In this document: piece by piece, positions 1 to 64,000 of the stretch | How the letters are laid out: each line of letters begins with the position of its first letter | How positions within the stretch are numbered: the stretch's first letter is position 1 | DNA from: Bacteroidota bacterium | GTDB taxonomy: Bacteria; Bacteroidota; Bacteroidia; Palsa-948 | NCBI GenBank assembly: GCA_016213435.1 | Contig: JACRAL010000098.1 | Location: 141-64,140 of the forward strand | DNA: 64,000 bases | Direction of reading: 5' to 3' | Notes under the pieces: model-generated | The model's input: the letters and a program-made list of their open reading frames with translations, nothing else | Told to the model about the DNA's origin: nothing | The model's database searches: none | Translations under genes and position numbers: made by a program

Positions 1-281
1 TCTCTCCACAGGTGGAGACAATGATATTTGATAAGAGTGTAGTAAGATGGGTGGTAAAGAAACAGGTGAAATTAATTCAAAACACTCCATGAGGTTGGTA
101 GAAAGGTTGATAAAAACAACCCAAAAATGACCTGATTATCAAGGAAATAACTAATAGGGGTTGGTAGAAGGGTTGGTAGTAAAGTTTACTCTGACCACCT
201 TATAACTTTCGTCCTTAGTGGCGGTCGCACAAATCAAAAACACGTGCTCCAATAATTTTCTGCTCTATTTCACAGTAATTT

Positions 282-307
282 AATAGTTCGTATATTTGCG
301 AACTATT
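282..307. promoter_or_regulatory. 26-bp inverted repeat AATAGTTCG-N8-CGAACTATT overlapping a TAtaTTTG -7 box; candidate ArsR-family operator and promoter
   Basis: Arms 282-290 and 299-307 are exact reverse complements. The spacer tatatttg matches the Bacteroidetes -7 consensus TAnnTTTG. It lies 15 nt upstream of the ATG at 322. Confidence 0.45.
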
Positions 308-321
308 AAACTTACAGATTT

Positions 322-642
322 ATGACAGACAAAAATATTTACACACTTCACGCCAACATTTGCAAGGCACTAGGACATCCGACACGCATAGAAATCATTG
401 ACACTTTGCAAAACAAAGAAATGAACTTTGGTAAACTGCTTGAAAAAATTGGCGGAGCAAAATCAAACCTTTCACAGCACCTTTCCTCAATGACAAATAA
501 AGGAATTTTAATTCAGCGAAAAGAAGGATTGAATAATTATTATAAACTCTCCTCAAAAAAAGTATCCACCGCCTGCCGAATTATGCGGGAAGTATTGATT
601 GACAACTTAAAAAAACAACACGAAATCCTTAAACACATTTAA
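322..642 (+). CDS. ArsR/SmtB-family metalloregulatory HTH transcriptional repressor
   Basis: 106 aa. Winged-HTH region LGHPTRIEIIDTL...NFGKLLEKIGGAKSNLSQHLSSMTNKGIL is typical of ArsR/SmtB. Upstream palindromic operator. Confidence 0.7.
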   Translation: MTDKNIYTLHANICKALGHPTRIEIIDTLQNKEMNFGKLLEKIGGAKSNLSQHLSSMTNKGILIQRKEGLNNYYKLSSKKVSTACRIMREVLIDNLKKQHEILKHI

Positions 643-653
643 AAAACGACACA

Positions 654-1181
654 ATGGAACAACTCATTCACTCCTTATTATTAGCACTGCACAACATCGC
701 ATTAGTCGGATGTGCAGCAGCGCCATTTTACAACCGAAATCTTGTTATTAGCAGAAGCCAGTATGGTGCAAAACTTCTTTACGAATTAGATAAAGTAGTG
801 GAGGACACCTTACAGGGGAACGCACCTTACTGTATTTTTTTCATCGCCACATTATTCATCACAGGTTTCGGAATGCCGTTGAATCATTATTTCTTTCACG
901 GAGCATTTAAAGAAATATCCACCGTTGCCATGATAGCAGGAATCATAAAACTCCTTTTCATTTTCGGTATGGTTGTTATTATGACAATCATATTTCTGAA
1001 AATCAATCCCGAACTTAAAAAGATATTCAGCGGATTTACCAAAAATGTATTACCCGATGCAACTATTGAAGCTAAATTTTTCAAACTACGCAAGCGAAGA
1101 AAATATCTCTGTGAAATATGCCTTGTATTTGTAATTATTATTTTGGTGTCAAGTGCGTTTTTAGGTTTTAATATGAATTAA
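654..1181 (+). CDS. hypothetical polytopic membrane protein
   Basis: 175 aa with several hydrophobic segments, immediately downstream of arsR-like gene. Confidence 0.4.
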   Translation: MEQLIHSLLLALHNIALVGCAAAPFYNRNLVISRSQYGAKLLYELDKVVEDTLQGNAPYCIFFIATLFITGFGMPLNHYFFHGAFKEISTVAMIAGIIKLLFIFGMVVIMTIIFLKINPELKKIFSGFTKNVLPDATIEAKFFKLRKRRKYLCEICLVFVIIILVSSAFLGFNMN

Positions 1182-1196
1182 AAAGCAATTCAAAAA

Positions 1197-1646
1197 ATGA
1201 AAAATAAAAAAATCTCATTCGTCATTCTGTTTGCAATAACCATCATTGCTTTTGCATTTACCAAATTCCCTTTTCAAAATGGGAATGACCCTTGGGCAGA
1301 AAAGCAGTTGATGACCCCTGCCGACCTTGCAAAAATCCTGAACGATTCAAAAAGCAAACAGCCAATCATATTGAGCATAGGTTTTGGCGGTGGAATAAAA
1401 GGTTCTATTGAAATGGGAGCAGCCAAAGAAAAGGAAGGAATTAAAAATCTGAAAAAAGAATTAACAAAACTTCCTAAAGACGCAGACATTGTTATTTATT
1501 GCGGTTGCTGTCCGTTTGAACACTGCCCTAACATTCGACCTGCTTTTCAATTACTCAATGAAATGAAATTTACAAATCACAAACTTTTGAATCTTTCTCA
1601 TAATTTAAAAACTGATTGGATTGATAAAGGTTATCCCGATAAGTAA
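1197..1646 (+). CDS. hypothetical secreted protein, possible rhodanese-like domain (IVIYCGCCPFEHC)
   Basis: N-terminal signal/TM segment. Cys-rich IVIYCG motif resembles a rhodanese active-site loop. Weak. Confidence 0.3.
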   Translation: MKNKKISFVILFAITIIAFAFTKFPFQNGNDPWAEKQLMTPADLAKILNDSKSKQPIILSIGFGGGIKGSIEMGAAKEKEGIKNLKKELTKLPKDADIVIYCGCCPFEHCPNIRPAFQLLNEMKFTNHKLLNLSHNLKTDWIDKGYPDK

Positions 1647-2354
1647 ATGATTGCCGAAATAAATATATCAACATTTGACCAATACACATTGGAATATGAT
1701 AATTGGTTTGAACAACACGCAAGCCAATATCAATCTGAAATTCTTGCATTGAAAAAAGCTATTCCGAAAAATAAAATTGGAATTGAAATAGGAGTTGGCA
1801 CGGGTAGATTTGCACAACCATTAAACATAAAATTCGGAGTAGAATCATCTCAAAATATGCTCCAATTTTCAGAACAAAGGGGAATAAATGTTTTAAAAGC
1901 TGTTGCCGAAAAATTGCCGATAGAAAATGAAACCTATGATTTTGCTTTGATGGTAACAACCGTTTGTTTTCTCAATAACATTCCAAAAGCATTTTCAGAA
2001 GTTCACCGTATTTTAAAATCAAAAGGAGAAATCATTATCGGATTAATTGATAAGTACAGCGAATTGGGAAATAAATACGAGCAAGAAAAATCTACTAACA
2101 AATTTTACAAAGGCGCACACTTTCATTCCACCGAAGAAATAACATTGCTTCTTAAAAAAGCGGGTTTCAAAAATTTTCAATACTGGCAAACATTAACAAA
2201 TACCCAAAGTGAAAAAAATATCCCTTGCGCTTGCTGTACTCCATCATACTTCCCAATGTTGCCAATAGAAAATAAGGAACGACCTAAGTCGGGCTTTGGA
2301 GAAGGCAGTTTTGTGGTGATAAAAGCACAAAAGAAAAACCTTAAAAATAAATGA
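1647..2354 (+). CDS. class I SAM-dependent methyltransferase (Methyltransf_11-like)
   Basis: Motif I IEIGVGTGRF, acidic motif II, C-terminal CACC cysteine pair. Location next to ArsR could suggest a metalloid methyltransferase, but this is not proven. Confidence 0.55.
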   Translation: MIAEINISTFDQYTLEYDNWFEQHASQYQSEILALKKAIPKNKIGIEIGVGTGRFAQPLNIKFGVESSQNMLQFSEQRGINVLKAVAEKLPIENETYDFALMVTTVCFLNNIPKAFSEVHRILKSKGEIIIGLIDKYSELGNKYEQEKSTNKFYKGAHFHSTEEITLLLKKAGFKNFQYWQTLTNTQSEKNIPCACCTPSYFPMLPIENKERPKSGFGEGSFVVIKAQKKNLKNK

Positions 2355-2355
2355 T

Positions 2356-2709
2356 ATGAAAATCCTAATCTTAATCAATGAACCGCCCTACGGAAATGAA
2401 AAAGCATACAACGCTTTGCGTATAGCTAACCAATTAGGCAAAGATCATGAAACAGTTGAAGTCAGAATTTTTCTAATGGCAGACGCAGCTAATTGTGCAA
2501 TAGCAAATCAAACAACGCCAAACGGATATTACAACATTGAGCGAATGTTAAAACTTGCCATCACAAAAAAAGCCAAAGTAAAAATCTGCGGAAGTTGTGC
2601 AGATGCAAGGGGACTAAAAAATATTCCCTTAATTGAAGGAGCAGAAATCAGCACAATGGCAGAACTCACCAGCTGGGTAGTGGACAGCGACAAAATTCTA
2701 ATATTTTAA
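2356..2709 (+). CDS. DsrE/DsrF-like family protein
   Basis: 117 aa. N-terminus MKILILINEPPYGNEKAYNALR and overall size fit the DsrE/DsrF-like sulfur-relay fold. Confidence 0.5.
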   Translation: MKILILINEPPYGNEKAYNALRIANQLGKDHETVEVRIFLMADAANCAIANQTTPNGYYNIERMLKLAITKKAKVKICGSCADARGLKNIPLIEGAEISTMAELTSWVVDSDKILIF

Positions 2710-2721
2710 AACCTTAAATAA

Positions 2722-3162
2722 ATGAAAACAAAATTCTTTTTACTCATAATGCTATCCATGCTGTTTTTCTTTTCTAAAGACACTTCCGCACAATGCGGAA
2801 TGATGAATATGAATCACGGAATACAGACAACTGCAACGACCAAACAAGACACTGCACTTTCTAAGGACACCGGAAAGGTGGTTTATACCTGTCCTATGCA
2901 CCCGGAAGTAACATCTGATAAACCCGGCACTTATCCGAAATGCGGAATGAATCTCGTAAAGAAAGGTGGCAATACAAGTATGATGAAATGCCCGATGATG
3001 AACGGAATGGATAAAGAGCAAATGAACAATACACAGCAAAAAGACAGCACTAAAGATTCTTCTGCAAAAATTATTTACACCTGCACTATGCACCCCGATG
3101 TTCAATCCGGTAAACCGGGCAAATGTCCCAAATGCGGGATGATATTGGAAGAGAAAAAATAA
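2722..3162 (+). CDS. secreted Met-rich metal-binding protein with two TCPMHP-type heavy-metal-binding domains
   Basis: Signal peptide. Two copies of YTCPMHPEV...KCGM (heavy-metal-binding domain as found at the N-termini of CusB-like proteins). MMNMNHG and MMKCPMMNGM Met-rich tracts are typical of Cu(I) binding. Confidence 0.6.
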   Translation: MKTKFFLLIMLSMLFFFSKDTSAQCGMMNMNHGIQTTATTKQDTALSKDTGKVVYTCPMHPEVTSDKPGTYPKCGMNLVKKGGNTSMMKCPMMNGMDKEQMNNTQQKDSTKDSSAKIIYTCTMHPDVQSGKPGKCPKCGMILEEKK

Positions 3163-3179
3163 AACTAACCGATAGTAAC

Positions 3180-3265
3180 AACTTTAAACACTTTCATCTC
3201 CCCGCCCGATTAAACCTTTCATAGCTTTTAGCAATGCTTTTCAAAACGTGAATTGCTCGATTTAT
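3180..3265. repeat. degenerate copy (about 85-88% over ~60 bp, weaker to ~85 bp) of the 3' end, stop codon included, of the 522-aa ATPase gene
   Basis: aactttaaacactttcatctccccgcccgattaaacctttcatagcttttagcaatgc matches 3741-3800 aactttaaaacactttcatctcccctccctgattaaacctgccatagcttttagcaatgc. Confidence 0.6.
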
Positions 3266-3340
3266 TGACCAGTTACTGATAAAATCCTACCAGTTGCTAA
3301 ATTTCTAAAGTAATGATTGGAAATGAGATAATTTCGTCCG

Positions 3341-3727
3341 ATGGAAAAAATTGTTACCCGAACGGCTGAAATTTTCAAGGACGATGATGGCATTATACAC
3401 ATATGTATTCTTAATGGAGTATGTATTGACATGGAAGATGCTATTGATAATTTTTTGGTTGTTAGAAATCTTAGTCAGGAAGAAAAGTCAATAAAAAAAT
3501 TAATTGATGGTCGGGCGGATTGGTCAATAGATATAGCTGCAAAAAGGTTTATCGCAGGAAAAGATGTTCAAGGAAAAACCATAGCAAGGGCAGTTGTATT
3601 AAAATCACTGTTTAAAAGAGCTTTATGTAATTATTTTATTCGCCTTCACAAGATAAAATCTCCCACTAAGATTTTTACTGATTACGATGCTGCAATAAAA
3701 TGGCTAAAAGAATATAAACGTCAATAG
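3341..3727 (+). CDS. hypothetical protein (single-gene cassette between the two repeat copies)
   Basis: 128-aa ORF, no recognisable motif. Flanked by the 3180-3265 and 3741-3826 repeats. Confidence 0.4.
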   Translation: MEKIVTRTAEIFKDDDGIIHICILNGVCIDMEDAIDNFLVVRNLSQEEKSIKKLIDGRADWSIDIAAKRFIAGKDVQGKTIARAVVLKSLFKRALCNYFIRLHKIKSPTKIFTDYDAAIKWLKEYKRQ

Positions 3728-3740
3728 GAACTCAAAAGAA

Positions 3741-3826
3741 AACTTTAAAACACTTTCATCTCCCCTCCCTGATTAAACCTGCCATAGCTTTTAGCAATGC
3801 CATCCTGAACATGAATAACCACATCC
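3741..3826. repeat. authentic 3' end of the 522-aa ATPase gene; partner of repeat 3180-3265
   Basis: See 3180-3265. Confidence 0.6.
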
Positions 3827-5313
3827 ACCTCATGTTCTAAATCCCTGGATCCCTTATAACTTCCATCCTTAGTGGATTGAGCAATAACAATAATGCCGGT
3901 ACGAGGGTATTTTTCATGCAGCAAGTGAATATCATCCGCACTCATCCCGGCTTTGGTAATGGAATCAATGAAAACAAAATCATAGCCGGATAAATCCTCC
4001 TGAAGTGAATCGGTAAATGACAAATTCGGATGCGTTGCGCCCAGCCGGTTAATTTTTTCCTGCAAGGTGGCTCCAAAACCTTCCTCAATGGCTTCATAAA
4101 GGACTTTCCCGTGATGCTCGGCAAGATGTTTTGCAAATTCTATTGCCAGCGTGCTTTTTCCGCCTTTAGGATTGCCATATATCAGGATGCGGAAACCCAC
4201 CGCAGGATCACCGATAAGTTCTCTCCATTTTCCGTGCAGTGTCATGGTATCAAAATGAGCGTTGGCAAGTTCTTCTGAACCAAGTACCACTGTGCCGTTC
4301 AAACTGCCTCTGTGTTTAGAGCATCGTCCCGGCTTTCTGTGCGAATCGGAATACGTCCTATCAGTGCAACGGTCTAACTTTTTCCCTTTGGTATGGTAGA
4401 TAGCTCCGCAGGCAGCAAGCAATCCGTTGAGTTCTGCCTTTTCAATTTTCAATGCACCGGGTCTTGAGGTATGCAGGTAAGAAAATAGCCCTTTCTGTAC
4501 GAGCTGCAACTTGTCAAAATATTTATCATTCTCCGTTATTTTTTCTTTTTCAATAGAGGTTGTGATTTGGTCGTATAACTTTTTTACTTTTTCTTTTGTG
4601 GCTTTTCTGCCATCCATACCAACATAGCGTTTGATGTAGGCAATGGAAAGCATTGGCACTTCGCTTCCGGCAATTTCATGGAAGCGTTGCAGGGTGGACT
4701 GCTGAACGTCAAACTTTGCCTCATATTTTTTTTGCTGGATCATAGCGTTGTATGCCTTCACCAAGTTTTCCTGTATGCTCTCTATCTCCTGTGCGTAGGG
4801 AGAATCTTTTCGGATACGCCTTTCCAATATTGCTTTTTGCAGGGCATCAATGAAGCTCATAATCTGCTTATCGGTCTTCACTTTTCCGTCAAGGGCTGCA
4901 TAGCGTTTGATGAATTTAATTTCATCTTCTAACCGCTCCACAGGTTTTCCTGCCGGTGCAGTATCTTCCTCTGTGTGGGCAGGAATTTTACGAGATGCTT
5001 TAGCAGCTTGCTTTTCTCTTTTCACCGATTCTTTGGCTTCCCTTTTCGACTGAATGATTTCTTCCCTGCGCTGGGGACTTACCATTGGCTTTAAAGGTGT
5101 TTCTTTCTTGGGCTGTGTTTCAGCATACTCGTTGAGCTTTTGTAAATACAAATCAATCACTCGTTTTATCGTAGCGTTTGTATTGTATGTTTCCCAACTG
5201 CTACCATCCTGTGTAACCTTGCTGACAAGCTCATGGCTTTTCTTTAACGCTTCGGGTAAATTTTGTACACCGATGGTGTCAATGTTGCTGTAATAGTTCT
5301 GTGTGGTTATCAT
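3745..5313 (-). CDS. RecA-superfamily ATPase (RepA/DnaB-C-terminal-like, AAA_25-type) with Lys/Glu-rich N-terminal domain
   Basis: Walker A GNPKGGKSTLAIEF, Walker B DFVFIDSI, and RecA-fold layout in the C-terminal ~200 aa. Confidence 0.55.
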   Translation of the reverse strand: MITTQNYYSNIDTIGVQNLPEALKKSHELVSKVTQDGSSWETYNTNATIKRVIDLYLQKLNEYAETQPKKETPLKPMVSPQRREEIIQSKREAKESVKREKQAAKASRKIPAHTEEDTAPAGKPVERLEDEIKFIKRYAALDGKVKTDKQIMSFIDALQKAILERRIRKDSPYAQEIESIQENLVKAYNAMIQQKKYEAKFDVQQSTLQRFHEIAGSEVPMLSIAYIKRYVGMDGRKATKEKVKKLYDQITTSIEKEKITENDKYFDKLQLVQKGLFSYLHTSRPGALKIEKAELNGLLAACGAIYHTKGKKLDRCTDRTYSDSHRKPGRCSKHRGSLNGTVVLGSEELANAHFDTMTLHGKWRELIGDPAVGFRILIYGNPKGGKSTLAIEFAKHLAEHHGKVLYEAIEEGFGATLQEKINRLGATHPNLSFTDSLQEDLSGYDFVFIDSITKAGMSADDIHLLHEKYPRTGIIVIAQSTKDGSYKGSRDLEHEVDVVIHVQDGIAKSYGRFNQGGEMKVF

Positions 5314-5323
5314 TTTTTAAAGT

Positions 5324-6352
5324 TTAAAGGGTTAATAATTTCAGTTCTGTTTCAATAGCAAGAGCTTCTAATCGAAGTTCACTTTTGCTCATGGTTCCGC
5401 TTAATGAATGAGCAATTCGTTTGTTGGCAATTTTTATGTAAGCAGGTTTAAGTTCCAAACCGATAAAATTTCTGCCCAGCTTTTTAGCGACTACCGCAGT
5501 AGTGCCACTGCCCATGAACGGGTCCAACACGATTCCGTTTTTCGGGCAACCTGCTTTAATCGGTATGGTTATCAGTTCCTCCGGGAATACTGCAAAGTGA
5601 GCATCCTTAAATGGCTTGGTATTGATTTCCCAAACGGTGCGTTTGTTTCTGCCTTCAGCATTTCCGGCCACAAATGCGCTCTGCCTCGCACGAATCTTGT
5701 GTTCTCTTTTGTTGGCATTGCTTTTCCATTTACCATCGTATTCTTTTCGTCCTTTTCTCATCCGCTCCATATCATATTCGTTGCTCAAAAAATTCTCGTA
5801 TTGCTGCTCAAAGTGATACTGTTTTGACTTGGTGAAAAAAAATAAATATTCAAAGTCATTAGTAAATCTATCCCTCACACTTTCAGGCATGGCATTGGGC
5901 TTTTGCCATATAATCGTATTGCGTAATATCCAGCCCCGGTCTATCATGGCGAGAACAAAACGATATGGAATACCTATCAGGGACTTAGGGAATATCTTTG
6001 ATGCTAAAGGTTTTCCACTACTGGTAGGATAATATTTTTGTTTTACCACATTCTGAAAACCTGAACTGTTTTCGCTTTGTCCGTAACCGCAGTTGCTTCC
6101 ACCGTATGTATCACCCAAATTCACCCACACCGTTCCGGTAGTTTTCAGCACTCGTTTTACTTCATCAAAAATCAGCATGAGCTTATAGATGTACTGCTCA
6201 AATGTTTTTTCCAAACCGATTTGCCCTTTCACTCCATAATCACGCAAGCCCCAGTAAGGGGGAGAGGTTACAACACAATCTATGCTTTCGGCTTTCATGT
6301 TCTGCAATCCTTTTAAAGCATCCGTGTTATATATTTTGTTTACCTGTGTCAT
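5324..6352 (-). CDS. DNA methyltransferase, beta-class amino-MTase (N6-adenine or N4-cytosine), motif IV SPPY before motif I
   Basis: Motif IV VVTSPPYWGLRDYG near the N-terminus and motif I LDPFMGSGTTAVVA near the C-terminus. Its start codon overlaps the stop of the upstream 1715-aa gene (TAATG). Confidence 0.8.
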   Translation of the reverse strand: MTQVNKIYNTDALKGLQNMKAESIDCVVTSPPYWGLRDYGVKGQIGLEKTFEQYIYKLMLIFDEVKRVLKTTGTVWVNLGDTYGGSNCGYGQSENSSGFQNVVKQKYYPTSSGKPLASKIFPKSLIGIPYRFVLAMIDRGWILRNTIIWQKPNAMPESVRDRFTNDFEYLFFFTKSKQYHFEQQYENFLSNEYDMERMRKGRKEYDGKWKSNANKREHKIRARQSAFVAGNAEGRNKRTVWEINTKPFKDAHFAVFPEELITIPIKAGCPKNGIVLDPFMGSGTTAVVAKKLGRNFIGLELKPAYIKIANKRIAHSLSGTMSKSELRLEALAIETELKLLTL

Positions 6353-9300
6353 TATATTATTCCTTCGTCTGCAAATGAAAAATGTCCATCGGTTGTAATG
6401 ATTACATGATCTAAAACAGATATATCCATTACTTTCCCTGCCTCTTTTATTTGATGCGTAATTGCCTTGTCTTCTTCACTTGGTTTCAGGTTCCCGGAAG
6501 GGTGATTATGACAGAGGATAATAGAGCTTGCAAGCACATTGAGAGCTGCCGACATTATTAATCGCTTGTCCATAATGGTTGCATCAATGCCTCCCTCTGC
6601 TATCTTAAAATATCCCATCACATTGTTAGCTCTGTTGAGCAGCAGCATGAGCGCATGTTCCTTAACAGTTACTTGAGAACCGATTAACTGCCTGAAAATT
6701 TCAGCAGCATCTTTGGAATTAGTAATTTTTGTTTTATCACCTTTCTTTTTAGCATAGAGCATACGCACCTTTGGAGGGCGCCTTAAATTTTCAGGAACTC
6801 CATAAATTTGGTCGGCTTTCATCGGATAGGGCGTAAGCTCCCCGAATCCCGCTACCTGTGCATACTCGTTTAGGTCGAGCAGTTCAAGTTCGATTTCCAA
6901 TGCAGCAGCTTCCAATTCAAATTCGCTGACATGGGCAGACGGAGATTGTTTTATTATTTTAATTTTTGGCAGTTTTCGTATATTCTTTTTCTGAACTTCA
7001 TTTTTTATGATGTCAAACTGTGGCTGGGTAAGGGTAACGCTTGCGCTTAACTTTTCCTGAATCAGATTAACAATCTTATCAATCGTGCGAACATCAAAGG
7101 TGGCTACCATTTTATCGGCAGTTTTTTCAAAGAGGTTATTGTCCACTAAATCCAAAATATCTTCATCGAGGTAAACCTCTCCGCCCTTTTGCCTTGAAGC
7201 CGGTACAATGATTTTAAAATTGTCGCTCTGACGGATGAATGAAATACCATTGTTTGCATATATGGAGTTTCCGATAGCAATGGACTTGATGACCTTCAGG
7301 GCTTTGCCAATGGGTACAATAATTTTCCCTTTCAGGTTTTCATCGGGCTGCCAGTTGTCCGGCATGAGAATCCCCTTTTGGGTTTCTCCGGAGTTTGTTG
7401 TATAGCTTACGAGCTTGCCTTTAAAATCAGCAAACGCCTGTAAAAGATTTCCTGTGATGATGTGCCTGATTTTCCGGTCGGTAATATTTTCTTTGGTGAT
7501 AACATCCCATTGGCTTAGTAAATCTTCCCTATCAGGTTGTTCTATCGTAGTGCTGGCTCCTATGATAGCAGTGATGTCATTGGAATAGCTTGCAGGGATA
7601 GCTATGTATTTGTTGCTGCTTGCCAGTGCAAGGCGCAGCTTCATGGCGCTGGGAGCATAAGGGTTTTTCTTTTTCTTGTCAATCACAAACCCTAAGAAAA
7701 CAGACATGATTAATTCTTGTCCCCCTTCATAACTCTGTATCGGATAATTTACACGCCTTCCGCAGTAGAAAAATTTTAATACCCGAATGATATACTCTTT
7801 GCGGTTAGAAAATGTTTTTTCACTTTGGATATTTTGAGCTTCCTGTGCTGCCTTCAATTCTTTTTCACGTTCCCTTATTGTAAATTCATAAGTGGGAGAA
7901 CCTTGCAACTTTTGAATTTTCTTTTCGTTGGGAATGTTTTTTATCAGCTCTGCATATTTTTTATTGTTCTCCTGTATTTCCTGCTTCAGCTTACCGGCAA
8001 CAAATAGTTCGTATTCGGAGATAATTTCTGTTTGCTGTGTCAAATGGTCTTTGTTTTCCAATCCCTCCACAATCAGGTTTTCAAGCTCTGGTTTGGTAAA
8101 AGGTTTTTTCAGCACGTTTGCCCTGACTGTTTCCAATACGCTGTCATCCCCGAACTCGCTTTCTCCGCCCTTGCCCACTTTAATTATGTTCTGACTGATA
8201 GTTTCAGCTTCGAGGTTCATAGCTTCCACCTCCAGGTCATACTCACCGATTTGTTTCAGGTACTCTGTATAATCGGTATATCGCTCTGCTATTTCATTAT
8301 AGAAGTCCTGTTGCATCTTTGTTGAAAGAACTGCCACACGCCCGGAAACTTTGTGAGCTGCATCTTCGGTAGTATCTCCGTCCTCATTGCTTGTATCGGT
8401 TAATTTTAAAGGGTCATTCAGGATTAAATTGATTTCAGGATTTTCTTTCAGGTATTCCACGACCATTTTATCTCCGTACTTATTCAAAAAATCCGGCACG
8501 TCCAATATTTTGGTGCTTTGCTTTTGGTTAGAAGTAGTGTTAGCATCCAATGATTTCAGTTTCTTTTGTAACATCATCATTAATCGCTTCTCCGCAGGGA
8601 TAGCAGAGTTTACATAGTCATAAATTGGTTTCAGAATTTGTCCTGTGCGGTTAATCCTGCCACGTTTCTGTACTTCGGTATTGATATTCAGCTCTGCTTG
8701 CAATACAATCATTACTCTTTGCTTTACTTCACTTGCAGGAACTTTACTTGTAACAATAGCATGTGCCGATGCGCCTGTACTGCCCGATTGGTTTATCATC
8801 AGCACATCCACCTCGTTGTTGTTGAACTCACGAAACGCATCATTGGTATTGATTCTTTTCCGGGAGACGACCAATCCCTGACTATTTTTAGGATTAATCT
8901 GCACCTCAAATTTTCTTCCTGTTACTTCATTGACGGTATAACCTGCCTTCTGTATTTTATGAATGATAACATCAATCGGTGAAATAGTTATGCCACTGGA
9001 AACTGTTTTTATTTTTTCGCTTATCCGAAAGAATTCTGCCTGTGCTTCAGGAGCTAATTCAGACACTTCAAACTTTTTGTAAACCTTGCTTCCGTCCGGT
9101 GCCGTTTCAGTATATCGTAATATTCCATCTAATCCTTTCTGTAATACTTCGGTAAAATCTGTATTGATAACTGAACCGTTCTGCACAGGCAATCCGTTTG
9201 TATCTTCCATGTCCTCAATAAAACTTCCCATAGTGCTGGCAAAGGCAATGATTGGCTTTTTCCCTTCTTTCAATCTGCCAATAGCTCTCTGGGCAACCGC

Positions 9301-11499
9301 ATCCGCTTTGATGCTGAATAGCATTTGATTGATAACATTAAATACTTTGGAGAAATAAGGTTGATTGGAAACACCTGCTTCCGATGTTCCTTCACGTACA
9401 TCCACTCGTTTGCCTTCGGCAACTGCAATGCTGTCTAAATCTTCTATCTCCTCATCCACATGCTTTTTTTGAAAGCCGATAATATCCCGGAGTATATCGG
9501 TAATGTTATCGGCAATGGCTTTGTGTTCCTGCTCTTTATTGTCAAGGGTAATGTAATTGACTTCGATGCCTTCAAAAGAGCGTTCACGCCTTATCATTTG
9601 CCCTTCCTTCACTAACTGACTTGAAAGAACCTCCTGCAATGCAACGCCTCCTTTTGTAATAGCTTCCACTAATTCGTCTTTGGTCATGTTCGCATCGCTC
9701 ATAGCTGTTTTCATGGCATAGACAGGCATGTTATCGGGACGTTTGGCAAAAGTGGCGGAGAGGAATACAACGCCTTTTGTTACCGCTAATACGGACTGTA
9801 AAAATTCCCCTGTATTGCTTGAACCACTTGCATTATGGCTTTCATCCATGATAATTATGTTACCGTCTGCAATAGCTTTTAAGAAGCTCGGCTTTTCAGG
9901 TTTCCTTTCAGGGGAATTGAATTGTGAATAGGTAGCGAGTACAAATTGAAACTTAGCCGGAACTTTTTTGTCTTTGAAAATCCTGTTTTGTTCTGTGGTA
10001 GCCATCGCCTGATAAAGTATGTCGCCATTCTCATCTTTAATATCCGTTTTGCTATCTCTTGAATTGACGATAAAAGGAACAAAGTGGTTGGACCCGATTG
10101 CAGCTAAATCCCGGTAGATGTCGGAAAACAGGTTGGCTTTTTCAGTCAGAAAAATTGGTTTATGTCCCTGTAACACTCCGTAGCGGATGATGGAAGCTGC
10201 AATACGCCCTTTGCCGATACCCGTCTGATCGCCAATAATCATTCCCTGCCCTTTTGCTTCTATGTTATAGATAGCCATTGCCACCGCATCTATTTGTTCG
10301 GCAGAAAGGGATTTGCATAACTCCACGCTTGAACGGTAGCCCAAACGCTGCCTTACAAACTCATCTACATCACCGCCAACAGCTTCTTTTACCAAGCTCG
10401 TTGCTGTGTGTGTTTCAAAGTCCATCGAATCGGGAACTTGTGTATCGAGTACGACACAACTTTCGGAAGCAGGTTGATAAGGAGCATCCAAGCCACCGAG
10501 TAATTGCAGTTCTATCTCTAATGCTTCAGCTTCAATATCAACAGGTAATTTTTTCATGGTATTGTCATTTATATTTTCAATTACTCTTTCATATAAATCC
10601 TCAAAAGTTTTTACAACTACATCATGGTCTTGCTTTTTTGCAGGGGCAGCTCCCTGTGGTGTATTTTTTCTTCCCTCAATTAAAATCAGGCGTACATCAA
10701 AGGCAGTTCCTTGTCTTGAATAAAGTTTTTGTCCGTCAATATTGATAACGTCCGCCACCCAGTAGTGGCTGTACAGGTAATTGAAAAAGAGAATATTTTT
10801 TCCCGCTTGTATTCTGCCTTTCTCGTCCCAATTCGTATGACCGCCAATGATAATGGCTGCCCTGCCATCGTCTTTCATGGTGTCGAGTGTTCGTAAAGCC
10901 ATTAGATGATCCAATACTTTAATGGGATAGGTCTCGTACATCACCGGCTTATCCAATACTCCGAAAGGAGGATTGGTTATAACAGCATCGAATTTTTTCC
11001 GAAAAGAAATAAAGGGCTGTGTGGCATCCTGCTTTAATACTTTTGAAAAATTCTGTGTTTCCAAATTTCCCCTGCGGAAAGTATCTATTTCATTGACGAT
11101 TACATTTTCGGGATGAGCTGCAATGGTCAAAAGTCCGTTGCCGGCAGAGGGTTCAAATACCGAAACACCTTTATCGGCATTTACAAACACTCCTGCTAAA
11201 TATGCGATGGGCGCAGGGGTGCTGTATTGCTGCAAAAGAATACTTTGACTTGTACGATGAGAAAGATTGACTTGATTGGTGTATAAATCAACAATCTTTT
11301 TAAAACGGTCTCTGACCGTTTCAGGCAGGTGAGCGATTGCTCTTGCCCTGTGAACAATGGCAAGCTCGGTGAGTTCCTTTACTTCTGTTTTGCTCGTGAT
11401 TCCGTAGGTAGCCGCAATTTTTTCAATGGACGTTTTATTATGCTTTGTTTTAGCGAGCAATTCATTTTCTATCCTCTCTACAAACAGGAACTTGTCCAT
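6352..11499 (-). CDS. multidomain N6-adenine DNA methyltransferase (gamma-class) / SF2 helicase / RadC-like JAB domain protein; DarB-like anti-restriction candidate
   Basis: N-terminal motif I FEPSAGNGLL then motif IV ITNPPFGV. Helicase motifs IIGDQTGIGKGR (I), IIMDESH (II, DEAH-like) and QKRGRINRTGQ (VI). C-terminal ILCHNHPSGNLKPSEEDKAIT is the RadC/JAB signature. Confidence 0.8.
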   Translation of the reverse strand: MDKFLFVERIENELLAKTKHNKTSIEKIAATYGITSKTEVKELTELAIVHRARAIAHLPETVRDRFKKIVDLYTNQVNLSHRTSQSILLQQYSTPAPIAYLAGVFVNADKGVSVFEPSAGNGLLTIAAHPENVIVNEIDTFRRGNLETQNFSKVLKQDATQPFISFRKKFDAVITNPPFGVLDKPVMYETYPIKVLDHLMALRTLDTMKDDGRAAIIIGGHTNWDEKGRIQAGKNILFFNYLYSHYWVADVINIDGQKLYSRQGTAFDVRLILIEGRKNTPQGAAPAKKQDHDVVVKTFEDLYERVIENINDNTMKKLPVDIEAEALEIELQLLGGLDAPYQPASESCVVLDTQVPDSMDFETHTATSLVKEAVGGDVDEFVRQRLGYRSSVELCKSLSAEQIDAVAMAIYNIEAKGQGMIIGDQTGIGKGRIAASIIRYGVLQGHKPIFLTEKANLFSDIYRDLAAIGSNHFVPFIVNSRDSKTDIKDENGDILYQAMATTEQNRIFKDKKVPAKFQFVLATYSQFNSPERKPEKPSFLKAIADGNIIIMDESHNASGSSNTGEFLQSVLAVTKGVVFLSATFAKRPDNMPVYAMKTAMSDANMTKDELVEAITKGGVALQEVLSSQLVKEGQMIRRERSFEGIEVNYITLDNKEQEHKAIADNITDILRDIIGFQKKHVDEEIEDLDSIAVAEGKRVDVREGTSEAGVSNQPYFSKVFNVINQMLFSIKADAVAQRAIGRLKEGKKPIIAFASTMGSFIEDMEDTNGLPVQNGSVINTDFTEVLQKGLDGILRYTETAPDGSKVYKKFEVSELAPEAQAEFFRISEKIKTVSSGITISPIDVIIHKIQKAGYTVNEVTGRKFEVQINPKNSQGLVVSRKRINTNDAFREFNNNEVDVLMINQSGSTGASAHAIVTSKVPASEVKQRVMIVLQAELNINTEVQKRGRINRTGQILKPIYDYVNSAIPAEKRLMMMLQKKLKSLDANTTSNQKQSTKILDVPDFLNKYGDKMVVEYLKENPEINLILNDPLKLTDTSNEDGDTTEDAAHKVSGRVAVLSTKMQQDFYNEIAERYTDYTEYLKQIGEYDLEVEAMNLEAETISQNIIKVGKGGESEFGDDSVLETVRANVLKKPFTKPELENLIVEGLENKDHLTQQTEIISEYELFVAGKLKQEIQENNKKYAELIKNIPNEKKIQKLQGSPTYEFTIREREKELKAAQEAQNIQSEKTFSNRKEYIIRVLKFFYCGRRVNYPIQSYEGGQELIMSVFLGFVIDKKKKNPYAPSAMKLRLALASSNKYIAIPASYSNDITAIIGASTTIEQPDREDLLSQWDVITKENITDRKIRHIITGNLLQAFADFKGKLVSYTTNSGETQKGILMPDNWQPDENLKGKIIVPIGKALKVIKSIAIGNSIYANNGISFIRQSDNFKIIVPASRQKGGEVYLDEDILDLVDNNLFEKTADKMVATFDVRTIDKIVNLIQEKLSASVTLTQPQFDIIKNEVQKKNIRKLPKIKIIKQSPSAHVSEFELEAAALEIELELLDLNEYAQVAGFGELTPYPMKADQIYGVPENLRRPPKVRMLYAKKKGDKTKITNSKDAAEIFRQLIGSQVTVKEHALMLLLNRANNVMGYFKIAEGGIDATIMDKRLIMSAALNVLASSIILCHNHPSGNLKPSEEDKAITHQIKEAGKVMDISVLDHVIITTDGHFSFADEGII

Positions 11500-11514
11500 T
11501 GATTTTCATTTTTA

Positions 11515-12063
11515 TTAAATTGCAATACTGTCATTAAACAATAGGCTTATTTCCTCCTTATCCCTGTGCCTGATAAAATCCTGCGGAGTGATAAGCGGAA
11601 TGTCTTTGTAGCAATTCAGGTTCAGTGCGTTTGTATAAAACCTTGTAAATTCTGAACATATATCCCGCTTTTCGCTGCCAAGCCCGCTAAAATCAATTTT
11701 CAGTTTTTTGATAATTGCAATGCGAGGCAATAGAAAAAAATCGTACTTCGTTCCGTTGTCTCCACGTTCCAGTGCCTTGTCAATAGCTGTATTTATTTCA
11801 GCTTCGGTTTTTTGGGGAGAGAGTATGCAGAAATCCATATATCCGTTGATGCGATCACTTAAAAAATCGGGCTTCACTCCTTTACGGTTACTGTCAATTA
11901 TCATAAGTCGTTCACCAACTTTGAAAATTACTCCTGCATGATTGTAGTAAGCGGAATCAAAAAACTGTATGGCTTTTGCAAGCAGGTGTTTTCCCCTGAA
12001 CAATGCAATGTCTCCGCTATTTATATAAGGTCTTGCCTGATTGTATTTTTCTTTGATGGTCAT
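11515..12063 (-). CDS. permuted papain-fold (NlpC/P60-superfamily, YiiX/YaeF-like) hydrolase candidate
   Basis: 182 aa. INSGDIALFRG then YYNHAGVIF resembles the Cys-less-order GDIxF / H(V/A)G(I/V) layout of YiiX-type permuted papain amidases. Tentative. Confidence 0.35.
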   Translation of the reverse strand: MTIKEKYNQARPYINSGDIALFRGKHLLAKAIQFFDSAYYNHAGVIFKVGERLMIIDSNRKGVKPDFLSDRINGYMDFCILSPQKTEAEINTAIDKALERGDNGTKYDFFLLPRIAIIKKLKIDFSGLGSEKRDICSEFTRFYTNALNLNCYKDIPLITPQDFIRHRDKEEISLLFNDSIAI

Positions 12064-12080
12064 TGCTTTTATTTTATAGG

Positions 12081-13631
12081 TTATTGAACATTGGCATCTA
12101 CAAGCAGTACACCAACCAGTGTCGTTACGTTGGCATGTTTCGCCCTGTTTGCAAAACCTGTATAGACAATGGCATTGCGTAGAGCTGCTGCAAATAATGA
12201 ATTTGTACCTATGTTGGTTGTTACAATTATGGTTTGATTGAGTATCGGTGTACCTCCGTTAATGACAATGCCATGAGCATTGGCAGTGTTGCTCAGATTT
12301 TTCAACCTGCCTTTTACTTCCACAATACCACCCGACATGGTAACAACTCCTGCATCTTTTGTTATGACCACATCTCCGTTAATTCTTGCCTGTGCTGAAC
12401 TTCCGGTAACGCTGATATTTCCAACGCCTGAAATATTTCCGTAGTAATTCAGGATGCCTGAATTATTATTGATAAGCACCGCTATATCCGCATCATCCTG
12501 TAAGTCCCCATATACATTGACAATGGCAATGGAAGGAAAAATATTTTGCTGTACATGAATGGCTCCCTGCGTTAAATTACCAACGGTGCGTGTTAATTTG
12601 CCATGCACTTCCTGATAACCTCCTGCGCTCCATGTAACAATCCCACTGGCGGAATTGCTGATAATTTCTTTGGCATAGATGATATGCCTGTGCGTAGAAG
12701 ATGTGCCTGTGATAACGGTACACGCTCTGCCCTGTGCAATAATTTTATTCGCCACCACATATAAATTAGTGGTGGGGTCTGTGGACATCACGCCTTCTCC
12801 GGTTGTATTGATTATATCCCCTGCTACCTGCACATTCACTTTGCATCCACCCCCTGCAAAAATTACAGGTTGAGCAAAAGAACTGGAGGTCATAGACCTG
12901 CATTGAAAATTTATCGTACTGTTATTGAACGATACAATCAATACTGCGGAAGTAGATACCATATCCGCAAAACCTGTTACAGTATAGCTGTGTGTTCCTC
13001 CGGGGTCGTTCCAAAATCCATTTACGGTGCCGCCAAAAGGAAAATGATATGTCAATCCGTTTTTACCAAGTTGTCCGGGTTCATTATATGTTCCGGGAAA
13101 CATGACAAGGGCTTCCCCTGCCACTGCAACAACTTGTGCAGCAGTAATAGTTTTGTATTTGAACTCGGTACTGTTCTTTTTTGCGGTCAGGTCATCGCCA
13201 AAAACCGGGTCCACGTAAAGCGCATTGGTTTTTAACCGCAGGTTTACATTGGTAATTCCCCAACTGTTTCCTACCGCTACCTGATCGCCACCGGGATTAT
13301 CGGAGGTGGCATAGACAAAATCCCCGATTTCTACTTCAGCTCCATTTACCCCACCGATTTTCCCTGCCTGTATGATATAATACGCATCTCCTGTTTGTGC
13401 AGCAGGATAATTGGGATTAGCAGAAGCATCGATGCTGCCGATTATTTTCAATACTCCGGCAGGCAGAATCCCTTCGATACTGAGCGTAGAATAATCATAT
13501 TGTTTTTCATTGACCCTGATTATACGGTCAGGATTATTGAGAATCTGTGTGGACAGGGCAGCGAAGAACGCCTTGTTGTCTATGGCTTCCGGTAGGATGC
13601 CTCCTTTGGGTATCATTTGAATTGCTAACAT
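12081..13631 (-). CDS. beta-helix (pectate-lyase-like) fibre/tailspike-like protein
   Basis: 516 aa, extremely G/N/T/V/I-rich with periodic short beta-strand repeats (VNVQVAGDIINTTGEG, GNISVTGSSAQARINGDVVITKDAGVVTMSGG). Confidence 0.45.
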   Translation of the reverse strand: MLAIQMIPKGGILPEAIDNKAFFAALSTQILNNPDRIIRVNEKQYDYSTLSIEGILPAGVLKIIGSIDASANPNYPAAQTGDAYYIIQAGKIGGVNGAEVEIGDFVYATSDNPGGDQVAVGNSWGITNVNLRLKTNALYVDPVFGDDLTAKKNSTEFKYKTITAAQVVAVAGEALVMFPGTYNEPGQLGKNGLTYHFPFGGTVNGFWNDPGGTHSYTVTGFADMVSTSAVLIVSFNNSTINFQCRSMTSSSFAQPVIFAGGGCKVNVQVAGDIINTTGEGVMSTDPTTNLYVVANKIIAQGRACTVITGTSSTHRHIIYAKEIISNSASGIVTWSAGGYQEVHGKLTRTVGNLTQGAIHVQQNIFPSIAIVNVYGDLQDDADIAVLINNNSGILNYYGNISGVGNISVTGSSAQARINGDVVITKDAGVVTMSGGIVEVKGRLKNLSNTANAHGIVINGGTPILNQTIIVTTNIGTNSLFAAALRNAIVYTGFANRAKHANVTTLVGVLLVDANVQ

Positions 13632-13656
13632 GGTTGTATGTGTTTAGAATTAATAA

Positions 13657-14226
13657 TTAGAAAATGTTTTGGATTAAATACTTGATAATGAAAATGAAGG
13701 TGCCGTCTCCATTAGCCGGATTTGCTATTTGAGCGTAGAGTTCTACGCCCGCATTTTCAACAATAACTAAAGGGTTTGTGATGTTTGAGATTCCTGTACA
13801 AATCCTCGAATTAGGCGCTTGAAAAAAGAAGCTGTTGTTAAAAGCGCAAATCTGTTCTGCGGGGCTGGCTCCTGCATATTTTAAATAGGGTCCGAAGCCA
13901 CCTGTATATGGGATAGTGCCGAAGTTGTATTTCCCAATCACATCAGTTACCCTTGCATATTTCCCAACTCCAGGCGGGGGAACAACCAATTTGGGATTTG
14001 AAAACCAAGTTTGAGCATCTGCCGAAGAATGAGGGATGATAACCGTTTGGGGTGTATCGCTGCCTCCCGCAGTTTCAACATCAACGGTGCCGAGTTGAAA
14101 ATGAATGTCGTTAATGATAATCAGGTCATCTACAATGTTGGAGTGTTTTAAGGCGTGATAAAATTTATCCGTATTAACTGCTTCCATTGCAGCTCCGCCT
14201 TTTCGCTTTAGCTTAATTGTTTGCAT
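13657..14226 (-). CDS. hypothetical protein
   Basis: 189-aa ORF packed between the fibre-like and transglycosylase genes. Confidence 0.35.
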   Translation of the reverse strand: MQTIKLKRKGGAAMEAVNTDKFYHALKHSNIVDDLIIINDIHFQLGTVDVETAGGSDTPQTVIIPHSSADAQTWFSNPKLVVPPPGVGKYARVTDVIGKYNFGTIPYTGGFGPYLKYAGASPAEQICAFNNSFFFQAPNSRICTGISNITNPLVIVENAGVELYAQIANPANGDGTFIFIIKYLIQNIF

Positions 14227-14295
14227 AGGGTTAAAAATTATTCTTTAAAAATTTTATTATCTCTTTTCGTTTTGCATACGCAATTCCTGTGAGTG

Positions 14296-14964
14296 TTATG
14301 ATGAGCAATCCTCCGATGATGCCTCCTTTGTGTTGTTTGACGGTGGCAACGACTTTTTTTTTAAGGCAGCTAAAAACTCTTTCGGAATTTTCTTGTAAAC
14401 AAACTCCTTGAACTCGGCTACTGTCATGTGTCCGTCTTTATTCAGGTCAAGGGGATTTTGCTGCACAATCTTTTTAGCATAGTCCATTCCTTTCTCGCTT
14501 CCGATAATGTAATCGTCAGGTTTCCCTACCGATATGGGATAGAAGGTGTACAAATACAAATCCTCAAAACTTTTCAGCTTGCCCTTTGCGGACTGAAAAT
14601 ATTTGAACACATAGTCAAGCTGCTGCACATTGCTCATCTTGAAAAGTTCCTGTGTGGAAGTGCCAAGATTTTTAGCGGTCTTTGGCATGAACTGTATTAA
14701 GCCGGTTGCCCGGTACTTTGACCTTTCATAATCGTTGGTGCTGTCAGGTATTCCTGCGGATTTTACCTGCTTGCCATCACCATCATAACCCGGTGTACTT
14801 GCCTTTTGCTTATTGACTATCTGCGGATTGAATGTTCCCCCTGTTTCGGAGTTCATCACCGCCATAATCCAGTCGGGTTGCACACCCAGGTCGGCAGCAA
14901 TTTTTTTCAGCTTTGTGAAAAATGCCTCTGCATTGAATTTTATTTTGTCCTGAAAGAGTATCAT
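14296..14964 (-). CDS. lytic transglycosylase (SLT-domain) family protein
   Basis: Motif GLIQFMPKTAKNLG with downstream Tyr-rich segment typical of the SLT domain. Start overlaps the stop of the upstream gene. Confidence 0.6.
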   Translation of the reverse strand: MILFQDKIKFNAEAFFTKLKKIAADLGVQPDWIMAVMNSETGGTFNPQIVNKQKASTPGYDGDGKQVKSAGIPDSTNDYERSKYRATGLIQFMPKTAKNLGTSTQELFKMSNVQQLDYVFKYFQSAKGKLKSFEDLYLYTFYPISVGKPDDYIIGSEKGMDYAKKIVQQNPLDLNKDGHMTVAEFKEFVYKKIPKEFLAALKKKSLPPSNNTKEASSEDCSS

Positions 14965-15983
14965 TGGTTCACTGATTTAATAGTTACAAATTGTTTGTCC
15001 ACCCACCTTTTCGTATCGTCTATGGTTAAAAATTTCAGGAGCGTTTTATCTTTGGTTTTAAGTTCCATGATCGGAAAGCCAAGTATCATTTCACTTTCCG
15101 CCCTGCCCACTACATGAAACTTATCATCCATGATGTCTGCCGGTACATGGGTAATGATTTCCTGATGATAGTTCACATAATCCGTCCCGTTGAGGGAAGA
15201 ACTGGCATCGTCATATTGCGCTTTGGTGATGGAGAGAGCAGGATATTTCTTTTCCTTGTACTGGGCTCCGCTGATGGTCTCTACCTGCGAGGCAGCTACC
15301 CATGCGGTATAGCTGTCTTTAATAGTTCCTCCTTTTTTTAATACCTGCACTTCGATAAATAAAACTCCGCTTGGCTCTGCTTTTTCGTCAAAGGATGTTC
15401 TGCCGGTAGCTACACCTATGGCAATGCTTTTATCTACTGTGATGATAATATTGCTCCTGCCGAAAACAAGCAGCTTATCCTTTGTCGGTGAGCCGGTAGC
15501 TCTCGGGGTCTTGCGGATATTTACACTTGCTTTGGAAACTACAATCCGTCCTTTATTAGAATCAACCTTTGATTTACCCGGCTTGCCGGGAGATTTTTCA
15601 GTGAGATTGATGATGTTAAAAAACTTCTGATATTCTTCCGCAGATAAATCATCCTTTAAATCTTCCGTCAGATTGGTGTTGTATAGGTTTCTGTATGCTT
15701 TGGTAACAGCGTCCCAATCCGTGATTTCTTTTGCAGTTTCAAAAATTGTTTTCTCATCTGTTCCGGCTCCCTCCATTGCAGTTCTGAATTTTATTGCCTG
15801 TTGCGTTGAAGGATCGTCCCCTGCTTTCTTTTCCTGCTGGTTTGTCCTCCATTGGTTATAGAATTTCTTACCGCCCCATAAAAGCAATAACAAAAGTCCT
15901 CCCTTAACAGCATAATCAATGATGGTATCTTTCTTATGCTCCGGGATAAAAAACACATTGGGTTGTTTTTCTTTTACAGCCAT
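14961..15983 (-). CDS. membrane-anchored protein with annexin-like repeat (AMEGAGTDEKTIFE)
   Basis: N-terminal TM. IKFRTAMEGAGTDEKTIFETAKEIT...AVTKAYRNLYNTNLTEDLKDDLS fits the annexin endonexin fold signature GxGTDE. Confidence 0.35.
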   Translation of the reverse strand: MAVKEKQPNVFFIPEHKKDTIIDYAVKGGLLLLLLWGGKKFYNQWRTNQQEKKAGDDPSTQQAIKFRTAMEGAGTDEKTIFETAKEITDWDAVTKAYRNLYNTNLTEDLKDDLSAEEYQKFFNIINLTEKSPGKPGKSKVDSNKGRIVVSKASVNIRKTPRATGSPTKDKLLVFGRSNIIITVDKSIAIGVATGRTSFDEKAEPSGVLFIEVQVLKKGGTIKDSYTAWVAASQVETISGAQYKEKKYPALSITKAQYDDASSSLNGTDYVNYHQEIITHVPADIMDDKFHVVGRAESEMILGFPIMELKTKDKTLLKFLTIDDTKRWVDKQFVTIKSVNQ

Positions 15984-16147
15984 TTCTTAGCAGTTTGAAT
16001 GAGTCCCGGTTTTTCTTTCACCTTTTTAGCAAACAATAAAAGGTCTTCATGCGACATGGATTTTTTCAGATCAATCATTGCCTGTATTGCTTCCCTTGCT
16101 TTTTCACTCGTGGGAGCATCAATCTTTACATTGAATGTGAACTCCAT
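15974..16147 (-). CDS. small hypothetical protein (about 57 aa), not in the ORF track (below 60 aa)
   Basis: ORF MEFTFNVKIDAPTSEKAREAIQAMIDLKKSMSHEDLLLFAKKVKEKPGLIQTAKKWL fills the only gap in the gene array. Its stop overlaps the next start (ATGGCTGTAA). Confidence 0.3.
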   Translation of the reverse strand: MEFTFNVKIDAPTSEKAREAIQAMIDLKKSMSHEDLLLFAKKVKEKPGLIQTAKKWL

Positions 16148-16149
16148 TT

Positions 16150-17295
16150 TCAATTTTCTTTTTTGGTTTCTTCCGGTTTATTCTGATTGACAAATTGCAG
16201 GACTTTATCAGCCAGTTCATTGTTGAGCATCCCCGAAACAGGGTCTTGCATCATACAGTCAATCGTAAAGAGTTTTCGGAACTCATCCACTTTCACCTGC
16301 TTAAAAAATTGGATGAGGTCTTTTATCCCCTGTGCGTGTTTCGGGTCTAATCCTGCAAGATCACCGGCAGAACTACTTTCGCTGAAACTGCTATTGTCAG
16401 AAGATTTCCCATTTTCAATTTTCTTTTGCTCGCCTTCCCAAATCTTTTTTATTTCCTCATCGGTAAGCCCAAGTCCGATTTTCATTAGCTTGGGATTGTT
16501 CTTTAAAATATTTTCTCCTGCTTGCATCAGCACTCTGCCCAGTACCATTTCACCAAAGGGCTGTTCTTTTTCTTCGTTCAATCCTTCCAGATGTCCTTCG
16601 TACTCGTTTAACTCCCCTTCCATTTCCTCAATGATTTCATCCCTTTCTTTTATGGCAGCTTGCATTTCGTTGATTTCGTTTTGCTGCTGAAGTTTCAGCT
16701 CTTTGATTTCAGAGCTATGTTCCTGCGCTTTGAGCTTGGCATCAAAATCCCTTCGCATCAATTCCAGTTCATAGCTATTGGGATTGAGCGTGCTGCGTAT
16801 TTTTTCAATAGAGCTTTCAAAGTTTTCAGGGCTTCCCAGCTCGTCCAGGGTTTCCTTTGTCTCCGAAGGATTGGTAACGAGGTAAATGTCTTTGGAGTAA
16901 ACAGCACCCGATTTTTTCATTTTGCCTTTGTAGATTTCTACTTTAATGGCATCGGGGTCTCTCGATTCTAAAATCTTCGCAAGGTCTTTTATAAAAGGAT
17001 CACGCCCCGGTTTGGGGATGTAGGGTGTTTGTTCCCAACGTCCGTCTTTGCAGTAATGAGAAATTACCCCGCACTCCGGGCGGTAAACAAAAATCTTTTT
17101 CCCTTCCTTTGGGCTTTCTTCCGTAGAAACAGGTTCCGTTTTTTTCTTTTGTATTTCCTTGTTCTTCTGCTTTGCTTCCTTTTCGGATTCGTCCAGACGA
17201 ACTGCTATTTCCTCTACTTCGGGATGCTTCTTAAAAAAATCGTGTGGCTTGAATTTCATTTTTATAATTATTAGTTCGTATTTGTTGGCTGACAA
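16150..17295 (-). CDS. hypothetical Lys/Glu-rich coiled-coil protein
   Basis: 381 aa with long charged heptad-like stretches. No catalytic motif. Confidence 0.4.
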   Translation of the reverse strand: MSANKYELIIIKMKFKPHDFFKKHPEVEEIAVRLDESEKEAKQKNKEIQKKKTEPVSTEESPKEGKKIFVYRPECGVISHYCKDGRWEQTPYIPKPGRDPFIKDLAKILESRDPDAIKVEIYKGKMKKSGAVYSKDIYLVTNPSETKETLDELGSPENFESSIEKIRSTLNPNSYELELMRRDFDAKLKAQEHSSEIKELKLQQQNEINEMQAAIKERDEIIEEMEGELNEYEGHLEGLNEEKEQPFGEMVLGRVLMQAGENILKNNPKLMKIGLGLTDEEIKKIWEGEQKKIENGKSSDNSSFSESSSAGDLAGLDPKHAQGIKDLIQFFKQVKVDEFRKLFTIDCMMQDPVSGMLNNELADKVLQFVNQNKPEETKKEN

Positions 17296-17612
17296 AAAAG
17301 TTCCGGGACAACTTTCATAAACTGAATATCTATGGGTGCTGCCGGCTGACTTATTTCTATAAGCCCTGAAAATTCCTGTATGCTGTAATAAGTGAAGTCA
17401 GGAAAATTAGCTGCCTCGTTGAATATGTTGGTATCGGATGCTATCACTAAGCCCACAGGAACAGTTTTGCTTATCAGATAATAGTATTCGTTGTATGCTT
17501 CTACCATTGCTTTGCTCGCATTGATAAAAATTCTCACCGGCTCGAAATGAAATGTTTTATATCCCATTTCACTGAGGCGTTGAGTGATGTATGCTATTAA
17601 AAAGTCATCCAT
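17271..17612 (-). CDS. hypothetical protein
   Basis: 113-aa ORF. Confidence 0.35.
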   Translation of the reverse strand: MDDFLIAYITQRLSEMGYKTFHFEPVRIFINASKAMVEAYNEYYYLISKTVPVGLVIASDTNIFNEAANFPDFTYYSIQEFSGLIEISQPAAPIDIQFMKVVPELFCQPTNTN

Positions 17613-18114
17613 TGTTGATTTTGTTATCCGTTGTGTTTGTCGTGCAGTCCAAATAAATCCGAATTTTATAAGGAAATGATACTGCCGATGCTAAGTCCTC
17701 GTAATAGCCCTGTACGTATGAACCTGCTTCAATTTCTTCCTCCAGCTTCAGTGTTTCGTATTTCCTTCGGAGAAAATCCAATGGTTTTGATTCCACGATG
17801 TAATTAAGCGGTTGGGACTTTCGGTTATTGATAAACAAGCTCACTCTGCCCAGCACATAATTTTTTGCACTGCTGCCTTCCACGTTGCCGGAAAAAATAA
17901 ATCCTTTACAGCGTTTTATGTTGGCAGGGAGTTTGTATGTGATTTTCTTCACACTGCCTGAAGCAATGTTGTCAATCAGGATAAGCCCCCATTTTTTACG
18001 CTCATGCTTTTGCATCGTCCTGCCTGTTTTCAAGTCGTAAATAAATTCTCGCATTATAAGGATAGGCGGTAGCATTGCCCGCATCCTGAAAACTTCCTGA
18101 TACAGTTGAACCAT
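17605..18114 (-). CDS. hypothetical protein (true start probably the internal Met near 18015)
   Basis: 169-aa ORF. Overlaps the upstream ORF by 113 nt unless an internal start is used. Confidence 0.35.
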   Translation of the reverse strand: MVQLYQEVFRMRAMLPPILIMREFIYDLKTGRTMQKHERKKWGLILIDNIASGSVKKITYKLPANIKRCKGFIFSGNVEGSSAKNYVLGRVSLFINNRKSQPLNYIVESKPLDFLRRKYETLKLEEEIEAGSYVQGYYEDLASAVSFPYKIRIYLDCTTNTTDNKINNG

Positions 18115-18388
18115 CGGCTCGCTCCTCTATGTCATCATAGAAGCGTTTGTTAGGAGAAACTTCCTGCCCAGTTTGAATGAGTTTTACCTCAAATCCATCG
18201 GGGAATATTTCGTTGGAATCAATCTCGAATTTTGTAAAGACAGCATCTTTCAGGGCTGCTGTATCCGTGCCGGAATACTGTAACCCGGTAACTTTCTTGT
18301 ATGCTTTGTCTGTTTCCGCACTGATAGGAAAGTTTCCTGCCCCGGTTATGGTCAGCTTAATAATCTGATATTTAATTGGTCTCCGCAT
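18002..18388 (-). CDS. hypothetical protein
   Basis: 128-aa ORF. Confidence 0.35.
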   Translation of the reverse strand: MRRPIKYQIIKLTITGAGNFPISAETDKAYKKVTGLQYSGTDTAALKDAVFTKFEIDSNEIFPDGFEVKLIQTGQEVSPNKRFYDDIEERADGSTVSGSFQDAGNATAYPYNARIYLRLENRQDDAKA

Positions 18389-18463
18389 TGGCTTTATGTT
18401 AAAAGGTTAATGAACAAAACGTAGGGGCTTCTCATTTTGTGATCCACCCCTTCGTTTGTATTC

Positions 18464-19171
18464 TTAGTAAGGAGCCACTGAAGACCCTATCAAAATAGCT
18501 TTCAGCCATGTGTTCGCAGCCGGAGCTACTGCAAAGTCAAGGTTAAACTCAAGACCTTGTTCCGCTTCCACAAGTTTGGGATTCTCCAACCTGAAAAGTC
18601 CTTTGCGGATGTCTGTCCTGCCTCCGGTGTCAAATGCTTCGTTGGAAACACGGGCTGCCGGAGTGATGGCTTTTCCTCCGTTGATTTTGAGTTCAAAATC
18701 TCCGTTGCGGATTTCGTGAGGTATCACATCAAAGGTTACGTCCTCTTTGAGTGGTGCGATACCTGCCAAAAGAACTACCCCGCTTAACAGGAAGTGATTG
18801 TCTTTTTCGAGTTTCTGCTTGCTCACGTTGCCAAGTCCCGGAGCTTTGTTGTCGCTGTCGGTAATCATCTTCACGGTTTTGAAGCCACCGGCAGATTTCA
18901 CGAAATAAAATTCGCTGTCCACCATTTGCAGCCTCTTATCTAACAATCCTTTTTGGATGTCGGCAGGCAGCATGGCTGCTTTGCGTAAAAATTCCGTCCT
19001 GGAGTTTTGTTTCAACGCCACAGGAACACGCTTGTTCCACATTTTTTTCATTGCCATTGCTTTGCGGTCAGGAGGCAGTGCGTTGATAGCGCCAAGCAAT
19101 TCGTTGGTTGTTTCCACTGACAAGGCTCCGAGATCGAAGTCCTCACTGTCTAATACTTTGTTTAAGTCCAT
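18464..19171 (-). CDS. hypothetical protein
   Basis: 235-aa ORF. Confidence 0.4.
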   Translation of the reverse strand: MDLNKVLDSEDFDLGALSVETTNELLGAINALPPDRKAMAMKKMWNKRVPVALKQNSRTEFLRKAAMLPADIQKGLLDKRLQMVDSEFYFVKSAGGFKTVKMITDSDNKAPGLGNVSKQKLEKDNHFLLSGVVLLAGIAPLKEDVTFDVIPHEIRNGDFELKINGGKAITPAARVSNEAFDTGGRTDIRKGLFRLENPKLVEAEQGLEFNLDFAVAPAANTWLKAILIGSSVAPY

Positions 19172-19227
19172 TGTTTTTAGTTTTTAAGGGTTAATAATTG
19201 TTTTGGTTTTTTGATTTGATTTTTGGT

Positions 19228-19803
19228 TTATAATATTTCAGCATATTCCACATTCAGCCCTGAAATTTCTGATTCACTTTCTGTATCAACTGCTGAAATT
19301 GGTGTTGAAACAGGAGTGTTTATATTTTCAGGCAAGGCAGGTCGGAACGAATTGTCCTGCAATAGTTTCATAATTTCGTCTTTCGCTTCCCGGTAGTATT
19401 TGGCTTCCAAGGGTCGGTTTTCACTGTCTCCTGCCTCGCCAAGCCCTTCAAAGAGGTCTTTTTTCAGCAGCTTGGCACCGCTGATAACTCCTGAACCAGC
19501 AAAGCCATAGCCGAAACTTTTCACGAAATCATTTTTTCTTCCGAAGTAGATAATGGTGCCTCCGGCTCCGAGCTGCGCTAAGGGTTTGACGATTGTCTTC
19601 CACTGGAATTTGTCAGGGTTGGCAGCATCGGGGGTAACAGGAAGGAATTTATCTACGGCTTTGCCCGCCATGTTTCCTACCCATATTCCCGCTACAATCA
19701 AAAGAGGTTTGCTGCTTTCGCTTAATACTTTTTTTCCTGCCTCTTTTGCTTTTTCAATTCCGCTAAGTCCTTTGGACTTGCATTTTGTTTGTTTATTAGC
19801 CAT
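19228..19803 (-). CDS. hypothetical protein
   Basis: 191-aa ORF with a hydrophobic N-terminal segment. Confidence 0.4.
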   Translation of the reverse strand: MANKQTKCKSKGLSGIEKAKEAGKKVLSESSKPLLIVAGIWVGNMAGKAVDKFLPVTPDAANPDKFQWKTIVKPLAQLGAGGTIIYFGRKNDFVKSFGYGFAGSGVISGAKLLKKDLFEGLGEAGDSENRPLEAKYYREAKDEIMKLLQDNSFRPALPENINTPVSTPISAVDTESESEISGLNVEYAEIL

Positions 19804-19843
19804 TGTTATTTGATTTTTTTAGGTTAATAGATTTGTGATAGTT

Positions 19844-21664
19844 TTAGTTTAGATTCATTATTGGAATCGGGTTACGTTTTGGCTTTCTGTGTTTCCTTTT
19901 CGGAACAGCGCCTAATCCCACAGCTTTTCTTGCTTTTGGCGATACTGCCAGTGCGATAGCTGTTCCTATCACAGCAATACCGATAGCTGTTTTTCCCGGA
20001 TTCTCTTTCACGAATGAGCCAACCTTGCTTATAAATCCTTCGCCTTCGGGTTTATCATTTCCTTTATCATCACCGGATTCTGCATCACCGGATTCTGCCT
20101 TTTCATCAGGGGCTTTTTCCGCATCACTCACCGTTTCGGGAGCAAGCGCAGTTTCTTTTCCGAAAGATTTTTTCCACCATTCTTTGATTTTCTGAATGAA
20201 ACCTTTTTCATCGGCAGGAGTATCTTCGCCTTTTTCAGTCAGTCCTGCGCTCTTTATTTCTCCTGCTACTTTGATGAGTGGCGCTGCGGATGCTACAACC
20301 GTTGCAATGGTGGCTGGTTCTCCCAATTCTCCAAAACCTTTGAACTGCTTTGCAGCTCTGCCATTCATAATGGCTTTTTTCATGTTCTCGGCTTTGCCCT
20401 GAAGGGTACCCACAAAAAGTTTTTCAACTTTCGCCAATGCGTTTTTAGCCCTTTGCCATTTGTCGGTAGTGATTCCCCTTGTCTTCGCTTCGGATTCAGA
20501 GAGGTAAGCGGGATAGAGTTTTTTTGCGAAGCCCAGTAAGTTAATTTTCATGGCAAGCAGAAAACCGCCACGTACAGCAAGGGTCAAAGGATTGTATCTG
20601 ACTATTGCTTTAACTGCTTTTTTCGCAACTTCTCCTACTTTCTGCCCTACCTTTTTCACTCCCTGCCCGACTTTCTTCACCGCTTCCTTTATATTTTTAA
20701 AAAATTTCTTGCGGGCTTTGATAGCTCCAAGTCCGTTGATTTCACCATCATCGTCATCCTCTCCGTCAAGTCCACTCACGCCATTGTGCTGATTCCATCG
20801 TTCTTCTTCCTGCTCCAAAATTTCCAATGCCTTATCCCTGCCCGGAGTGTTCCAGTTGTCAATGGCATAGTTGAGCATCTGCAAATGAGCTGCTGCACCT
20901 CCTGACGTAAGGACTGATTTGGGATTTTCCATGATGTAATCCCTTGTCCGCACCAAGTGGTTGTAAATTGCTCTTAGCTCTTGTTCATCGGAAGGAATTT
21001 TGCCCATTCCTTCGAGGTAGTCAATCTCTGCGAAATCAACTCCTGTTAAAATGCCATACAGTTCTTCGTCCTGGATCGGATCCGGTCCGGACAGAACTGC
21101 TATCGGTAGTCCGTTTAGTGTTGTCATGTTGTATTCAAATTTTTCGGTGTATGGTTTTTCATAATTGAACTCGTCCACTACGCAATCCATGAGGTAATGA
21201 CTGCCCTGTGATTTGGGAACTGCCACGTACACATGCTGCCAGTCGCCTTCGTATTTGGTTATTCTGAACTTGTGAGGTATGCCGAGATTGGCAAGTATGG
21301 AACTGATAAAAATGGAATAGCAGTCGCAGTCCACGCCTGATATTCTATCGTACCATGACCTTGCAGGTCTGCGGAGTTGTTCTAATCCTTTCTGATCGAG
21401 CTTGTATTGAATGTGGTCGTAAACAAAATCCCAGATGTTCCGGCAGGTCTGCTCAAGATTTTTTCCTTTCAGTTTTGGTGCAATCAGTTTGGTATCGTCA
21501 ATGTATTTATTCACTACATCAGCCATGAGGTGAACGGTGTCTTTCACGTTACCATCCCGGATAACAACATCGTCCTGCATTTTGGCAACAGGAAACAGGT
21601 GATCGTATTCCAAACCACTTTGGATATTTCTTCTTTTGGTTGCTATGAGACCGAGTGTATTCAT
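19844..21664 (-). CDS. transglutaminase-like cysteine-protease-fold domain protein with Lys/Ala-rich repeat region and C-terminal TM segment
   Basis: GVDCDCYSIFISSILANLGIPHKFRITKYEGDWQHVYV...YLMDCV fits the Cys-His-Asp transglutaminase-like core. C-terminal KKVGQGVKKVGQKVGEVAKKAVKAI repeats, then a TM helix and a basic tail. Confidence 0.45.
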   Translation of the reverse strand: MNTLGLIATKRRNIQSGLEYDHLFPVAKMQDDVVIRDGNVKDTVHLMADVVNKYIDDTKLIAPKLKGKNLEQTCRNIWDFVYDHIQYKLDQKGLEQLRRPARSWYDRISGVDCDCYSIFISSILANLGIPHKFRITKYEGDWQHVYVAVPKSQGSHYLMDCVVDEFNYEKPYTEKFEYNMTTLNGLPIAVLSGPDPIQDEELYGILTGVDFAEIDYLEGMGKIPSDEQELRAIYNHLVRTRDYIMENPKSVLTSGGAAAHLQMLNYAIDNWNTPGRDKALEILEQEEERWNQHNGVSGLDGEDDDDGEINGLGAIKARKKFFKNIKEAVKKVGQGVKKVGQKVGEVAKKAVKAIVRYNPLTLAVRGGFLLAMKINLLGFAKKLYPAYLSESEAKTRGITTDKWQRAKNALAKVEKLFVGTLQGKAENMKKAIMNGRAAKQFKGFGELGEPATIATVVASAAPLIKVAGEIKSAGLTEKGEDTPADEKGFIQKIKEWWKKSFGKETALAPETVSDAEKAPDEKAESGDAESGDDKGNDKPEGEGFISKVGSFVKENPGKTAIGIAVIGTAIALAVSPKARKAVGLGAVPKRKHRKPKRNPIPIMNLN

Positions 21665-22212
21665 ATCATTACTTCCTCCGTAAAAGTTTTGTTGATGTCA
21701 TTCCCGCTGGTGATGACTTCTATTTTCAATTTTCTGCTTGGCTTCTTTCCTGCAAAGCGGGAAGCGAGGTATTTGATAAAGTCAGGCATGACCGGCAAAA
21801 CAGCATTGGCATAGAACACTACGTCCACATCGCTGATAAAAGAAGCGTCTTTCGCTTTGAGCGTAATTTTTTTATCGGAGGGCGTGGAGGTTCCTATGAG
21901 CTTGTTGTTATAGTAAACTTTCAGGTAGGGCTGTGAAACAATAAGGTCTTTGTCGGTAGGATTATCGGCTTTTATGTCTGCCTTGAAAACTACTTTCGGA
22001 ATAGCAAGCCCCAGCCCTTTTAATCCCTGTGATTTAAGGTCGAATCGGTCAATATGAAAATTGAGAGCATCGGCAGTAGCGGAAGTGCTTAAAAGCCGTG
22101 TAAGACCATAAATGCCTGCTGCGGATAAACCGCCAACTATTAATATGGTTCCTGCCTTACTCATCTTTTTTGTTCCTTTTACTTTTGATTTTATGCAGCA
22201 TCCAGTCTCCAA
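21661..22212 (-). CDS. hypothetical membrane-anchored protein
   Basis: 183 aa with N-terminal TM segment. Confidence 0.4.
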   Translation of the reverse strand: METGCCIKSKVKGTKKMSKAGTILIVGGLSAAGIYGLTRLLSTSATADALNFHIDRFDLKSQGLKGLGLAIPKVVFKADIKADNPTDKDLIVSQPYLKVYYNNKLIGTSTPSDKKITLKAKDASFISDVDVVFYANAVLPVMPDFIKYLASRFAGKKPSRKLKIEVITSGNDINKTFTEEVMI

Positions 22213-22381
22213 AAACCTTTACCGCCAGCATAATTGCACCGCCTATGAGCGAGTGAATTGTAAAATCAAACAGTTCACTTGTGCGGATATTCAGCAGAGC
22301 TTGTATGTTAGTTATGTAGTGGGTCATGGCTCCGATGAATCCACCGATAAATGCCAAAAAATTATTTGTACTTCCGTTCAT
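22157..22381 (-). CDS. small two-TM protein (holin-like candidate)
   Basis: 74 aa, two hydrophobic helices and a charged C-terminus KSKRNKKDE. Overlaps neighbouring ORFs, so gene status is uncertain. Confidence 0.25.
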   Translation of the reverse strand: MNGSTNNFLAFIGGFIGAMTHYITNIQALLNIRTSELFDFTIHSLIGGAIMLAVKVFGDWMLHKIKSKRNKKDE

Positions 22382-22405
22382 TTTTTTCTGAGATTAGAAA
22401 AATCG

Positions 22406-22648
22406 TTACAGAGGTTGAGTTTCGGAAGTTGGTTCATCAGGTGAAACAACAGGTTCAACAGGTTGTTCCAATACAACCGGAGCATCGAGGATTTCCCATT
22501 GAAGCGTATTTAAGTCGTATGGAGTACCTCTCTTTATAATGGTTTGTTTTACCGGGTCAATCGTGCCTTCGACAAGAAGTTCAGGCAGTGGGAAGGTCTT
22601 GCGCTCGTTTGAGCCGACTTCTTTGATACTTGCGTTTATGATTTTCAT
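22406..22648 (-). CDS. hypothetical protein
   Basis: 80-aa ORF. Confidence 0.35.
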   Translation of the reverse strand: MKIINASIKEVGSNERKTFPLPELLVEGTIDPVKQTIIKRGTPYDLNTLQWEILDAPVVLEQPVEPVVSPDEPTSETQPL

Positions 22649-22799
22649 GTTCCGAAATTTTTAATTGATGTTTAAAAATGTTTTCGGGACAAAGGTGAGC
22701 AGGGCTGATGAGTAGATTTTGAAAAGGGTGGAGGGTAATGGATACTTAATGACAGATGACGATAAAGGGAGATAAAAGAAGATTACAGTGGACAGCTAT

Positions 22800-23039
22800 T
22801 TATTTTTTCCTTGAGGGAGAAGTGTTGCGGATATAGGAGATAATTTCAGAAAAGTTTAATCCCTCGTAATCGCAGTATTCTTTTATCGTGAGCTTTCTTT
22901 TATCCGCAGCAAGACAATCACGAATAGCTTTATGCGACTTTGCAGTGCTTTTGTAGGAATCACTGCCGGTGAGCTGCATGAGGTCTTTTATTGTGAGATA
23001 TATTCCGCCTTCCATCTGGTAATCAAAAAAAGTTTGCAA
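22800..23039 (-). CDS. small HTH DNA-binding protein (AlpA/excisionase-like fold candidate)
   Basis: 79 aa. LTIKDLMQLTG and TIKEYCDYEGLNFSEIISYIR resemble a two-helix HTH_17-type unit. Divergent from the next gene. Confidence 0.4.
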   Translation of the reverse strand: MQTFFDYQMEGGIYLTIKDLMQLTGSDSYKSTAKSHKAIRDCLAADKRKLTIKEYCDYEGLNFSEIISYIRNTSPSRKK

Positions 23040-23082
23040 CTTTACAGTATTAATATTTTATCAATGGGAAGAAATTCCGTTT

Positions 23083-23298
23083 ATGCCAATTATGGCTAAA
23101 ATTGACATTAATAGAATATGTATCTACTCTAAAGACATTGAAAGAATTACAGGCAGGAAAGGGCGTACAGCAAGAAAGTTGCTAAATGAAATTCGGAAGA
23201 AATTGGGAAAAGCAAAAAACGATTTTGTTACTGTTACAGAGTTTTGCGACCATACCGGATTGAATGAAGAAGAAGTACGAATGTTTCTGATTGATTAA
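23083..23298 (+). CDS. HTH_17/AlpA-Xis-like DNA-binding protein
   Basis: 71 aa. ICIYSKDIERITGRKGRTARKLLNEIRK...FVTVTEFCDHTGLNEEEV is typical of phage excisionase/AlpA-like regulators. Confidence 0.5.
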   Translation: MPIMAKIDINRICIYSKDIERITGRKGRTARKLLNEIRKKLGKAKNDFVTVTEFCDHTGLNEEEVRMFLID

Positions 23299-23789
23299 CC
23301 ACCCCAAAATCTTTAGCCAACCAAATACTTTCCTTCCGGCATAAATTTTGATTTGTTTTGATTTTATTTGTATTGGTTTCAGAATATTTTTTACATTTGC
23401 ATAACGATATTTGTTCTTTTAAATAGAATGTCATTTACATAGTATTCGGTTACCAATTCGGTTACCAAAACTATTGCAAATAGGTAAAACTATTGATATT
23501 CAAACGATTATAAAAACGATCTCGCTCCCAGCGGGATCACAGGTTGCAAAACCAAACAACTATAAAACCGTTTGATTGTCTATGACATCAGGCGGTTTTT
23601 TGTTTTTATACTCTCCAAACAAAATCAAGAAATCGCATGGAATAGGTTGCCAATTGTATTGCATGGTGAAAATGTTCAACAAAGAACATTGATTTCAAAC
23701 CTCTGAAAATATTTTTTTGACTAATTATGTTTGTATCGTTTTTTTTTACATTTGAGTAGTTATTAGAGATGCCTGTAAGTAATGGAGGG

Positions 23790-23819
23790 TTGAACGCAAG
23801 TTAATACTAGTTACCTTTG
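23790..23819 (+). promoter_or_regulatory. Bacteroidetes sigmaA-type promoter for ruvX (TTG at about 23790-23792, 19-nt spacer, TAccTTTG at about 23812-23819)
   Basis: Matches the -33 TTG / -7 TAnnTTTG consensus with 19-bp spacing. Confidence 0.4.
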
Positions 23820-24233
23820 CACATGGGAAGAATAATGGCAATTGACTTCGGAACAAAAAGAATGGGTATTGCTGTTACGGATCCATTGAAACTGATTGCC
23901 AATGCGCTTACAACTGTTGATGCAAAAGGGATAATGTATTTTTTGGAAGAGTATTTTAAGAAAGAAGAAGTGGAATGTGTGGTGCTTGGAAATCCCAATT
24001 CTAAAGGTAGGGGAGGGGATATGACCCAAATGGCAAATGATTTTTTCGGAAAGTTGAAAGAAAAATTTCCCTCAGTGAAAATTGATCGAATAGATGAATT
24101 CTATACTTCAAAATTAGCACAGCGAACGATAATAAGCAGTGGAATAAATAAAACAGCAAGAAGAGATAAATCGTTGGTAGATAAAATTAGTGCAACTATA
24201 CTATTACAAAACTATTTGGAAACAAAACAATAG
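23817..24233 (+). CDS. ruvX: Holliday-junction resolvase-like protein RuvX/YqgF (true start probably the ATG near 23835, MAIDFG)
   Basis: MAIDFGTKRMGIAVTD is the canonical YqgF/RuvX N-terminus; 130-140 aa. Confidence 0.85.
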   Translation: MHMGRIMAIDFGTKRMGIAVTDPLKLIANALTTVDAKGIMYFLEEYFKKEEVECVVLGNPNSKGRGGDMTQMANDFFGKLKEKFPSVKIDRIDEFYTSKLAQRTIISSGINKTARRDKSLVDKISATILLQNYLETKQ

Positions 24234-24250
24234 CTCACCCCAAAAATCTT

Positions 24251-24264
24251 CCCCTTAGGAGGGG
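24251..24264. repeat. REP-like GC-rich hairpin CCCCT-TAGG-AGGGG between ruvX and def
   Basis: Perfect 5-bp stem with 4-nt loop in an AT-rich intergenic region. Core resembles other elements in the window. Confidence 0.4.
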
Positions 24265-24280
24265 CTTCAAATTTTTAATT

Positions 24281-24847
24281 ATGATTTTACCAATTGTAGC
24301 ATATGGTGACCCTGTACTTCGGAAAGTCGGAGTGGATATTGACAAGCAATATTCCGGCTTGGAAAAACTTATTGCCGATATGTTTGAGACGATGGCAAAG
24401 GCAAAAGGTGTTGGACTTGCCGCTCATCAGGTTGGAAAATCCATCCGTCTTTTTGTGGTTGATGCAAGCCCGCTTGCCGAAGAGGATGAGCATCCGGAAT
24501 TAAAAGAGTTTAGAAAGATTTTTATCAATGCAAAAATTGTGGAGGAGAGAGGGGATGAATGGACTTACAGTGAAGGGTGTCTGAGCATTCCTGATATTCG
24601 TGAAGAGGTAAAAAGATTGCCTACCATTAGGATGAAATATATGGATGAGAATTTTGTATCGCACGAAGAAATTTTTACCGGTATTGCTGCCCGTATTATT
24701 CAACATGAATATGACCACATTGAGGGGAAATTGTTTGTTGACAGAATAAATACGCTCAGGAGAACATTGCTGAAAAGTCGTTTGCTGGACATTGCAAAAG
24801 GGAATGTGGATGTATCATACAAAATGAAATTTCCATTGAAGAAATGA
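24281..24847 (+). CDS. def: peptide deformylase
   Basis: Three PDF motifs GVGLAAHQVG, EGCLSIPD, QHEYDHIEG. Confidence 0.9.
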   Translation: MILPIVAYGDPVLRKVGVDIDKQYSGLEKLIADMFETMAKAKGVGLAAHQVGKSIRLFVVDASPLAEEDEHPELKEFRKIFINAKIVEERGDEWTYSEGCLSIPDIREEVKRLPTIRMKYMDENFVSHEEIFTGIAARIIQHEYDHIEGKLFVDRINTLRRTLLKSRLLDIAKGNVDVSYKMKFPLKK

Positions 24848-24938
24848 TTTTGTATTGTGATTTTAATAGCCCTGTCCTTTCGGTCGGGTGATGGGTGAAA
24901 AAACAAATTGGGCTTCAGCCCTGATAAATGTTCCGAAT

Positions 24939-25490
24939 ATGAAAAATAAAATTTTCCTTTCAGTTTTAAGTATTACGGTTTTGTTTGCCTGTTCGAACGG
25001 AAACAAAGATAGTTCTGGCGAAAAGCAAAATATGATCTCTCAGATCGATTCCCTGCAGAAAAACATGTTTAATGCCAAGAGTATGGAACTGGATAAGAAC
25101 CTTGCTTTCAAAGGAATTGCTGCTTACCAGGATTTTGTGAAAAAGTTTCCTGAAGATTCAATTCACAGCGCGGAGTATTTGTTTCGCATGTCGGATTTGT
25201 TAAGAGCAATGGGAAATTACGGCAAAGCAATCGAAAACCTCGGGCAGATCACAAAAAACTATCCTTCCTTCAAAAAATTACCGGAATGTATTTTTCTTCA
25301 GGGATATTATTCTCAGGAGTTTTTTGGTGATACTATTCGTGCAAAAGAATTTTACTTGCAACTGATCTCAAAATATCCAACTCATGCTTTTGCGTATGAT
25401 GCAAAGGAGCTCATGAAAATGTTCGGCAAATCCGAACAGGATATAATCAAAGAATTTGAAAAGAAGGAGCAAGAAGGAAAGAAAAAATAA
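24939..25490 (+). CDS. TPR-repeat lipoprotein (ORF track starts at 24888; lipoprotein start MKNKIFLSVLSITVLFAC is more likely)
   Basis: Lipobox LFAC followed by TPR-like helical repeats. Confidence 0.5.
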   Translation: MKNKIFLSVLSITVLFACSNGNKDSSGEKQNMISQIDSLQKNMFNAKSMELDKNLAFKGIAAYQDFVKKFPEDSIHSAEYLFRMSDLLRAMGNYGKAIENLGQITKNYPSFKKLPECIFLQGYYSQEFFGDTIRAKEFYLQLISKYPTHAFAYDAKELMKMFGKSEQDIIKEFEKKEQEGKKK

Positions 25491-25519
25491 AGCTTTAATT
25501 TATTTGTTAAAATTTAATT

Positions 25520-27709
25520 ATGAAAAAAATATTTTTTTACTTCTGTCTTCTTCTTGTTTCGTGCACATCAACCATGAACCCTAATCCATCCGCCATTGAT
25601 CATTTGCCTTATCCACAAACAAAAAAGGTGGACACGACCGATGAGTACTTCGCTGCAAAAATAGCTGACCCTTATCGCTGGCTGGAAGACGATAACTCGG
25701 AAGAAACAAAACAGTGGGTGGAGGCTGAAAATAAAGTTACGTCTGATTACCTTTCTAAAATTCCTTTTCGCCAACAGATAAAGGACCGGCTCACACAGGT
25801 TTGGAACTACGAAAAGTTTACAGCGCCTTTTAAACGCGGCAACTATTATTTCTTCTATAAGAATAATGGTATGCAAAACCAAAGCGTATTGTATGTGCAG
25901 GAAGGGTTGAGCGGAACTCCAAAAGTTCTGATCGATCCTAACACACTTTCTGCCGATGGAACCACTTCGCTTGCCGGCATCAGCATTCGCGAAGATGGAA
26001 GATATATTGCTTACAACCTTTCTAAGTCAGGTTCTGATTGGAATGATATTGTGACGATGGAAATAAAAAATGTTGAGAGGCAAGATTTCCTTTCTCTTCC
26101 TGACACCATTCACTGGGTGAAATTTTCCCAAGCGTCATGGGAAGGCAATGGATTTTATTACAGCACTTATCCTGCTCCAACCAGTCATGCGTATTCGGGC
26201 AAGAATGAAAACAACAAAGCCTATTTTCATCAACTCGGAACAAGCCAGGCAAAAGATAAACTTGTTTACGAAGACAAAAAACATCCGAGTAGGGGATATT
26301 CCATCATCGTTACAGACGACCGGCATTTCATGGGGCTTTTTGGAACCGAATCTACGAGCGGAAGTTCTTTTGCAGTCAAAGACATATCGCAAAAACTAAA
26401 AGAGAATATAGATACGGAAAGTGCTAAATGGAAGGTTATTGATTCTACTTTCAAAAACGATTATAACTTAATTGACAATATTGGCGACATGCTCCTTGTA
26501 CACACAAATGCGAATGCGCCTAAGTGGCAGCTTGTGATGATTGATCCTGCAAAACCTCAGCCGGAGAACTGGAAAAAAATTCTTCCTGAAAGCAATGATT
26601 TGCTTGAAAGCATTTCTCTCTGCAACGGAAAATTTTTTGCAAAATATCTGCATGATGTAACCAATAAACTTTGTATCTATGATTTAGATGGTAAGCTGGA
26701 AAAAGAAATCCCTGTTCCTCCTCTTGGTGTTGTCGATTTCAGTTCGGATAAAAAAGACAGCATTGCGTTTTATTCTTTTACTAATTACACCACACCTAAA
26801 ACAATTTACAAATACAGCATGGGTTCAAATACTTCCGAAGTATTTTTTAAGCCGAAAGTTGATTTTAATTCTGATAATTACGAAAGCAAGCAGGTTTTTT
26901 ATTCAAGCAAGGATGGAACAAAAATTCCGATGATCATTACTTACAAGAAAGGAATTACTCTTGACGGGAACAACCCCTGCTTCCTGTACGGCTATGGAGG
27001 ATTTGACATCAGTGTAACACCAGCGTTCATTACAAACTCTGTTGCGTTTTTGGAAAATGGCGGAGTGTATGCGGTGGCGAACATGCGTGGAGGAGGGGAG
27101 TATGGAGAAGAGTGGCACAAAGCGGGTATTGTTTGCAACAAGCAAAATGTGTTTGATGATTTCATTGCAGCAGTAGAATATCTCATCAAAGAAAAATATA
27201 CTTCGTCAGAAAAACTGGCAGTGCATGGCCGTTCCAACGGAGGGCTTCTCATCGGTGCAGTCATGACTCAGCGCCCAGACCTGATGAAAGTCGCTTTGCC
27301 GGGTGTTGGGGTGTTGGATATGCTGCGCTATCATAAATTCACTATCGGACATGCATGGGCGAGCGATTACGGAACAAGCGACAACAAAGAGCAGTTTGAT
27401 TGCCTGGTAAAATATTCTCCTCTGCATAATGTGAAAGAAATACAATATCCTGCAACGATGATCATGACCGGAGATCACGATGATCGCGTTGTGCCTGCCC
27501 ACTCGTTTAAGTTTGCGGCAACAATGCAGGAAAAAAATAAAGGAGTAAATCCGATTCTCATCCGCATTGACCAAAAAGCAGGTCACGGAGCAGGTAAGCC
27601 GACTTCAAAACAAATTGACGAATGGTCAGATGTCTGGAGTTTTGTGTTTTATAATCTGGGAATGGAGGTAAAAATTCAGGAGGCAGATCTTCCTGAGGGA
27701 AAGAAATAG
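25520..27709 (+). CDS. prolyl oligopeptidase family (S9A) serine peptidase, lipoprotein
   Basis: 729 aa. N-terminal beta-propeller region, catalytic GRSNGGLL (GxSxGG) and C-terminal Asp/His region. Signal peptide with LVSC lipobox. Confidence 0.85.
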   Translation: MKKIFFYFCLLLVSCTSTMNPNPSAIDHLPYPQTKKVDTTDEYFAAKIADPYRWLEDDNSEETKQWVEAENKVTSDYLSKIPFRQQIKDRLTQVWNYEKFTAPFKRGNYYFFYKNNGMQNQSVLYVQEGLSGTPKVLIDPNTLSADGTTSLAGISIREDGRYIAYNLSKSGSDWNDIVTMEIKNVERQDFLSLPDTIHWVKFSQASWEGNGFYYSTYPAPTSHAYSGKNENNKAYFHQLGTSQAKDKLVYEDKKHPSRGYSIIVTDDRHFMGLFGTESTSGSSFAVKDISQKLKENIDTESAKWKVIDSTFKNDYNLIDNIGDMLLVHTNANAPKWQLVMIDPAKPQPENWKKILPESNDLLESISLCNGKFFAKYLHDVTNKLCIYDLDGKLEKEIPVPPLGVVDFSSDKKDSIAFYSFTNYTTPKTIYKYSMGSNTSEVFFKPKVDFNSDNYESKQVFYSSKDGTKIPMIITYKKGITLDGNNPCFLYGYGGFDISVTPAFITNSVAFLENGGVYAVANMRGGGEYGEEWHKAGIVCNKQNVFDDFIAAVEYLIKEKYTSSEKLAVHGRSNGGLLIGAVMTQRPDLMKVALPGVGVLDMLRYHKFTIGHAWASDYGTSDNKEQFDCLVKYSPLHNVKEIQYPATMIMTGDHDDRVVPAHSFKFAATMQEKNKGVNPILIRIDQKAGHGAGKPTSKQIDEWSDVWSFVFYNLGMEVKIQEADLPEGKK

Positions 27710-27716
27710 CGCATCA

Positions 27717-28133
27717 ATGAATTACAGCAAAGAAGCAATATTGCAGTTATCAGCACTTATTAAAGGAAATGATGAATCACGTCTTTGGCTGCTGAAAAAC
27801 AATTACCCCGAATTGGTTTTATTGCATTACTCCATTGAAGGACGTGAAGATGCATTGAAAGAGTTAATGAAGAAAAAATATGTAGAGGTTACAGCATTGG
27901 CACAATCTATTCGGGGAAATGCAAGGGCATTTAACTGGTTGGCGGAAAACAAAAAATTTATTTTTGCGGCAACCATTCAGGTTATGTATAAAAAAAAAGA
28001 GGCAGGAATATGGTTGAAAAAAAACAAGCTTGATCACTATCTAATACTTGCTGAAACAATCCGAAAGCGGTTAGAAGAAGATGAAAAAGGAGATATTTTT
28101 TCGATTTTTAACAAGATGTTAAAAAGAAAATGA
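27717..28133 (+). CDS. hypothetical protein
   Basis: 138-aa ORF. Confidence 0.4.
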   Translation: MNYSKEAILQLSALIKGNDESRLWLLKNNYPELVLLHYSIEGREDALKELMKKKYVEVTALAQSIRGNARAFNWLAENKKFIFAATIQVMYKKKEAGIWLKKNKLDHYLILAETIRKRLEEDEKGDIFSIFNKMLKRK

Positions 28134-28156
28134 CAAATAAACCAAAATCAACACCT

Positions 28157-28180
28157 GTCCTCTCCCTTTAGGGAAGGGAC
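28157..28180. repeat. REP-like hairpin TCCCTT-TAGGG-AAGGGA immediately upstream of cinA start
   Basis: 6-bp stem, core CCCTTTAGGGA shared with the element inside rarA. Confidence 0.4.
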
Positions 28181-28187
28181 ACCTCTA

Positions 28188-29519
28188 ATGTTCGCAGAAA
28201 TAATTTCCATAGGTGATGAGATTCTTATCGGGCAGATCACAAACTCCAATGCACAATGGATGGCTCAGCAGCTGAATCTTATCGGCATCTCGGTAAAGCA
28301 AATCAGCACTGTTGGCGACAATCGCGAAGATGTTATTAGAATATTTTCAGAAGCACTGCAGCGTGCAGATATCATTCTTATTACAGGAGGACTTGGACCC
28401 ACAAATGACGACATAACTAAACAATGTCTCTGTGATTTTTTTAAGACAAAACTTGTTTTCAACGAGCAGTGTTTTGAAGATGTAAAAAAAATGTTTTCTG
28501 ATCGAAATCTTGGAATGCCTGCCATCAACAAAGGTCAAGCAGAACTTCCGGAAAACTGTATTCCTATCAGAAATAAAAATGGAACTGCTCCGGGGATGTG
28601 GTTTGAAGCCCCACCCCAACCCTCCCCGTTAGGGAGGGAGAAAAATCAACAGCAAGTCCTCCCTAATGGGGAGGATATAGGAGGGGCTCTTTTTGTTTCC
28701 CTCCCGGGAGTTCCCTATGAAATGAAAGCAATGATGTCGGATTTTGTGATCCCTGAACTTCAAAAAAGATTTCAAAGAAATTTCATTGTTCACAAAACGG
28801 TTCATACGCAGGGAATCGGAGAATCAGCTCTTGCAGAAAAAATAAAAGAATGGGAGGACTCTCTTGCCAAACATGAAATCAAGCTAGCTTATCTTCCTTC
28901 ACCCGGGCAGGTAAAACTTCGGGTATCTCTAAACGGGAATGATCAGAAAAAAATTACTGACTTGGTCGATGAAAAAATCAACGAGTTAAGGCAATTAATC
29001 CCCGAATACATTTTTGCTACAGAAGAATTCGGAAAAGAGCCGGAGACGCTGGAAAAAGTTATAGGAGAAATTCTCCGAAAGAAAAAGAAAACACTTGCTG
29101 TCGCAGAAAGTTGTACGGGTGGTTATATTGCGCATCTCATTACAAGTATTGCCGGAAGCTCGGATTATTTCAATGGCGGAATTATCGCTTATGCAAATGA
29201 AATGAAAATTAATGTGTTGAAGGTGGATGTAAAAATTTTGGAAGAGAAAGGAGCTGTTTGTAAGGACGTGGCCGAGCAAATGTCAGACGGTGTTAGAAAA
29301 AGACTGAAGGCAGATTTTGGAATTTCAACTACAGGTATTGCAGGACCAACCGGTGGAAGCGCTGAAAAACCGGTTGGTACAGTTTGGATTTCGGTTACGT
29401 CTGACACTGAAATTATATCCGAAAAATTTAATTTCGGCAATAACAGGGAAAGAAATATTCGAAGAGCTTCTTTATCTGCCTTAAATATGTTGAGAACCCT
29501 GTTAGAAAAACATTCCTAA
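28188..29519 (+). CDS. cinA: competence/damage-inducible protein CinA (with about 24-aa in-frame insertion encoded by GC-rich hairpins)
   Basis: N-terminus AEIISIGDEILIGQITNSNAQW, GTAPGMWFE ... LPGVPYEMK motifs, C-terminal CinA domain. 443 aa versus about 415 typical. Confidence 0.85.
   Translation: MFAEIISIGDEILIGQITNSNAQWMAQQLNLIGISVKQISTVGDNREDVIRIFSEALQRADIILITGGLGPTNDDITKQCLCDFFKTKLVFNEQCFEDVKKMFSDRNLGMPAINKGQAELPENCIPIRNKNGTAPGMWFEAPPQPSPLGREKNQQQVLPNGEDIGGALFVSLPGVPYEMKAMMSDFVIPELQKRFQRNFIVHKTVHTQGIGESALAEKIKEWEDSLAKHEIKLAYLPSPGQVKLRVSLNGNDQKKITDLVDEKINELRQLIPEYIFATEEFGKEPETLEKVIGEILRKKKKTLAVAESCTGGYIAHLITSIAGSSDYFNGGIIAYANEMKINVLKVDVKILEEKGAVCKDVAEQMSDGVRKRLKADFGISTTGIAGPTGGSAEKPVGTVWISVTSDTEIISEKFNFGNNRERNIRRASLSALNMLRTLLEKHS
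28611..28711. repeat. cluster of three GC-rich REP-like hairpins embedded in-frame in cinA
   Basis: Hairpins CCCTCC(C)-CGTTA-GGGAGGG, CCTCCC-TAAT-GGGGAGG and palindrome CTCCCGGGAG. They encode PPQPSPLGREKNQQQVLPNGEDIGGALFVS between the conserved WFE and LPGVP motifs. Confidence 0.6.
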
Positions 29520-29552
29520 TTTTAGAAAAAATTGTAACTTTGAACAATAAAG

Positions 29553-29568
29553 TCTCGTTAGGACGAGA
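29553..29568. repeat. REP-like hairpin TCTCGT-TAGG-ACGAGA abutting the start codon of ORF 29571
   Basis: Perfect 6-bp stem 3 nt upstream of the ATG. Confidence 0.4.
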
Positions 29569-29570
29569 GT

Positions 29571-30020
29571 ATGAATACGACAAGATTTCTTCTTTCTTGG
29601 ATTCTGAGTGCATTGGTAATGTTTTCCCTTTCGTACTTATGGCATGGCGTTTTTTTGAATGATCTGCAACGCCTGTCCTATCCTAAAGGAATCTTCCTCA
29701 CCGGTTGCATCATCACTTATCTGATACTTGGGTTTCTTGTTACAAAAATTTATTTAATGAACTATCCGAAATCCATTGCGCGAAAACCGCTTGTCAGAGG
29801 ATTGATTGCAGGCTCGGTGCTTGGGGTATGCACGTATATTGTTTCACTTGTAGTTGGGGTTTCTTTTAATTATACACTTACTCTTGGCAACATCCTTTTT
29901 GACCTTTTATGGCAAACCGTAGAGCAAACCTTCGGAGGAGTTGTAGTTGCATTTGTCTATATCTGGATTTACGAAGGAAATCCTGTTGAGGTGATCGGCC
30001 GAAAAATGTTTGGTGATTAG
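29571..30020 (+). CDS. hypothetical membrane protein (4 TM)
   Basis: 149 aa, hydrophobic helices. Confidence 0.4.
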   Translation: MNTTRFLLSWILSALVMFSLSYLWHGVFLNDLQRLSYPKGIFLTGCIITYLILGFLVTKIYLMNYPKSIARKPLVRGLIAGSVLGVCTYIVSLVVGVSFNYTLTLGNILFDLLWQTVEQTFGGVVVAFVYIWIYEGNPVEVIGRKMFGD

Positions 30021-31339
30021 TATCCGTATTTCTCCTTCCAGTTCTTCTTCAAAAATTTCCGAAATCTTTTCTCTGCATCATTATCTCCCGGTTCATACCA
30101 TTTTGTGCCGCTTAATTCATCCGGAAGAAATTCTGCATTTATAAAATTTCCTTCATAGCTATGAGCATATTGATACTCTTTTCCATAGTTAAGATCTTTC
30201 ATCAGTTGAGTGGGAGCGTTGCGGATAGAAAGCGGAACGGATAGATCGCCAGTTTTTTTTACCGCTTCCTGCGCAGTTCCGATTGCTTTGTAAGAAGCAT
30301 TGCTTTTAGGAGAACAGGCAAGGTAAACAACCGCTTGTGAAAGAATAATTCTTGCTTCCGGCAGGCCAATTGCATTTACTGCCTGAAAACAATTATTAGC
30401 AAGAACAAGCGCCATCGGATTTGCATTGCCCACATCTTCCGAAGCGAGAATGAGCAATCTTCTGGCTATGAAAAGAGGATCTTCACCGCCTTCAATCATT
30501 CTTGCTAAGTAGTAAACTCCCGCATTTGGATCACTGCCACGTATTGATTTGATGAATGCGGAAATAATATCGTAATGCTGCTCGCCCGTTTTATCATACA
30601 AAGCCATTTTCTGCTGAACAACATTCAAAAGATTTTCATCAGTGATTACGATATCTTGCACCCCGCCCTGAAGGGAGCTATTGTCATCACTTTCCCCCTT
30701 TAGGGACGGGGTAATCGAACTCACATATAACTCCAATGCGTTATATAACTTCCTTACATCACCGCCTGAAAGACGAAGCAACGCATCACTTTCTTTCACA
30801 ATTATTTTTTTCTTTTTTAATATCTCATCTGCATGAATTGCATAATCAATGAGTGAGATCAAATCCTGTTTTTCCAGATGATTCAACAAATAAACCTGGC
30901 AGCGAGAAAGCAAAGCGGAAATTACTTCGAACGAAGGATTTTCTGTTGTGGCTCCGATCAGCGTAATGGTTCCTTTCTCCACTGCTCCAAGCAAAGAATC
31001 TTGTTGTGCCTTGCTGAAACGATGAATTTCATCTATGAAAAGTATAGGATAATTTGTTCCGAAAAATGAATCAGCGGATGCTTTGTCAATTACCTCGCGT
31101 ATGTCTTTGACTCCTGAATTGATTGCGCTCAGCTGGTAATAGGGGCGTTTTAGTTGAGTGGCAATGATCCTTGCCAGTGTTGTTTTTCCTACGCCCGGAG
31201 GTCCCCATAAGATCATGGAAGGAATAGTTCCGGCTTCAATGGCTCTTCTGAGAATAGCGCCTTCGCCCACAAGGTGTTTCTGACCGATAAATTCATTCAG
31301 CGTTTTAGGACGAAGCCGCTCTGCTAAAGGAATACTCAT
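30017..31339 (-). CDS. rarA: replication-associated recombination protein A (AAA ATPase RarA/MgsA)
   Basis: Walker A GPPGVGKTTLARIIA, Walker B LFIDEIHRF, and C-terminal MgsA helical/tetramerisation region with YDxxGEQHYDIISAFIKSIRGSD. Confidence 0.9.
   Translation of the reverse strand: MSIPLAERLRPKTLNEFIGQKHLVGEGAILRRAIEAGTIPSMILWGPPGVGKTTLARIIATQLKRPYYQLSAINSGVKDIREVIDKASADSFFGTNYPILFIDEIHRFSKAQQDSLLGAVEKGTITLIGATTENPSFEVISALLSRCQVYLLNHLEKQDLISLIDYAIHADEILKKKKIIVKESDALLRLSGGDVRKLYNALELYVSSITPSLKGESDDNSSLQGGVQDIVITDENLLNVVQQKMALYDKTGEQHYDIISAFIKSIRGSDPNAGVYYLARMIEGGEDPLFIARRLLILASEDVGNANPMALVLANNCFQAVNAIGLPEARIILSQAVVYLACSPKSNASYKAIGTAQEAVKKTGDLSVPLSIRNAPTQLMKDLNYGKEYQYAHSYEGNFINAEFLPDELSGTKWYEPGDNDAEKRFRKFLKKNWKEKYGY
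30664..30711. repeat. GC-rich REP-like element (CCCTGAAGGG ... CCCCCTTTAGGGACGGGG) in-frame in the rarA linker
   Basis: Encodes KGESDDNSSLQGG in a linker about 11 aa longer than in E. coli RarA (sequence recalled from memory). Confidence 0.45.
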
Positions 31340-31422
31340 GGATGCAAATATAGAAATAGAAAACTGTTCTTTTCCAGAAAGAACAAAAGGAAAGAGTAAT
31401 TTTTTACTTTTGCATCCCTTAC

Positions 31423-31497
31423 GGTGGTTGTAGCTCAGTTGGTTAGAGCACTAGATTGTGGTTCTAGGGGTCGCGGGTTCAAGTCCCGTCATCCACC
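31423..31497 (+). tRNA. tRNA-His (anticodon GTG) with genomically encoded G-1; no encoded CCA
   Basis: Cloverleaf read by hand: G-1, acceptor GTGGTTG/CATCCAC, D-arm GCTCAGTTGGTTAGAGC, anticodon stem CTAGA/TCTAG with loop TTGTGGT, T-arm GCGGGTTCAAGTCCCGT, discriminator C. Confidence 0.8.
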
Positions 31498-31694
31498 CTT
31501 CTTCAAATTACATTGCGACTCTGACGCACTAGTACTCCTGCGTCAGTAGTCAGAGTGCAGGTCAAAGCGTCAGCATTCAAGTCCCGTCATCCACCCTTCT
31601 TCAAATTACATTGCGGCTCTGACGCACTAGTACTCCTGCGTCAGTAGTCAGAGTGCAGGTCAAAGCGTCAGCATTCAAGTCCCGTCATCCACCC
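31478..31694 (+). repeat. 98-bp tandem repeat (2.2 copies) seeded in the tRNA-His 3' end; the 21-mer TTCAAGTCCCGTCATCCACCC occurs three times
   Basis: Copies at about 31478-31498, 31576-31596 and 31674-31694. The intervening 77-bp units differ by a single nt and contain the hairpin CTGACGCA-N10-TGCGTCAG. Confidence 0.8.
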
Positions 31695-31727
31695 AAATCC
31701 TGACTTATTGTAAGTCAGGATTTTTTA
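31695..31727 (+). terminator. rho-independent terminator AATCCTGACTTA-TTG-TAAGTCAGGATT followed by T6
   Basis: 12-bp perfect stem, 3-nt loop, T-run. Overlaps the stop codon of the convergent HK gene. Confidence 0.7.
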
Positions 31728-33104
31728 TATCGGCATTTCAATTTTATAGCTTGTTCCTTTGTTAATCACACTGTCTATTGTTAATGTGCCATTATAGGAT
31801 TCAACTTGTGATCGGATATATTTAATACCTAATCCTTTAGACTGATCCATGTTGCTGATTTTAAAACCAACTCCGTTATCTTCCAGCAGCAACATTACTT
31901 TATTGTCGTAGCTATTCAAGTTGATACTGATTTCGGTTGCTTTGCCATGCACAATGGAATTATCTATAAATTCTTGAATAATTCTGTAAATTAGAATTTG
32001 TAACGTTTTATCTAGATTGGGAAAAGAATCATTTATTGTGATTTTAAATTTCAGCCCATTACTTAGCATCCTGTTATTGCAAAGATCATGCATTGCGGCT
32101 ATTAAGCCAAACTCTATCAATGTTCTTGGCATCAGGTCGTAGCAGATCTGACGTAATTCAGTAAATACATTATCCATTGCATTTGTAGATTTGATAACTG
32201 TATTCCTGATCTTTTCTTTTGGAAAACTTCTGGTATTGCCATGTGTGATTGTTTGCAGATAAAACTTGATCCCTGCCAATTGTTGAGCCAAGCTGTCGTG
32301 TAAGGCACTGGCAAATTTATCCCTGTCAGTTTCCTGCTTATCTATAAGAGCACGAAGTAAACTGTTGTTGGCTTCCTTCTGTTTAGTAATGTCTTTTATC
32401 AAACCAAAATATCCTGACTCCTCGCTGTTTCCGTTGATAGGATTTACAGAAATTAATGCATCAATCCGCTTATTCTTCTTATCCTTTAACTTTATGTCCA
32501 TATTCTGAATGGCTCCATCTTTCTTTAATTTCTTTATTAATTCCTCCACATTAGTATCTACCAACAATTCATGGAAATCAATAGTGTAAAGCTGATTTCT
32601 CGAATATTTCAATATGACAGATGCTGCATTATTAAAATCTATCAGAAGTCCGTTTTTGTTTACTAGAAAAATAACATCTTTTGTTTCCTCAAAAATATTT
32701 TTATACTGGGTGAGTAATTTTTTGTTTCGTTCCTTAAAAGCATAAACTTCATACGCATTCTCAATGATAATTTTCAATTCATTTGCATTAAAAGGTTTTA
32801 AGATATAGCGGTAAACCTCCCCCAGATTAATCGCTTCTATTACTGTTTCTATATCTGAATAGGCGGTAAGAAGGATTCTGACAGGATCGGGATATTCCGG
32901 AATAATTGACTCTAGAAATTCTATGCCCGTGGTGTTGGGCATACGCTGATCGGTAATAATGATATTGATTTCTTTTTCCTTTAATATCTTTCTTCCTTGT
33001 TCTGCCGATTCTGCAGTATAAACTGCAAAATGTTCTCTGAAATTAGCTTTGAATGATGTTAAATTATTTACTTCATCATCTATGTAGAGTATTTGGATTT
33101 TCAT
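31725..33104 (-). CDS. hybrid signalling protein: N-terminal receiver (REC) - PAS - NarL-type histidine kinase (HisKA_3 + HATPase_c)
   Basis: REC with ITDQRMPNTTG (phospho-Asp), PAS-like middle, H-box ASALHDSLAQQLAG, ATPase box LEDNGVGF. Confidence 0.7.
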   Translation of the reverse strand: MKIQILYIDDEVNNLTSFKANFREHFAVYTAESAEQGRKILKEKEINIIITDQRMPNTTGIEFLESIIPEYPDPVRILLTAYSDIETVIEAINLGEVYRYILKPFNANELKIIIENAYEVYAFKERNKKLLTQYKNIFEETKDVIFLVNKNGLLIDFNNAASVILKYSRNQLYTIDFHELLVDTNVEELIKKLKKDGAIQNMDIKLKDKKNKRIDALISVNPINGNSEESGYFGLIKDITKQKEANNSLLRALIDKQETDRDKFASALHDSLAQQLAGIKFYLQTITHGNTRSFPKEKIRNTVIKSTNAMDNVFTELRQICYDLMPRTLIEFGLIAAMHDLCNNRMLSNGLKFKITINDSFPNLDKTLQILIYRIIQEFIDNSIVHGKATEISINLNSYDNKVMLLLEDNGVGFKISNMDQSKGLGIKYIRSQVESYNGTLTIDSVINKGTSYKIEMPI

Positions 33105-33184
33105 TTTTTTTATATTTAAAATATTGTCGTCTGATTATACTGATCACCAACTAACGCTACAAAGATAAGTTGCTTTGGTATATA

Positions 33185-33234
33185 CCCCTTTGTCTTTAAA
33201 TACCCTTAGTTAGGGTATAAATACTTATAAGGGG
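33185..33234. repeat. nested REP-like hairpin (outer CCCCTT/AAGGGG, inner TACCCT-TAGTT-AGGGTA) between the two kinase genes
   Basis: Read directly in the intergenic region 33105-33321. Confidence 0.4.
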
Positions 33235-33321
33235 AGCTAACAGCCAATATCCAAGCCAATTAAAATGTCCTACTTATCTGAACCACTAAACTGAACCCTT
33301 AATCTAAATAATGTCTATTTT

Positions 33322-35472
33322 TTATCCTTTTTTCTTGAAGTCTTTCTGTGTTATTGGTAAGGTTAAAATAAATGTAGTTCCCTTTCCTTCTTCTGATTCC
33401 ACCTGAATGTCTCCGTTGTGGCTCTTCATTATATTATATACGATGGATAATCCTAAGCCTGTTCCTTCTCCCACTTGTTTGGTGGTAAAAAACGGTTCAA
33501 AGATTTTATCTTTATTCTTTCCGGATATTCCAATGCCATTATCTTCGATGCTGATGATTACATGATTGTTATTGGTTCTTGTTTTTATAGTAATAACACC
33601 TTTTTTGCTTGAATCTTTTCTATCTATTATTGCATGAATGGCATTGTTTATCACGTTCATGAATACCTGATTCAATTTTCCGGGATAGCACTCTGTTTGA
33701 GGGAGTTGTTTGTCAAAGTCTTTTATGACATCTATTTCTGCTTTCTTAAGGTTGCTGTTCAGTAATATGAGGGTTGATTCTATGCCATCATGAATATTAA
33801 TCTGTTTTAAATCATTTTCATCTAAACGGGCAAACGTTTGAAGCCCTTTTACTATTTCAGCGGTTCGGTAGGCCCCCTCATCAATGCCCTTGAGTAAAAG
33901 ATCTATTTCTGTTATCAAATAACTTACATCCAGCTTTTCTTTTAAATCGTTTATCTCTTTTATTTTATCGTGTAGATCATGATCGCTTTTTATTTCGCTG
34001 TACTTATCCAATACACGCAGAATATTTCCAACATCTTTTTTTAAAGGAGCGACATTGGAAATTACAAAATTGATGGGATTATTTATTTCGTGTGCAATGC
34101 CGGCAGTGAGCTGACCCAAGGAAGCCATTTTCTCGGTATTGACAAGCTGGGCTTGTGTTTCTTTCAGGTCTTTATTGGATGCTTCTAATTGGGCTGTTCT
34201 TGCTTTTACATTGGCTTCTAAATAAATATTTTGTTCGGTAATAATTTTTTCGTTTTCTTTTAATGCGTTCAGTGCAATAATTCGCGATTCTTCTTTTTCT
34301 TCTTTAAGGATGTTAATTCTGTCGGCCAAAGCAAAGGAGAGTAACACGGTTTCGATGGCAGATCCTACAGGCATTGTATAAACAGTAAAATCATTGTAAG
34401 GAAGAATCCCCGCACTCTTCATGGCATGAATAAATACGCCCACTAAAAAACAAGACCATGCAATGGCAAAAAATTTTGCAGGTCTATATCCCATTCTTGC
34501 TATGCGAAAACTAATAAATAACATGTATAGCGACAAGGGGCTTACGATACCTAAAATTAATTGCCAGCTTATTTGATAGAATCCGGATACTACCAAAAGG
34601 GCAGCGATAGCATATAAACCATACGATAAAAGAAATATCTTATCCAGCTTTGGAACATATTGAGTTGTATGCAGAAATATGCGAAGAAATTGAACAGAGG
34701 CAACTCCAACGAAAATGCTTAAAAGCATAATACTTTGAACTTCAAATTGCGGACTGTCGGGCCAAAGGTATTTGAATGTATAACCTTGAAAAGCTGCTTG
34801 GGTAAGCATTACAGATACTATATATATTACATAGTACAAGTAACTTTTATCGCGTATGGAAAAATAAATGAAGAGATTGTAGCATATCATTATCAGCATT
34901 ATGCCGCAATATATTCCAAACATGAAATTGAGAGTAGTGCCTGATGAAAATGCAAGCACCGGAGTTGTGATTTTGAAGGGTAATTCAATCTGATCAAAAC
35001 TCTTTATTTTAATAAAGTATGTTCTTTCATTTTCTTTATTTATATGAAGATCAAATAAGTAAGCGGTGTGTTTGTATTTTCGTTCGAAGAATTTTTTATT
35101 CTGCCCTATGACCACCGAAGAATAAGTATCGTCTTCGTTTAAAGTAAACAGTTCCGCTTCATCAATTAAAGGCGCTTCTAATGCGAGTACCAGATTACTA
35201 TCGGTTGAATTATTTTTTATCTGAATTTTTACCCATATAGTTGCTGGTGTAAACTCTAAATTAGGTACCTCTTTTAAGCTTTTTTCAAAATTTGAATTTC
35301 TTTTCACTTCAGCTATTCCCATTTTACCGGATGTGTCTTTTAATATCCAGATATATTTTCCGATGTATTGATTTTGTTCTTTATCAGAAAAAACAAGCTG
35401 TGCATTGCAAATGGCTGATAAGTAAAATATAAACGTAAGAAGCAAGCCGAAGGAAAGTTTTATTTTATTCAT
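33322..35472 (-). CDS. 7TMR-DISM family sensor histidine kinase
   Basis: Signal peptide plus extracellular domain, seven predicted TM helices, coiled coil, HisKA H-box AGIAHEINNPINFV, HATPase_c G-boxes. Confidence 0.75.
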   Translation of the reverse strand: MNKIKLSFGLLLTFIFYLSAICNAQLVFSDKEQNQYIGKYIWILKDTSGKMGIAEVKRNSNFEKSLKEVPNLEFTPATIWVKIQIKNNSTDSNLVLALEAPLIDEAELFTLNEDDTYSSVVIGQNKKFFERKYKHTAYLFDLHINKENERTYFIKIKSFDQIELPFKITTPVLAFSSGTTLNFMFGIYCGIMLIMICYNLFIYFSIRDKSYLYYVIYIVSVMLTQAAFQGYTFKYLWPDSPQFEVQSIMLLSIFVGVASVQFLRIFLHTTQYVPKLDKIFLLSYGLYAIAALLVVSGFYQISWQLILGIVSPLSLYMLFISFRIARMGYRPAKFFAIAWSCFLVGVFIHAMKSAGILPYNDFTVYTMPVGSAIETVLLSFALADRINILKEEKEESRIIALNALKENEKIITEQNIYLEANVKARTAQLEASNKDLKETQAQLVNTEKMASLGQLTAGIAHEINNPINFVISNVAPLKKDVGNILRVLDKYSEIKSDHDLHDKIKEINDLKEKLDVSYLITEIDLLLKGIDEGAYRTAEIVKGLQTFARLDENDLKQINIHDGIESTLILLNSNLKKAEIDVIKDFDKQLPQTECYPGKLNQVFMNVINNAIHAIIDRKDSSKKGVITIKTRTNNNHVIISIEDNGIGISGKNKDKIFEPFFTTKQVGEGTGLGLSIVYNIMKSHNGDIQVESEEGKGTTFILTLPITQKDFKKKG

Positions 35473-35473
35473 G

Positions 35474-36211
35474 TTATATTTTATCCTTATTTGTTACATA
35501 TAATTCAGGTAATGTTATCTCAGTTACATTATTTACAATGAGGTTGTAGTTTACCATAAATTCTCCTTTAGGTCCCGTTTCTAACCGCTGCCGGATTGGA
35601 TTATCTCTCAAAGAAAGCATTCTTTCTTTATCATAAGGAGCGGCAGTATTTAATGCTATTCCATTCAGGATACCAACAGCACGGGCGATATTATTTTCAT
35701 TGGGATAAAGAAATGTTCCATTATTACCTAAAAATGTATTAACGACAAATCCTACATTTTGGAACATTTCTAAAGTATATTCACCACAAATACCAGTAAG
35801 AGTTTGAAATTTTAATTGATTAATGGCTGATATAGCAGCACGCACCAAAACTACGCTGATTCCTTTTCCTTTTACTTTATTTGAATTCCAAAGCCCGCAT
35901 AATTCTCCCGCACCTCCATCAATTGCATATTTCTTAACTACCTCATAAATTCTGGCATCCATTTTTCCAATGGCGCCTTCTATAGGAAGAGGAAATATTC
36001 CATTGGCTACTTGTATTCGAATTCCACCTACTAATTCATTTGATTCATCGGTTGCAATAAAACAGTAAACATTGGGATTATTTATCCAGTGGTTATTGTT
36101 AGAGGTAATATTCTCAATGCCATAATCTTTTAGTACTTGTACATGACCTTTTATATACTCTTTGCAAGTAGCAGATTCATCAATTGCCCGATATGCTCGT
36201 ATTAGGATCAT
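35474..36211 (-). CDS. GNAT-family N-acetyltransferase candidate
   Basis: 245 aa. VVLVRAAISAI...KGKGIS resembles the acetyl-CoA-binding motif A region. Start abuts the stop of the upstream kinase. Confidence 0.4.
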   Translation of the reverse strand: MILIRAYRAIDESATCKEYIKGHVQVLKDYGIENITSNNNHWINNPNVYCFIATDESNELVGGIRIQVANGIFPLPIEGAIGKMDARIYEVVKKYAIDGGAGELCGLWNSNKVKGKGISVVLVRAAISAINQLKFQTLTGICGEYTLEMFQNVGFVVNTFLGNNGTFLYPNENNIARAVGILNGIALNTAAPYDKERMLSLRDNPIRQRLETGPKGEFMVNYNLIVNNVTEITLPELYVTNKDKI

Positions 36212-36254
36212 ATTATATCGCTATTTGGATATATTGGCTTTTTGGTGAAAAATA

Positions 36255-36410
36255 TGAGCTTTCCGGCAGAGGATATGAGCTTTTCGGTGGACGATTTGAC
36301 ATTTCCTGTAGAGGATTTGAGCTTTCCGGTGGACGATTTGACATTTCCTGTAGAGGATTTGAGCTTTCCGGTATAGGATTTGAGCTTTCCGGTAGACGAT
36401 TTGACATTTA
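36255..36410. repeat. 21-bp tandem repeat, about 7.4 units (GAGCTTTCCGGTGGACGATTT / GACATTTCCTGTAGAGGATTT alternating; 42-bp higher-order period), filling the gap between the ThiF-nitroreductase gene stop and the GNAT gene start
   Basis: Units 2+3 and 4+5 are identical except for one nt. Both strands are open across the array (ORFs 36213-36407 minus and 36184-36441 plus). Confidence 0.8.
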
Positions 36411-38747
36411 TATTATAGAATTTGTGAATTTTAATACTTGATCAAGGGGATATCTTAATGATCTGAATTTCGGGGGATTATCAATTATAAATCGCATTAA
36501 TAGTACTTTTCCTTTTTGAGGATTGATGCCAAATAAATCTTCAAGTTCCTTCAACAAGGTTGTTGCTTCTTTTCGCATGTTATCTGGAAGGGCATCTTTT
36601 TTACCATATACTAAAGTATTAAATATTAAAATTGATAAAGAAGGAGGGTGGGTGGAGATGTTATCATGATTGGCAGCCAGCCATACTCTTTCTAAAGCCC
36701 GACCGCCTTGGTAAAAATTATTGGTTGTGAATGAAGGCACTGTTAACAGCCCGACAGCGGCTGAGCCGCGAATCCACTTGCGTTGAATTTTTCCAAATGC
36801 AGAACCTAATTCCCAATCGGCAAGATGTTTAACAACCGACCAATCTTTGCTTACAAAAAATCCGGCAAATTCTGTTGGAGTTAGATCCATTGTTTCCTGA
36901 AAGCTAATTCCGTTTCTTGTTCTTTCCGCTTCTTCAATAGTCCAACGAGCTTCTCCTCTAAAATCATTATGTCCTCCTTTGCTCAGATACCTGATTCGAT
37001 CCATCTTGGCGGTTATCTCACTTAGTTTAATGAGCTTATCTTCATCATCTATAATAATCATATCTGCTCCGGGAATGGTGCGGGCAATTTCTTGTAGTTT
37101 ATTTAACCTGTTTTTTTCAATTGTTTTTCTTTGTACAATTGTTCTGTTTGATACTCTGGAGTTGATTGTTTTAGATAAGTGGTCGCACACATGGGGTTCC
37201 AGTTTATCTTTTATTTCAGCATGTGCTGTATCAAAAAAACGAAAGGTGGTTATTAATTTTGTATCGTCATTAATTTCCACTGTTTGAGCTGCTACTTCCA
37301 GTCCGAGCTCATGGGCTTTTAATACCAAATTTTCGGCTGCTGCTCCAAGCCCCGTAATCATGGTTGTTCTTTGGCAATCCAATAAATCGGGACGGAACAC
37401 ATCATCAAAAAAGAAGTATAGATTTTTGTTGTGATACATCCATTTCCATGTCTGGCTGTTTGCTCCGGAGGGAGCTTTAGAGGCAGCTTCGGCTAATTGT
37501 TTAATTGTGTTTTCCGGCAGATCAATTTGTAAGTTCCAGGTTTCTTGATGGGCTGAATGGATTATATCTAACATTTCTTTATCACTCAAAGATGGTTTGA
37601 TATTCAAAGGCTGCTCGATATATTCTTTTGTGTTTTTATCTTTTATTACCTCTTCCAGATCCACAAAATATCTTCCCGAATCATGCAGTTGATTCAGCAA
37701 AACTCTTCGGCACACATCCGCACATATTCCCCCGCCCAAAACCACACCCGATGCCAATTGAGGCCAGGTTGTTATTGTTTGTTCAATTTCCAGCATAGAA
37801 GCCCTTAGCCGGGTGGATGAAGTTTCTACTCCTAACATGGGTAACAGATAAGGAACTTTTTCTTCATTGGTCTTGGCCTGTTTTACTAAACTCAAATCCA
37901 AGTGATCAATCAATCCGTGCAAGATTGGTAATTCAGGGTTTAGATCATAGCGCTCTATATCGGTTGTTCCTTTATCGCTTGAATTCATAACAACGGGAAT
38001 ACGCAGTGACTTTGCTTTTTGACGTGTAAATATCTTTGTATACAAACCATCGCATACCTCAATGCATACATCTAACTTGCCATCTTTTAGAAAAAAGTCA
38101 TCTGCATTTGCTTCGGTTAGTCCATCAGAATACCAGGTAACTTTTAAATAAGGATCAATTTCCGAGATTTCTCTGGCTACCACAATCGTTTTTTTAATTC
38201 CAAAGTTTTGAACTCCGGTTTGTATGCGGTTTAGGTTAGAGAGTTCAATAACATCAAAATCTGCAATCCGGAGCTCACTGCATATTCGTTCCATGGCTAT
38301 GGTTAAAGCAATGGCTTTTCCTACAGACAATCCTATTACTCCAATTTTTTTTGTTGCAAGTATTTTTTCCTCCTCAGGAGTTATCTTATAATGATTCCTA
38401 TTTGTTCTTACTTCCACAAATTCTTTTTCATCCAATATATGTATCAACTTTTTTGACCAAGGGTAGTAAACCCAAACACCGTATTCTTCACTCGGTATAG
38501 AGCCAATATGTTTTTTAGCTGCTTCGGTTAAAGCGCTTTTAGTAAATACTATTTTAGGATTTTGAGATTTTACGAGTTCTTCCAATTGCCCCTGAAGCTC
38601 ATCAAATACATTTATATCGGGGGTTTCTTTAAGTAATTGCGTCAGCTTGTTGTTGTCAGAGGCGTTATTTAAGCGAAAAAACAATGGGTAAGCAACTGTT
38701 TCGCTCGATTTAGTTTGTTTGCATAAAATGGCTAATTTATCCTTCAT
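36408..38747 (-). CDS. E1-like (ThiF/MoeB-fold) - nitroreductase-like (SagB-type dehydrogenase fold) fusion protein, Rv1355c/MoeY-like architecture
   Basis: Rossmann KKIGVIGLSVGKAIALTIAMERICSELRIADFDVIELSNLNRIQ (E1-like nucleotide-binding). C-terminal ASKAPSGANSQTWKW is the nitroreductase-family FMN-binding signature. Confidence 0.65.
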   Translation of the reverse strand: MKDKLAILCKQTKSSETVAYPLFFRLNNASDNNKLTQLLKETPDINVFDELQGQLEELVKSQNPKIVFTKSALTEAAKKHIGSIPSEEYGVWVYYPWSKKLIHILDEKEFVEVRTNRNHYKITPEEEKILATKKIGVIGLSVGKAIALTIAMERICSELRIADFDVIELSNLNRIQTGVQNFGIKKTIVVAREISEIDPYLKVTWYSDGLTEANADDFFLKDGKLDVCIEVCDGLYTKIFTRQKAKSLRIPVVMNSSDKGTTDIERYDLNPELPILHGLIDHLDLSLVKQAKTNEEKVPYLLPMLGVETSSTRLRASMLEIEQTITTWPQLASGVVLGGGICADVCRRVLLNQLHDSGRYFVDLEEVIKDKNTKEYIEQPLNIKPSLSDKEMLDIIHSAHQETWNLQIDLPENTIKQLAEAASKAPSGANSQTWKWMYHNKNLYFFFDDVFRPDLLDCQRTTMITGLGAAAENLVLKAHELGLEVAAQTVEINDDTKLITTFRFFDTAHAEIKDKLEPHVCDHLSKTINSRVSNRTIVQRKTIEKNRLNKLQEIARTIPGADMIIIDDEDKLIKLSEITAKMDRIRYLSKGGHNDFRGEARWTIEEAERTRNGISFQETMDLTPTEFAGFFVSKDWSVVKHLADWELGSAFGKIQRKWIRGSAAVGLLTVPSFTTNNFYQGGRALERVWLAANHDNISTHPPSLSILIFNTLVYGKKDALPDNMRKEATTLLKELEDLFGINPQKGKVLLMRFIIDNPPKFRSLRYPLDQVLKFTNSII

Positions 38748-38892
38748 GGTTAATTTTGGGGTGTATGAAATCTTCTAAAAATGTTATTGTTTATATCAAA
38801 TAAACGCATAAATTTATGCATTATAATCTATTGTCTTTAAATTTATTAAGAATAATAATAGATAAAGATAAAAATCAATCCTATTAGAAATC

Positions 38893-39378
38893 ATGAAAAA
38901 TAATAAAATCACTGTTCTTTATGTAGATGACGAGGCCAATAATTTATTGTCATTCAAAGCAAACTTCAGGGAATTGTATGAAGTTTATACAGCTGAATCT
39001 GCCGAAGAAGGCAAGCGCATATTAAAAGAGAAAAAAATACACGTTATCATTACGGATCAGCGCATGCCTAACACCACAGGCATAGAATTTTTAGAATCAA
39101 TTATCAAAGAATATCCGGAGCCAATCAGAATACTCTTTACAGGATATACAGATATAGGAGCTGTAATTGAAGCCATTAACAAAGGACAAGTATATCGTTA
39201 CATTACGAAACCTTCCAACATGGAAGAGTTAAAAGGTATTATTGAGAATGCGTATGAAGTGTATTCCCTCCGTGAAGAAAATAAGGAGTTAATGAAAAGT
39301 TTATTGCAAGTGAATCAGCAACTGGAGTTTATGTTGCGTCAGAGATTGATTGCCATGGATACCAATGCTGAAAATTAA
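38893..39378 (+). CDS. stand-alone response regulator receiver (REC) protein, paralogous to the REC of ORF 31725-33104
   Basis: About 70% identity to the N-terminal 120 aa of the 459-aa hybrid kinase (ITDQRMPNTTGIEFLESII, YRYI(T/L)KP, IENAYEVY). Confidence 0.75.
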   Translation: MKNNKITVLYVDDEANNLLSFKANFRELYEVYTAESAEEGKRILKEKKIHVIITDQRMPNTTGIEFLESIIKEYPEPIRILFTGYTDIGAVIEAINKGQVYRYITKPSNMEELKGIIENAYEVYSLREENKELMKSLLQVNQQLEFMLRQRLIAMDTNAEN

Positions 39379-39550
39379 ATTTGATTGTTACTGTTCAGTG
39401 CCACAGTTAAAATAATGCAAAAGATGCGAATGTATCGAATATCACGAATAAAACATTAGCATCATTCGCATTCGTCCCCGATAGCTATCGGGGTTGGCAT
39501 TATTCTATCAATTATACATACCCACTGAATAGTAATTAGGTTTTTATTAC

Positions 39551-39820
39551 TTACTTCTCTATTTCCAGTTCCAATCCACATTTGCGGCAGTTGCCGGCTT
39601 TGGATTCTCTCACTTCGGGGCAGCCGCCACAAGGACAAATATACACCAGAGATGCTTCTTCATGATGTGTGGAATCATGTGCCATTGCGGATACCCCTTT
39701 GGAAGTATCAACCGGCATTGTATCCTCTTGTTTTTTTTCTCCTGAACTTCCGCATCCGGAAAAGGTGAGTGACAATGCAACGGCTCCTGTTAATACAGGG
39801 AATAAAAAGTGTTTTTTCAT
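39551..39820 (-). CDS. small lipoprotein with C-terminal CPCGGCPEV...CRKCG metal-binding-like motif
   Basis: Lipobox FSGC. C-terminus YICPCGGCPEVRESKAGNCRKCGLEL parallels the TCPMHPEV...KCGM domains of ORF 2722-3162. Confidence 0.45.
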   Translation of the reverse strand: MKKHFLFPVLTGAVALSLTFSGCGSSGEKKQEDTMPVDTSKGVSAMAHDSTHHEEASLVYICPCGGCPEVRESKAGNCRKCGLELEIEK

Positions 39821-39824
39821 GCTG

Positions 39825-40238
39825 TTATTTGTTTTTTATTTTATTTGTATTTTTTCGTATTAGTTTTTCATTCTCCTTGATTGCTTGTTTCAATTTTTTA
39901 AGTTCTTTGTCCGATATATTTCCCTTGGCATCTCTCTTCAATTTTGTGCGAATCCTTATTCCATCCTTTCCCCAAATATCCACGTTGTAATATAATTCTT
40001 CGTCAGCAGTAACTTCATCTGCTTCCTTTCTGAAAAAACTGTAAAGAGGGATCCGTAGCGCTTTCGAGATCAGTTCAAGGGTGCGGATCTCGAGAGAATT
40101 ATTTTTAAACTGGCTGTCAAGTTCTTTTTCAGTGGTGCCGATATATTCAGCAAGCTGGCGGTACGTGTAATGATGAAAAGTAAGTACAGCCAATACTTTT
40201 TCTTTAAGATCAAATTCGGGTGGAGCGCTTTCGTTCAC
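39825..40238 (-). CDS. HTH DNA-binding protein (XRE-like N-terminus, Lys-rich C-terminus)
   Basis: LAVLTFHHYTYRQLAEYIGTTEKEL looks like an HTH. Weak. Confidence 0.35.
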   Translation of the reverse strand: MNESAPPEFDLKEKVLAVLTFHHYTYRQLAEYIGTTEKELDSQFKNNSLEIRTLELISKALRIPLYSFFRKEADEVTADEELYYNVDIWGKDGIRIRTKLKRDAKGNISDKELKKLKQAIKENEKLIRKNTNKIKNK

Positions 40239-40291
40239 TAAAAATAAATCCCGCCCTATGCGGAATTCCGGTATTTATTATTTTTTTGTAT

Positions 40292-40915
40292 TCAATGCAA
40301 AGGTGGAGTTACAGCAGGAGGAGGCGATGCGATCTCGCTCTTAAATGTTTTAGAATACTCTTCCCACTGAATGGTTTTATACACATTTTCTCCAAAATAT
40401 TTTACGATGGGTTCCAGTTGAGCCGGTTGAAGATATCCCGGAACCTGCGTAATAAGGTTAAAGTCTTCATCCAGATAAACCGTGGTGGGATAAGACAATT
40501 TATTGCCAAGAAGTGATTGTGCCAACTGGTGAGTGGATCGGGGCACATTCGGACTGGGATTAACGAAAGTATTGTTGTTGAACCTCACGGTGTCTTTCAT
40601 TTCTGCATCCAATTTAACGGCATAGAATTTTTCGTTTATATAGCTTGCTATTACGGGGTTGGTAAAGGTGTTTTTATCCATCACCTTGCACCATCCGCAC
40701 CAGCTGGTGTATACATCAATAAAAACTTTCTTCTTTTCTTTTTTGCCTAATTCCACTGCTTCCTGAAAAGTATGCCAATGAATGCCCTCGCCTGATTCTT
40801 GCGCAGCAGCAGGAGTAGAGTTGCTTTGGCTTTCGTTCTTCTGCGAAAAGAAAACAAATCCACTCAGAAGCAAACCCGAAGCAAGAAGTGCGGTTATGAT
40901 TTTAGTTGTTTTCAT
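40292..40915 (-). CDS. secreted thioredoxin-fold protein (WCGWC active site)
   Basis: Signal peptide and YTSWCGWCKVMD CxxC motif. Confidence 0.65.
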   Translation of the reverse strand: MKTTKIITALLASGLLLSGFVFFSQKNESQSNSTPAAAQESGEGIHWHTFQEAVELGKKEKKKVFIDVYTSWCGWCKVMDKNTFTNPVIASYINEKFYAVKLDAEMKDTVRFNNNTFVNPSPNVPRSTHQLAQSLLGNKLSYPTTVYLDEDFNLITQVPGYLQPAQLEPIVKYFGENVYKTIQWEEYSKTFKSEIASPPPAVTPPLH

Positions 40916-41127
40916 GTTAAGTGTAAAGTTAAGGATTTTTATTTTGAGTGAAACGAAAATTCATTCCTTACTTCCCGTTCCACAAACACTCTTCCTCATG
41001 TTGTTTGATAAGCACGCCCTGTTTTGCGGAACGGTGTAATAATTCAGGATAACCTGCATAGATTTTTGGATAGTATCTGACACAGATACGTGAACCTGCT
41101 CTTTAAAAGTTAATTCATCGGATGGTT

Positions 41128-41480
41128 CTACTTATTCCTCTGCTTTTTGAATCAACAAAGCGGATGATTTTATTCATTCCTCTGCGTTTTGAATTGCTTC
41201 CTCCGATCATGCTATTCATTCCTCCGCTTTTTGAATCAACAAAGCGGATGATTGTATTCATTCCTCCACCTTTTGAATTATTTCATCCGATAATGCTATT
41301 CATTCCTCGGATTTTTGAATTAACAAAGCGGATGATCCTATTCATTCCTCTTCTTTTTGAATTGCTTCCTCCGCTTTTTGAATAAACAAAGCGGATGATT
41401 GTATTCATTCCTCCACCTTTTGAATTATTTCATCCAATCATGCTATTCATTCATCCACTTTTTGAATCATATCCTCCTAT
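41128..41480. repeat. degenerate tandem array, about 42-bp subunits (TATTCATTCCTC-N5-TTTTGAAT-N17) alternating two variants, giving an 84-bp period with about 4 copies
   Basis: TATTCATTCCTC occurs about 9 times and CTTTTTGAATCAACAAAGCGGATGATT four times. The ORF 41122-41385 is a repeat artefact. Confidence 0.7.
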
Positions 41481-41631
41481 GGTGCTACCATGGTGCAAAA
41501 TAAGGCAAGTAAAATGAGATGGCTTAGGGCTTTAAAGCGTAAGCGTATGGGAGTAAAAAAATAAAAAGAGACAAATGAATGCATTTGACTCTTTTTATTT
41601 CTATCGGGTGAAAGATAGAACTTGCAATCAA

Positions 41632-41675
41632 TTAGGGCTTCTTAGGAAACTTAGCTAAAATCCTTGTTAAGCGTT
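41632..41675. repeat. degenerate copy of the last ~35 bp plus stop of the C1-peptidase gene (encodes ...ILAKFPKKP* versus genuine ...ILVKFPKKP* at 43287-43320)
   Basis: ttagggcttcttaggaaacttagctaaaatcc versus ttaaggtttcttgggaaacttaactaaaatct. Confidence 0.55.
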
Positions 41676-41752
41676 GAAACACTCTGAGAGATTTGTGTGG
41701 TATGTTTTTCCATTTCATACGAAAACATTCCTATTTATTCCTGCAATTTATA

Positions 41753-43024
41753 TTATTTATCCGGGTTTAATCTTTTAGGATGGCATGCTGATAATACTAT
41801 TATCATTAAGAAAGTACCAACAGTAATTGTTTTATAATGCTGAGAAATATAACTTAGATGCCGACCAATTATACCATCTGTAGTTAAGATTGCCAAAATA
41901 AAATACAGAACAATCAGCAGCCACATTAGTGTGTTTGTGTTTCTTGAAAATACGATCCTATTATAGGAAAAAATTAAAAAATATATAACGTATAAAATCG
42001 CAGGTGCGATAAAAAAGAAAGCATATTTCTGTTGATGAGGAAATATAAGGGGAGTAATACAGAAGATATAGCTCAATTCCCATAGTGTATGAAGTTTTGT
42101 TCTGGATTTAATAAAAGGAGGGAATTTTAAGAAATATAACGTCATACAAATGAAAAATAATCTTCCTCCGTTTAAAACAATAGGAAATATATCTTTTTGT
42201 AAAACAATAATAGTGCTTCTGTATAAAATGTCCCTCTTGCCTGCATCAGTAAAATATGTGGTAATAAATCCGGAAAGGCTATGAATACCTTCTCCATTAT
42301 CGTATACAAGCTCAGGATTATTAAAGTTGATAATATTCCACCAGTCTGTCAATAATAGTTTGTTGAATTCCCAGCCATAAATTATGACAGGTAGAAATAA
42401 AAATACTATCAGGCAAACAACTGCTATTATAACAGGTTTGATTTGTTTGCGATAAAGAAAGTAGGGAATCATAATGATGGGCATTATTTTTACTATAATC
42501 CCAACTGAGATTAAAATCCCGCTTAATATGTATTTATTATTTTTTAGTTGGTAGGTTGCTTCAAGGCAACAATAAAGAAGAAAAATAGTCATTTGAACCA
42601 TTTCAAAATTATTAAGAACAAATCTTGAGGTCAAAATCACGGATAATATTACCCATAATCGGTATTGCTTTGTAGTAAGAGAGGAAAGGGGCAAGTACCA
42701 ACGAATTATTTTAAAAAGGCGGTATAAGAAAAAGAGATTGGCGAACAACCATAGAACTTGTGCAGTTGGATATGGAAAAAATGTAAATGGTATTAGAAAT
42801 ATTGCAAAGAGAGGGCTATAGCTATAACCGCAATAATCGTCTACGCCAAGGTATATCCATACATTATAACAATTCTTTCCTTCTCTCAGTAATTCTGCAG
42901 CTCCCATGTAGATTTGAAAATCTCCTCCCGCGTATGCCTGAATGAAACAATAAGCTATAACCAGAATAGCTGCCAATACCCTCACACATGTAATCGCCAT
43001 ACGGCTGCAATAAAAATTTCTCAA
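41753..43024 (-). CDS. polytopic membrane protein, GT87/DUF2029-like glycosyltransferase candidate
   Basis: 423 aa with about 11 TM helices, Tyr/Phe-rich loops. Confidence 0.4.
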   Translation of the reverse strand: MRNFYCSRMAITCVRVLAAILVIAYCFIQAYAGGDFQIYMGAAELLREGKNCYNVWIYLGVDDYCGYSYSPLFAIFLIPFTFFPYPTAQVLWLFANLFFLYRLFKIIRWYLPLSSLTTKQYRLWVILSVILTSRFVLNNFEMVQMTIFLLYCCLEATYQLKNNKYILSGILISVGIIVKIMPIIMIPYFLYRKQIKPVIIAVVCLIVFLFLPVIIYGWEFNKLLLTDWWNIINFNNPELVYDNGEGIHSLSGFITTYFTDAGKRDILYRSTIIVLQKDIFPIVLNGGRLFFICMTLYFLKFPPFIKSRTKLHTLWELSYIFCITPLIFPHQQKYAFFFIAPAILYVIYFLIFSYNRIVFSRNTNTLMWLLIVLYFILAILTTDGIIGRHLSYISQHYKTITVGTFLMIIVLSACHPKRLNPDK

Positions 43025-43286
43025 TAGAATAAATTAAATCTTTTAGATATGGGTTAGTGTAATGAGTCGAAATAAAAAGTCCAATAACCGTTTTTATGAT
43101 TTTTAGAATTGAATTTGCTTAAAATATCGTTGAAGGTCTGCCCGAATGATATCAGACCGAAGAATAAAATTATCAATGTAAAGATAAACTCTTGTGAAGA
43201 AGAGAAAATCCAGCTGATTTAATCTACTGCGTCATCTGCATTTCATTTTTTATCACTACTGTGTTTTTAGAGGTTCCCATTATTGA

Positions 43287-44555
43287 TTAAGGTTTCTTGG
43301 GAAACTTAACTAAAATCTCTTTCACTGCATCTTTATGAATGGTATAAGTGGTCATTTTTAATTTGATAAAATCTTCGTGCATGAACCAATAACCCGGTGC
43401 GGAGCGGTTGTTGTGTCCGCTGCTGCCTGAGTCTTTGATCAAATACCAGGTTCCGTTTGTTTTTTCTTCATACCCAACCAAGTGCATGGCATGGTCATCG
43501 GTGGTAGAGCCATTTGAAAAACGCATCTGGCGTGCATACTCATCAATGTATGCCGATGGGATATCGTAAGTGGGCACCATGATGACTCCTGATTTGCTAT
43601 CCATGCCGCTTTCTGAAACATCGCCTCCAATGGACATGGAATATCCATTCTTTATGGCATTTTTTACGATACTCATGAAATCATTCAGCGGAACATTGTA
43701 ATAATCTGCCGAATGCCACCAATTATCGGCCACTTTATATTCTGCCTGAGTCCAATAAGGAGCTTCCATCAAACTCATAAAGTCAACATAGTCATCGGGA
43801 TTTAATTTAGCAACATTCTTCAAGTATTCAAGAGGGGTTATTTTCTTTCCCGCAAGTGTTACGGTTGTTGGCGGCTCGCCCAAATAAAAGTTCATAATTG
43901 ATTTTATGGTGGAGATAACTTCCTCGGTGTTCCATGCGTTGGAAGCTTTAACTCCTTGCAGATAATTTTTCATTTCCTGCACCATCTTTCTATGGTCATG
44001 ATAAGATTGTCCGATTTTCATTCCGGTGTATGCCTCAAGCGGAACGATGCCATATTTTTTCATCATGCCGGCAACTGCGTTTGTTTCAGATCCTTCGTCA
44101 AAAAGAGAGACACCGCGTGTGCGTACAAATTCTTTTGCTTTTTCCACATATTGCCAGTAAAAGGTAAATGCCTCTGATAGCTGAATGTCCTGATTGCTCA
44201 GGCGTTTAATTTCTGATTCGTAAAAAGAGGTGGTGGAAAAGCACCAGCATGTGCCGGTTGATCCCTGAGATACGGGCTGTTGAGCAAATACGGTTTTGAA
44301 TTCTGCAAAAGATTTAGGAACATCTATTCCTGTAAAATCCATGCGGAAGGACAATGGTTTCTCTGCTTTTGGTGCTTCAAATGCATCAATCCCTTTTTGG
44401 ATCTGTTCGTAAAACTCATTTGATCTCTGTTTAAATTCTGCTTTGTCTTTTCTGTCTTGAGCGAATGTGTTCATGCAGCTCAATACTGCAAACACCACTG
44501 CGCTTGTGGAGATGATTCGTTTTTTCATAATAAGTAGAATATTTTTTTTTGACAA
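43287..44555 (-). CDS. papain-family (C1) cysteine peptidase, aminopeptidase C/bleomycin-hydrolase-like, secreted
   Basis: Signal peptide. Active-site QGSTGTCWCFS, and a His region GHAMHLVGYEE. Confidence 0.7.
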   Translation of the reverse strand: MSKKNILLIMKKRIISTSAVVFAVLSCMNTFAQDRKDKAEFKQRSNEFYEQIQKGIDAFEAPKAEKPLSFRMDFTGIDVPKSFAEFKTVFAQQPVSQGSTGTCWCFSTTSFYESEIKRLSNQDIQLSEAFTFYWQYVEKAKEFVRTRGVSLFDEGSETNAVAGMMKKYGIVPLEAYTGMKIGQSYHDHRKMVQEMKNYLQGVKASNAWNTEEVISTIKSIMNFYLGEPPTTVTLAGKKITPLEYLKNVAKLNPDDYVDFMSLMEAPYWTQAEYKVADNWWHSADYYNVPLNDFMSIVKNAIKNGYSMSIGGDVSESGMDSKSGVIMVPTYDIPSAYIDEYARQMRFSNGSTTDDHAMHLVGYEEKTNGTWYLIKDSGSSGHNNRSAPGYWFMHEDFIKLKMTTYTIHKDAVKEILVKFPKKP

Positions 44556-44598
44556 AGATAAGAGAAATAAAATCCCTGATTTCGTGTCAGAAAAAAAA

Positions 44599-46197
44599 TC
44601 AAAAATCAGAATAGTGATTTGTAATTCCGGTTTTGATGCCTATAAAGAAGAAGTTGGAATTAAAAGATGAAGTTGAATTTCTTTCCTGTCTTACTGCTAC
44701 ACCGGCTTCTGCCATTAAATCAGATGAAGGAATCAGGCAATACGAGAGTTTTACCTGCATGTAATGCAAGTTGGTTTTTATTCCCTGCGCCAAATAATTT
44801 CCGTATTCCTTCTTTTGTGCTGTGTATGAAAGAAAAATATTGTTTCCCAGATTTCTTCCTCCAACAGAGTCTTTGCCGTAAACGGCATAAAGAAATTCTG
44901 TTTCAAATGTCCATCTTTTGTAGCGGTAATGAAGGAATGAAACCGATTCTGCAAAGTCTGCTCCAAGCGGATGTGCCAGAGGCTGGTTGTAGTTTGCATA
45001 GTTCTGCTGAACGCTTCCGTGTGTGTAAGTAAATGGGCGTGCATAATTTATTTCTGTCTGGAAGAAAAGATTTCTTAATGTAAACAGATCAAAACTCTTG
45101 AAGCCAAGCTGCAATCCGTATTTATTCCCCCACCATCCCCAATGGTGTTTTGTATTTGGGAATATGTCGTGAAAGATATCCGCTCCCATTTCTTTGAGTA
45201 AAAACTCATCTATCATAAATTGCCCGTAAAACTGTTGTTTCTTTGCAACTTTCTCTTTGAAAGAAATGCCCATCAGCACATTGTCGGATGAACCGAGAGA
45301 ATATTCTACCGGACGGTAAAAAATAATTGGATTGAGGTAGCTTACATCAAAGCTCCGGCTGCGGTTTTCATCAGCACCTTGCCAGATAACAGATTCAAAA
45401 AGTCCAAGGTTAAAACGCTTGGTTACATTCCAGCTCAGGTAATGAAAGCTTCCGAATTTATTTTTGAAATCATTTTTCATGCCGGAAGCTGCGGTAATGT
45501 CCTTGAATTCCGCAAATAAACAAACGTATTTTATCTTCCAGAGGGTAGTGGATATTTTTAAAAAAGGATAAGAATTAGATACATCCGATAAAAACATGGA
45601 TCGGTAGCCGTCTCCCAAAAAGTTTTTGTCTTTTCCGAACTGGAAATTGAATATTTTGTTTGGAGAGTAAGACAGATAGCCTGAATAATACTGGTAAGAA
45701 TAAGCATTATCTGTGCCATGCGCCTTTCCTAAACCGGGTATAACACCGGTTCGTTTAATGAACGTATCAATGTATGCCGGAAAGGAGGAAACAGCAGCCA
45801 GAAAATTTAATGAGTAATATAGTTTTGGAGTAAAAATATTTCCACCGCCCATGAAACCTATTGAAGATTGGAAACTTGTTTGATGATTCTTTAAATCATA
45901 TCCTGCTTCAAGATTCAAAAGAGGAGTGCCGCAAAAGTTCAGTTGTTTTTTGGAAGCAGGAATATTTGCCGTTTTTTCGGATGCAATTTTATTTGTGGAA
46001 TCAACTGCTGAAGGTGCTTTGCTTTGTTGTGCGGGTTCCCAAAGAAATGGTTTTATGGATGAATGAAATTTCGCATTAGAATCTTGCGATCTTTCTGCTA
46101 CATAATTCCTTTCCTTTTCAAGCACAAGATATTGTTGAGAGAAGGAGAGAGAGGGAAACAGGCAAGAGGCGGTAAGCAGCAGGCAATAAAGTCTCAT
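44599..46197 (-). CDS. outer-membrane beta-barrel protein (Wzi-like capsule-assembly family candidate), paralog of ORF 47536-49257
   Basis: Signal peptide, alternating beta-strand pattern, C-terminal aromatic residue. Shares GDGYRS(M/L)(F/L)LSD and YNQPLAHPLGA(D/N)F with the paralog. Confidence 0.4.
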   Translation of the reverse strand: MRLYCLLLTASCLFPSLSFSQQYLVLEKERNYVAERSQDSNAKFHSSIKPFLWEPAQQSKAPSAVDSTNKIASEKTANIPASKKQLNFCGTPLLNLEAGYDLKNHQTSFQSSIGFMGGGNIFTPKLYYSLNFLAAVSSFPAYIDTFIKRTGVIPGLGKAHGTDNAYSYQYYSGYLSYSPNKIFNFQFGKDKNFLGDGYRSMFLSDVSNSYPFLKISTTLWKIKYVCLFAEFKDITAASGMKNDFKNKFGSFHYLSWNVTKRFNLGLFESVIWQGADENRSRSFDVSYLNPIIFYRPVEYSLGSSDNVLMGISFKEKVAKKQQFYGQFMIDEFLLKEMGADIFHDIFPNTKHHWGWWGNKYGLQLGFKSFDLFTLRNLFFQTEINYARPFTYTHGSVQQNYANYNQPLAHPLGADFAESVSFLHYRYKRWTFETEFLYAVYGKDSVGGRNLGNNIFLSYTAQKKEYGNYLAQGIKTNLHYMQVKLSYCLIPSSDLMAEAGVAVRQERNSTSSFNSNFFFIGIKTGITNHYSDF

Positions 46198-46230
46198 TCG
46201 TAAATTCGTGCTGATTCGTTTTCCGTGGAT

Positions 46231-47448
46231 TTAAAAATCGTCTTCGTGGAATAGTTTTTTCTTTACCTCTTCGCTCACTTTGCCGTGTCCGTTACGACTT
46301 GTTCCGTTCTTTGAGTCATGGGCAAGTTTTGTTGTTTTTTTCTTTTTGAAAAAAAACGGAATCTGTGCTAAAGCAGCAGCAATAGTAAAAAGCAGAACGA
46401 AGGATGTCGTTGGACTCATTCCTCTGAATAATACAGCAAGTGCGATGAGGAGCAGATTGGCCCCATAAAGCGTGAGGGAAACGCCTCTATGCGTCATTCC
46501 GGTGTCGAGAAGGGTATGGTGAATGTGATTCCGGTCGGCTTCGAATGGAGAAACGCCTTTAACGGATCGGTAAACAAAAATCCGCAGTGTGTCAATGAGC
46601 GGGTAGGAGAGGATTGCCATCACAAAGATGGGGCGTTGTATCTCTGAAATAATGGTGTTGCTTACATCTGCACTTGGGGTTTCAATTGCTTTGATGGCGA
46701 GTATAGAGAGCATCAAACCGATAAGGGTTGAGCCAGAATCTCCCATGAAAATATGGGCAGGATAGAAATTAAAAAATAAGAATGCAAGCAGAGATCCTGC
46801 GAGTGAAAACGAAAGCAGCGACATCACAATGTCATTTGCCATGAAAAACCAAATTCCAAAAATCATGGAAGCAATAAAGCCGATCCCGGCAGCAAGTCCG
46901 TCAATTCCATCAATAAAGTTGAACGCGTTGATGATGACGATGATAGAGAAAAGTGAAATAAAGATACTCGACCAGAATGGAATTTCATCCACATTAAAAA
47001 TTCCATGCATATTTTCAATTCGGATGTCTGCCATCAGCACAATAATAAGTGCAACCAGGATGTGGGCAACCAATCTTTTTATCGGAGAAGTGCCCACAAT
47101 GTCATCTTTCGCACCGACAAAAAATAAAACTAATACAGTGGCAAGAATATATTTGAAATCATTTAAAGCTGATTTGGTGACTTCCAGCGCAAGTGCATTT
47201 TTCAGATAGCTTGAATTTGCAACATCAATGTCAAGAAGCGAATTGGATGGAAACCAAAGTACAAAAGAAAAAAATGTTCCGGCAAAAATAATAACACCAC
47301 CTATGGTAGGGATTATGCGTTTGTGGAGTTTCCTTTCTTCGGTGGGCTCGTCAAACAATCGCTTCAGTATAGCCACTTTGATGAGCGAAGGTGTTGAAAG
47401 CAAAACAACTCCGAAAGCAGTGATAAATGTGAGTAGAGGAAGATCCAT
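46231..47448 (-). CDS. MraY/WecA-family (GT4) undecaprenyl-phosphate sugar-1-phosphate transferase
   Basis: IPTIGGVIIF, NAFNFIDGIDGLAAG, multiple TM helices. Confidence 0.8.
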   Translation of the reverse strand: MDLPLLTFITAFGVVLLSTPSLIKVAILKRLFDEPTEERKLHKRIIPTIGGVIIFAGTFFSFVLWFPSNSLLDIDVANSSYLKNALALEVTKSALNDFKYILATVLVLFFVGAKDDIVGTSPIKRLVAHILVALIIVLMADIRIENMHGIFNVDEIPFWSSIFISLFSIIVIINAFNFIDGIDGLAAGIGFIASMIFGIWFFMANDIVMSLLSFSLAGSLLAFLFFNFYPAHIFMGDSGSTLIGLMLSILAIKAIETPSADVSNTIISEIQRPIFVMAILSYPLIDTLRIFVYRSVKGVSPFEADRNHIHHTLLDTGMTHRGVSLTLYGANLLLIALAVLFRGMSPTTSFVLLFTIAAALAQIPFFFKKKKTTKLAHDSKNGTSRNGHGKVSEEVKKKLFHEDDF

Positions 47449-47535
47449 TTGTTAAAATGTTGGTCAAACTTACGGAATTTTTTTTTAAAGGTTACAAAGA
47501 GAATTACAATAAGTGAAAATTAGTGCAATTCGCGA

Positions 47536-49257
47536 CTAAAAATCGTAATAAACATTGTTCAGAGAAGTGCGGATTCCAAAGTAAATGAAGTTGGTTTGAG
47601 AGTTTTCAATTGTGCTTGTGCTGCTTCGGTTTGAAATTCCAACCAAAATATTAAAGTTTGTTGCAGGATTTATAAGATAGCCGATATGAAAATCGAAAAT
47701 CCGTAGCGTTGTTTTTATGCCTTGTCCCATTTCATTGTGGGTAGAATTTACTCCATATAAAGCATTGTTATCTGAACTGAAAATGTTATTGCCGTAATTT
47801 CTTCCGAGAGAATCTTTGCCGATGATGGCATAATTCACTTTTACTTCAGTAAAGAGATTTCCGATGCGATAATTCAGGAAAGCAATTGCTTCTTTGAAAT
47901 TTGCTCCGAGCGGATGTGCCAGTGGCTGGTTGTAATGCGTGTAGCTCTGAGCAGATTTTTTTGAAGCATACGAATAAGGACGAACTTGGTTGTACTCGAC
48001 TTGCAAGTGCAGATTTCGTAATCCGAACAAGTCGAAATATTTTGCTCCTGCCTGAAACCCTTGTTTATTATGCAATGAATTTCTTGTAAAATCCTTTGAG
48101 ATGTCATCCAGCATGTATTGTCCGTAGAGGGAAATTGAATTAGTGATCTTGCATTTCAATGTCCATCCGAGCAACACGTTGTTTGTTCCCGCCAATCCTT
48201 CGGAGAGTGCAGCATTATAAATAAGCGGACTGAAATAATTAAAGTTCAAATCTTGCTTGTTCATCGAATCGCTTGCCTGCCAGACAATCCCTTGAAAAAA
48301 ACCTAATTGAATTCTCTTGTTGATATTCCAGCTCAGGAATTGAAAATTTCCTGCTTTCTTTTGGAATAATCTTTCTGTGCCGGGAGGAGTCTTTACTCCT
48401 CCATCCGTCAAATTCATGAACACAGTATAGAGATTTGTGTACTGAAATTTTCCAAAAGAAGAAGCGACACGCAGAAAAGGATAATTGAACGCATTGTCGC
48501 TCAGCAAAAGCGAGCGGTAGCCATCTCCAATAAAATGTTTTCCGATACCTGCTTGAAAATTAAAATACTTGCTTGGGGAATAGGAAACGTATCCTGAAGC
48601 CATCGCAAAGTCATAGCCGTTGGTTTTAAATCTTTTCCATCTGCCTTGGCCCGGCACAACCAAGGAAGCATTATTGAAGTCCTGTATGTAATTAACAAAG
48701 GTTGCTTGATTTTCAAGAAAAGAACTTTCAAAAGAAAAGTTTTTTCCTATATCTCCGCGCAGCAAAATTCCACGCATGTTCTTGTAAAATGATTTTGAAG
48801 AATCCGCACGATCTCTTCCATATTCAAAGTTAAAAAGGGGGTCAATGGTGAGGTGGAATTTGTCGGTGGTATCGTTGACGATGAAAAGATTTTCTTTTCT
48901 AAATTTAGTTCCAATTTTTTTCCAAAAGGTGTTTTGGTATATTTTTTCTGAATGCCAAGTGTTAGAAATAATTGGTTTGAAACAGGATGTAGAATCAACA
49001 TTATAATAAGCGACACCGTATCCTCCCCATGCACTTCCCCATGAATCAATTGCGTCACTTTTCCATTTGATTGTATCTGCATGTGAGTTAATTAGAGATC
49101 GATTTTTTTCTCTTCCCAAGCTCCATTCCCTATTCAAGGGCAAATTTTTTTGCTGAGAAAAGAGAAAGATTGGAAAAAAAATAAATAGTCCCGTTAGGGA
49201 CATAATATTTATAGAAAAAATGTCCGCAGATGTATTTGAGTTCTGTAGGAACGACAT
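47536..49257 (-). CDS. outer-membrane beta-barrel protein, paralog of 44599-46197 (true start probably the Met near 49203, MSLTGLFIFF)
   Basis: See paralog. A REP hairpin overlaps the probable start codon. Confidence 0.4.
   Translation of the reverse strand: MSFLQNSNTSADIFSINIMSLTGLFIFFPIFLFSQQKNLPLNREWSLGREKNRSLINSHADTIKWKSDAIDSWGSAWGGYGVAYYNVDSTSCFKPIISNTWHSEKIYQNTFWKKIGTKFRKENLFIVNDTTDKFHLTIDPLFNFEYGRDRADSSKSFYKNMRGILLRGDIGKNFSFESSFLENQATFVNYIQDFNNASLVVPGQGRWKRFKTNGYDFAMASGYVSYSPSKYFNFQAGIGKHFIGDGYRSLLLSDNAFNYPFLRVASSFGKFQYTNLYTVFMNLTDGGVKTPPGTERLFQKKAGNFQFLSWNINKRIQLGFFQGIVWQASDSMNKQDLNFNYFSPLIYNAALSEGLAGTNNVLLGWTLKCKITNSISLYGQYMLDDISKDFTRNSLHNKQGFQAGAKYFDLFGLRNLHLQVEYNQVRPYSYASKKSAQSYTHYNQPLAHPLGANFKEAIAFLNYRIGNLFTEVKVNYAIIGKDSLGRNYGNNIFSSDNNALYGVNSTHNEMGQGIKTTLRIFDFHIGYLINPATNFNILVGISNRSSTSTIENSQTNFIYFGIRTSLNNVYYDF
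49188..49201. repeat. REP element GTCCC-GTTA-GGGAC 3' of the RAYT gene
   Basis: Perfect 5-bp stem. Inverted orientation relative to the REPs at 49761-49824. Confidence 0.6.
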
Positions 49258-49258
49258 A

Positions 49259-49720
49259 TTATTGTATTTCTTTTAAAACATACCGTTCATCGTACTCAAC
49301 ATTAAATTTCTGTAACAATTTCGTGTATTTTTCTTTGAATGTCCTTTTCTGATGATGATGCTCCTGATTATTGATGTATTTAACAACCCTGTCAATATGA
49401 GAGTGAGAATAAGAAAATGCACCATAACCTTCCTGCCATTTGAATTTGCCTTTCACAAATCCTTTTTTATTAATCCAGCCGGAAGAATTTCCCTTAATGT
49501 CTTGCAGTAAATCCGGAATTAATTGGTGTGGCTTGTAGCCAATAAAAATATGAATGTGATCAGCCACGCCATTGATTGCAATCAATTTGTGTTTATTGTT
49601 TTGCACTATGCCTGTAATATATTTATACAACTCATCCTTCCATGAATTATTAATCAGGGAAATTCTATCTTGAACGGAAAATACAAATTGAATGTATAAT
49701 TGGGTGTATGTATTTGCCAT
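49259..49720 (-). CDS. IS200/IS605-family Y1 (HUH) transposase, REP-associated tyrosine transposase (RAYT)-like
   Basis: 153 aa. HUH motif DHIHIFI and GYGAFSYS...YINNQEHHH C-terminal Tyr helix, characteristic of Y1 transposases. Flanked by REP hairpins. Confidence 0.75.
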   Translation of the reverse strand: MANTYTQLYIQFVFSVQDRISLINNSWKDELYKYITGIVQNNKHKLIAINGVADHIHIFIGYKPHQLIPDLLQDIKGNSSGWINKKGFVKGKFKWQEGYGAFSYSHSHIDRVVKYINNQEHHHQKRTFKEKYTKLLQKFNVEYDERYVLKEIQ

Positions 49721-49736
49721 GTTTTGAATATTGTGT

Positions 49737-49824
49737 CCCTATGGGGCTATAAACATTTTGTCCCTAACGGGATTTGCATGGTTGGTTTCTTTTTCTATAA
49801 ATATCCTGTCCCTCACGGGACAGG
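49737..49824. repeat. three REP-like hairpins 5' of the RAYT gene (CCC-TAT-GGGG; TCCC-TAAC-GGGA; CCTGTCCC-TCAC-GGGACAGG), the last abutting the fcl stop codon
   Basis: Read directly. All share the GTCCC...GGGAC core. Confidence 0.6.
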
Positions 49825-49826
49825 GA

Positions 49827-50753
49827 TTAGAATTTTTCCTTCACTTCTTCATACACCAATCGAATTCCATCTTCCAAACCAATCTTATGTTTCCATCCGA
49901 TGGAATTAATTTTATTTACATCCATGAGTTTTCGGGGCGTGCCATCCGGTTTTGAAGAATCAAGTTTAAATTCTCCTTCATAACCAACAATCTTTTTTAT
50001 CAGAAGCGCAAGGTCCTTTATGGAGATGTCTGTTCCCATTCCCACATTAATCAATCCTTGTTCGTTGTATTTTTCCATTAGAAATAAACACGCTTCTGCG
50101 CAATCATCCACATGCAGAAATTCTCTTTTTGGTGTTCCGCTTCCCCAGATTTCTGTGAATGGTTTATTCTCTTTTTTCGTTTCGTGAAATTTTCTGAGCA
50201 GGGCGGGAAGCACGTGAGAATTATTTAAATCGTAATTATCGTTAGGTCCGAAAAGATTTGTCGGCATTACGGAAATAAAGTTGCATCCGTACTGTGCTCG
50301 GTAAGCATCGCACATTAATATCCCTGCGATCTTTGCGGCTGCGTAGGGCTCGTTGGTCTCTTCCAGTTTTCCGGTGAGTAAATATTCTTCCTTCAATGGC
50401 TGTGGAGCGAATTTCGGATAAATGCAGGAAGATCCGAGGAACAAAAGTTTCTTCACTTTATTATCGTAAGAACTGTGAATCACATTGTTCTGAATCATTA
50501 GATTTATATAAATGAACTCAGCCCTGAGCGTATTGTTTGCGTTAATGCCTCCCACTTTTGCCGCAGCAAGAAAAACATATTCGGGTTTTTCTTTTGCGAA
50601 AAAATCTTTTACTGCCTGTTGGTTGCAGAGATCAAGTTCTTTGGAAGTGCGTGTAACAATGTTGGAAAATCCTTCCTTCTGAAGTTTTCTCAGAATGGCA
50701 GAGCCCACCATTCCCTTGTGACCTGCGATGTATATCTTACTTTGTTTTTCCAT
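49827..50753 (-). CDS. fcl: GDP-L-fucose synthase (GDP-4-keto-6-deoxymannose 3,5-epimerase/4-reductase)
   Basis: N-terminal [19 protein letters not shown] Rossmann, catalytic YxxxK, 308 aa. Confidence 0.85.
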
Positions 50754-50760
50754 AATGTAT

Positions 50761-50833
50761 CGTCATTGCGAGCGTAGCGAAGCAATCTCACATATTAAAA
50801 AGATTGCTTCGTCATTTCATTCCTCGCAATGAC
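50761..50833. promoter_or_regulatory. nested double hairpin in the gmd-fcl intercistronic region (outer CGTCATTGCGAG/CTCGCAATGACG, inner CGAAGCAATCT/AGATTGCTTCG)
   Basis: 12-bp outer and 11-bp inner perfect stems. Candidate RNA processing/stability or attenuation element, or a dispersed repeat. Confidence 0.45.
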
Positions 50834-50839
50834 GTGAAG

Positions 50840-51928
50840 TTATTCATGTAGATTCAGTACGGTATGTCCTCCCTCCAAAAGGTATTTATCACGCTGAAAT
50901 AATTTAATATCGGATGTTACCATTTCTTTCACTAATTGCTCTACAGAAATCTTTGCCGACCAGCCAAGTTTCTTTTTTGCCTTGGATGCATCACCAATTA
51001 ACAGATCTACTTCTGTGGGACGGAAATATTTTTTATCAATTTCCATGATTGTTTTTCCTGTAGCGGAATTAATTCCTTTTTCGTTCTCATGTTTGCCTTT
51101 CCATTCGATCTTAGTCCCCGTTTCGGAAAAAGCGAGCTCCATAAATTTTCGTACAGATATTTTTTTTTCGGTAGCAAGTACAAAATCATCGGCTTCTTTT
51201 TGCTGAAGCATCAGCCACATTCCTTCCACATAATCTTTTGCATGCCCCCAATCGCGTTCTGCATCCAAGTTTCCAAGGAAAACTTTTTCCTGAAGTCCAA
51301 GATGGATTCTTGCAGCAGCGCGGGTAATTTTTCGTGTTACAAATGTTTCTCCTCTCACCGGACTTTCGTGGTTGAAAAGGATCCCGTTGCAGGCAAACAT
51401 GTTGTATGCTTCGCGGTAATTTTTTGTAATGTAAAATGCATACGCTTTGGCAGCACCATAAGGACTACGTGGATTAAATGGTGTGGATTCTTTCTGCGGG
51501 ATTTCCAGAACATCACCGTAAAGTTCCGAAGTAGAAGCCTGGTAGAATTTAGTTTTCTTTTCCAATTTCAGAATGCGGATGGCTTCGAGCAGGCGAAGCG
51601 CTCCGATTGCATCGGCATTGGCAGTGTATTCAGGAGTTTCAAATGAAACCTGTACGTGAGATTGTGCTGCGAGATTATAAATTTCATCGGGCTGAGTTTC
51701 CTGCACTACCCGGATGAGATTGGTGCTGTCGGTTAGATCACCGTAGTGAAGAAAAAACTTCACGTCTTTCTCGTGTAAATCATGATACAGATGGTCCACA
51801 CGCTGAGTATTGAACATAGAACTTCTGCGCTTGATGCCGTGCACGATATATCCTTTTTTGAGGAGAAGCTCGGCAAGATAGGATCCATCTTGTCCTGTAA
51901 TTCCGGTGATGAGTGCGGTTTTTGGCAT
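50840..51928 (-). CDS. gmd: GDP-mannose 4,6-dehydratase
   Basis: [23 protein letters not shown], catalytic STSELYG and YxxxK, 362 aa. Confidence 0.9.
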
Positions 51929-52012
51929 TAGTTAATTGGTTGATTGGTCCGAATGGTTAAAAAAGTCAGTGCGAATTTATGAATTAATATTCTTCGTAAA
52001 GGCGTTGAGTTT

Positions 52013-52780
52013 TCAAATATGAAGCATAGTAAAAATAGAATCCGCTAATCTGCTTGCTCCAAAACGAAACAATTCAGGTTTCAGCCACCCGCTGCCAAGA
52101 ATTTTTTCTGTCAGACGAAGATATTTTACCGCAGTTTCTCCATCCGTAATTCCACCGGAAGGTTTTATGCCGACTTTCTTTCCTGAATCTTTTATCGTCA
52201 GCAGCATGGCGCAAACAGATTCCAAGGTGGCATTGACTGAAGTTTTTCCTGTGGAAGTTTTGATGAAATCCGCACCTGCATCAATGGCGATTTCGCTTGC
52301 CTTGCGGATGTTTCCGATAGATTCAAGTTCTCCTGTTTCAAGAATCACTTTTAATATTTTTCCTTCGCATGTTTTTTTGAAAGCAGAAATTTCTTCAGAA
52401 ACTACATTGAAATTTTCTTCCAGAAACTTTCCGCGCGAGATCACCATGTCAATTTCATCCGCACCTTCGCTGATTGCATACTTCACTTCTTCTATGCGAA
52501 GATTTAAAGGTAATTGTCCCGATGGAAATGCTCCGGCCACGGATGCTATTTTAATTTTAGTTCCATTCAGATTTTTCTTTGCGGTTGCAACCAAAGTCGG
52601 ATAAACACAAACAGCTGCAGTTTCGAACTTTTTGGCTTTCTCGCAGAGAATAGAAATACTTTTCTCATTATCCTTACCTTCCAAAGAAGAGAGATCAATT
52701 AATGAGAGAATAAGACGAAGTTCTTCTTTTGTAGCCGTAGAAGAAGGAATTGCGCTTATGAGTTTTCGAATGTCGTTCAT
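52013..52780 (-). CDS. deoC: deoxyribose-phosphate aldolase (ORF track extends to 52888; start at MNDIRKL is more likely)
   Basis: Schiff-base Lys region FIKTSTGK, IDMVI, about 255 aa from the internal Met. Confidence 0.75.
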   Translation of the reverse strand: MNDIRKLISAIPSSTATKEELRLILSLIDLSSLEGKDNEKSISILCEKAKKFETAAVCVYPTLVATAKKNLNGTKIKIASVAGAFPSGQLPLNLRIEEVKYAISEGADEIDMVISRGKFLEENFNVVSEEISAFKKTCEGKILKVILETGELESIGNIRKASEIAIDAGADFIKTSTGKTSVNATLESVCAMLLTIKDSGKKVGIKPSGGITDGETAVKYLRLTEKILGSGWLKPELFRFGASRLADSIFTMLHI

Positions 52781-52908
52781 GATGAGATTCAAAGGTAGGT
52801 ATAAAAGCATTTTCAACACAGAGTGTGCAAGCACAAATGAAGTTTTACAGAGGAATGCAGGTAAAACATCTTTCGTATTTTCGTGCAAATTCGTTATTCG
52901 AAGATTTT

Positions 52909-53964
52909 ATGCTTGAAGATAAAAACCCCGCCCGCACTGAACTTTCCAAGCTTGGAGAGTTTGGATTGATCAAACACATTGCTGAACATATAAAACTCAG
53001 CAATCCTTCTTCTGTAAAAGGAATTGGTGATGACGCTGCTGTAATTAAATATGACGATGGCAAACAAACTGTTGTTACGACTGACATGCTTCTCGAAGGT
53101 GTGCATTTTGATCTGAGTTATTGCCCGCTGAAACATTTGGGTTATAAAGCGGTGTCTGTAAATGTTTCCGACATCTATGCGATGAACGCATCGCCAAAAC
53201 AAGTTCTGGTTTCCATTGCCATGTCGAATCGTTTTTCTCTTGAGGCGATTGAGGAATTATATGCTGGAATGCTGCTTGCCTGTGAAAGACATGGTGTTGA
53301 TCTGGTGGGCGGTGATACAAATTCTTCGCGCTCCGGATTAATAATCAGTATTACAGCGATTGGTCAAGCGGATAAAAACGAGATCGTTTGCCGCAGCGGT
53401 GCCAAGCCGACAAACTTGCTTTGTGTTTCGGGTGATCTGGGTTCAGCGTATTTGGGTTTGCAGATCCTTGAACGGGAGAAAAAAATATTCATGGAGAATC
53501 CGCAGATACAACCTGATATGGAAGGAAATGATTATTTGCTTGAGCGACAACTGAAACCCGAAGCGAGAAAAGACATTATTGCGCAACTGGGAGAGAATGG
53601 CGTGCAGCCCACTTCGATGATAGATATTTCTGACGGACTGGCATCGGAAACGCTTCACCTTTGTACCGAATCAAATGTGGGATGCCGTTTGTATGAAAAC
53701 AAAATCCCGATTGACGAAGTTGCAATGCTGCGTGCACAGGAATTTAATTTGAATCCAACCATGTGCGCGCTGAGCGGGGGAGAGGATTACGAATTGCTTT
53801 TTACAATTGACATTAAAGACCACGACAAAATAAAAAAGTGCAAGGATGTTACCGTGATCGGACACATCACTGAAAAAGCAGAAGGCGCAAACTTAGTTCT
53901 CACCGGAACAGAAATGCTTACACCGCTTACTGCTCAGGGCTGGGATGCGTTGTTGAAGAGGTAA
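52909..53964 (+). CDS. thiL: thiamine-monophosphate kinase (ORF track starts 52825; MLEDKN start is more likely)
   Basis: PurM-like fold with ThiL signature IGDDAAV and the DLVGGDT motif. Confidence 0.7.
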   Translation: MLEDKNPARTELSKLGEFGLIKHIAEHIKLSNPSSVKGIGDDAAVIKYDDGKQTVVTTDMLLEGVHFDLSYCPLKHLGYKAVSVNVSDIYAMNASPKQVLVSIAMSNRFSLEAIEELYAGMLLACERHGVDLVGGDTNSSRSGLIISITAIGQADKNEIVCRSGAKPTNLLCVSGDLGSAYLGLQILEREKKIFMENPQIQPDMEGNDYLLERQLKPEARKDIIAQLGENGVQPTSMIDISDGLASETLHLCTESNVGCRLYENKIPIDEVAMLRAQEFNLNPTMCALSGGEDYELLFTIDIKDHDKIKKCKDVTVIGHITEKAEGANLVLTGTEMLTPLTAQGWDALLKR

Positions 53965-53971
53965 TGTTGAT

Positions 53972-53996
53972 GGAAGTAAGCGCGAAGCTCTTACTT
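53972..53996 (+). terminator. stem-loop GAAGTAAG-cgcgaagct-CTTACTTC 8 nt after thiL stop (no T-run)
   Basis: 8-bp perfect stem. Could be a terminator or RNA-stability hairpin. Confidence 0.35.
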
Positions 53997-54000
53997 CGTG

Positions 54001-54585
54001 TTATTGGGATTCTGCCCTTAAAATATAATTTTTTCCTATGTCAAATCGCCTTTCCTTATTTCTTTTACCTATTAGCCAAGCTGTTCCTGTTAATAAAATA
54101 CCTGTTGAAAAAAAGATAGAAAAACCTTTTAAGTTAAATGGTTTTCCTTTTTCATGGGCAAGTCCTGCGGGTACTGAACCAAGTATTGTCATTATACCCA
54201 TAAAAGATAAAGCAAATGAATTATAAGCATTACTTGTTACTTTTTTAGCTCTTGTAATTTCTAAAGTCTTAATCTCATTAGTTGGTATTGCAACAATATT
54301 TCCTGGCCTACAAAAGTTTTCAAAGTATTCTGTAATTATTAATGTGTCCTTTCTCGTTTTATAAAGTCCATAGTTGTGTATTGAGAAGAAGGAATCATTT
54401 TTTAAAGTAAGGCCTATTGGTCTGCCTACAGAATATTTATTTGTTTTGTTGGATATGTTATTCACAATAACTATTGATTGAGAATATGAATTGTCAATTA
54501 AAAGAAGAAATGATATTAAGAATAGGGATCTCATAATTATGTATAAATTCGATATATATGTAAATCCGATTCTTTCGTGTTGCAA
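54001..54585 (-). CDS. hypothetical membrane protein
   Basis: 194 aa with N- and C-terminal TM helices. Confidence 0.35.
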   Translation of the reverse strand: MQHERIGFTYISNLYIIMRSLFLISFLLLIDNSYSQSIVIVNNISNKTNKYSVGRPIGLTLKNDSFFSIHNYGLYKTRKDTLIITEYFENFCRPGNIVAIPTNEIKTLEITRAKKVTSNAYNSFALSFMGIMTILGSVPAGLAHEKGKPFNLKGFSIFFSTGILLTGTAWLIGKRNKERRFDIGKNYILRAESQ

Positions 54586-54611
54586 ATATAAAGTATTCTC
54601 ATAAGATATTT

Positions 54612-54720
54612 TTTATTTATCCTTAATCTGAGCAATCTTCTTTAGCAAAACACTCACTGCTTTTCTTCCTTTTGTTCCCAGTGATATTGAATATTTATTC
54701 ACGTAAAGATGAATGTGCTA
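54612..54720. repeat. degenerate copy (about 93%, ~108 bp) of the 3' end of the mqnD-like gene, located on the far side of the carbonic anhydrase gene
   Basis: ttatttatccttaatctgagcaatcttctttagcaaaacactcactgcttttcttccttttgttcccagtgatattgaatatttattcacgtaaagatgaatgtgct matches 55514-55622. Confidence 0.8.
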
Positions 54721-54728
54721 TTTTAAAA

Positions 54729-55427
54729 TTATTCTATGAAACTTACACTTCCTGTTTCAATATCATAGAATGCTCCAATGATCTTCAGCTTTTTTTCGTT
54801 CACCATCTCGCTGATAATTTCGCTTCTGTTTAAAATATCTTTAATGGTATTTTTTACATTGTTTTGTGCGGTTTCGTCAATAATATTTGCGTTAGTAGAG
54901 TCAGAGGTAATTGCGGGTTTTATCTGATCTACTAATTGGGTTAAATTTCCGAGATGAATATTTTTTACAGCGCCTGTTACTGCGCCACAATGGCTGTGAC
55001 CCATCACCACAATAAGTTTTGCACCGGCATGTTCAGTGGCATATTCCATGCTTCCCAGCATGTTCTCGTCTTCAATATTTCCTGCAACGCGCACGGCAAA
55101 AATATTTCCGATTCCCTGATCAAAAATAATTTCAGGAGGCACTCTTGAATCCATGCAGGAAAGAATTACCGAATGGGGTTTTTGTCCTCCTTTGGTCAGC
55201 GCGATCTGTTCTTTGTAGTTGGTGTTTATCAGCTTGTTCTCGAGAAACCTTTTGTTTCCGTTTTTTAACTCCTGAACGGCATCGTCAGAAGAATTAACAG
55301 TCACCGCTGCGCTGGTGCTTACTGTGTCTTTTACTTGTGTTTGATTCGTTTCATTGCTTTTTTGATTGCATGAAACTGCAAAGCAAAAAAGAATGCTTGC
55401 GAGAAAAAATGTTTTTAGATTTTTCAT
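54729..55427 (-). CDS. beta-class carbonic anhydrase, secreted/lipoprotein (single-gene cassette between repeat copies)
   Basis: Zn ligand motifs SCMDSRV and HSHCGAV. Signal peptide with SC lipobox. Confidence 0.8.
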   Translation of the reverse strand: MKNLKTFFLASILFCFAVSCNQKSNETNQTQVKDTVSTSAAVTVNSSDDAVQELKNGNKRFLENKLINTNYKEQIALTKGGQKPHSVILSCMDSRVPPEIIFDQGIGNIFAVRVAGNIEDENMLGSMEYATEHAGAKLIVVMGHSHCGAVTGAVKNIHLGNLTQLVDQIKPAITSDSTNANIIDETAQNNVKNTIKDILNRSEIISEMVNEKKLKIIGAFYDIETGSVSFIE

Positions 55428-55513
55428 GATTAGGTTGTTTTAAGAATAGTAAATTGGTTTTATATTTATAGTTCTTTTAACGGTTGAGTTGAAATCATCG
55501 CAAAAATAATCCT

Positions 55514-55622
55514 TTTATTTGTCCTTAATTTGAGCAATCTTCCTCAGTAAAACACTCACTGCTTTTCTACCTTTTGTTCCCAGTGATATTGAATATTTAT
55601 TCACGTAAAGATGGATGTGCTG
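55514..55622. repeat. authentic 3' end of the mqnD-like gene; partner of 54612-54720
   Basis: See 54612-54720. Confidence 0.8.
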
Positions 55623-56372
55623 TTTGATCACTTCATCATCCATTTCCTGTGCGTTTTTTTTTATAAATGCTTTGCTTGAGTTGGGATTAGCAAAAGCAAA
55701 CTCCACGCTTCTGCGGATAATGCGTTCGACTTTTTTTTGAATTTCCTTTGGAAAACTTTTGTTGATGGCAATTCCTCCGAGGGGAATGGGTGATTTTGTT
55801 TTTTTCTCCCACCAGTTTCCAAGATCAATTACTTTCTTCAATCCCTTTTGTTTATAAGTGAAACGACTTTCATGAATGATCACTCCCAGATCAAACTTTC
55901 CTTTCAGCACCGCGTCTTCAATTTCAGAAAAAAGAACTTCGATTTTGTTTTTCAGTTTGGGATAAGCAAGTGAGAAGAGGAGATTGGCGGTGGTGTTTTT
56001 TCCGGGGATGGCAACACGTAAGTTAGAAGTTAGAAGTTTAAGGTTTAAAGTTGAAACAACCAAAGGTCCAACACCAAAGCCAAGTGCTGAACCTGAATCA
56101 AGTAAAGAATATTTATCTTGAACTTGTGAGAAAGCAAAAAAACTAATTTTTGTAATATCAAGTTGCTTTTTTGTCGCCTTCCCTTCGGGAAGGTCGGGAT
56201 GGGCTGCCCTTCTGTTCAATGCTTCTACATCTTCAATTATCGCTTTGAATTTTAATCCTTCGGTGTCTACTTTTCCATGAAGCATTGCATGGAAGATGAA
56301 GCAATCATTGGGGCAGGGAGAAAATCCGAGGGTTAATGGAAGATGGCTGATGGTTGATGGAATGCGTTTCAT
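55515..56372 (-). CDS. mqnD: MqnA/MqnD-family menaquinone (futalosine pathway) biosynthesis protein, most like 1,4-dihydroxy-6-naphthoate synthase MqnD
   Basis: N-terminus LTLGFSPCPNDCFIFHAMLHGKV...EDVEALN and GPLVV ... IPGKNTTANLL fit the MqnD periplasmic-binding-like fold. Ortholog comparison is from memory. Confidence 0.6.
   Translation of the reverse strand: MKRIPSTISHLPLTLGFSPCPNDCFIFHAMLHGKVDTEGLKFKAIIEDVEALNRRAAHPDLPEGKATKKQLDITKISFFAFSQVQDKYSLLDSGSALGFGVGPLVVSTLNLKLLTSNLRVAIPGKNTTANLLFSLAYPKLKNKIEVLFSEIEDAVLKGKFDLGVIIHESRFTYKQKGLKKVIDLGNWWEKKTKSPIPLGGIAINKSFPKEIQKKVERIIRRSVEFAFANPNSSKAFIKKNAQEMDDEVIKQHIHLYVNKYSISLGTKGRKAVSVLLRKIAQIKDK
56177..56193. repeat. perfect GC-rich palindrome CCTTCCC-TTC-GGGAAGG in-frame in mqnD-like gene (encodes DLPEGKA)
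   Basis: Read directly. 7-bp stem in an otherwise AT-rich gene. Confidence 0.5.
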
Positions 56373-56803
56373 TTTTCGAATGCCTCAATTTTTTCCTTCC
56401 ACTTATCGGGCATGAGAATGTTTTCTTTTTTTTCGTAATCAAAGCAAACATGTACGGTTGAGGCTTCTGCTAAAGTGATCTCTTTTCCGTTTTCAACCTT
56501 TGTAATCAAATAGGAAAGGTCAAAGCTTTTGTTCCCAATTTTCGAGCATTTTGTGTAAATAAAAACTTTATCGTAATAAAGGATAGGAATTTTGTAATCG
56601 CAAGTTGATTTTGCCAGTAAGAAACCTTCTTTTTGCCAATCTGCATCGTCACCGACAACATCGTCAAAATATTTTGCTCTTGCAATTTCTATATATGTAA
56701 AATGATTTGCGTTATTCACGTGTCCCATCATATCCAAATCCTTGAAACGAATTTGAATCGGAGTTTTGTGTTTGAATCCTTCCATGTATACTAGGGTGTC
56801 CAA
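56369..56803 (-). CDS. 4HBT-fold acyl-CoA thioesterase (YbgC-like)
   Basis: IRFKDLDMMGHVNNANHFTYIEIAR hot-dog fold signature. Overlaps neighbours by ATGA. Confidence 0.65.
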   Translation of the reverse strand: MDTLVYMEGFKHKTPIQIRFKDLDMMGHVNNANHFTYIEIARAKYFDDVVGDDADWQKEGFLLAKSTCDYKIPILYYDKVFIYTKCSKIGNKSFDLSYLITKVENGKEITLAEASTVHVCFDYEKKENILMPDKWKEKIEAFEK

Positions 56804-58479
56804 AGTCCTTTTTGCATTTTAATGTTATCTTGCTCAGTCATAACAGAAGTGTCAACAGAGGTGAAACGTGGGGATTTTCGGAATTTAAAATCGTGCGGTT
56901 TGTAAAAATGTAGCAGAAAATCAAGCGCATGTTTATCTATTTTAGGAAGGTAGAGTGCCCTATCCCAATGTCCATCAGGATGTTTTTTGTAAAGATATTT
57001 TACATACTCGGCACTGACGCTTTCCGCTGTAATCATCTCGGCAGCTTCTTCGCGATCGCGCTGCGACCATTTTTCAACAGGAGTAGTAATCAGATTTTCC
57101 AGAAAATTGTTCCCGAGAATAAATTCAGTATTGTCATTCTCCGGGATAAACAAAGCAAGGTCGCCATCACTCTCGAAATCAATTGTAAATTCAGGAGGAG
57201 TACTTTCTTTTTCTTCAGGTTCTTCTTTACCTCCATATTTCTTTTTCATTTCAGTTTGATGCCATCTCATAAAATTATTCATGTCTTTTTTTAGTTCTTG
57301 TTCATCCGAATAGGAAATGAGTTGTTTGCCAAAAAACTTTTGGGCGGAGCGACTGTATTCGGATGCCAAATCATTAAGATTTTTGAAGAAATCATTATCG
57401 AAACAATAAAACTTATTTTGCATCTTTAAGTTTTCAATTCGGATTTGGTCGGGTTTGTACACACAGGGAATACATGTTCCGGTTAATTCATATTCTCCTT
57501 TCCATGCTACAAGGTTGAATACCCACATATCCTGTTCGCGAGAGGGAAGAACATTATTAAAAGATTTTTTTATTACCTTGTAGTTCTTTTTTACGCCTGT
57601 ATGATAGAAATGATAATAACGGTTGTCTTCAGATTGCAAATGAAAAATCCCATAATGACGAACGACAAGGTTTGCGATTTGGGTTCGCATATTTTCTGAG
57701 CAACGGACTGTTTTAGCAAACAATTGAGAAGAAGTTAATGCGCCCAATGATAATGGGGTTTCGAAAATGCGAATATCTTGTGTGGAATAATTATAGATAC
57801 TCAGCAATTCAATATCTTTCTTGTCTTTAATTTTTTTATTACCCATGTACTCTTGCATATCTTGTTCATGTTTCCGCGTGAGTTCAAATCCGGTGAGATA
57901 ATTTTTTAATGCAAACCATAGTATTTTATTTTTAACTGGAATATATTCTTCCTCATCGGTTATGTGGAAATAATCATTATGTAAATCCGTAGTTGGGAAT
58001 TCAACAACAGCATCTAATTCGTCAAAAATATCTTTGCTTAATTTGATCAAGCCAGCGGAAGAAGGATTCAGCATGGGCTTATCTTCTCCTTTCGATACGC
58101 ATGTAATGTGAAAATACCATAGTAAAAAAAGAATATCTTCTGGTTGGATATCGTTTTCGTTATAATCAGGCGATAGGTTTTTTACAATGGGTAAAGGACT
58201 GCTGAATTTTAATTTAAAGTGTTGTCGCATTGTGTTGAAAATTCCAATATCATTAAATATATCTTCTGCATATCCGCCTATCATGTAGGAGAGTTCGCGG
58301 GTTTCTTCTGGAGTATATTTGAGAAGGGGCACATAGTATTTCTTAAGAAAATTATTTATCCGTGTAAAAATCTTTCGTGTCAATTCTAAATAAAACAAGT
58401 CATATTCGGTATGATGAAGAATGGAGTAAGGTTTTCGTTCAGAAAACCATTTCATGGAAATGAATTTCTCAGTATTCAT
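56791..58479 (-). CDS. hypothetical protein
   Basis: 562 aa, Tyr/Phe/Lys-rich, no recognised motif. Confidence 0.4.
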   Translation of the reverse strand: MNTEKFISMKWFSERKPYSILHHTEYDLFYLELTRKIFTRINNFLKKYYVPLLKYTPEETRELSYMIGGYAEDIFNDIGIFNTMRQHFKLKFSSPLPIVKNLSPDYNENDIQPEDILFLLWYFHITCVSKGEDKPMLNPSSAGLIKLSKDIFDELDAVVEFPTTDLHNDYFHITDEEEYIPVKNKILWFALKNYLTGFELTRKHEQDMQEYMGNKKIKDKKDIELLSIYNYSTQDIRIFETPLSLGALTSSQLFAKTVRCSENMRTQIANLVVRHYGIFHLQSEDNRYYHFYHTGVKKNYKVIKKSFNNVLPSREQDMWVFNLVAWKGEYELTGTCIPCVYKPDQIRIENLKMQNKFYCFDNDFFKNLNDLASEYSRSAQKFFGKQLISYSDEQELKKDMNNFMRWHQTEMKKKYGGKEEPEEKESTPPEFTIDFESDGDLALFIPENDNTEFILGNNFLENLITTPVEKWSQRDREEAAEMITAESVSAEYVKYLYKKHPDGHWDRALYLPKIDKHALDFLLHFYKPHDFKFRKSPRFTSVDTSVMTEQDNIKMQKGLWTP

Positions 58480-58495
58480 GCTGCAATAAATAATT

Positions 58496-60472
58496 TTATT
58501 CGGATTGGATACTTGGTTTTTGTTGTTTATCTAACTCTTCATACACTGAATTCTGACTTCTGAACTCAGGTACAATTTCTTTCATTCTTTTTACAATAGC
58601 AGTGCTGTCTTGATTTTGAAGAAGGGAAATCAGCGCACCCACTTTTTCTGAAACTTCCTCGTGTCCATATTCCCTCACCTTGCCAACCATAATCTGAGGA
58701 TTGTGAGTGGGAAGCGTATTTTCTTTTGTGGCAAGAAGTTCTTCGAAAAGTTTTTCCCCCGGACGCAATCCGGTGTAAACTATCTGTATGTCTTTCCCGA
58801 GTGTGAGTCCTGCAAGCTGGATCATCTTTTTGGCGAGGTCAGCAATCTTGACCGACTGTCCCATGTCGAACACAAAAATTTCTCCGCCTTTTCCCATCGC
58901 GCCTGCTTCTAAAACCAATTGGCATGCTTCGGGAATGGTCATAAAAAAACGTGTGATATCCGGATGAGTAACGGATATTGGTCCGCCTCTTTCAATTTGG
59001 TGTCTGAAAAGTTGAATCACCGAACCGTTAGATCCGAGCACATTTCCAAAGCGGGTGGTGATGAATTTGCAGCCCCCTCTAACTCCCCCTTCAGGGGAGG
59101 ATTTATTTTCGCCCTCCCTGAAGGGGAGGGAAGGGGTGGGGCTGAGCGATTGCACATACATCTCCGCAATTCTTTTTGAAGCGCCCATTACGTTGGTGGG
59201 ATTAACGGCTTTATCAGTAGACACCATCACGAATTTTTCTACTCCGTGTTTTACCGCGAGATCGGCCATGATCTTGGTGCCGAGCACATTGGTTTGAATG
59301 GCTTCAAGCGGATGGTGTTCCATCATCGGCACATGCTTGTATGCCGCTGCATGATACACAACTTGGGGAGAATATTTACTGAAAATACTTTCCATCCTTT
59401 CTTTATTTCTCACATCGGCAATCACAATTTCAAAAGAGCGCAGGTGGAAAATATTTTTCAGTTCCATCTCCATTTCATAGAGAGGAGATTCGGCAGTGTC
59501 GATCAGAACTATTTTTTTTGAATTGAATTTTGAAAGCTGTCTCACGATTTCGCTTCCGATAGAACCCGCAGCCCCGGTTACAAGAATCACTTTGTCGCGT
59601 GTCTGCCGTTTGATGTTTTCCATATCAAGTTTGATCGGATTGCGTTCGAGAAGATCTTCAATGCGAACTTTTTTTATCTGCTTGAAACTAAGCTCTCCGT
59701 TTATCCAGCTGCTCACCGGAGGCACATTCAGGATTTTGGTATTGTATTTTAAACATATTTCCACAATTTCTTCTTTTCGTTTCGCGGGAATATTTTGAAC
59801 AGAAATGATCATGTGTGCTACGTTTCCATCTCGTAGAAGTTCTTCCAGTTTGTTAAATCCGTAAATAGTAATTCCTTCCAGTTTGCTTTCCCATTTTTTT
59901 TCGTTGTCGTCAATAAAGGCAAGCACTTTGTATTTCATTCCTGCATCGCGGTCAAGTGTTCGCTTGGTGATGATGCCTGATTCGCCCGATCCGAAAATGA
60001 TGACGCTGGTTTTTGTGCGACTTGGATTTTTCCATTCGAGATAAATGGATTTAAAAATGAGCCGCAGGCTGATCATCAGGAAAGTGGTCGTCATGTATTC
60101 AATGACGAGGATGGAGAAGGGGATAATAAATGTATCTGTAATAAAGTAATATTTTATGATATTGGCAATAGCAAAAAAGATACTGCCAAGTGTGGTGACG
60201 ATAAAAATCCGTTGTGCATCTCTCGAACTGGTATAGCGAACAATGCCTTTATGTGTTTTTGAAATAAAAAAACTCAAAGCACGTACTCCGATTACAAAAG
60301 GGAAAATAAGAGGAAATGTGTCTAATTCCACCTGTGGAATTGCTGCGAAGTTGAAGCGGAGCAAATAGGCGATGATAAGAGCAAAAAAACAAATGAACAG
60401 ATCGATCAGGAAAATTATCCAGCGCGGAGCGGTGCGTTCAAAGAGAAGCATAATTTTTAAATTTGTGTTCAA
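58496..60472 (-). CDS. membrane-anchored polysaccharide biosynthesis protein CapD/PglF/WbpM-like (UDP-sugar 4,6-dehydratase)
   Basis: N-terminal 4 TM. Rossmann ILVTGAAGSIGSEIVRQL, GASKRIAEMYV and RFGNVLGSNGSV motifs. Confidence 0.8.
   Translation of the reverse strand: MNTNLKIMLLFERTAPRWIIFLIDLFICFFALIIAYLLRFNFAAIPQVELDTFPLIFPFVIGVRALSFFISKTHKGIVRYTSSRDAQRIFIVTTLGSIFFAIANIIKYYFITDTFIIPFSILVIEYMTTTFLMISLRLIFKSIYLEWKNPSRTKTSVIIFGSGESGIITKRTLDRDAGMKYKVLAFIDDNEKKWESKLEGITIYGFNKLEELLRDGNVAHMIISVQNIPAKRKEEIVEICLKYNTKILNVPPVSSWINGELSFKQIKKVRIEDLLERNPIKLDMENIKRQTRDKVILVTGAAGSIGSEIVRQLSKFNSKKIVLIDTAESPLYEMEMELKNIFHLRSFEIVIADVRNKERMESIFSKYSPQVVYHAAAYKHVPMMEHHPLEAIQTNVLGTKIMADLAVKHGVEKFVMVSTDKAVNPTNVMGASKRIAEMYVQSLSPTPSLPFREGENKSSPEGGVRGGCKFITTRFGNVLGSNGSVIQLFRHQIERGGPISVTHPDITRFFMTIPEACQLVLEAGAMGKGGEIFVFDMGQSVKIADLAKKMIQLAGLTLGKDIQIVYTGLRPGEKLFEELLATKENTLPTHNPQIMVGKVREYGHEEVSEKVGALISLLQNQDSTAIVKRMKEIVPEFRSQNSVYEELDKQQKPSIQSE
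59083..59130. repeat. two GC-rich REP-like hairpins (CTCCCC-CTTCA-GGGGAG; CCCTCCC-TGAAG-GGGAGGG) in-frame in the capD-like gene
   Basis: They encode about 20 extra residues (PTPSLPFREGENKSSPEGGVRGG) between the conserved YVQSL and TTRFGNV motifs. Confidence 0.55.
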
Positions 60473-60553
60473 AGATAAAACAAATAGATTAAGGATTTAG
60501 GAATAAGGATTTATGATTTTAACAGCAACATAATAGTATTTTTGTAAATCATT

Positions 60554-61636
60554 ATGCCCAGAATTCTTTTCATAGGTGCTCATCGGTTAAATCGCTCTCC
60601 AAGCCAGCGTTTTCGTTTTGAGCAATATCTTTCTTTTTTTCAAAAGAATGGTTTTGAATGCCATCTGTCTCCTTTACTGGATGAAAAGGATGACAGGAGG
60701 TTTTACAGCGAAGGGAATTTTTTTGGAAAAATTTCTGTTGTTGTAAAAAGCTTTTTTAGAAGATGGAAAGACATGGGTAAAGCAAAAAATTACGATATCA
60801 TTTTTATTCAGCGGGAAGCATTTATGACGGGATCTATTTTTTTTGAAAAAAAGTTAAAAGCAATAGGAAAGAAAGTAGTTTTTGATTTTGATGATGCTAT
60901 CTGGCTGCCGAATATTTCAGAAAGCAATAAAAAATATGAGTGGCTCAAAAATCCTTTAAAGACAGATCAGCTGATTTCGATTTCCGATTTAGTGATTGCG
61001 GGGAATGCTTTTCTTGCAGATTACGCGAAAAAGTTCAATGGCAATGTTCGGATGATCCCTACCACAATTGATACGGATTATCACATACGTAGAGTGCGTG
61101 TAAAAAAAGACGAATCCATTTGCATCGGATGGACGGGCAGCCACACTACTATACAGCACTTTGAACATGCAGTTCCGGTTTTGAAAAAACTGAAAAAGAA
61201 TTTTGGGAATAAAATTTATTTCAAAGTGATTGGCGATCCTGCGTATGAAAATAAAGAACTTGGACTTAAAGGAGTTTCATGGAAGCTGACAAGTGAAATT
61301 GAAGACCTCTCGGAGTTTGACATCGGCATTATGCCTTTGCCCGATGACGAATGGGCGAAAGGAAAATGCGGATTAAAAGGCTTGCAGTACATGGCACTCG
61401 AAATTCCAACCGTGATCTCTCCGGTTGGAGTGAACCGTGAAATCATTTCAGAAGGAGTAAATGGTTTTCTTGCACAGAATGAAGAGGAATGGATTGAGAA
61501 AATTTCTTTACTGATTGAAAATCCTGAACTAAGAAAGAAAATTGGAAGAGATGCCAGAAAAACCGTAGAAGAGAGATATTCCGTGAATTCTCAAAAAGAG
61601 AAATATCTCTCTTGTCTGAAGGATTTATTGGGGTGA
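60554..61636 (+). CDS. GT4-family (GT-B fold, glycos_transf_1) glycosyltransferase
   Basis: C-terminal half with E-x7-E-like region (ALEIPTVISPVGVNREII...GVNGFL). Confidence 0.6.
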   Translation: MPRILFIGAHRLNRSPSQRFRFEQYLSFFQKNGFECHLSPLLDEKDDRRFYSEGNFFGKISVVVKSFFRRWKDMGKAKNYDIIFIQREAFMTGSIFFEKKLKAIGKKVVFDFDDAIWLPNISESNKKYEWLKNPLKTDQLISISDLVIAGNAFLADYAKKFNGNVRMIPTTIDTDYHIRRVRVKKDESICIGWTGSHTTIQHFEHAVPVLKKLKKNFGNKIYFKVIGDPAYENKELGLKGVSWKLTSEIEDLSEFDIGIMPLPDDEWAKGKCGLKGLQYMALEIPTVISPVGVNREIISEGVNGFLAQNEEEWIEKISLLIENPELRKKIGRDARKTVEERYSVNSQKEKYLSCLKDLLG

Positions 61637-62131
61637 AGGCTTGCTTCTGTAAACCTTTATTGTCCATTCTCCTCTGAATTCAACATTCATATTCTTTAGA
61701 TTGAGTTGATAGGGAAGGCAGCCTGCCGTAAAAATAACTGCGCCAAGCAGGAAACTGCTTATTCCTACACCAGACTGAGGCTCTTTGAATATGGAAGCAG
61801 TACCATCTGCTATCATAATGGATCCTATCAGCATAATCGGCATTCCTATGATTTTTGTGAGCGTATGCAGTGTAGATTTTTTTTTGATTCCTGCAATGGA
61901 TGCAAGCATAACAGTGTCTTCTCCCAATACAACGGCTGAAGTATCAATCAGGTCGTTTAGTTTTTCGGTAGAATATCCCTCGTCACCTGATTTAATGTAC
62001 GTTACTATGGATCCCTTCTTATATGTCCAGGTTTTTCCGGTAGTGTTATTTCTTAGCAGCAGTCCTTCTTGTGCAGATGCAAAAAGACTGATAAAGCACG
62101 CTGTTGCTGCAAGGAAAAATGTTTTGTACAC
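61625..62131 (-). CDS. hypothetical secreted/membrane protein
   Basis: 168 aa with signal peptide and C-terminal hydrophobic stretch. Confidence 0.35.
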   Translation of the reverse strand: MYKTFFLAATACFISLFASAQEGLLLRNNTTGKTWTYKKGSIVTYIKSGDEGYSTEKLNDLIDTSAVVLGEDTVMLASIAGIKKKSTLHTLTKIIGMPIMLIGSIMIADGTASIFKEPQSGVGISSFLLGAVIFTAGCLPYQLNLKNMNVEFRGEWTIKVYRSKPSPQ

Positions 62132-62197
62132 GTGTGTGAATATTATTTCTCAAATATATCCAAGTTATCTTTAGCTAATAGTTGAATAATTTTACTT

Positions 62198-63301
62198 TTG
62201 CACAAGAAAATATCTATTATGAAAAATACAGCTATCACACACAAACACATTGCACTCGGTGCAAAAATGGTTCCCTTTGCGGGATTTAATATGCCTGTTT
62301 CCTATTCCGGATTGAACGATGAGCATTTGACGGTTCGGAATTCTGTCGGAATGTTTGACGTAAGCCACATGGGAGAATTCTTGCTGAAGGGAGAAAAAGC
62401 CCTTGATCTCATCCAGCGTGTTACTTCCAACGATGCCTCCAAACTTACAGATAAAAAAGTTCAGTACACCTGTTTGCCGAATGATAAAGGAGGAATTGTG
62501 GATGATTTACTTGTTTATCGATGGAAAGAAAATGAATATTATTTGGTGGTGAATGCTTCCAACATTGAAAAAGACTGGAGCTGGATTTCCAAGTCCAATA
62601 CCTTCGGAGTCGAGATGAAAAACATGAGCGATGATTTGAGTTTGTTTGCCGTGCAGGGTCCAAAAGCAATTACTGCTCTTCAGAAGCTAACGGACGTTGA
62701 TCTGTCGAAAATGGAATACTATACTTTCGATATGGGAAAAATGGCAGGTTGCGAGGGAGTAATCATTTCCAATACAGGCTATACCGGTGCCGGAGGTTTT
62801 GAAATTTATGTTTCGAACAAAGACGCAGAAAAAATGTGGGACGCCATCATGAATGCAGGAAAAGAATTCGGAATAAAGCCGATTGGACTTGGCGCACGCG
62901 ATACGCTGCGTTTGGAAATGGGCTTTTGTCTCTATGGAAATGATATTGATGACACCACTTCTCCCATCGAAGCGGGTCTCGGCTGGATCACAAAATTCAG
63001 CAAGGAATTCACGAATTCTAAAAATCTGAAAGAACAGAAAGAAAAAGGAGTTTCAAAAAAATTAGTTGGTTTTGAAATGATTGATCGCGGAATTCCGCGC
63101 CACGATTATGAAATCGCAGATGCTCAAGGAAATACAATCGGAAAAGTTACTTCTGGGACCCAATCTCCATCTCTTAACAAAGCGATAGGAATGGGATATG
63201 TGAAAACAGAATTTTCAAAACCGGATTCGGAAATATTTATCAAGATTAGAGATAAAGCATTGAAAGCAAAAGTTGTGACTACGCCTTTTCTGAAAAAATA
63301 A
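62198..63301 (+). CDS. gcvT: glycine cleavage system aminomethyltransferase T protein
   Basis: FDVSHMGEF, folate-binding region, 367 aa. Confidence 0.9.
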
Positions 63302-64000
63302 TGAAAGAGAAGAAGTTGAAAATTGACGCTTGCTTTTCCCCTCACCTATATCCTGTTTACAAGGACAATGACAGTATTGTAGTTATCATTGACGTGTTGC
63401 GCGCTACTTCCGCCATCTGTGTTGCATTTGAATACGGAGTTGAAAAAATGATTCCGGTTGCTACAGTTGAAGAAGCACGCGAATACAAACAGAAAGGATT
63501 TTTAGTGGGGGCAGAAAGAAACGGTTTGGCTATCGATGGTTTTGATTTCGGGAATTCTCCTTTTCATTATATGGGCGATCACGTGAAAGGAAAAACCATC
63601 GTGCTCACCACCACCAATGGCACGCAGGCAATTGAAGCGGCAAAGGGCGCGCATAAAGTGGTGATTGGTTCTTTCCTTAACATTGATGCCTTATGTTCCT
63701 GGCTTCTGAGTCAAAACAAAAATATTTTATTGCTTTGTTCCGGTTGGAAAAATAAATTTAATCTCGAAGATGCTGTTTTTGCAGGAGCTGTAACAGATAA
63801 AATTTCACATGGTAATGATAATTATAAATTAGGTGATGCCTGCCTTGCGCTGATGTATCTCTACCAGATGGCGAAGGAAAATCCGATTAAGTTTCTCAGT
63901 CATTCATCTCACAAGGAACGCCTTGCTGCTTTGAACCTGAAAGAAGATATTCGCTACTGTCTTACTCCCAACCAAACAAAGGTGATTCCGATATATAAGG
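63301..64000 (+). CDS. 2-phosphosulfolactate phosphatase (ComB) family protein, 3'-truncated by window end
   Basis: ATG overlaps gcvT stop (TAATG). VVIIDVLRATSAICVAFEYG is the ComB family N-terminal signature. Confidence 0.55.
   Translation, partial: MKEKKLKIDACFSPHLYPVYKDNDSIVVIIDVLRATSAICVAFEYGVEKMIPVATVEEAREYKQKGFLVGAERNGLAIDGFDFGNSPFHYMGDHVKGKTIVLTTTNGTQAIEAAKGAHKVVIGSFLNIDALCSWLLSQNKNILLLCSGWKNKFNLEDAVFAGAVTDKISHGNDNYKLGDACLALMYLYQMAKENPIKFLSHSSHKERLAALNLKEDIRYCLTPNQTKVIPIYK

Follow-up and report, generated by a model that had tools for sequence, protein, structure and literature searches.

Results

A tandem repeat at the junction of two co-oriented genes

We analysed a stretch of 64,000 nucleotides, referred to at its full length as the window, in which three genes follow one another on the minus strand and a short tandem repeat lies at the first of their junctions (Table 1). 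The first gene encodes a fusion protein whose match to the NF005901 model over residues 11–774 (722.3 bits; cut-off 476) places it in the Rv1355c family. The protein encoded by the second gene scored 18.4 bits against PF00583, below the cut-off of 20.7, and this domain was found in 15 of the 36 members of the family to which the protein belongs; a PDB sequence-profile search with the same family returned nothing below E = 0.3. The AlphaFold model of the protein (pLDDT 91.1) gave BjaI (E = 6e-8) and FeeM (E = 1e-7) as top Foldseek matches, at 12–13% identity, with a target-normalised TM-score of 0.75–0.79 for the FeeM match. The modelled fold is nearest to those of acyl-homoserine-lactone synthases and of the N-acyl amino acid synthase FeeM, a likeness that concerns the fold only. 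The label GNAT, given to this protein in a preliminary description of the DNA, holds at the level of the superfamily fold, which the model would define more exactly as that of a LuxI/FeeM-like small-molecule acyltransferase. The enzyme pair is kept across Bacteroidota, and "hypothetical" is the annotation of nearly all its GNAT-like members for which a source name is given.

The third gene, for a 7TMR-DISM histidine kinase, begins 1 nt after the stop codon of the GNAT-like gene, and the order of Rv1355c-family gene, GNAT-like gene and 7TMR-DISM kinase gene was the same in the closest relatives. Sensor kinases and response regulators make up the neighbourhood, with no protease or exporter nearby.

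Table 1. Coordinates of the genes and repeat features at the junction, in window positions.
Feature	Position	Strand	Basis
7TMR-DISM histidine kinase, third gene of the putative operon	33322..35472	-	ORF list; called genes of relatives and Pfam
GNAT-superfamily protein, 245 aa	35474..36211	-	Pfam, AlphaFold, Foldseek
64-codon ORF in the frame of the upstream gene	36213..36407	-	ORF list and sequence; no family or homologue
21-bp minisatellite, nine in-register units (units 2–10)	36231..36419	-	Tandem Repeats Finder, repeat spacing, unit register
Two adjacent 42-bp higher-order copies, the most recent duplication	36293..36376	-	Direct reading and Tandem Repeats Finder (period 42)
TAA stop codon of the Rv1355c-family gene, inside unit 2	36408..36410	-	Unit register
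Unit 1, last seven putatively ancestral codons of the upstream gene (QVLKFTN)	36420..36440	-	Unit register
Rv1355c-family ThiF/nitroreductase-like fusion, 779 aa	36408..38747	-	NCBIfam NF005901; Pfam ThiF and Nitroreductase

The intergenic gap of 196 nt (36212–36407) was confirmed, as was the 21-bp tandem repeat with its 42-bp higher order. Tandem Repeats Finder reported a period of 21 with 7.1 copies and 79% matches at 36255–36404, together with overlapping descriptions by 42- and 63-bp periods, and a repeat search of the array gave 9 copies at a spacing of exactly 21 nt, which are read in register on the minus strand from unit 2 at 36419 down to unit 10. With up to 3 mismatches the unit occurred 6 times in the window, all within the array, where shuffled sequences led us to expect 0.00 occurrences. 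The inner consensus of the sense strand is CCTCTACCGGAAAGCTCAAAT, accompanied by an "M-type" variant, CCTCTACAGGAAATGTCAAAT, and the form of the unit that can serve as a query pattern is GATTTGAGCTTTCCGGTAGAG. The degenerate edge units 2 and 10 agree with an inner unit at 15 of 21 positions (hand count). The array does not fill the intergenic gap alone, as had been proposed, but is in phase with the upstream gene, whose last three codons and stop codon sit in the first degenerate unit, unit 2. At the other end, what would be unit 11 (36210–36230) is unlike the repeat (8 of 21 positions, hand count), so that the array model does not account for the 19 nt ahead of the downstream ATG. The first 38 nt of the two adjacent 42-bp copies do not differ at all, which shows that the array was recently active.

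Compared to the flanking genes (C 14–18%, G 20%), the sense strand of the spacer is rich in C (26.5%) and poor in G (14.3%). The fold z-score of the sense strand of the array was 0.04, a value that gives no sign of RNA structure, and the sole Rfam match at a permissive threshold was to an lncRNA, located outside the array and attributable to chance (E = 0.9). Neither inverted repeats or dyad symmetry (repeat search) nor an intrinsic terminator on the sense strand was found in the array, and no promoter-like site on the sense strand that makes use of it. A scan with sigma-70 promoter and terminator models, whose coverage does not extend to Bacteroidetes promoters, gave fewer sites than shuffled sequences and none that was meaningful in the array. 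Other copies of the unit were absent from the 64-kb window, a degenerate two-unit DNA pattern had 0 matches in JGI metagenome contigs, and a blastn comparison of the array with plasmids gave no match.

A second array with a 21-bp period lies about 5 kb away at 41130–41486, in the intergenic region that precedes the start of gene 40292..40915 on the minus strand. We rejected kinship of the two arrays, as their best cyclic match (9–11 of 21 positions) equals chance; the shared period hints at a cause of the 21-bp length at the level of the genome, on which a minisatellite model is silent. A period of exactly 21 bp amounts to two helical turns, and the locus has genes for histidine kinases and response regulators on its flanks, so that, with the unrelated intergenic array of the same period, the units could be taken for phased protein-binding sites on DNA, like iterons or response-regulator direct repeats. 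We consider this very improbable: besides lacking dyad symmetry, the unit recurs neither elsewhere in the window nor in the JGI metagenome contigs, the array is inside an operon rather than upstream of one, and no relative has such sites. Of the two nearby receiver proteins, read by eye from the ORF list, one is apparently a lone receiver of 161 aa, and the other apparently joins a receiver to a kinase-like region.

The array is present in an independent assembly

Short-read assemblers mishandle tandem repeats, and the array might for this reason be an artefact of a metagenome-assembled genome. We compared the locus with the independent Logan assembly of SRR12113407, in which both flanks were reproduced and the sequence breaks inside the array. 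Base-for-base identity of the flanks extends over at least 3 units on the left side and 4 or more on the right side, which places the array in the reads; the inner number of 42-bp copies is that of the contig. Although a break within the array is also what misassembly could produce, the Logan unitigs end exactly at the 42-bp copies, as expected of a repeated 42-bp unit, which limits the uncertainty to the inner copy number. An artefact is thus scarcely credible.

Related bacteria have the gene pair without the array

We recovered the pair of Rv1355c-family and GNAT-like genes at 131 junctions across Bacteroidota, with a median gap of 14 nt and a gap of 20 nt or less at 84 of the 131; a comparable array was seen at 0 of the 131. 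The seven closest relatives (68–79% protein identity) have gaps of 2, 3, −4, 6, 2, 6 and −4 nt. Wider gaps in other relatives (L004, L007, L009, L010, L029, L038, L043 and others) contained neither repeats nor an ORF running through. The nearest relatives found reach at most 79% identity for the Rv1355c-family protein and at most 73% for the GNAT-like protein, with none closer. Set against these 131 related junctions, the array is thus unique to one Bacteroidota genome, where it occupies the meeting point of two genes whose pairing and shared orientation are conserved. From the gaps of 0–20 nt in relatives, we infer that the pair is co-transcribed.

Since the array breaks up what nearly all relatives keep as a tight junction, it might act as a regulatory spacer or contingency locus, with the number of units or the translation of the ORF setting how much acyltransferase and kinase is made from the downstream genes in proportion to the upstream enzyme. 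Such an effect may come about, for example, by loss of coupling or by Rho-dependent polarity on C-rich, unstructured RNA. The composition of the sense RNA and the recent duplication indicated by the 38-nt identity of the neighbouring 42-bp copies fit this idea, and translational coupling is known to weaken with distance (PMC12548453). We nevertheless regard it as decidedly unlikely. The array holds no terminator or promoter signal that the sigma-70 tool could recognise, and nothing separates regulation from a tolerated neutral insertion. Phase-variable contingency loci built on simple-sequence repeats resemble the array in that the tract is placed where a change in copy number could alter expression; in those loci, however, it occupies the spacer of a promoter or the beginning of a coding region, whereas here it lies between genes and its unit is a multiple of three. 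A unit number that shifts the reading frame or a promoter spacing was not what we found, as units of 21 nt (7 codons) keep the frame and exclude classical on/off phase variation. The earlier proposal of a contingency locus is weakened accordingly.

The ORF across the array lacks signs of coding constraint

The minus strand of the gap is spanned by an ORF whose ATG is the codon right after the upstream TAA (TAA-ATG, 0 nt spacing), in agreement with the preliminary description. At its other end, the stop codon (36213–36215) is separated from the downstream ATG at 36211 by 1 nt (TAA-T-ATG), not by the 2 nt given before. The encoded 14-residue motif, thought to be present three times, is near-exact only twice (SSNPLQEMSNRPPE and SSNPLQEMSNRPPK), with degenerate copies on either side. 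Conservation of a ribosome-binding site is uninformative on this ORF, because Shine-Dalgarno sequences are missing from Bacteroidetes mRNAs (PMC6847099).

Five of the six frames of the array are free of stop codons (three sense and two antisense), and when the columns of the units were permuted, 15% of the arrays left the ORF frame open across the whole gap; an open frame therefore needs no selection. The variable columns of the unit are distributed 3/4/2 over codon positions 1/2/3, and 62 of the 65 pairwise codon differences between units are non-synonymous. The codon-usage score of the ORF (−0.077 per codon, compared to 0.315 ± 0.104 in real genes) is below those of all in-frame 64-codon segments of the long genes of the window and also below those of two other frames of the array. 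By its unit differences and its codon usage, the array is without coding constraint. Two antisense ORFs, of 85 aa (36184..36441) and 44 aa (36242..36376), were rejected as genes since both depend on the array and are missing from relatives; their codon scores are fair (0.17 and 0.29) but come from just 7–14 independent codons.

The predicted peptide matched nothing in Pfam and NCBIfam, and an exact look-up in public assemblies did not find it. A search of 5.8 billion protein clusters returned 4 candidates, 0 of them with E ≤ 1, and the tblastn matches among 152 fetched loci were only two Logan fragments of the organism's own sample. Were the ORF translated, its product would be expected to yield the tryptic peptide LPESSNPIPESSNPLQEMSNRPPESSNPLQEMSNRPPK. 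Absence from relatives is also what a lineage-specific functional peptide may show. Read from the sequence, the ORF is probably a by-product of the array, and its putative product not a conserved peptide. The earlier suggestion of a non-coding minisatellite whose unit lacks stop codons fits the open frames, the missing constraint and the absence of the array from relatives.

The position of a short repetitive ORF exactly between two enzyme genes of the same orientation recalls multi-core RiPP precursors, which are known to exist, and ThiF/E1-like enzymes act on peptide C-termini in the microcin C and pantocin pathways. The product of the ORF could accordingly be a multi-core precursor, or a substrate peptide, on which the ThiF-nitroreductase and the GNAT-type enzyme encoded on either side would act as modifying enzymes. 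This reading, put forward in the preliminary description, found no support, and we judge it extremely improbable. A precursor is not conserved with its modifying enzymes here (0 of 131 junctions): the enzyme pair is conserved alone, in the seven closest relatives as elsewhere, and a homologue of the peptide is missing from the protein clusters and the related loci. Nor did we find a leader followed by core repeats under purifying selection, given that the repeats start at residue 4, that codon usage is atypical and that nearly all unit differences change the amino acid. Cys, Thr and Gly are all missing from the peptide, which also lacks a Gly-Gly motif and ends in ...YIQIAI rather than in Asn; the genes around it are for kinases and response regulators rather than for a protease or transporter, and the GNAT-like enzyme is predicted to fold like small-molecule acyltransferases of the LuxI/FeeM kind.

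The array may derive from the 3′ end of the upstream gene

Close relatives of the Rv1355c-family protein end in ...LKF(S/G)K or in ...LKFSEL, stopping as many as three residues short of the ...LKFTNSII of the window. Unit 1 agrees with the repeat consensus, in phase, at 11 of 21 positions (P about 0.0075, as 0.75% of all 21-mers of the window do as well), and is a possible seed of the array. In the unit alignment, the TAA ATG of unit 2 faces the GAA ATG of the M-type units, from which it differs by a single base. We infer a duplication origin from these observations, a model framed after the data had been seen and built on short AT-rich similarities such as that of unit 1. An in-frame tandem duplication of 21 nt (7 codons) would have arisen at the very 3′ terminus of the Rv1355c-family gene, and its expansion would have moved the LuxI/FeeM-like acyltransferase gene, which normally abuts, some 200 nt further downstream. 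With TAA instead of the inner GAA, the first unit would have acquired a nonsense codon that left the enzyme at nearly its ancestral length. The in-frame remnant after this TAA would start at the unit's own Met codon and run to the TAA 1 nt before the downstream ATG, which is probably the ancestral stop codon. The adjacency of start and stop codons, earlier read as the sign of a co-transcribed small gene, is real, and we attribute it to such an in-frame origin. Together, these results suggest that the array is likely to be a young, lineage-specific, in-frame minisatellite at the 3′ end of an Rv1355c-family gene, truncated by a nonsense codon.

Discussion

The array has much in common with bacterial minisatellites and VNTR loci: head-to-tail units with a 42-bp higher order, degenerate edges and homogenised inner units, a recent duplication and confinement to one lineage. 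In contrast to these, it sits exactly on a coupled junction and in the frame of the upstream gene, which gives an ORF that bridges from start to stop codon.

Apart from the origin of the array, we considered what the ORF would do if it were translated. Having finished the upstream gene, ribosomes would start anew at the ATG next to its stop codon and from there reach the downstream start. Such a relay would keep translational coupling and cover the C-rich, unstructured spacer with ribosomes, and, with a unit length divisible by three, the bridge would survive the gain or loss of units. Its plausibility comes from the stop-to-start spacings of 0 and +1 nt, which fall in the range of efficient coupling; coupling is efficient at such short spacings and is gradually lost over +50 to +350 nt (PMC12548453).

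Such a passive relay, which we propose for the ORF by analogy, is the role suggested for the ORFs of MIRUs, and the array presents a tandem repeat at a conserved co-oriented junction with a sense ORF that abuts the flanking stop and start codons. MIRU units are about 40–100 bp long, and the array unit is 21 bp. In mycobacteria, MIRUs are likewise tandem repeats at gene junctions with a sense ORF that is described as coupled to the start of the downstream gene, and this arrangement is believed to make the insertion tolerable (PMC12548453). MIRUs are dispersed over many loci per genome and are apparently mobile, inserting at start codons with a spacing of −4 nt (PMC12548453). The array is known from one locus (none else in the 64 kb, in the JGI metagenome contigs or in plasmids), belongs to a different phylum and has apparently grown from the upstream 3′ end instead of being inserted. 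Given the differences in unit length and phylum, we propose that it may work like a MIRU and do not claim it as a member. It is possible, if unlikely, that the ORF is a translated newborn gene, formed from the minisatellite-expanded 3′ end of the enzyme gene and a nonsense mutation and kept open as a ribosome relay over the 196-nt gap to the acyltransferase and kinase, as an independent MIRU-like solution in Bacteroidota. If this were true, the ribosomes of Bacteroidota, which ignore Shine-Dalgarno sequences, may depend more on such relays.

As it stands, the array is of little significance: it is a tandem repeat private to a single uncultured bacterium, and nothing about it points to a functional peptide. 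It offers a small example of a repeat that expands at a translationally coupled junction and leaves the operon intact. A perfectly placed ORF can arise without selection for its product, which calls for caution in mining genomes for small ORFs and RiPP precursors. The module formed by the ThiF-nitroreductase, the LuxI/FeeM-like acyltransferase and, in the closest clade, the 7TMR-DISM kinase may merit more attention than the repeat.

A 21-bp tandem array lies at the junction of two co-oriented genes

The minus strand of the window carries a co-oriented series running from an Rv1355c-family gene through a GNAT-like gene to a histidine kinase gene, and the first two of these are 196 nt apart (36212-36407). 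At this junction Tandem Repeats Finder reported a period of 21 bp with 7.1 copies and 79% matches and described the same single array again in overlapping entries of 42 and 63 bp, and a repeat search placed nine copies at a spacing of exactly 21 nt. All 6 matches to the repeat unit in the 64 kb fall within the array (0.00 expected). The gap, the 21/42-bp array and the open reading frame (ORF) whose ATG adjoins the upstream stop, as given in the preliminary description, were all confirmed in the sequence; the ORF ends 1 nt, not 2, before the downstream ATG, and its 14-residue motif, described as threefold, occurs as two near-exact copies plus degenerate ones. In an independent Logan assembly of run SRR12113407 both flanks recur base for base, which excludes an assembly artefact for the flanks, and the break falls inside the array, as would be caused by a repeated 42-bp unit. 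The array is real, and its inner copy number is less certain than its flanks.

Positions of the array features and neighbouring elements in the window
Feature	Coordinates	Strand	Remarks
Rv1355c-family gene, 779 aa	36408..38747	-	NCBIfam 'Rv1355c family protein', full length
64-codon ORF	36213..36407	-	ATG immediately 3' of the TAA of the Rv1355c-family gene
GNAT-like gene, 245 aa	35474..36211	-	sub-threshold GNAT match
Histidine kinase gene	33322..35472	-	start 1 nt past the stop of the GNAT-like gene
First recognisable unit	36419-36399	-
Antisense acidic frame	36242-36376	+
Receiver-domain protein	31725-33104
Receiver-domain protein	38893-39378
Second tandem array	41130-41486
Thioredoxin-like gene	40292..40915	-
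Membrane protein gene	41753..43024	-
tRNA-His and following repeats	31424-31694		tRNA-His at 31424-31498

The array is private to one genome

Our sample of the gene pair came from 64 species-representative genomes and 80 metagenome contigs, with six further loci added via the GNAT-like homologues P0008 and P0010-P0012. Both genes were adjacent on the same strand in 131 loci, with a median intergenic distance of 14 nt (20 nt or less in 84, zero or overlapping in 18), and Tandem Repeats Finder returned no comparable array at these 131 junctions, just trivial two-copy matches. In the seven closest relatives (68-79% protein identity) the two genes are separated by 2, 3, -4, 6, 2, 6 and -4 nt; wider gaps of 100-370 nt occur in a few relatives and contain unrelated sequence full of stops. 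No relatives above 79% (Rv1355c) or 73% (GNAT-like) identity were found in the searched collections. On the sequences compared, the array is private to this Bacteroidota genome.

The flanking genes form a recurrent series. The Rv1355c-family protein scores 722 bits against its NCBIfam model (cut-off 476) and has Pfam ThiF and Nitroreductase domains; such a gene adjoins a 245-aa GNAT-superfamily gene, in either order, at 131 junctions across Bacteroidota. Nearly all source-named homologues of the GNAT-like protein are labelled 'hypothetical'. Its predicted structure (pLDDT 91) has as nearest folds the acyl-homoserine-lactone (AHL) synthases BjaI, MesI, RpaI, EsaI and LasI and the N-acyl amino acid synthase FeeM (E about 1e-7; target-normalised TM 0.75-0.79 for FeeM), enzymes that acylate small molecules. 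In the closest clade the next gene, within 4-17 nt, encodes a 7TMR-DISM histidine kinase, the kinase counterparts having 7TMR-DISM domains, and the order enzyme, acyltransferase, kinase is kept in all four of the seven closest relatives that were fetched with called genes. The module could be a so far uncharacterised unit for signal synthesis and sensing. In many relatives the GNAT-like gene is paired with a gene for a short ThiF-only enzyme of 355-437 aa, in most cases about 370, which lacks the nitroreductase-like half (related loci L029, L032, L036-L038, L041-L053, L055, L056 and L064). In L029, L030 and L032 the N-terminal domain is 65-66% identical to that of the window, against about 40-45% for most full-length homologues, L001 (78%) being the sole full-length one that is nearer; this suggests domain loss or gain inside the family. 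The operon is flanked by two receiver-domain proteins whose N-terminal receiver regions look near-identical over the first 135-140 residues (MK..ILY(I/V)DDE(V/A)NNL(T/L)SFKANFRE... to ...IIENAYEVY). One is a stand-alone protein of 161 aa on the opposite strand and the other is fused to an apparent sensor-kinase region, and the two appear to be recent paralogues.

The 64-residue product shows no sign of selection

The ORF product had no Pfam or NCBIfam match and no tblastn match in any related locus, and a search of 5.8 billion protein clusters returned no homologue. The nine variable columns of the seven inner units are split 3/4/2 over codon positions 1/2/3, and 62 of the 65 pairwise codon differences between these units alter the amino acid. 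Codon usage scored -0.077 per codon, lower than in any in-frame 64-codon segment of the 27 long genes of the window (mean 0.315, sd 0.104) and lower than in two other frames of the array itself. Across the array, stops are absent from all three sense frames and from two of the three antisense frames; under joint permutation of the 21 unit columns, the ORF frame stayed open through the whole gap in 15% of arrays and at least one sense frame did so in 36%. The open frame is non-specific, and nothing marks the peptide as a gene product that selection maintains. On the opposite strand, an acidic repeat (DDLTFPVEDLSFPV) scores in the real-gene range (0.29), yet the score is based on only 7-14 independent codons and none of the relatives has the frame, so we attribute it to chance.

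The proposal that the ORF encodes a repetitive RiPP precursor fails on conservation and constraint. Its layout also has no leader, no protease or exporter lies nearby, and the neighbouring 'GNAT' is modelled closest to AHL synthases and FeeM, acylators of small molecules. Nor can the locus be a contingency switch acting by frameshift, which a 21-nt unit makes impossible; the length of the array could, however, affect the dosage of the genes downstream.

Local duplication may explain the fit between array and genes

The array is in phase with the Rv1355c-family gene because 21 nt equal seven codons. The first recognisable unit (TCT ATA ATA TAA ATG TCA AAT) matches the inner unit CCT CTA CAG GAA ATG TCA AAT at 15 of 21 positions by manual count and is a degenerate copy, so the last three codons and the stop of the enzyme fall within the array. 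The enzyme TAA aligns with, and is one base apart from, the GAA of the inner unit, and in this alignment the 'start codon' of the ORF is the unit's own Met codon. The register of the units thus accounts for the start/stop adjacency without a peptide gene.

In the closest relatives the enzyme ends in ...LKFSK*, ...LKFGK* or ...LKFSEL*, with the downstream ATG within -4 to 3 nt, and in the window it ends in ...LKFTN-SII* before the array. The 21 nt preceding the first recognisable unit (ancestral coding, QVLKFTN) have 11/21 in-phase matches to the repeat consensus, as good a match as is reached by 0.75% of 21-mers in the window. From such short AT-rich similarities, we infer as the simplest history an in-frame duplication of the seven terminal codons by slippage, 5' of the ancestral stop, after which the array grew and was homogenised (two 42-bp copies are still identical across 38 nt). 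The enzyme would then have regained roughly its native length through a nonsense codon in the first unit, and the remainder would persist as an in-frame remnant ending at the TAA beside the downstream ATG, probably the ancestral stop. The final 19 nt before that ATG are unaccounted for by this history, because unit 11 matches the inner unit poorly (8/21, manual count).

Other repeats in the window

A second intergenic array of period 21 bp, with about 17 units of 3-4 types and a 42/84-bp higher order, lies between the thioredoxin-like and membrane protein genes; its units are unrelated in sequence to those studied here (best cyclic match 9-11/21), so that 64 kb contain two unrelated arrays of this period. 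The shared 21-bp period and this second array 5 kb away are all that suggests phased protein-binding sites. Elsewhere, 98-bp direct repeats (2.2 copies, 99% identical) come after tRNA-His, so that the last 21 nt of this tRNA (TTCAAGTCCCGTCATCCACCC) appear three times: once in the tRNA itself and once closing each of two repeat copies. This resembles reiterated att sites or tRNA 3'-end duplications from integrating elements.

A ribosome relay across the array is mechanically plausible

The sense transcript of the array folded no better than shuffles (z-score 0.04), and we found no Rfam match, inverted repeat, or sense-strand terminator or promoter in the array. The spacer RNA is C-rich and G-poor (C 26.5% vs G 14.3%), in which the flanking genes differ; unstructured C-rich RNA, if untranslated, is the type on which Rho loads. 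The array ORF lies 0 nt from the upstream stop and +1 nt from the downstream start. Coupling of translation is efficient when a few nt separate stop and start and decays from +50 to +350 nt, short ORFs that hand ribosomes to a downstream gene are known, and mycobacterial interspersed repetitive unit (MIRU) elements are thought to be tolerated through coupling of an internal ORF to the downstream gene (PMC12548453). A relay is mechanically plausible at the spacings seen here: ribosomes would pass from the enzyme stop to the ORF start and from the ORF stop to the acyltransferase start, whatever the unit number. A ribosome-binding-site test of the ORF is meaningless, since Bacteroidetes mRNAs lack Shine-Dalgarno sequences (PMC6847099).

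Together, these results make a private minisatellite with the ORF as a by-product the probable reading, under which real relay translation of the ORF has about an even chance. A newly born, translated relay ORF is unlikely and, if true, would be of moderate interest. The nearest functional analogue is a MIRU-type intergenic repeat with a coupled ORF. The array is not a member of that family: unit length and phylum differ, no dispersed copies were seen in the 64-kb window, and the array apparently originated by duplication in place. We would class it as a further bacterial minisatellite, set apart solely by its position exactly on a coupled gene junction and by its mimicry of a small gene.

Follow-up and report, generated by a model that had tools for sequence, protein, structure and literature searches.

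A class-1 Y1 transposase gene framed by inverted hairpin doublets: a probable REPtron-like unit in a Bacteroidota genome

A Y1 gene and its hairpin repeats between fcl and an OMP gene

The locus described here lies in a window of 64 kb, by which we mean the whole stretch of DNA that was analyzed, and was assembled inside a contig of 66 kb. It consists of a gene for a Y1 (HUH) protein, placed between fcl and the gene for an outer-membrane protein (OMP), and of five copies of a short repeat (Table 1). The repeat unit is about 26 nt long and is made of a G+C-rich 5-bp hairpin (GTCCC, a loop of 3-4 nt that is usually GTA or GTTA, and GGGAC), followed by 3 nt and then by ATATTTATAG. Two units in direct order, at a spacing of 47-50 nt, form a doublet; one doublet is placed upstream of the gene and another, inverted, on its downstream side.

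Table 1. Genes and repeat units at the Y1 locus (positions in the 64-kb window; lower-case letters are the 3 nt past the hairpin)
Feature	Position	Strand	Description
Wzi-like outer-membrane protein (OMP) gene	47536..49257	-	Downstream neighbour
H1', outer downstream unit	49188..49214	+	GTCCC-GTTA-GGGAC ata ATATTTATAG; inverted relative to the upstream units; profile HMM E=4e-16
H2', degenerate inner downstream unit	49240..49258	-	Gene strand TATGTC GTTCC-TAC-AGAAC, immediately past the Y1 stop
Y1 (HUH) single-strand DNA transposase-like gene, IS200-like subclass 1.2	49259..49720	-	Intact ORF, 153 aa
H2, inner upstream unit	49726..49747	-	Gene strand GCCCC-ATA-GGGAC aca ATATTC; equivalent position in homologue loci
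H1b, second upstream unit	49747..49773	-	Gene strand ATCCC-GTTA-GGGAC aaa ATGTTTATAG; hairpin 49760-49773
H1a, outer upstream unit	49795..49824	-	Gene strand CCTGTCCC-GTGA-GGGACAGG + ATATTTATAG; profile HMM E=4e-9
fcl, GDP-L-fucose synthase-like epimerase	49827..50753	-	Upstream neighbour; outside the unit, marks the insertion boundary

The three hairpins that the initial annotation had placed upstream of the gene are all present. The innermost (49735-49747) has one imperfect stem pair and belongs to a unit that lies 5 nt before the Y1 ATG, and the region around the second (49708-49775) matches the doublet profile HMM at E=4e-10. The outermost (49808-49821, with its tail at 49795-49804) abuts fcl as annotated, its end being 5 nt from the stop codon of that gene (49827-49829). 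Its stem can be extended to 8 bp (49805-49824) and, together with a T-rich run that comes after it, directly past fcl, looks like a terminator.

On the downstream side, a single repeat had been described at the start of the OMP gene. The overlap with a start codon holds, since the outer hairpin (49188-49201) covers the second in-frame ATG of the OMP ORF (49203-49201) and codes for 'SLTG' within it, but the count does not: a degenerate inner unit, with the hairpin GTTCCTACAGAAC (49240-49252), had been overlooked, as had the conserved 10-nt tail of the repeat. The syntenic relative L126 carries GTTCCTACGGAAC at the position of this inner unit. In the window the long OMP ORF starts at an ATG within the inner unit (49257-49255), and hence the Y1 stop and the OMP start overlap (TAATATG). 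The first 18-35 codons of the OMP ORF are sequence of the downstream doublet, and units of this type can evidently land inside coding regions, here the signal-peptide region of the OMP. The Wzi-like designation of this gene relates to a weak Caps_assemb_Wzi match on its orthologue in the relative L210.

The opposite orientation of the units on the two sides, annotated from their loops (GTTA/GTGA versus TAAC), is clearer from the asymmetric tail, which reads ATATTTATAG on one side and CTATAAATAT on the other. An inverted repeat of 32 nt, 91% complementary, has its arms at 49188-49219 and 49790-49821, in agreement with the inverted flanking repeats initially reported. Of the five units, those at 49735-49747 and 49240-49252 are imperfect, and the outer hairpins are perfect. 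At up to one mismatch, GTCCCNNNNGGGAC occurs at three sites in the 64 kb (49188, 49760 and 49808), all of them beside the Y1 gene, with 0.57 sites expected from shuffled sequences. GT[AG]G is absent from the 5' foot of the hairpins, where the flank is not conserved, the conserved part being the 3' tail ATATTTATAG. We also observe that this tail is directed towards the gene at both ends, a geometry unlike that of the left and right ends of IS608 and for which we have no explanation.

Across the 64-kb window the doublet profile HMM matches only the Y1 flanks (next best hit, E=0.27), and orphan copies of the cognate unit were not found in it. The palindromes listed in the initial annotation as related cores, at 24251, 28157, 28611-28711, 29553, 30664, 33185, 56177 and 59083, are not copies of the Y1 unit; several are part of another GC-rich element, about 80 nt long and with two hairpins (28596-28700, 59061-59160), which has only the core TCCC(C)GTTAGGGA in common with the Y1 hairpin and lacks the tail. 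The other palindromes of the window form a different family, and the proposal that they derive from the Y1 gene has to be abandoned.

The Y1 protein belongs to an IS200-like class

The annotated 153-aa HUH/Y1 protein is borne out by a match to Pfam Y1_Tnp (PF01797) with E=2e-26 and 92.9 bits (cut-off 23), in which residues 5-119 cover profile positions 2-121 of 121, that is, the full domain; it also matches the NCBIfam IS200 equivalog (66 bits, cut-off 55). Its motifs are H55-I-H57 (ADHIH) for HUH, W95-Q96 (KWQ) and Y115-INN-Q119-E-H122-H123 (YINNQEHHH), of which H55-I-H57 and Y115 align with the motifs of ISDra2 TnpA. The catalytic residues H55, H57, Y115 and Q119 are invariant among 50 homologues, and so are Y132, L136, F139, Y147 and L149 in the C-terminal tail. 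A single-sequence AlphaFold model (pLDDT 47) was too poor and was discarded; a model of moderate confidence (pLDDT 61.5), built with the 50 homologues, was used for a Foldseek search of the PDB, the top 29 hits of which were ISDra2, IS608 and Sulfolobus TnpA (E ~1e-7), with the E. coli RAYT 4ER8 at rank 30. The predicted fold is of the IS200/IS608 TnpA type; in sequence as in fold, the E. coli RAYT is more distant from the protein than the TnpA of IS200, IS608 and ISDra2 is.

Judged by its motifs DHIH, WQ and YINNQEHHH, the protein is assigned to subclass 1.2 of the IS200-like proteins described by Quentin et al. (2018), for which DH[IV]H, WQ and Y---Q--HH are characteristic; its length (153 versus about 148 aa) and its C-terminal tail agree with this assignment. 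The motif Y[IV]ENQ of subclass 1.1 IS200 is not matched, YINNQEHHH standing in its place. Membership of the class-2 RAYTs is ruled out by the class-1 signature Y---Q--HH instead of Y---NP; the initial designation as RAYT was therefore right as regards an HUH/Y1 gene in a REPtron-like frame and wrong in the strict sense of the term.

Conservation of the frame in homologue loci

About 75 non-redundant homologue loci, picked by protein similarity only, were compared. Most of them share the same frame of a hairpin doublet, the Y1 gene and an inverted doublet, and this frame is unchanged whatever the neighbouring genes. Exactly two perfect 5-bp hairpins lie within 100 nt upstream in 54 of 73 non-redundant flanks; downstream, two are found in 43 of 75 and one in a further 22 of 75. 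The loops are strictly polar, being GTA or GTTA upstream and TAC or TAAC downstream. A perfect 5-bp stem precedes the ATATTTATAG tail in 132 of 160 instances, and the stem variants are compensatory (ATCCC/GGGAT, 12 times; GCCCC/GGGGC, four times; GTTCC/GGAAC), as in L126, which has GCCCC-GCTA-GGGGC at the place of GTCCC-GTGA-GGGAC in the window. These stem counts and compensatory changes argue that the hairpin is selected as a structure. Doublets were detected with a profile HMM and by direct stem counting; a covariance model was not used, given that MAFFT placed the 3-nt and 4-nt loops inconsistently and RNAalifold recovered the second hairpin only.

The sequence of the repeat follows the lineage of the enzyme. 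In Bernardetia, whose Y1 protein has 54% identity, the stem is GTTGC/GCAAC but the doublet layout is unchanged and the tail ATATTTGTAG is retained; different repeats flank two further Y1 genes, subclass-1.2-like and with 35-44% identity. The unit is found in unrelated contexts in different genomes, and tandem duplications of the whole unit occur at two loci (L002 and L131).

Dispersed copies without the gene

A 22-base motif of the repeat is found, as exact matches, in at least 120 stretches from at least ten phyla, some of them from isolates and from closed chromosomes, a phylum count that errors in MAG binning could inflate; the source MAG is not among the matches listed. Sequence on the tail side extends for 700 nt or more in 132 motif copies; nine of these are followed by a Y1-like ORF, so that approximately 93% come without Y1. 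Only 6% of 236 repeat profile matches lie inside ORFs, compared with an ORF coverage of 77% for the same loci. The dispersed copies are thus extragenic, and they are arranged as inverted pairs, alternating clusters and tandem arrays, as illustrated by an adjacent pair of convergent doublets of about 165 nt (L063) and an alternating array of eight doublets (L033).

A Bacteroidota MAG (JAYUZN01), the only one to show both orphan copies and a Y1 gene, carries an element of about 215 nt with two inverted units on at least 14 contigs. Its outer terminal sequence is common to the flank of the Y1 gene of the same genome, its hairpins are subterminal and a terminal inverted repeat of 21-35 nt lies outside them; as this genome illustrates, units of this type break metagenome assemblies. 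In a Bacteroidales MAG (L038) a Y1 remnant of 29 aa lies between two convergent doublets. No close Y1 was found in the stretches examined from Poribacteria and Acidobacteriota genomes with many orphans. What these data show is dispersal of the family; the copies within the window are gene-proximal only.

Other identities of the orphan motifs were considered and rejected. Clustering of every ORF that is 100 aa or longer and lies no more than 3 kb from the motif yielded no recurrent family except Y1, which rules out ends of TnpB/IS1341-type or other cargo. The tandem arrays of Poribacteria are not CRISPR-like, their 'spacers' being identical within an array with a period of 47-53 nt, and no Rfam family reached its gathering score in 12 motif loci and the window locus.

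Selection, synteny and possible transfer

In L126, which is syntenic with the window, identities are 91.5% for Y1, 84.7% for fcl and 62% for the OMP. Between the two Y1 genes dN is 0.036 and dS 1.07; given this dN/dS of about 0.03, the saturated synonymous sites and the invariant catalytic residues, the protein is evidently under purifying selection. The fcl-OMP site is empty in the equally distant relatives L209 and L210; the unit has therefore been gained or lost and is not fixed. Identities of 68-78% among Y1 proteins of Bacteroidota, Ignavibacteria and Edwardsbacteria, and likewise with a protein named for Desulfosarcina, point to horizontal spread, which would be as compatible with a mobile selfish unit as with a domesticated one. 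No Y1 match of at least 60% identity was found in 72,556 plasmids and none was found in viral contigs; no sign of carriage by plasmids or phages was therefore seen. A protein of exactly this sequence is recorded on a single contig, with one copy in the 64-kb window. At the thresholds used, the gene resembles a host gene in being syntenic, slow to change and absent from plasmids and viral contigs.

Interpretation

We consider it likely that the locus is a REPtron-like unit, in which an intact and constrained subclass 1.2 Y1/HUH gene is framed by its own putative recognition sequences. By analogy with the TnpA of IS608 and ISDra2 and with TnpA-REP, the enzyme would bind the hairpin in single-stranded DNA; Tyr115, positioned by the metal site of H55 and H57, would cut in the conserved tail or close to it, and the enzyme would rejoin the strands, whereby hairpin-bounded segments might be copied or moved. 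In other genomes the products of such a spreader would be the gene-less inverted pairs (REPIN-like), the alternating clusters (BIME-like) and the extragenic tandem arrays, while in the window the gene-proximal copies have taken on local roles, the hairpin of the outer upstream unit as a terminator-like stem past fcl and the downstream doublet as the 5' end of the OMP ORF. Since the repeats are dispersed, extragenic and mostly gene-less elsewhere, the REP-RAYT likeness drawn in the initial annotation holds as an analogy at the level of the family, though not as to a RAYT in the strict sense or a GT[AG]G foot.

That the unit is instead an ordinary autonomous IS200-type IS, with the gene and both doublets transposing together as a selfish and horizontally moving element, gene-less copies as its MITE derivatives and no domestication, seems to us unlikely. 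This reading would account for the NCBIfam equivalog call, the IS200/IS605 TnpA neighbours in sequence and fold, the subterminal hairpins with an outer terminal inverted repeat in JAYUZN01, the unrelated contexts of the unit, the empty fcl-OMP site, the cross-phylum identity and the whole-unit tandem duplications. It agrees poorly, however, with ends that are symmetric and inverted, whereas IS200/IS605 ends are distinct on the left and right and lie on one strand, and with a Y---Q--HH signature that, unlike Y[IV]ENQ, marks a subclass found at low copy number without IS properties (Quentin et al.). The insertion is moreover old and syntenic, with a dS of about 1 and a Y1 more conserved than fcl, the repeat copies are overwhelmingly gene-less, and the searches of plasmids (at 60% identity or more) and of viral contigs were negative. 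Many identical copies with standard terminal hairpins, which the initial annotation took as the mark of an ordinary IS, were not seen: the 64 kb contain a single copy, the identical protein is recorded from one contig and the ends are inverted. The same selection data make it highly improbable that the unit is a decaying relic, inactive here, with a gene kept by chance or for another function and fixed by its degenerate inner hairpins and the OMP overlap. Two imperfect units out of five, the lack of orphan copies in 64 kb and a downstream doublet that is now within the OMP ORF are all in keeping with decay, but a dN/dS of about 0.03 at saturated synonymous sites, invariant catalytic residues and perfect outer hairpins are not.

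The hairpins could also be regulatory or structural elements of the host (terminators, mRNA stabilisers or protein-binding sites) among which the Y1 gene merely sits without acting on them, as the 8-bp stem with its T-rich run past fcl, the extragenic position of the copies and the secondary roles of this kind that E. coli REPs have (PMC8266576) might suggest. We find this scarcely credible, in view of a 26-nt sequence that is the same in phyla whose promoters and terminators differ greatly, an inverted frame that is indifferent to neighbouring genes, a stem that shifts with the Y1 lineage, a gene-deleted derivative with termini in common with the Y1 unit (JAYUZN01) and no match to an Rfam family.

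Beyond the locus, the REPtron-like reading raises the broader proposition, evenly balanced in our view, that subclass 1.2 runs its own REP/REPIN-type system, with the unit of about 26 nt and the doublet frame almost unchanged across at least ten phyla. Subclass 1.2 has been reported as REP-less, without terminal secondary structures, not IS-like and at low copy number (Quentin, Siguier, Chandler and Fichant 2018, PMC6006769). The automatic search of that study accepted only stems of 7 nt or more with GTAG or GTGG on the 5' side (PMC6006769), rules under which the 5-bp hairpins of the Y1 unit would be missed. It is the published REP-less description, and not membership of subclass 1.2, that is contradicted by the doublet frame of most homologue loci. 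We found no paper on the hairpin sequences, and our searches on subclass 1.2 and on REPtrons in Bacteroidota or Acidobacteriota led to no papers other than Quentin 2018, Bertels 2017 and Corneloup 2021.

If the proposition is true, the absence of REPs from subclass 1.2 would be an artefact of search rules, and the unit would be an extant stage between IS200 as a selfish element and the RAYT as a domesticated one. Its enzyme is of class 1 and evolves slowly, it has the layout of a REPtron with REPIN/BIME-like offspring, and yet it continues to be gained and lost and, it seems, to pass from one phylum to another. The textbook case of a bacterial transposase that was domesticated, and that keeps a resident set of short mobile repeats, is the REP/RAYT system. 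An IS200-like enzyme of class 1 with such a layout and offspring would provide a concrete system for studying the transition from IS200 to RAYT; a single origin of RAYTs from IS200, and the nature of the intermediates, is a question raised by Bertels et al. (2017, PMC5581495) for their 'IS200 Group 3'. The repeat is unusual in being nearly identical across phyla, and is therefore an easy marker to count in any genome; its constancy suggests a rigid protein-DNA code that might be dissected with one set of oligonucleotides.

Comparison with known systems

With subclass 1.2 the family has in common its motifs, a length of about 150 aa, the conserved C-terminal tail, an apparently low copy number, the lack of IS-like behaviour and its occurrence in Bacteroidetes, and it differs in the conserved inverted frame of hairpin doublets and in the dispersed gene-less copies. 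Group 3 of Bertels et al., which may be related, is described in similar terms, as having no duplicates, being absent from plasmids and having abundant flanking 16-mers, about 21 per replicon (PMC5581495). IS200, IS608 and ISDra2 of the IS200/IS605 family share the HUH/Y1 fold and catalytic residues and have short subterminal hairpins as likely recognition elements, and the right end of IS608 also has a conserved sequence about 10 nt from the hairpin foot. Their two hairpins, however, are different and on the same strand, whereas those of the Y1 unit are symmetric and inverted with the tails inward, and IS200 is multi-copy, near-identical and common on plasmids, which the Y1 family, in our plasmid and exact-protein searches, is not.

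The layout resembles that of the REPtrons with RAYTs (TnpA-REP) of classes 2.2 and 2.5, for example in E. coli, Stenotrophomonas and Marinomonas, with their REP, BIME and REPIN sequences. There a usually single-copy Y1 gene is likewise framed by short inverted palindromes, and these palindromes are also scattered through extragenic DNA in inverted pairs or alternating clusters; the repeat changes along with the lineage of the enzyme, and the protein evolves slowly; the Marinomonas REPtron Mb also has 5-bp stems and 4-nt loops. On the other hand, the enzymes there are of class 2 (Y---NP) and here of class 1 (Y---Q--HH), the GT[AG]G foot on the 5' side of REPs is replaced here by a 10-nt tail 3 nt past the 3' foot, and the units of the Y1 family are direct doublets with a spacing of 47-50 nt. 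Finally, REPs are described as species-specific, whereas the repeat that frames this Y1 gene is nearly the same across phyla.

A repeat frame around the Y1 gene

The Y1 protein matches the whole Pfam Y1_Tnp domain (E=2e-26), clears the NCBIfam IS200 cut-off of 55 with 66 bits and carries the motifs ADHIH (HUH), KWQ and YINNQEHHH; residues H55, H57, W95, Q96, Y115, Q119, H122 and H123 are invariant across 50 homologues. In a sequence search of the PDB, ISDra2 TnpA (E=1.7e-5) ranks highest together with further IS200/IS608 transposases, and the E. coli RAYT is absent at E up to 1. A search with the predicted fold, an AlphaFold model of moderate confidence built from the 50 homologues (pLDDT 61.5), places ISDra2, IS608 and Sulfolobus TnpA at ranks 1-29 (E about 1e-7) and the E. 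coli RAYT, 4ER8, at rank 30 (E=8.5e-4). Relatives at E <= 1e-10 number about 8000 (clusters at 90% identity), the best 120 of which are 74-89% identical and almost all about 153 aa long.

The gene is framed by repeats (Table) whose unit consists of a 5-bp hairpin, 3 nt and the tail ATATTTATAG. With at most one mismatch, GTCCCNNNNGGGAC occurs three times in 64 kb, always adjoining Y1, where 0.57 occurrences are expected, and a profile HMM of the doublet, two units in direct order, matches the window at the Y1 flanks only (E=4e-16, 4e-10 and 4e-9; next match E=0.27). As single-stranded DNA, these flanks fold better than shuffled sequences (z about -3). The initial annotation had correctly recognized hairpins on either side of Y1, but it drew them too short, leaving the tail ATATTTATAG unseen, and it overlooked the degenerate unit H2'.

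Table. Genes, repeat units and other repeats of the window (unit sequences on the gene strand)
Feature	Position	Strand	Description
gmd	50840-51928	minus	first of the ordered genes
fcl	49827-50753	minus	after gmd
H1a			upstream of Y1, outermost; CCTGTCCC-GTGA-GGGACAGG + ATATTTATAG
H1b			upstream of Y1, second; ATCCC-GTTA-GGGAC + ATGTTTATAG
H2			upstream of Y1, last before ATG; GCCCC-ATA-GGGAC + ATATTC
Y1 ORF	49259-49720	minus	153 aa; between fcl and OMP
H2'			after Y1 TAA, degenerate; TATGTC + GTTCC-TAC-AGAAC
H1'			downstream of Y1, outer; CTATAAATAT + tat + GTCCC-TAAC-GGGAC
Outer-membrane protein (OMP) ORF	47536-49257	minus	573 aa; after Y1
GT4 glycosyltransferase		minus	after OMP ORF
32-nt inverted repeat	49188-49219 / 49790-49821		arms 91% complementary
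GC-rich element	28596-28700; 59061-59160		second copy inverted
GC-rich fragments or shorter look-alikes	24231-24290; 28140-28200; 30660-30730; 56160-56220
tRNA-His	31424-31498		98-nt repeat follows (region 31424-31694)
Tandem-repeat array	36255-36424		periods 21/42/63 nt
Tandem-repeat array	41119-41426		periods 42/84 nt

The related cores that had been reported elsewhere in the window turned out to be different sequences, several of them members of a second, GC-rich family that has only the core TCCC(C)GTTAGGGA in common with H1 and lacks the tail. This two-hairpin element of about 80 nt, unrelated to the Y1 unit, has the layout AGCCCCACCCC..CCCTCCCC-loop-GGGAGGG..TCCTCCC-loop-GGGGAGGA..GGGGCT, and no cognate gene for it was identified within the window. 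Separately, the tRNA-His gene is followed by 2.2 copies of a 98-nt tandem repeat (99% identical), each unit of which opens with the tRNA's final 21 nt. The tRNA 3' end is therefore present three times, an arrangement that resembles the duplicated attachment sites of an integrative element.

Conservation of the frame across homologous loci

Beyond the window, the same framing characterizes the Y1 family. Pooling the 80 Y1 loci from a protein-based scan of metagenome contigs with other Y1 loci yielded 73 upstream and 75 downstream non-redundant flanks. Exactly two perfect 5-bp hairpins lie within 100 nt of Y1 in 54 of the 73 upstream flanks, and downstream flanks carry two hairpins in 43 cases and one in 22. 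Upstream loops read GTA, GTTA, GTCA, GATA or TTTA and downstream loops their complements, with a typical hairpin-to-hairpin spacing of 47-50 nt. Alignment of 117 doublets (upstream flanks together with reverse-complemented downstream flanks) gave the consensus G-TCCCGTTAGGGAC-AAA-ATATTTATAG, about 20 nt, AA-GTCCCGTAGGGAC-GAAATA. At protein-anchored loci a perfect 5-bp stem precedes 132 of 160 tails, compensatory variants occur (among them ATCCC/GGGAT, 12; GCCCC/GGGGC, 4; GTTCC/GGAAC) and the stems covary. The Bernardetia locus (Y1 54% identical) has the stem GTTGC/GCAAC and retains the tail, as ATATTTGTAG, and the doublet layout. A further stem variant is GCTCC.

At 35-44% identity, two subclass-1.2-like genes that are more distant have unrelated repeats in their flanks. 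Among divergent subclass-1.2-like Y1 genes, one with the motif YIANQGVHH (L074, 5707-6135) has ACCGT-loop-ACGGT hairpins on both sides, and one with YIKRQEEHH (L033, 4249-4671) is flanked on each side by a direct repeat of ~70 nt.

Dispersed copies of the repeat

The exact pattern GTCCCGTN{1,2}GGGACNNNATATTTATAG, with 22 fixed bases, matches at least 120 stretches in contigs representing one genome per species, and none in viral contigs. The matches listed, with phyla as labelled in MAG record titles, include Acidobacteriota, Bacteroidota, Poribacteria, KSB1, Ignavibacteria/Kapaibacterium, Fibrobacterota, Latescibacterota, Calditrichota, Neomarinimicrobiota, Edwardsbacteria and Planctomycetota, as well as closed chromosomes and two isolates. 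Isolates bearing the units include Flavobacterium daemonense JCM 19455, Splendidivirga corallicola BMA10 and Bernardetia sp. Wsw4-3y2, and gene-less copies are numerous in Poribacteria (CAXXLX01, OZ244616) and Acidobacteriota (QHXI01, OY970352) genomes. Among these listed matches, 132 copies have 700 nt or more of sequence on the tail side; a Y1-like ORF follows the tail in 9 of them, and no other recurrent gene family accompanies the repeat. No Rfam family matches the motif loci, and only 6% of 236 profile matches fall largely within ORFs of 100 aa or more, whereas ORFs cover 77% of the same loci.

Dispersed copies occur as divergent pairs, as alternating arrays (eight doublets in L033), as direct tandem arrays of units (Poribacteria) and as adjacent convergent pairs that resemble the frame minus its gene (about 165 nt in L063); at another locus (L038) a 29-aa Y1 remnant persists between convergent doublets. 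In the Bacteroidota MAG JAYUZN01, an element of about 215 nt with two inverted units recurs on at least 14 contigs, in many cases at a contig end, and the sequence at its outer terminus (AGGAATGAAAATTAAATA...) is also found in front of H1 at the Y1 gene in the same genome. Dispersal is documented for the family and within a single Y1-carrying genome, JAYUZN01; in the window, the repeat is found at the gene flanks only.

The tandem arrays of Candidatus Poribacteria CAXXLX01 (L013, L045, L076, L082, L090 and L099) comprise up to nine hairpin-plus-tail units with identical linkers and a period of 47-53 nt, and each terminates in a conserved sequence of ~40-60 nt (AGrTTAGkGaAAaCGGAcaTTTATTwTCAAaCTCACGT...). 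No close Y1 gene is present in the CAXXLX01 array stretches examined.

Effects on the neighboring genes

Five nt past the fcl stop, H1a folds into a stem of 8 bp with a T-rich run after it, and hence looks like a terminator. On the other side, the ATG in TAATATG, overlapping the Y1 stop, opens an ORF that runs through H2' and H1' into OMP both in the window (49188-49261) and in L126, a syntenic relative (1922-2020), with hairpin H1' encoding 'SLTG'. The mature part of OMP (QQKNLPLNREW) aligns with orthologues from empty sites, whose signal peptides are unrelated. Because the ORF is read through the two downstream hairpins in both of these diverged genomes, the doublet seems to have been turned into the OMP gene's 5' end, or signal-peptide region.

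Resident gene or mobile unit

Several observations count for residency. The order fcl-Y1-OMP is shared with L126, in which Y1 is 91.5% identical to that of the window, fcl 84.7% and OMP 62%; between these genomes dN=0.036 and dS=1.07 for Y1, and dN=0.106 with saturated dS for fcl. The exact Y1 protein is on record from one contig, and the window gmd matches, at 100% identity, an NCBI protein of a 'Bacteroidetes bacterium' MAG on a 66-kb contig; therefore, the Y1 unit did not break assembly. Furthermore, 72,556 plasmids yielded no Y1 match at >=60% identity, and viral contigs no relative. Counting for mobility, two genomes with gmd 89-92% identical (L209, L210) lack Y1 and have OMP 35-41 nt after fcl. 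The fcl genes of the window, L126, L209 and L210 are 84-89% identical, that of L126 being closer to empty-site L210 (89.3%) than to the window. The gene context of the unit varies between genomes, Ignavibacteria and Edwardsbacteria MAGs encode Y1 proteins at 68-78% identity, one protein bears a Desulfosarcina name, and the whole unit, gene plus flanks, is tandemly duplicated in L002 and L131. We read the Y1 locus as a REPtron-like unit that is strongly selected where present and still gained and lost, and that has probably been transferred between genomes. Interaction of the enzyme with the hairpins, and its cleavage site, are predicted.

In L002 (10001-11206), the two Y1 genes lie 744 nt apart and the intergenic sequences are near-identical. 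Downstream of the unit in L003 (about 9700-10000 and 10700-10760), a second upstream-type doublet occurs, and after it comes a sequence nearly identical to the one preceding the unit (CTTTCGTTTGGGGTTGATGACCT versus CTTTGTTTCATTTGGTGTTGATGACCT), which suggests that the flank was duplicated together with the doublet. Relatives L207/L208 (3059-4216), with gmd at 92% identity, lack OMP and carry a tyrosine integrase plus small phage-like genes immediately upstream of gmd, so the polysaccharide locus is variable around the site.

Comparison with known systems

By its motifs, the Y1 protein falls into subclass 1.2 as defined by Quentin et al. 2018 (PMC6006769), described there as low copy, not IS-like, without terminal IS200 structures and 'REP: no'. 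The REP search in that study accepted only stems of >=7 nt with GTAG or GTGG on the 5' side, and would therefore miss the 5-bp units reported here; our literature search found no paper containing these hairpin sequences. Bertels et al.'s 'RAYT-like IS200 Group 3' (2017; PMC5581495), which had no duplicates, was missing from plasmids and showed abundant 16-mers in its flanks, is probably this group. Known REPtrons differ from the Y1 units in having class-2 enzymes (Y---NP, as opposed to YINNQ here), palindromes with GT[AG]G at the 5' foot and species-specific REPs, while the geometry of IS608 ends differs from that of the Y1 units, the tails of which point inwards.

Follow-up and report, generated by a model that had tools for sequence, protein, structure and literature searches.

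A carbonic anhydrase gene inserted between two copies of the mqnD 3' end in a Bacteroidota genome, and its possible origin by one-sided recombination

Results

Organization of the mqnD locus

The window, that is the whole stretch of 64,000 nt analyzed here, contains an intact mqnD gene (55515-56372, minus strand), whose product (MBI4946340.1) is named 1,4-dihydroxy-6-naphthoate synthase by NCBI, an enzyme of the futalosine pathway. Pfam family PF02621 spans residues 13-280 of the 285 residues of MqnD (E = 1.3e-70), and the C-terminal segment of the protein is conserved in relatives. The gene belongs to vitamin-K2 synthesis. Downstream of mqnD, and on the minus strand throughout, lie an 87-nt spacer, a gene for a beta-class carbonic anhydrase (CA), a displaced copy of the mqnD 3' end and an open reading frame, ORF194, followed by the convergent thiL gene (52825-53964, plus strand; Pfam AIRS).

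The spacer (55428-55514, minus strand), which separates the mqnD stop from the CA start, is AT-rich (GC 0.25). It holds a putative promoter element, TATTTTTG (55508-55501, minus strand), which we take to fit the published Bacteroidetes -7 consensus TAnnTTTG, and CA accordingly appears, from its sequence context, to have a promoter of its own. The CA gene (54729-55427, minus strand) was assigned to PF00484 (E = 3.8e-41), and its translation bears a lipoprotein-type signal peptide and both zinc motifs, CxDxR and HxxC. It is a single gene of 699 bp, predicted to encode a periplasmic beta-carbonic anhydrase. Its GC content equals that of mqnD (0.385), while ORF194 (54001-54585, minus strand; GC 0.29) encodes a predicted secreted or membrane protein for which Pfam gave no match.

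In the repeat search, one family of direct repeats was found at this locus, with two minus-strand copies of 113 nt, copy A (54611-54723) and copy B (55513-55625), which lie 902 nt apart and are 93% identical (105 of 113 positions, with eight mismatches). A preliminary description of this DNA had placed repeats of about 93% identity at 54612-54720 and 55514-55622 and had recognized one of them as the end of mqnD; both statements were confirmed, the coordinates being off by 1-3 nt only. Copy B is the working mqnD terminus, and comprises the final 36 codons, the stop codon and 2 further nt, at which point the similarity between the copies stops. When the mqnD 3' end was compared by local BLAST with the 3 kb downstream, a match of 165 bits was obtained (E = 7e-45), against 25 bits for the top control match. 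Copy A is untranslated: its first triplet is TAG (CAG in copy B), it lacks a start codon, is otherwise in frame to a TAA, and begins 6-9 nt after the CA stop. Both copies contain a perfectly identical core of 44 nt (54668-54711 and 55570-55613), which encodes HLYVNKYSISLGTKG, a segment conserved in relatives.

Independent support for the assembly

A Logan contig from an independent assembly (L001, 918 bp, run SRR12113407) was found to be 100% identical to the locus. It runs from copy B through the spacer and CA into the start of copy A, each with the variants proper to it, so that both junctions, including that between CA and copy A, are reproduced. This contig breaks nowhere but in the identical stretch of 44 nt, where a break is unavoidable for a k=31 graph. 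The source genome is a MAG, the two copies resemble strain alleles, and a tandem case in another MAG (L043) could be an artefact of the kind in which two strain variants of a terminus are misplaced in series. Such an artefact is nevertheless extremely improbable here, given the read-derived, unitig-based contig above, the confirmation of a second case of the window by another Logan contig and the recovery of a third in a different sample (see below). The locus does not look like a product of scaffolding.

The same k=31 graph would fit equally well an integrated copy or a 902-bp circle coexisting with an empty site. The graph is in this sense compatible with the Campbell-type footprint proposed in the preliminary description, in which a circular molecule carrying CA and a copy of the mqnD 3' end integrated by a single crossover at the gene terminus. 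In such a model, the crossover of a small circle would have taken place within the 108 nt of the mqnD terminus, and the circle may cycle between excised and integrated states. The final structure is exactly what Campbell integration leaves, and the 44-nt perfect core is longer than the minimum that RecA-type exchange requires. One-sided recombination would leave an inseparable footprint, and a non-replicating 902-bp circle itself requires an illegitimate event to form. Differences of an allelic kind between the copies, described next, fit this origin too. With the sister cases of the window also considered, where a circle is implausible (a 32-nt repeat with merely 9 nt of uninterrupted identity, and a 98-nt unit too short for a double-stranded circle), we regard Campbell integration as unlikely.

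Differences between the two copies

Six of the seven in-frame differences between copies A and B are synonymous third-position changes; the seventh exchanges R for K, at a position where natural MqnD homologues differ as well, and copy A contains no indel. For the mqnD locus alone, the synonymous bias gave p of about 0.09 against duplication in situ followed by drift. With the window cases combined (9 of 12 differences synonymous), p was about 0.04 under the same model, by our own estimate. At L043, a comparable locus in another genome, eight of nine differences are synonymous, which brings the pooled count, with the peptidase case described below and L043 included, to 17 of 21 when the boundary CAG/TAG is counted as non-synonymous. 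Taken as a sequence signature, this bias favours an allelic origin, in which two mqnD alleles would each have been shaped by purifying selection.

Alternatively, break repair or a template switch may have inserted CA just past the mqnD stop and re-copied 108 nt, after which copy A would have evolved neutrally and copy B under selection. The synonymous excess at mqnD alone is not significant, the mqnD-CA arrangement that a donor should have was seen in no other genome, and a relic in an ICE of this window is an example of a displaced terminus that has lasted for long while decaying neutrally. Against this origin stand the six synonymous changes and one conservative change in an indel-free copy A, the pooled bias, and the position of the insertions within 0-5 nt of a gene end in four cases, which would need coincidence or selection. 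Duplication in situ seems quite unlikely to us.

The eight mismatches consist of seven transitions, of both kinds, and one T/A transversion. Because this pattern has no specificity for adenines, a template and variable repeat pair of a diversity-generating retroelement was rejected; no reverse transcriptase was found by Pfam among the neighbouring genes.

The locus in relatives

In eight related loci, from family-level relatives, mqnD directly abuts the convergent thiL. CA and ORF194 are therefore both insertions into a variable spot, in support of the earlier view of CA as inserted DNA with a copy of the mqnD terminus on either side. That view had also assumed an empty site in which mqnD is followed by the reading frame at 54001-54585, and this is not the state of the relatives. 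ORF194 is instead a second insertion between mqnD and thiL, one without repeats, and no homologue of it was detected by tblastn in loci L001-L161, which include the mqnD loci of relatives.

Among about 160 further mqnD loci, CA was never found next to mqnD. The exact CA protein (MBI4946339.1) occurs only in this MAG and in one Logan contig, and the next closest homologue in a collection of 5.8 billion proteins is 72% identical, with none above this value. Exact matches of MqnD and ORF194 were found on no other contig, and no genome closer than 81% (MqnD) was found among GTDB species genomes, JGI metagenome contigs and the same protein collection. The best CA homologues (L162, L163 and L166) all lie in different contexts and have no flanking repeats, and CA was consequently rejected as a travelling cassette. 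Likewise, the mqnD terminus was rejected as a recurrent att site: relatives that have other insertions behind mqnD (L003, L083, L087 and L089) lack the mqnD repeat. An apparent repeat match in L003 corresponds to a pair of paralogous tail domains of type IX secretion (T9SS) and is a different phenomenon.

Similar layouts in the window

The same architecture had been claimed for 3180-3826 and 41632-43320, and it is real in both places, at 3183-3253/3746-3816 and at 41631-41662/43286-43317, respectively. The layout was found for 3 of 58 genes of the window, and a comparison set of other Bacteroidota loci (1.48 Mb, 1325 genes) contained one such gene (Fisher p = 3e-4). When a tRNA-His gene is added, four cases are obtained, all of which duplicate 3' ends; 5'-end duplications are absent from the window. 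The repeats measure 21-113 nt, diverge by 0-20% and end 0-5 nt from the gene end (2, 4 and 1 nt past the stops, and exactly at the 3' end of the tRNA). The inserted DNA beyond the cargo is below 100 nt in all four, and the orientation of the cargo varies among cases. These repeat lengths and divergences fit independent one-off events.

In the first of these layouts, a relic at 3183-3253 (minus strand), bearing two 1-nt deletions, is the displaced 3' end of an ICE gene (5313-3745, AAA_24 ATPase) whose working copy of the segment lies at 3746-3816; a DUF7793 gene (3341-3727, plus strand) is located between the two. The layout is shared with L167, an ICE from a different sample, and absent from L168, which has the state without cargo and a single 3' end. 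In L167 the new 3' end overlaps the convergent cargo gene by 4 nt, and new 3' end and cargo must therefore form one contiguous donor block. The two ICE relics are 73% identical to each other, with dS of 0.44 for the ICE gene and flanks that differ by 6-8%. The 27% difference between relics might suggest that each ICE received its own site-specific insertion; this was rejected, since with a dS of 0.44 neutral decay suffices. What is seen here is a single old event that has been passed down in the ICE family, with a relic that decays at the neutral rate, and not a recent insertion.

In the second layout, the last 10 codons of a C1-peptidase gene (44555-43287) are displaced to 41631-41662 (minus strand), the working copy being at 43286-43317, and a GT87 gene (43024-41753) lies between the relic and the peptidase gene. 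The longest identical run in this 32-nt repeat is 9 nt. Across the peptidase/GT87 region, the window agrees fully (100% identity) with an independent Logan contig (L169).

At the tRNA-His gene (31424-31498), the last 21 nt are present three times within 31478-31694 (plus strand). The three 21-nt copies are separated by two copies of a hairpin-rich unit of 77 nt, giving a repeat unit of 98 nt, and the terminator follows the third copy. This locus had been described as a cargo-less version of the same architecture; it is indeed cargo-less, but three ends and two 77-nt units do not make a simple duplication. Rfam found only the tRNA, and an integrase beside it was rejected, the neighbour being a hybrid histidine kinase. 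From the cargo-less versions, here and at L043, it follows that no cassette is needed for the duplication.

Searches for a dedicated mobile mechanism

By Pfam, which was applied to most of the larger genes of the window with six short ORFs left out, no integrase or recombinase (Phage_integrase included) was found, and the sole transposase-family match in the scanned genes was an IS200-like Y1_Tnp at 49259-49720. The insert at mqnD contains no transposase and is not bordered by terminal inverted repeats. A transposon with target-site duplication was rejected, the duplication being 108-113 nt long against an expected 2-14 bp. No attC-type inverted repeat was present in the 6-9 nt between the CA stop and copy A, where a search gave only weak and distant pairs (22 nt, 73%); with neither an attC site nor an IntI integrase or attI site, an integron gene cassette was also rejected. 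By eye, no motif common to the four repeats was seen.

Direct repeats of a gene 3' end and a reconstituted gene, both present here, would be expected if the repeats were the attL and attR of an element that targets the mqnD 3' end, CA being a remnant of it or a mini-element moved in trans, in the manner of a CIME. The sharp upstream boundary, the identical core close to it, the mostly synonymous divergence that follows and the end of similarity at the stop would all suit such sites, as would the tRNA-His locus, which holds three copies of the segment from the T-loop to the 3' end, a typical att core. No integrase lies in or beside the insert, though, and Pfam detected neither tyrosine nor serine recombinases in the window genes to which it was applied. 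The insert holds a single gene and fewer than 100 nt besides, four targets whose repeats have no motif in common would need four specificities, and the other insertions behind mqnD in relatives are without the mqnD repeat. We consider this origin distinctly unlikely.

The recurrent mechanism for inserting single-gene cassettes that had been suggested earlier found no support: no recombinase was found among the scanned genes and no shared motif by eye, cargo orientation varies, and CA homologues occur in repeat-free contexts. We thus found no evidence for a dedicated cassette system. In a variant that dispenses with a recombinase, the 3' ends of neighbouring genes would serve as homology tags in this uncultured lineage: a gene lying between the working and the displaced copy of its neighbour's 3' end would pop out as a small circle when the two copies recombine, and re-enter relatives at the same gene end. 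If true, this would amount to a recombinase-free, integron-like shuffling of accessory genes, and it would account for four sites in 64 kb, for the exclusive use of 3' ends and for the tight trimming of inserts; we nonetheless hold it to be very unlikely.

Discussion

Probable origin by insertion-duplication from a diverged relative

The structure at mqnD is genuine, a scar left where a gene was gained by recombination, and of a fairly ordinary kind. Its best explanation, which we regard as somewhat probable, is one-sided homologous recombination with the DNA of a relative about 7% diverged, completed by an illegitimate join. The donor, closely related and some 7% diverged in mqnD, would have carried the 3' part of mqnD, the 87-nt spacer and CA as one contiguous block. 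At one side of this donor segment, a homologous crossover would have taken place within the mqnD of the recipient. The far end of the segment, which lies a few bases beyond the stop of CA, would have been attached by an illegitimate join to the recipient gene near codon 250, where an AAA may have served as microhomology. The product would be a complete hybrid mqnD with the donor 3' end (copy B), followed by the donor spacer and CA, while the last 36 resident codons would remain as a silent relic (copy A), attached to the resident ORF194 and thiL. Since the 44-nt identical core would be long enough for RecA-type recombination, exchange between the two copies could now remove CA again as a 902-bp circle. 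The earlier suggestion that the replacement 3' end was supplied by the incoming DNA is supported.

From a mechanistic point of view, repeats that end 0-5 nt past a gene end may be explained by donor and recipient being homologous only up to that gene end and differing beyond it. The spot between mqnD and thiL varies between lineages, where the two genes abut or are separated by other, unrelated genes, and could therefore differ between donor and recipient. The equal GC content of CA and mqnD suggests a donor of similar composition. In line with one-sided recombination, no integrase was found among the Pfam-scanned genes, and transposase ends and a shared motif were not seen. The microhomology at the junction between CA and copy A amounts to 3 nt at most, the possible AAA, and none was seen at the ICE junction.

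Several observations run against a diverged donor. Its mqnD-CA arrangement was not encountered in the other mqnD loci, and with the best relatives at 81% (MqnD) and 72% (CA), no genome in the collections searched offers a donor or a recipient allele. An exclusive duplication of 3' ends by a random process needs selection, and less than 100 nt beyond the cargo in four cases is tidier than random fragment ends predict.

Comparison with known systems

Homology-facilitated illegitimate recombination, or insertion-duplication, during the uptake of related DNA has been described in Acinetobacter and Streptococcus pneumoniae. As proposed here for mqnD, it involves one homologous anchor and one illegitimate join, with foreign DNA trapped beside the anchor, and it requires no recombinase or specific site, yielding one-off events of variable length. 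Laboratory cases mostly delete recipient DNA, whereas here the recipient segment was kept, hence the duplication; moreover, the join lies here less than 10 nt from the cargo stop and the microhomology is minimal. A literature search for such recombination with duplication returned nothing relevant.

Elements that target gene 3' ends and bring a replacement terminus include e14 and phage 21 in icd, the islands in tRNA genes and ICEs in fda or guaA, and cis-mobilizable elements are a kind that lacks an integrase. They resemble the present locus in that the repeats are the 3' end of the target, a diverged and mostly synonymous replacement restores the gene, similarity stops at the gene end and a displaced silent terminus lies beyond the insert. 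By contrast, no integrase is present in or near the insert here, a single 699-bp gene was inserted, and four targets in 64 kb have no common core.

Campbell integration by a single crossover is the principle behind laboratory insertion-duplication mutagenesis. It likewise duplicates a homologous segment as direct repeats around the insert. It needs a circular intermediate, however, and for the sister cases of 32 nt and 98 nt it is not a workable route. Integron gene cassettes share with this locus the insertion of single-gene units at a defined place, one after another; attC hairpin, IntI and attI are however lacking here, the flanking repeats are pieces of neighbouring host genes and the cargo apparently has its own promoter.

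In the fungus Allomyces, a mobile mitochondrial ORF in atp6 carries a replacement C-terminus and displaces the resident one. The outcome is similar, with a hybrid gene that has a foreign 3' end, an inserted ORF and an untranslated resident 3' end. These inserts code for homing endonucleases, by which they spread themselves, whereas the cargo genes described here (CA, DUF7793 and GT87) encode no nuclease.

Significance

Taken alone, the mqnD-CA locus is chiefly a further example and not a new principle: it offers a clean case, resolved to the base, of the entry of an accessory gene without mobile-element machinery. Displaced gene termini can moreover act as datable markers of gene gain, as illustrated by the neutral decay of the ICE relic. 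If such scars are common genome-wide and in relatives, they would gauge the part played by one-sided recombination, relative to integrases and transposases, in uncultured Bacteroidota.

Repeat structure of the mqnD-carbonic anhydrase locus

The repeat search returned one strong local direct-repeat family, at 54611-54723 and 55513-55625 (113 nt, 93% identical, spacing 902 nt). The genes around it lie entirely on the minus strand, in the order 4HBT thioesterase (56803-56369), mqnD (1,4-dihydroxy-6-naphthoate synthase; 56372-55515; PF02621, E 1e-70), an AT-rich spacer of 87 nt (55428-55514), a beta-carbonic anhydrase gene (CA; 55427-54729; PF00484, E 4e-41) whose product has a lipoprotein-type leader and the CxDxR and HxxC motifs, a displaced mqnD terminus, and ORF194 (54585-54001), a low-GC frame of 194 codons for which no annotation was obtained; the convergent thiL (52825-53964) follows. 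The working terminus (copy B) comprises the final 36 mqnD codons, the stop codon and 2 nt. Its relic (copy A) begins 6-9 nt past the CA stop, where TAG replaces the CAG of copy B, and has no start codon, being otherwise in frame as far as the same TAA. Pairwise alignment of the copies gave 8 mismatches and a longest identical run of 44 nt (54668-54711 = 55570-55613). By local BLAST, the mqnD terminus scored 165 bits against the 3 kb downstream, the top control match for any gene being 25 bits. The Bacteroidetes -7 promoter motif TAnnTTTG is matched within 10-35 nt past both mqnD termini (55428-55514 and 54586-54610, minus strand), by TATTTTTG ahead of CA and TATATTTG ahead of ORF194; to judge from these motifs, each gene may have its own promoter adjoining an mqnD stop.

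Database records place the exact CA protein on a single 66,439-bp MAG contig at NCBI (MBI4946339.1, MqnD being the neighboring accession MBI4946340.1) and on a 918-bp contig of the read-based Logan collection, assembled from SRR12113407. The latter matches the window at 100% identity and extends from inside copy B, with the copy-B variants, across the spacer and CA to within copy A, with the copy-A variants; the junction of CA with the relic is therefore present in reads. It breaks only within the 44-nt identical core, where branching of a k=31 graph is unavoidable, and such a graph, without phasing across the core, fits a 902-bp circle plus an empty site equally well.

Insertion site in related genomes

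No close relative was found in any collection searched, the closest MqnD being 81% and the closest CA 72% identical. Of the family-level relatives, eight offered sufficient sequence (L002, L004, L005, L006, L082, L084, L085, and L090), and in all of these mqnD is directly followed by convergent thiL; the thioesterase precedes mqnD in these relatives, L006 showing mqnD alone on a contig that starts inside it. Unrelated genes lie behind mqnD in four other loci (L083, L003, L087, and L089), none of which has an mqnD repeat. It follows that both CA and ORF194 were inserted at a lineage-variable spot, and the empty site proposed in the preliminary description, mqnD followed by ORF194, occurs in none of the relatives examined, ORF194 being an insertion itself. 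CA was found near mqnD in none of about 160 other mqnD loci, and its homologues of 68-73% identity occupy unrelated contexts in which flanking repeats are absent, so that there is no sign of CA circulating as a cassette.

Recurrence of displaced gene ends

When the final 150 nt of every long ORF were compared with the 3 kb downstream, 3 of 58 genes in the window recurred: mqnD, an AAA_24 ATPase gene (5313-3745; relic at 3183-3253, past a convergent DUF7793 gene at 3341-3727) and a C1-peptidase gene (44555-43287; relic at 41631-41662, past a GT87 gene at 43024-41753). The scan thus recovered the two further sites, 3180-3826 and 41632-43320, for which the same layout had been claimed. Other Bacteroidota loci yielded one comparable case (L043) in 1325 genes and 1.48 Mb (Fisher p = 3e-4 vs. 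the window), a contrast that may be inflated, as the background loci are mainly core regions surrounding mqnD. The peptidase/GT87 structure is matched at 100% identity by a separate 8.5-kb Logan contig. No 5'-end duplication was found in the window. Every repeat stops where its gene stops: +2, +4 and +1 nt past the stop codons, and exactly at the tRNA 3' end for tRNA-His. Cargo orientation differs between cases; GC content is 0.29-0.32 in DUF7793, GT87 and ORF194, and 0.385 in CA, equal to that of mqnD. Inserted DNA beyond the cargo is below 100 nt in all four cases.

The tRNA-His gene (31424-31498) is followed by two hairpin-rich 77-nt units, 99% identical, each followed by another copy of the last 21 nt of the tRNA (three copies in total), with the terminator only after the third. 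Its description as a cargo-less version was borne out as to the absence of cargo, with this unit structure added. The units are rich in CTGAC/GTCAG hairpin arms and do not occur elsewhere in the window; folding of the 307-nt stretch 31424-31730 is far better than that of its shuffled versions (z = -6.6).

Other repeats were also observed. Just past the displaced peptidase terminus (41631-41662), a 42/63/84-nt tandem array (41109-41509; 71-87% matches) yields a spurious 87-codon ORF (41122-41385). A 21-nt unit is repeated in tandem about 7-11 times at 36210-36445, with a GNAT-like gene (35474-36211) on one side and a gene for a 779-aa ThiF-plus-nitroreductase fusion (36408-38747) on the other; read on the minus strand as the heptads KSSTGKL/KSSTGNV, the copies may encode a repetitive precursor peptide that an enzyme of the ThiF/SagB type would modify. 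An 84-nt direct repeat of 75% identity (44923-45006 and 47866-47949) joins a Wzi-like gene (44599-46197) and an unannotated 573-aa gene (47536-49257), which are probably distant paralogues.

The AAA_24 gene belongs to a minus-strand region (3745-22648) that also encodes a Strawberry-notch-type helicase-RadC fusion (1715 aa), an N6/N4 DNA methylase and an SLT lytic transglycosylase. AAA_24 homologues adjoin RteC, HTH_17 and primase-like genes in Bacteroidota conjugative-element backbones (L167 and L168), and the gene content of the region suggests that it is part of an integrative conjugative element (ICE) of Bacteroidota. The genes at 322-3162 (ArsR, methyltransferase, DsrE, heavy-metal-binding-domain protein) may be cargo of this element. 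In L167, which is 93% identical and comes from a different sample, the layout and the upstream junction are as in the window: the working 3' end is followed by convergent DUF7793, with an overlap of 4 nt, and then by the displaced 3' end. L168 (79% identical) lacks DUF7793 and carries only one 3' end, and the DNA past the relic is unrelated among all three elements. The relics of the window and L167 are 73% identical to each other, with flanks at 92-94%; dS between their AAA_24 genes is 0.44, and the relics, left by one ancestral event, have therefore been decaying at a neutral rate ever since. The ICE case demonstrates that gene end and cargo arrived as one contiguous block, that an empty state exists, and that such relics are long-lived and do not require the recurrent insertion mechanism initially proposed.

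Origin of the duplicated ends

The 8 mismatches between the mqnD copies comprise the boundary CAG/TAG, six synonymous third-position changes and one AGG/AAG (R/K) change at a site also variable among natural MqnD homologues; there are no indels. Under a null model in which initially identical copies diverge, copy A neutrally and copy B by synonymous changes only, the synonymous bias has p about 0.09 at mqnD alone, and about 0.04, by our own estimate, when pooled with the peptidase case (three synonymous, one not). In L043, from an unrelated Chitinophagaceae MAG, 8 of 9 coding differences are synonymous (p 0.012). There, the final stretch of a lolE/FtsX-type permease gene, about 105 nt, is repeated in tandem together with about 65 nt downstream at about 91% identity (JBDTKK010000357.1, 5641-5919), which is either another such scar without cargo or an artefact of strains merged in the assembly. 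These patterns suggest, without proving it, that the mqnD copies are two alleles, both of them working gene ends until the event. Duplication in situ is unlikely, as the synonymous bias speaks against it and all four insertions would have to lie no more than 5 nt from the end of a gene.

The best fit, which we favor with modest confidence, is that DNA from a diverged relative recombined homologously on one side and was joined illegitimately on the other. A donor block carrying the 3' part of the gene and the cargo would pair inside the shared gene, its far end would become attached to the resident gene at a point ahead of the resident stop, and the resident terminus would stay behind as a relic. 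Under this model, similarity stops at the gene end because donor and recipient differ further on. It explains the allelic-looking differences, the varied lengths and ages of the repeats and the cargo-less versions (tRNA-His and L043), and does not fully account for the tight trimming of the inserts past the cargo. The use of 3' ends only can be attributed in part to selection, because a displaced 3' end is silent, while a displaced 5' end keeps its promoter and makes a truncated product. The Campbell-type crossover of a circle invoked in the preliminary description would give the same product at mqnD-CA; it is nevertheless rather improbable, being unworkable for the 32-nt repeat, whose longest identical run is 9 nt, and for the 98-nt tRNA-His unit. 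Origin at the att site of a site-specific integrative element would fit the layout well, yet we judge it quite unlikely: Pfam scans of most of the larger predicted genes in the window found no integrase, resolvase or other recombinase, nor were transposon ends found. The sole transposase-family protein in these scans was an IS200-like Y1 transposase 5 kb away within a polysaccharide locus. This lone Y1 (HUH) gene (49259-49720, minus strand; PF01797, E 2e-26) is surrounded by GT4, Wzi-like, GDP-mannose dehydratase and epimerase genes of polysaccharide synthesis. Visual comparison revealed no motif common to the four repeats.

On the features tested, the structure belongs with neither integrons nor DGRs nor transposons. 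It resembles integrative elements of the icd/e14 type in the 3'-end duplication left behind, and works much like a laboratory insertion-duplication. The mqnD-CA locus adds an example to a type of recombination scar already known, and comes from a lineage without close sequenced relatives.
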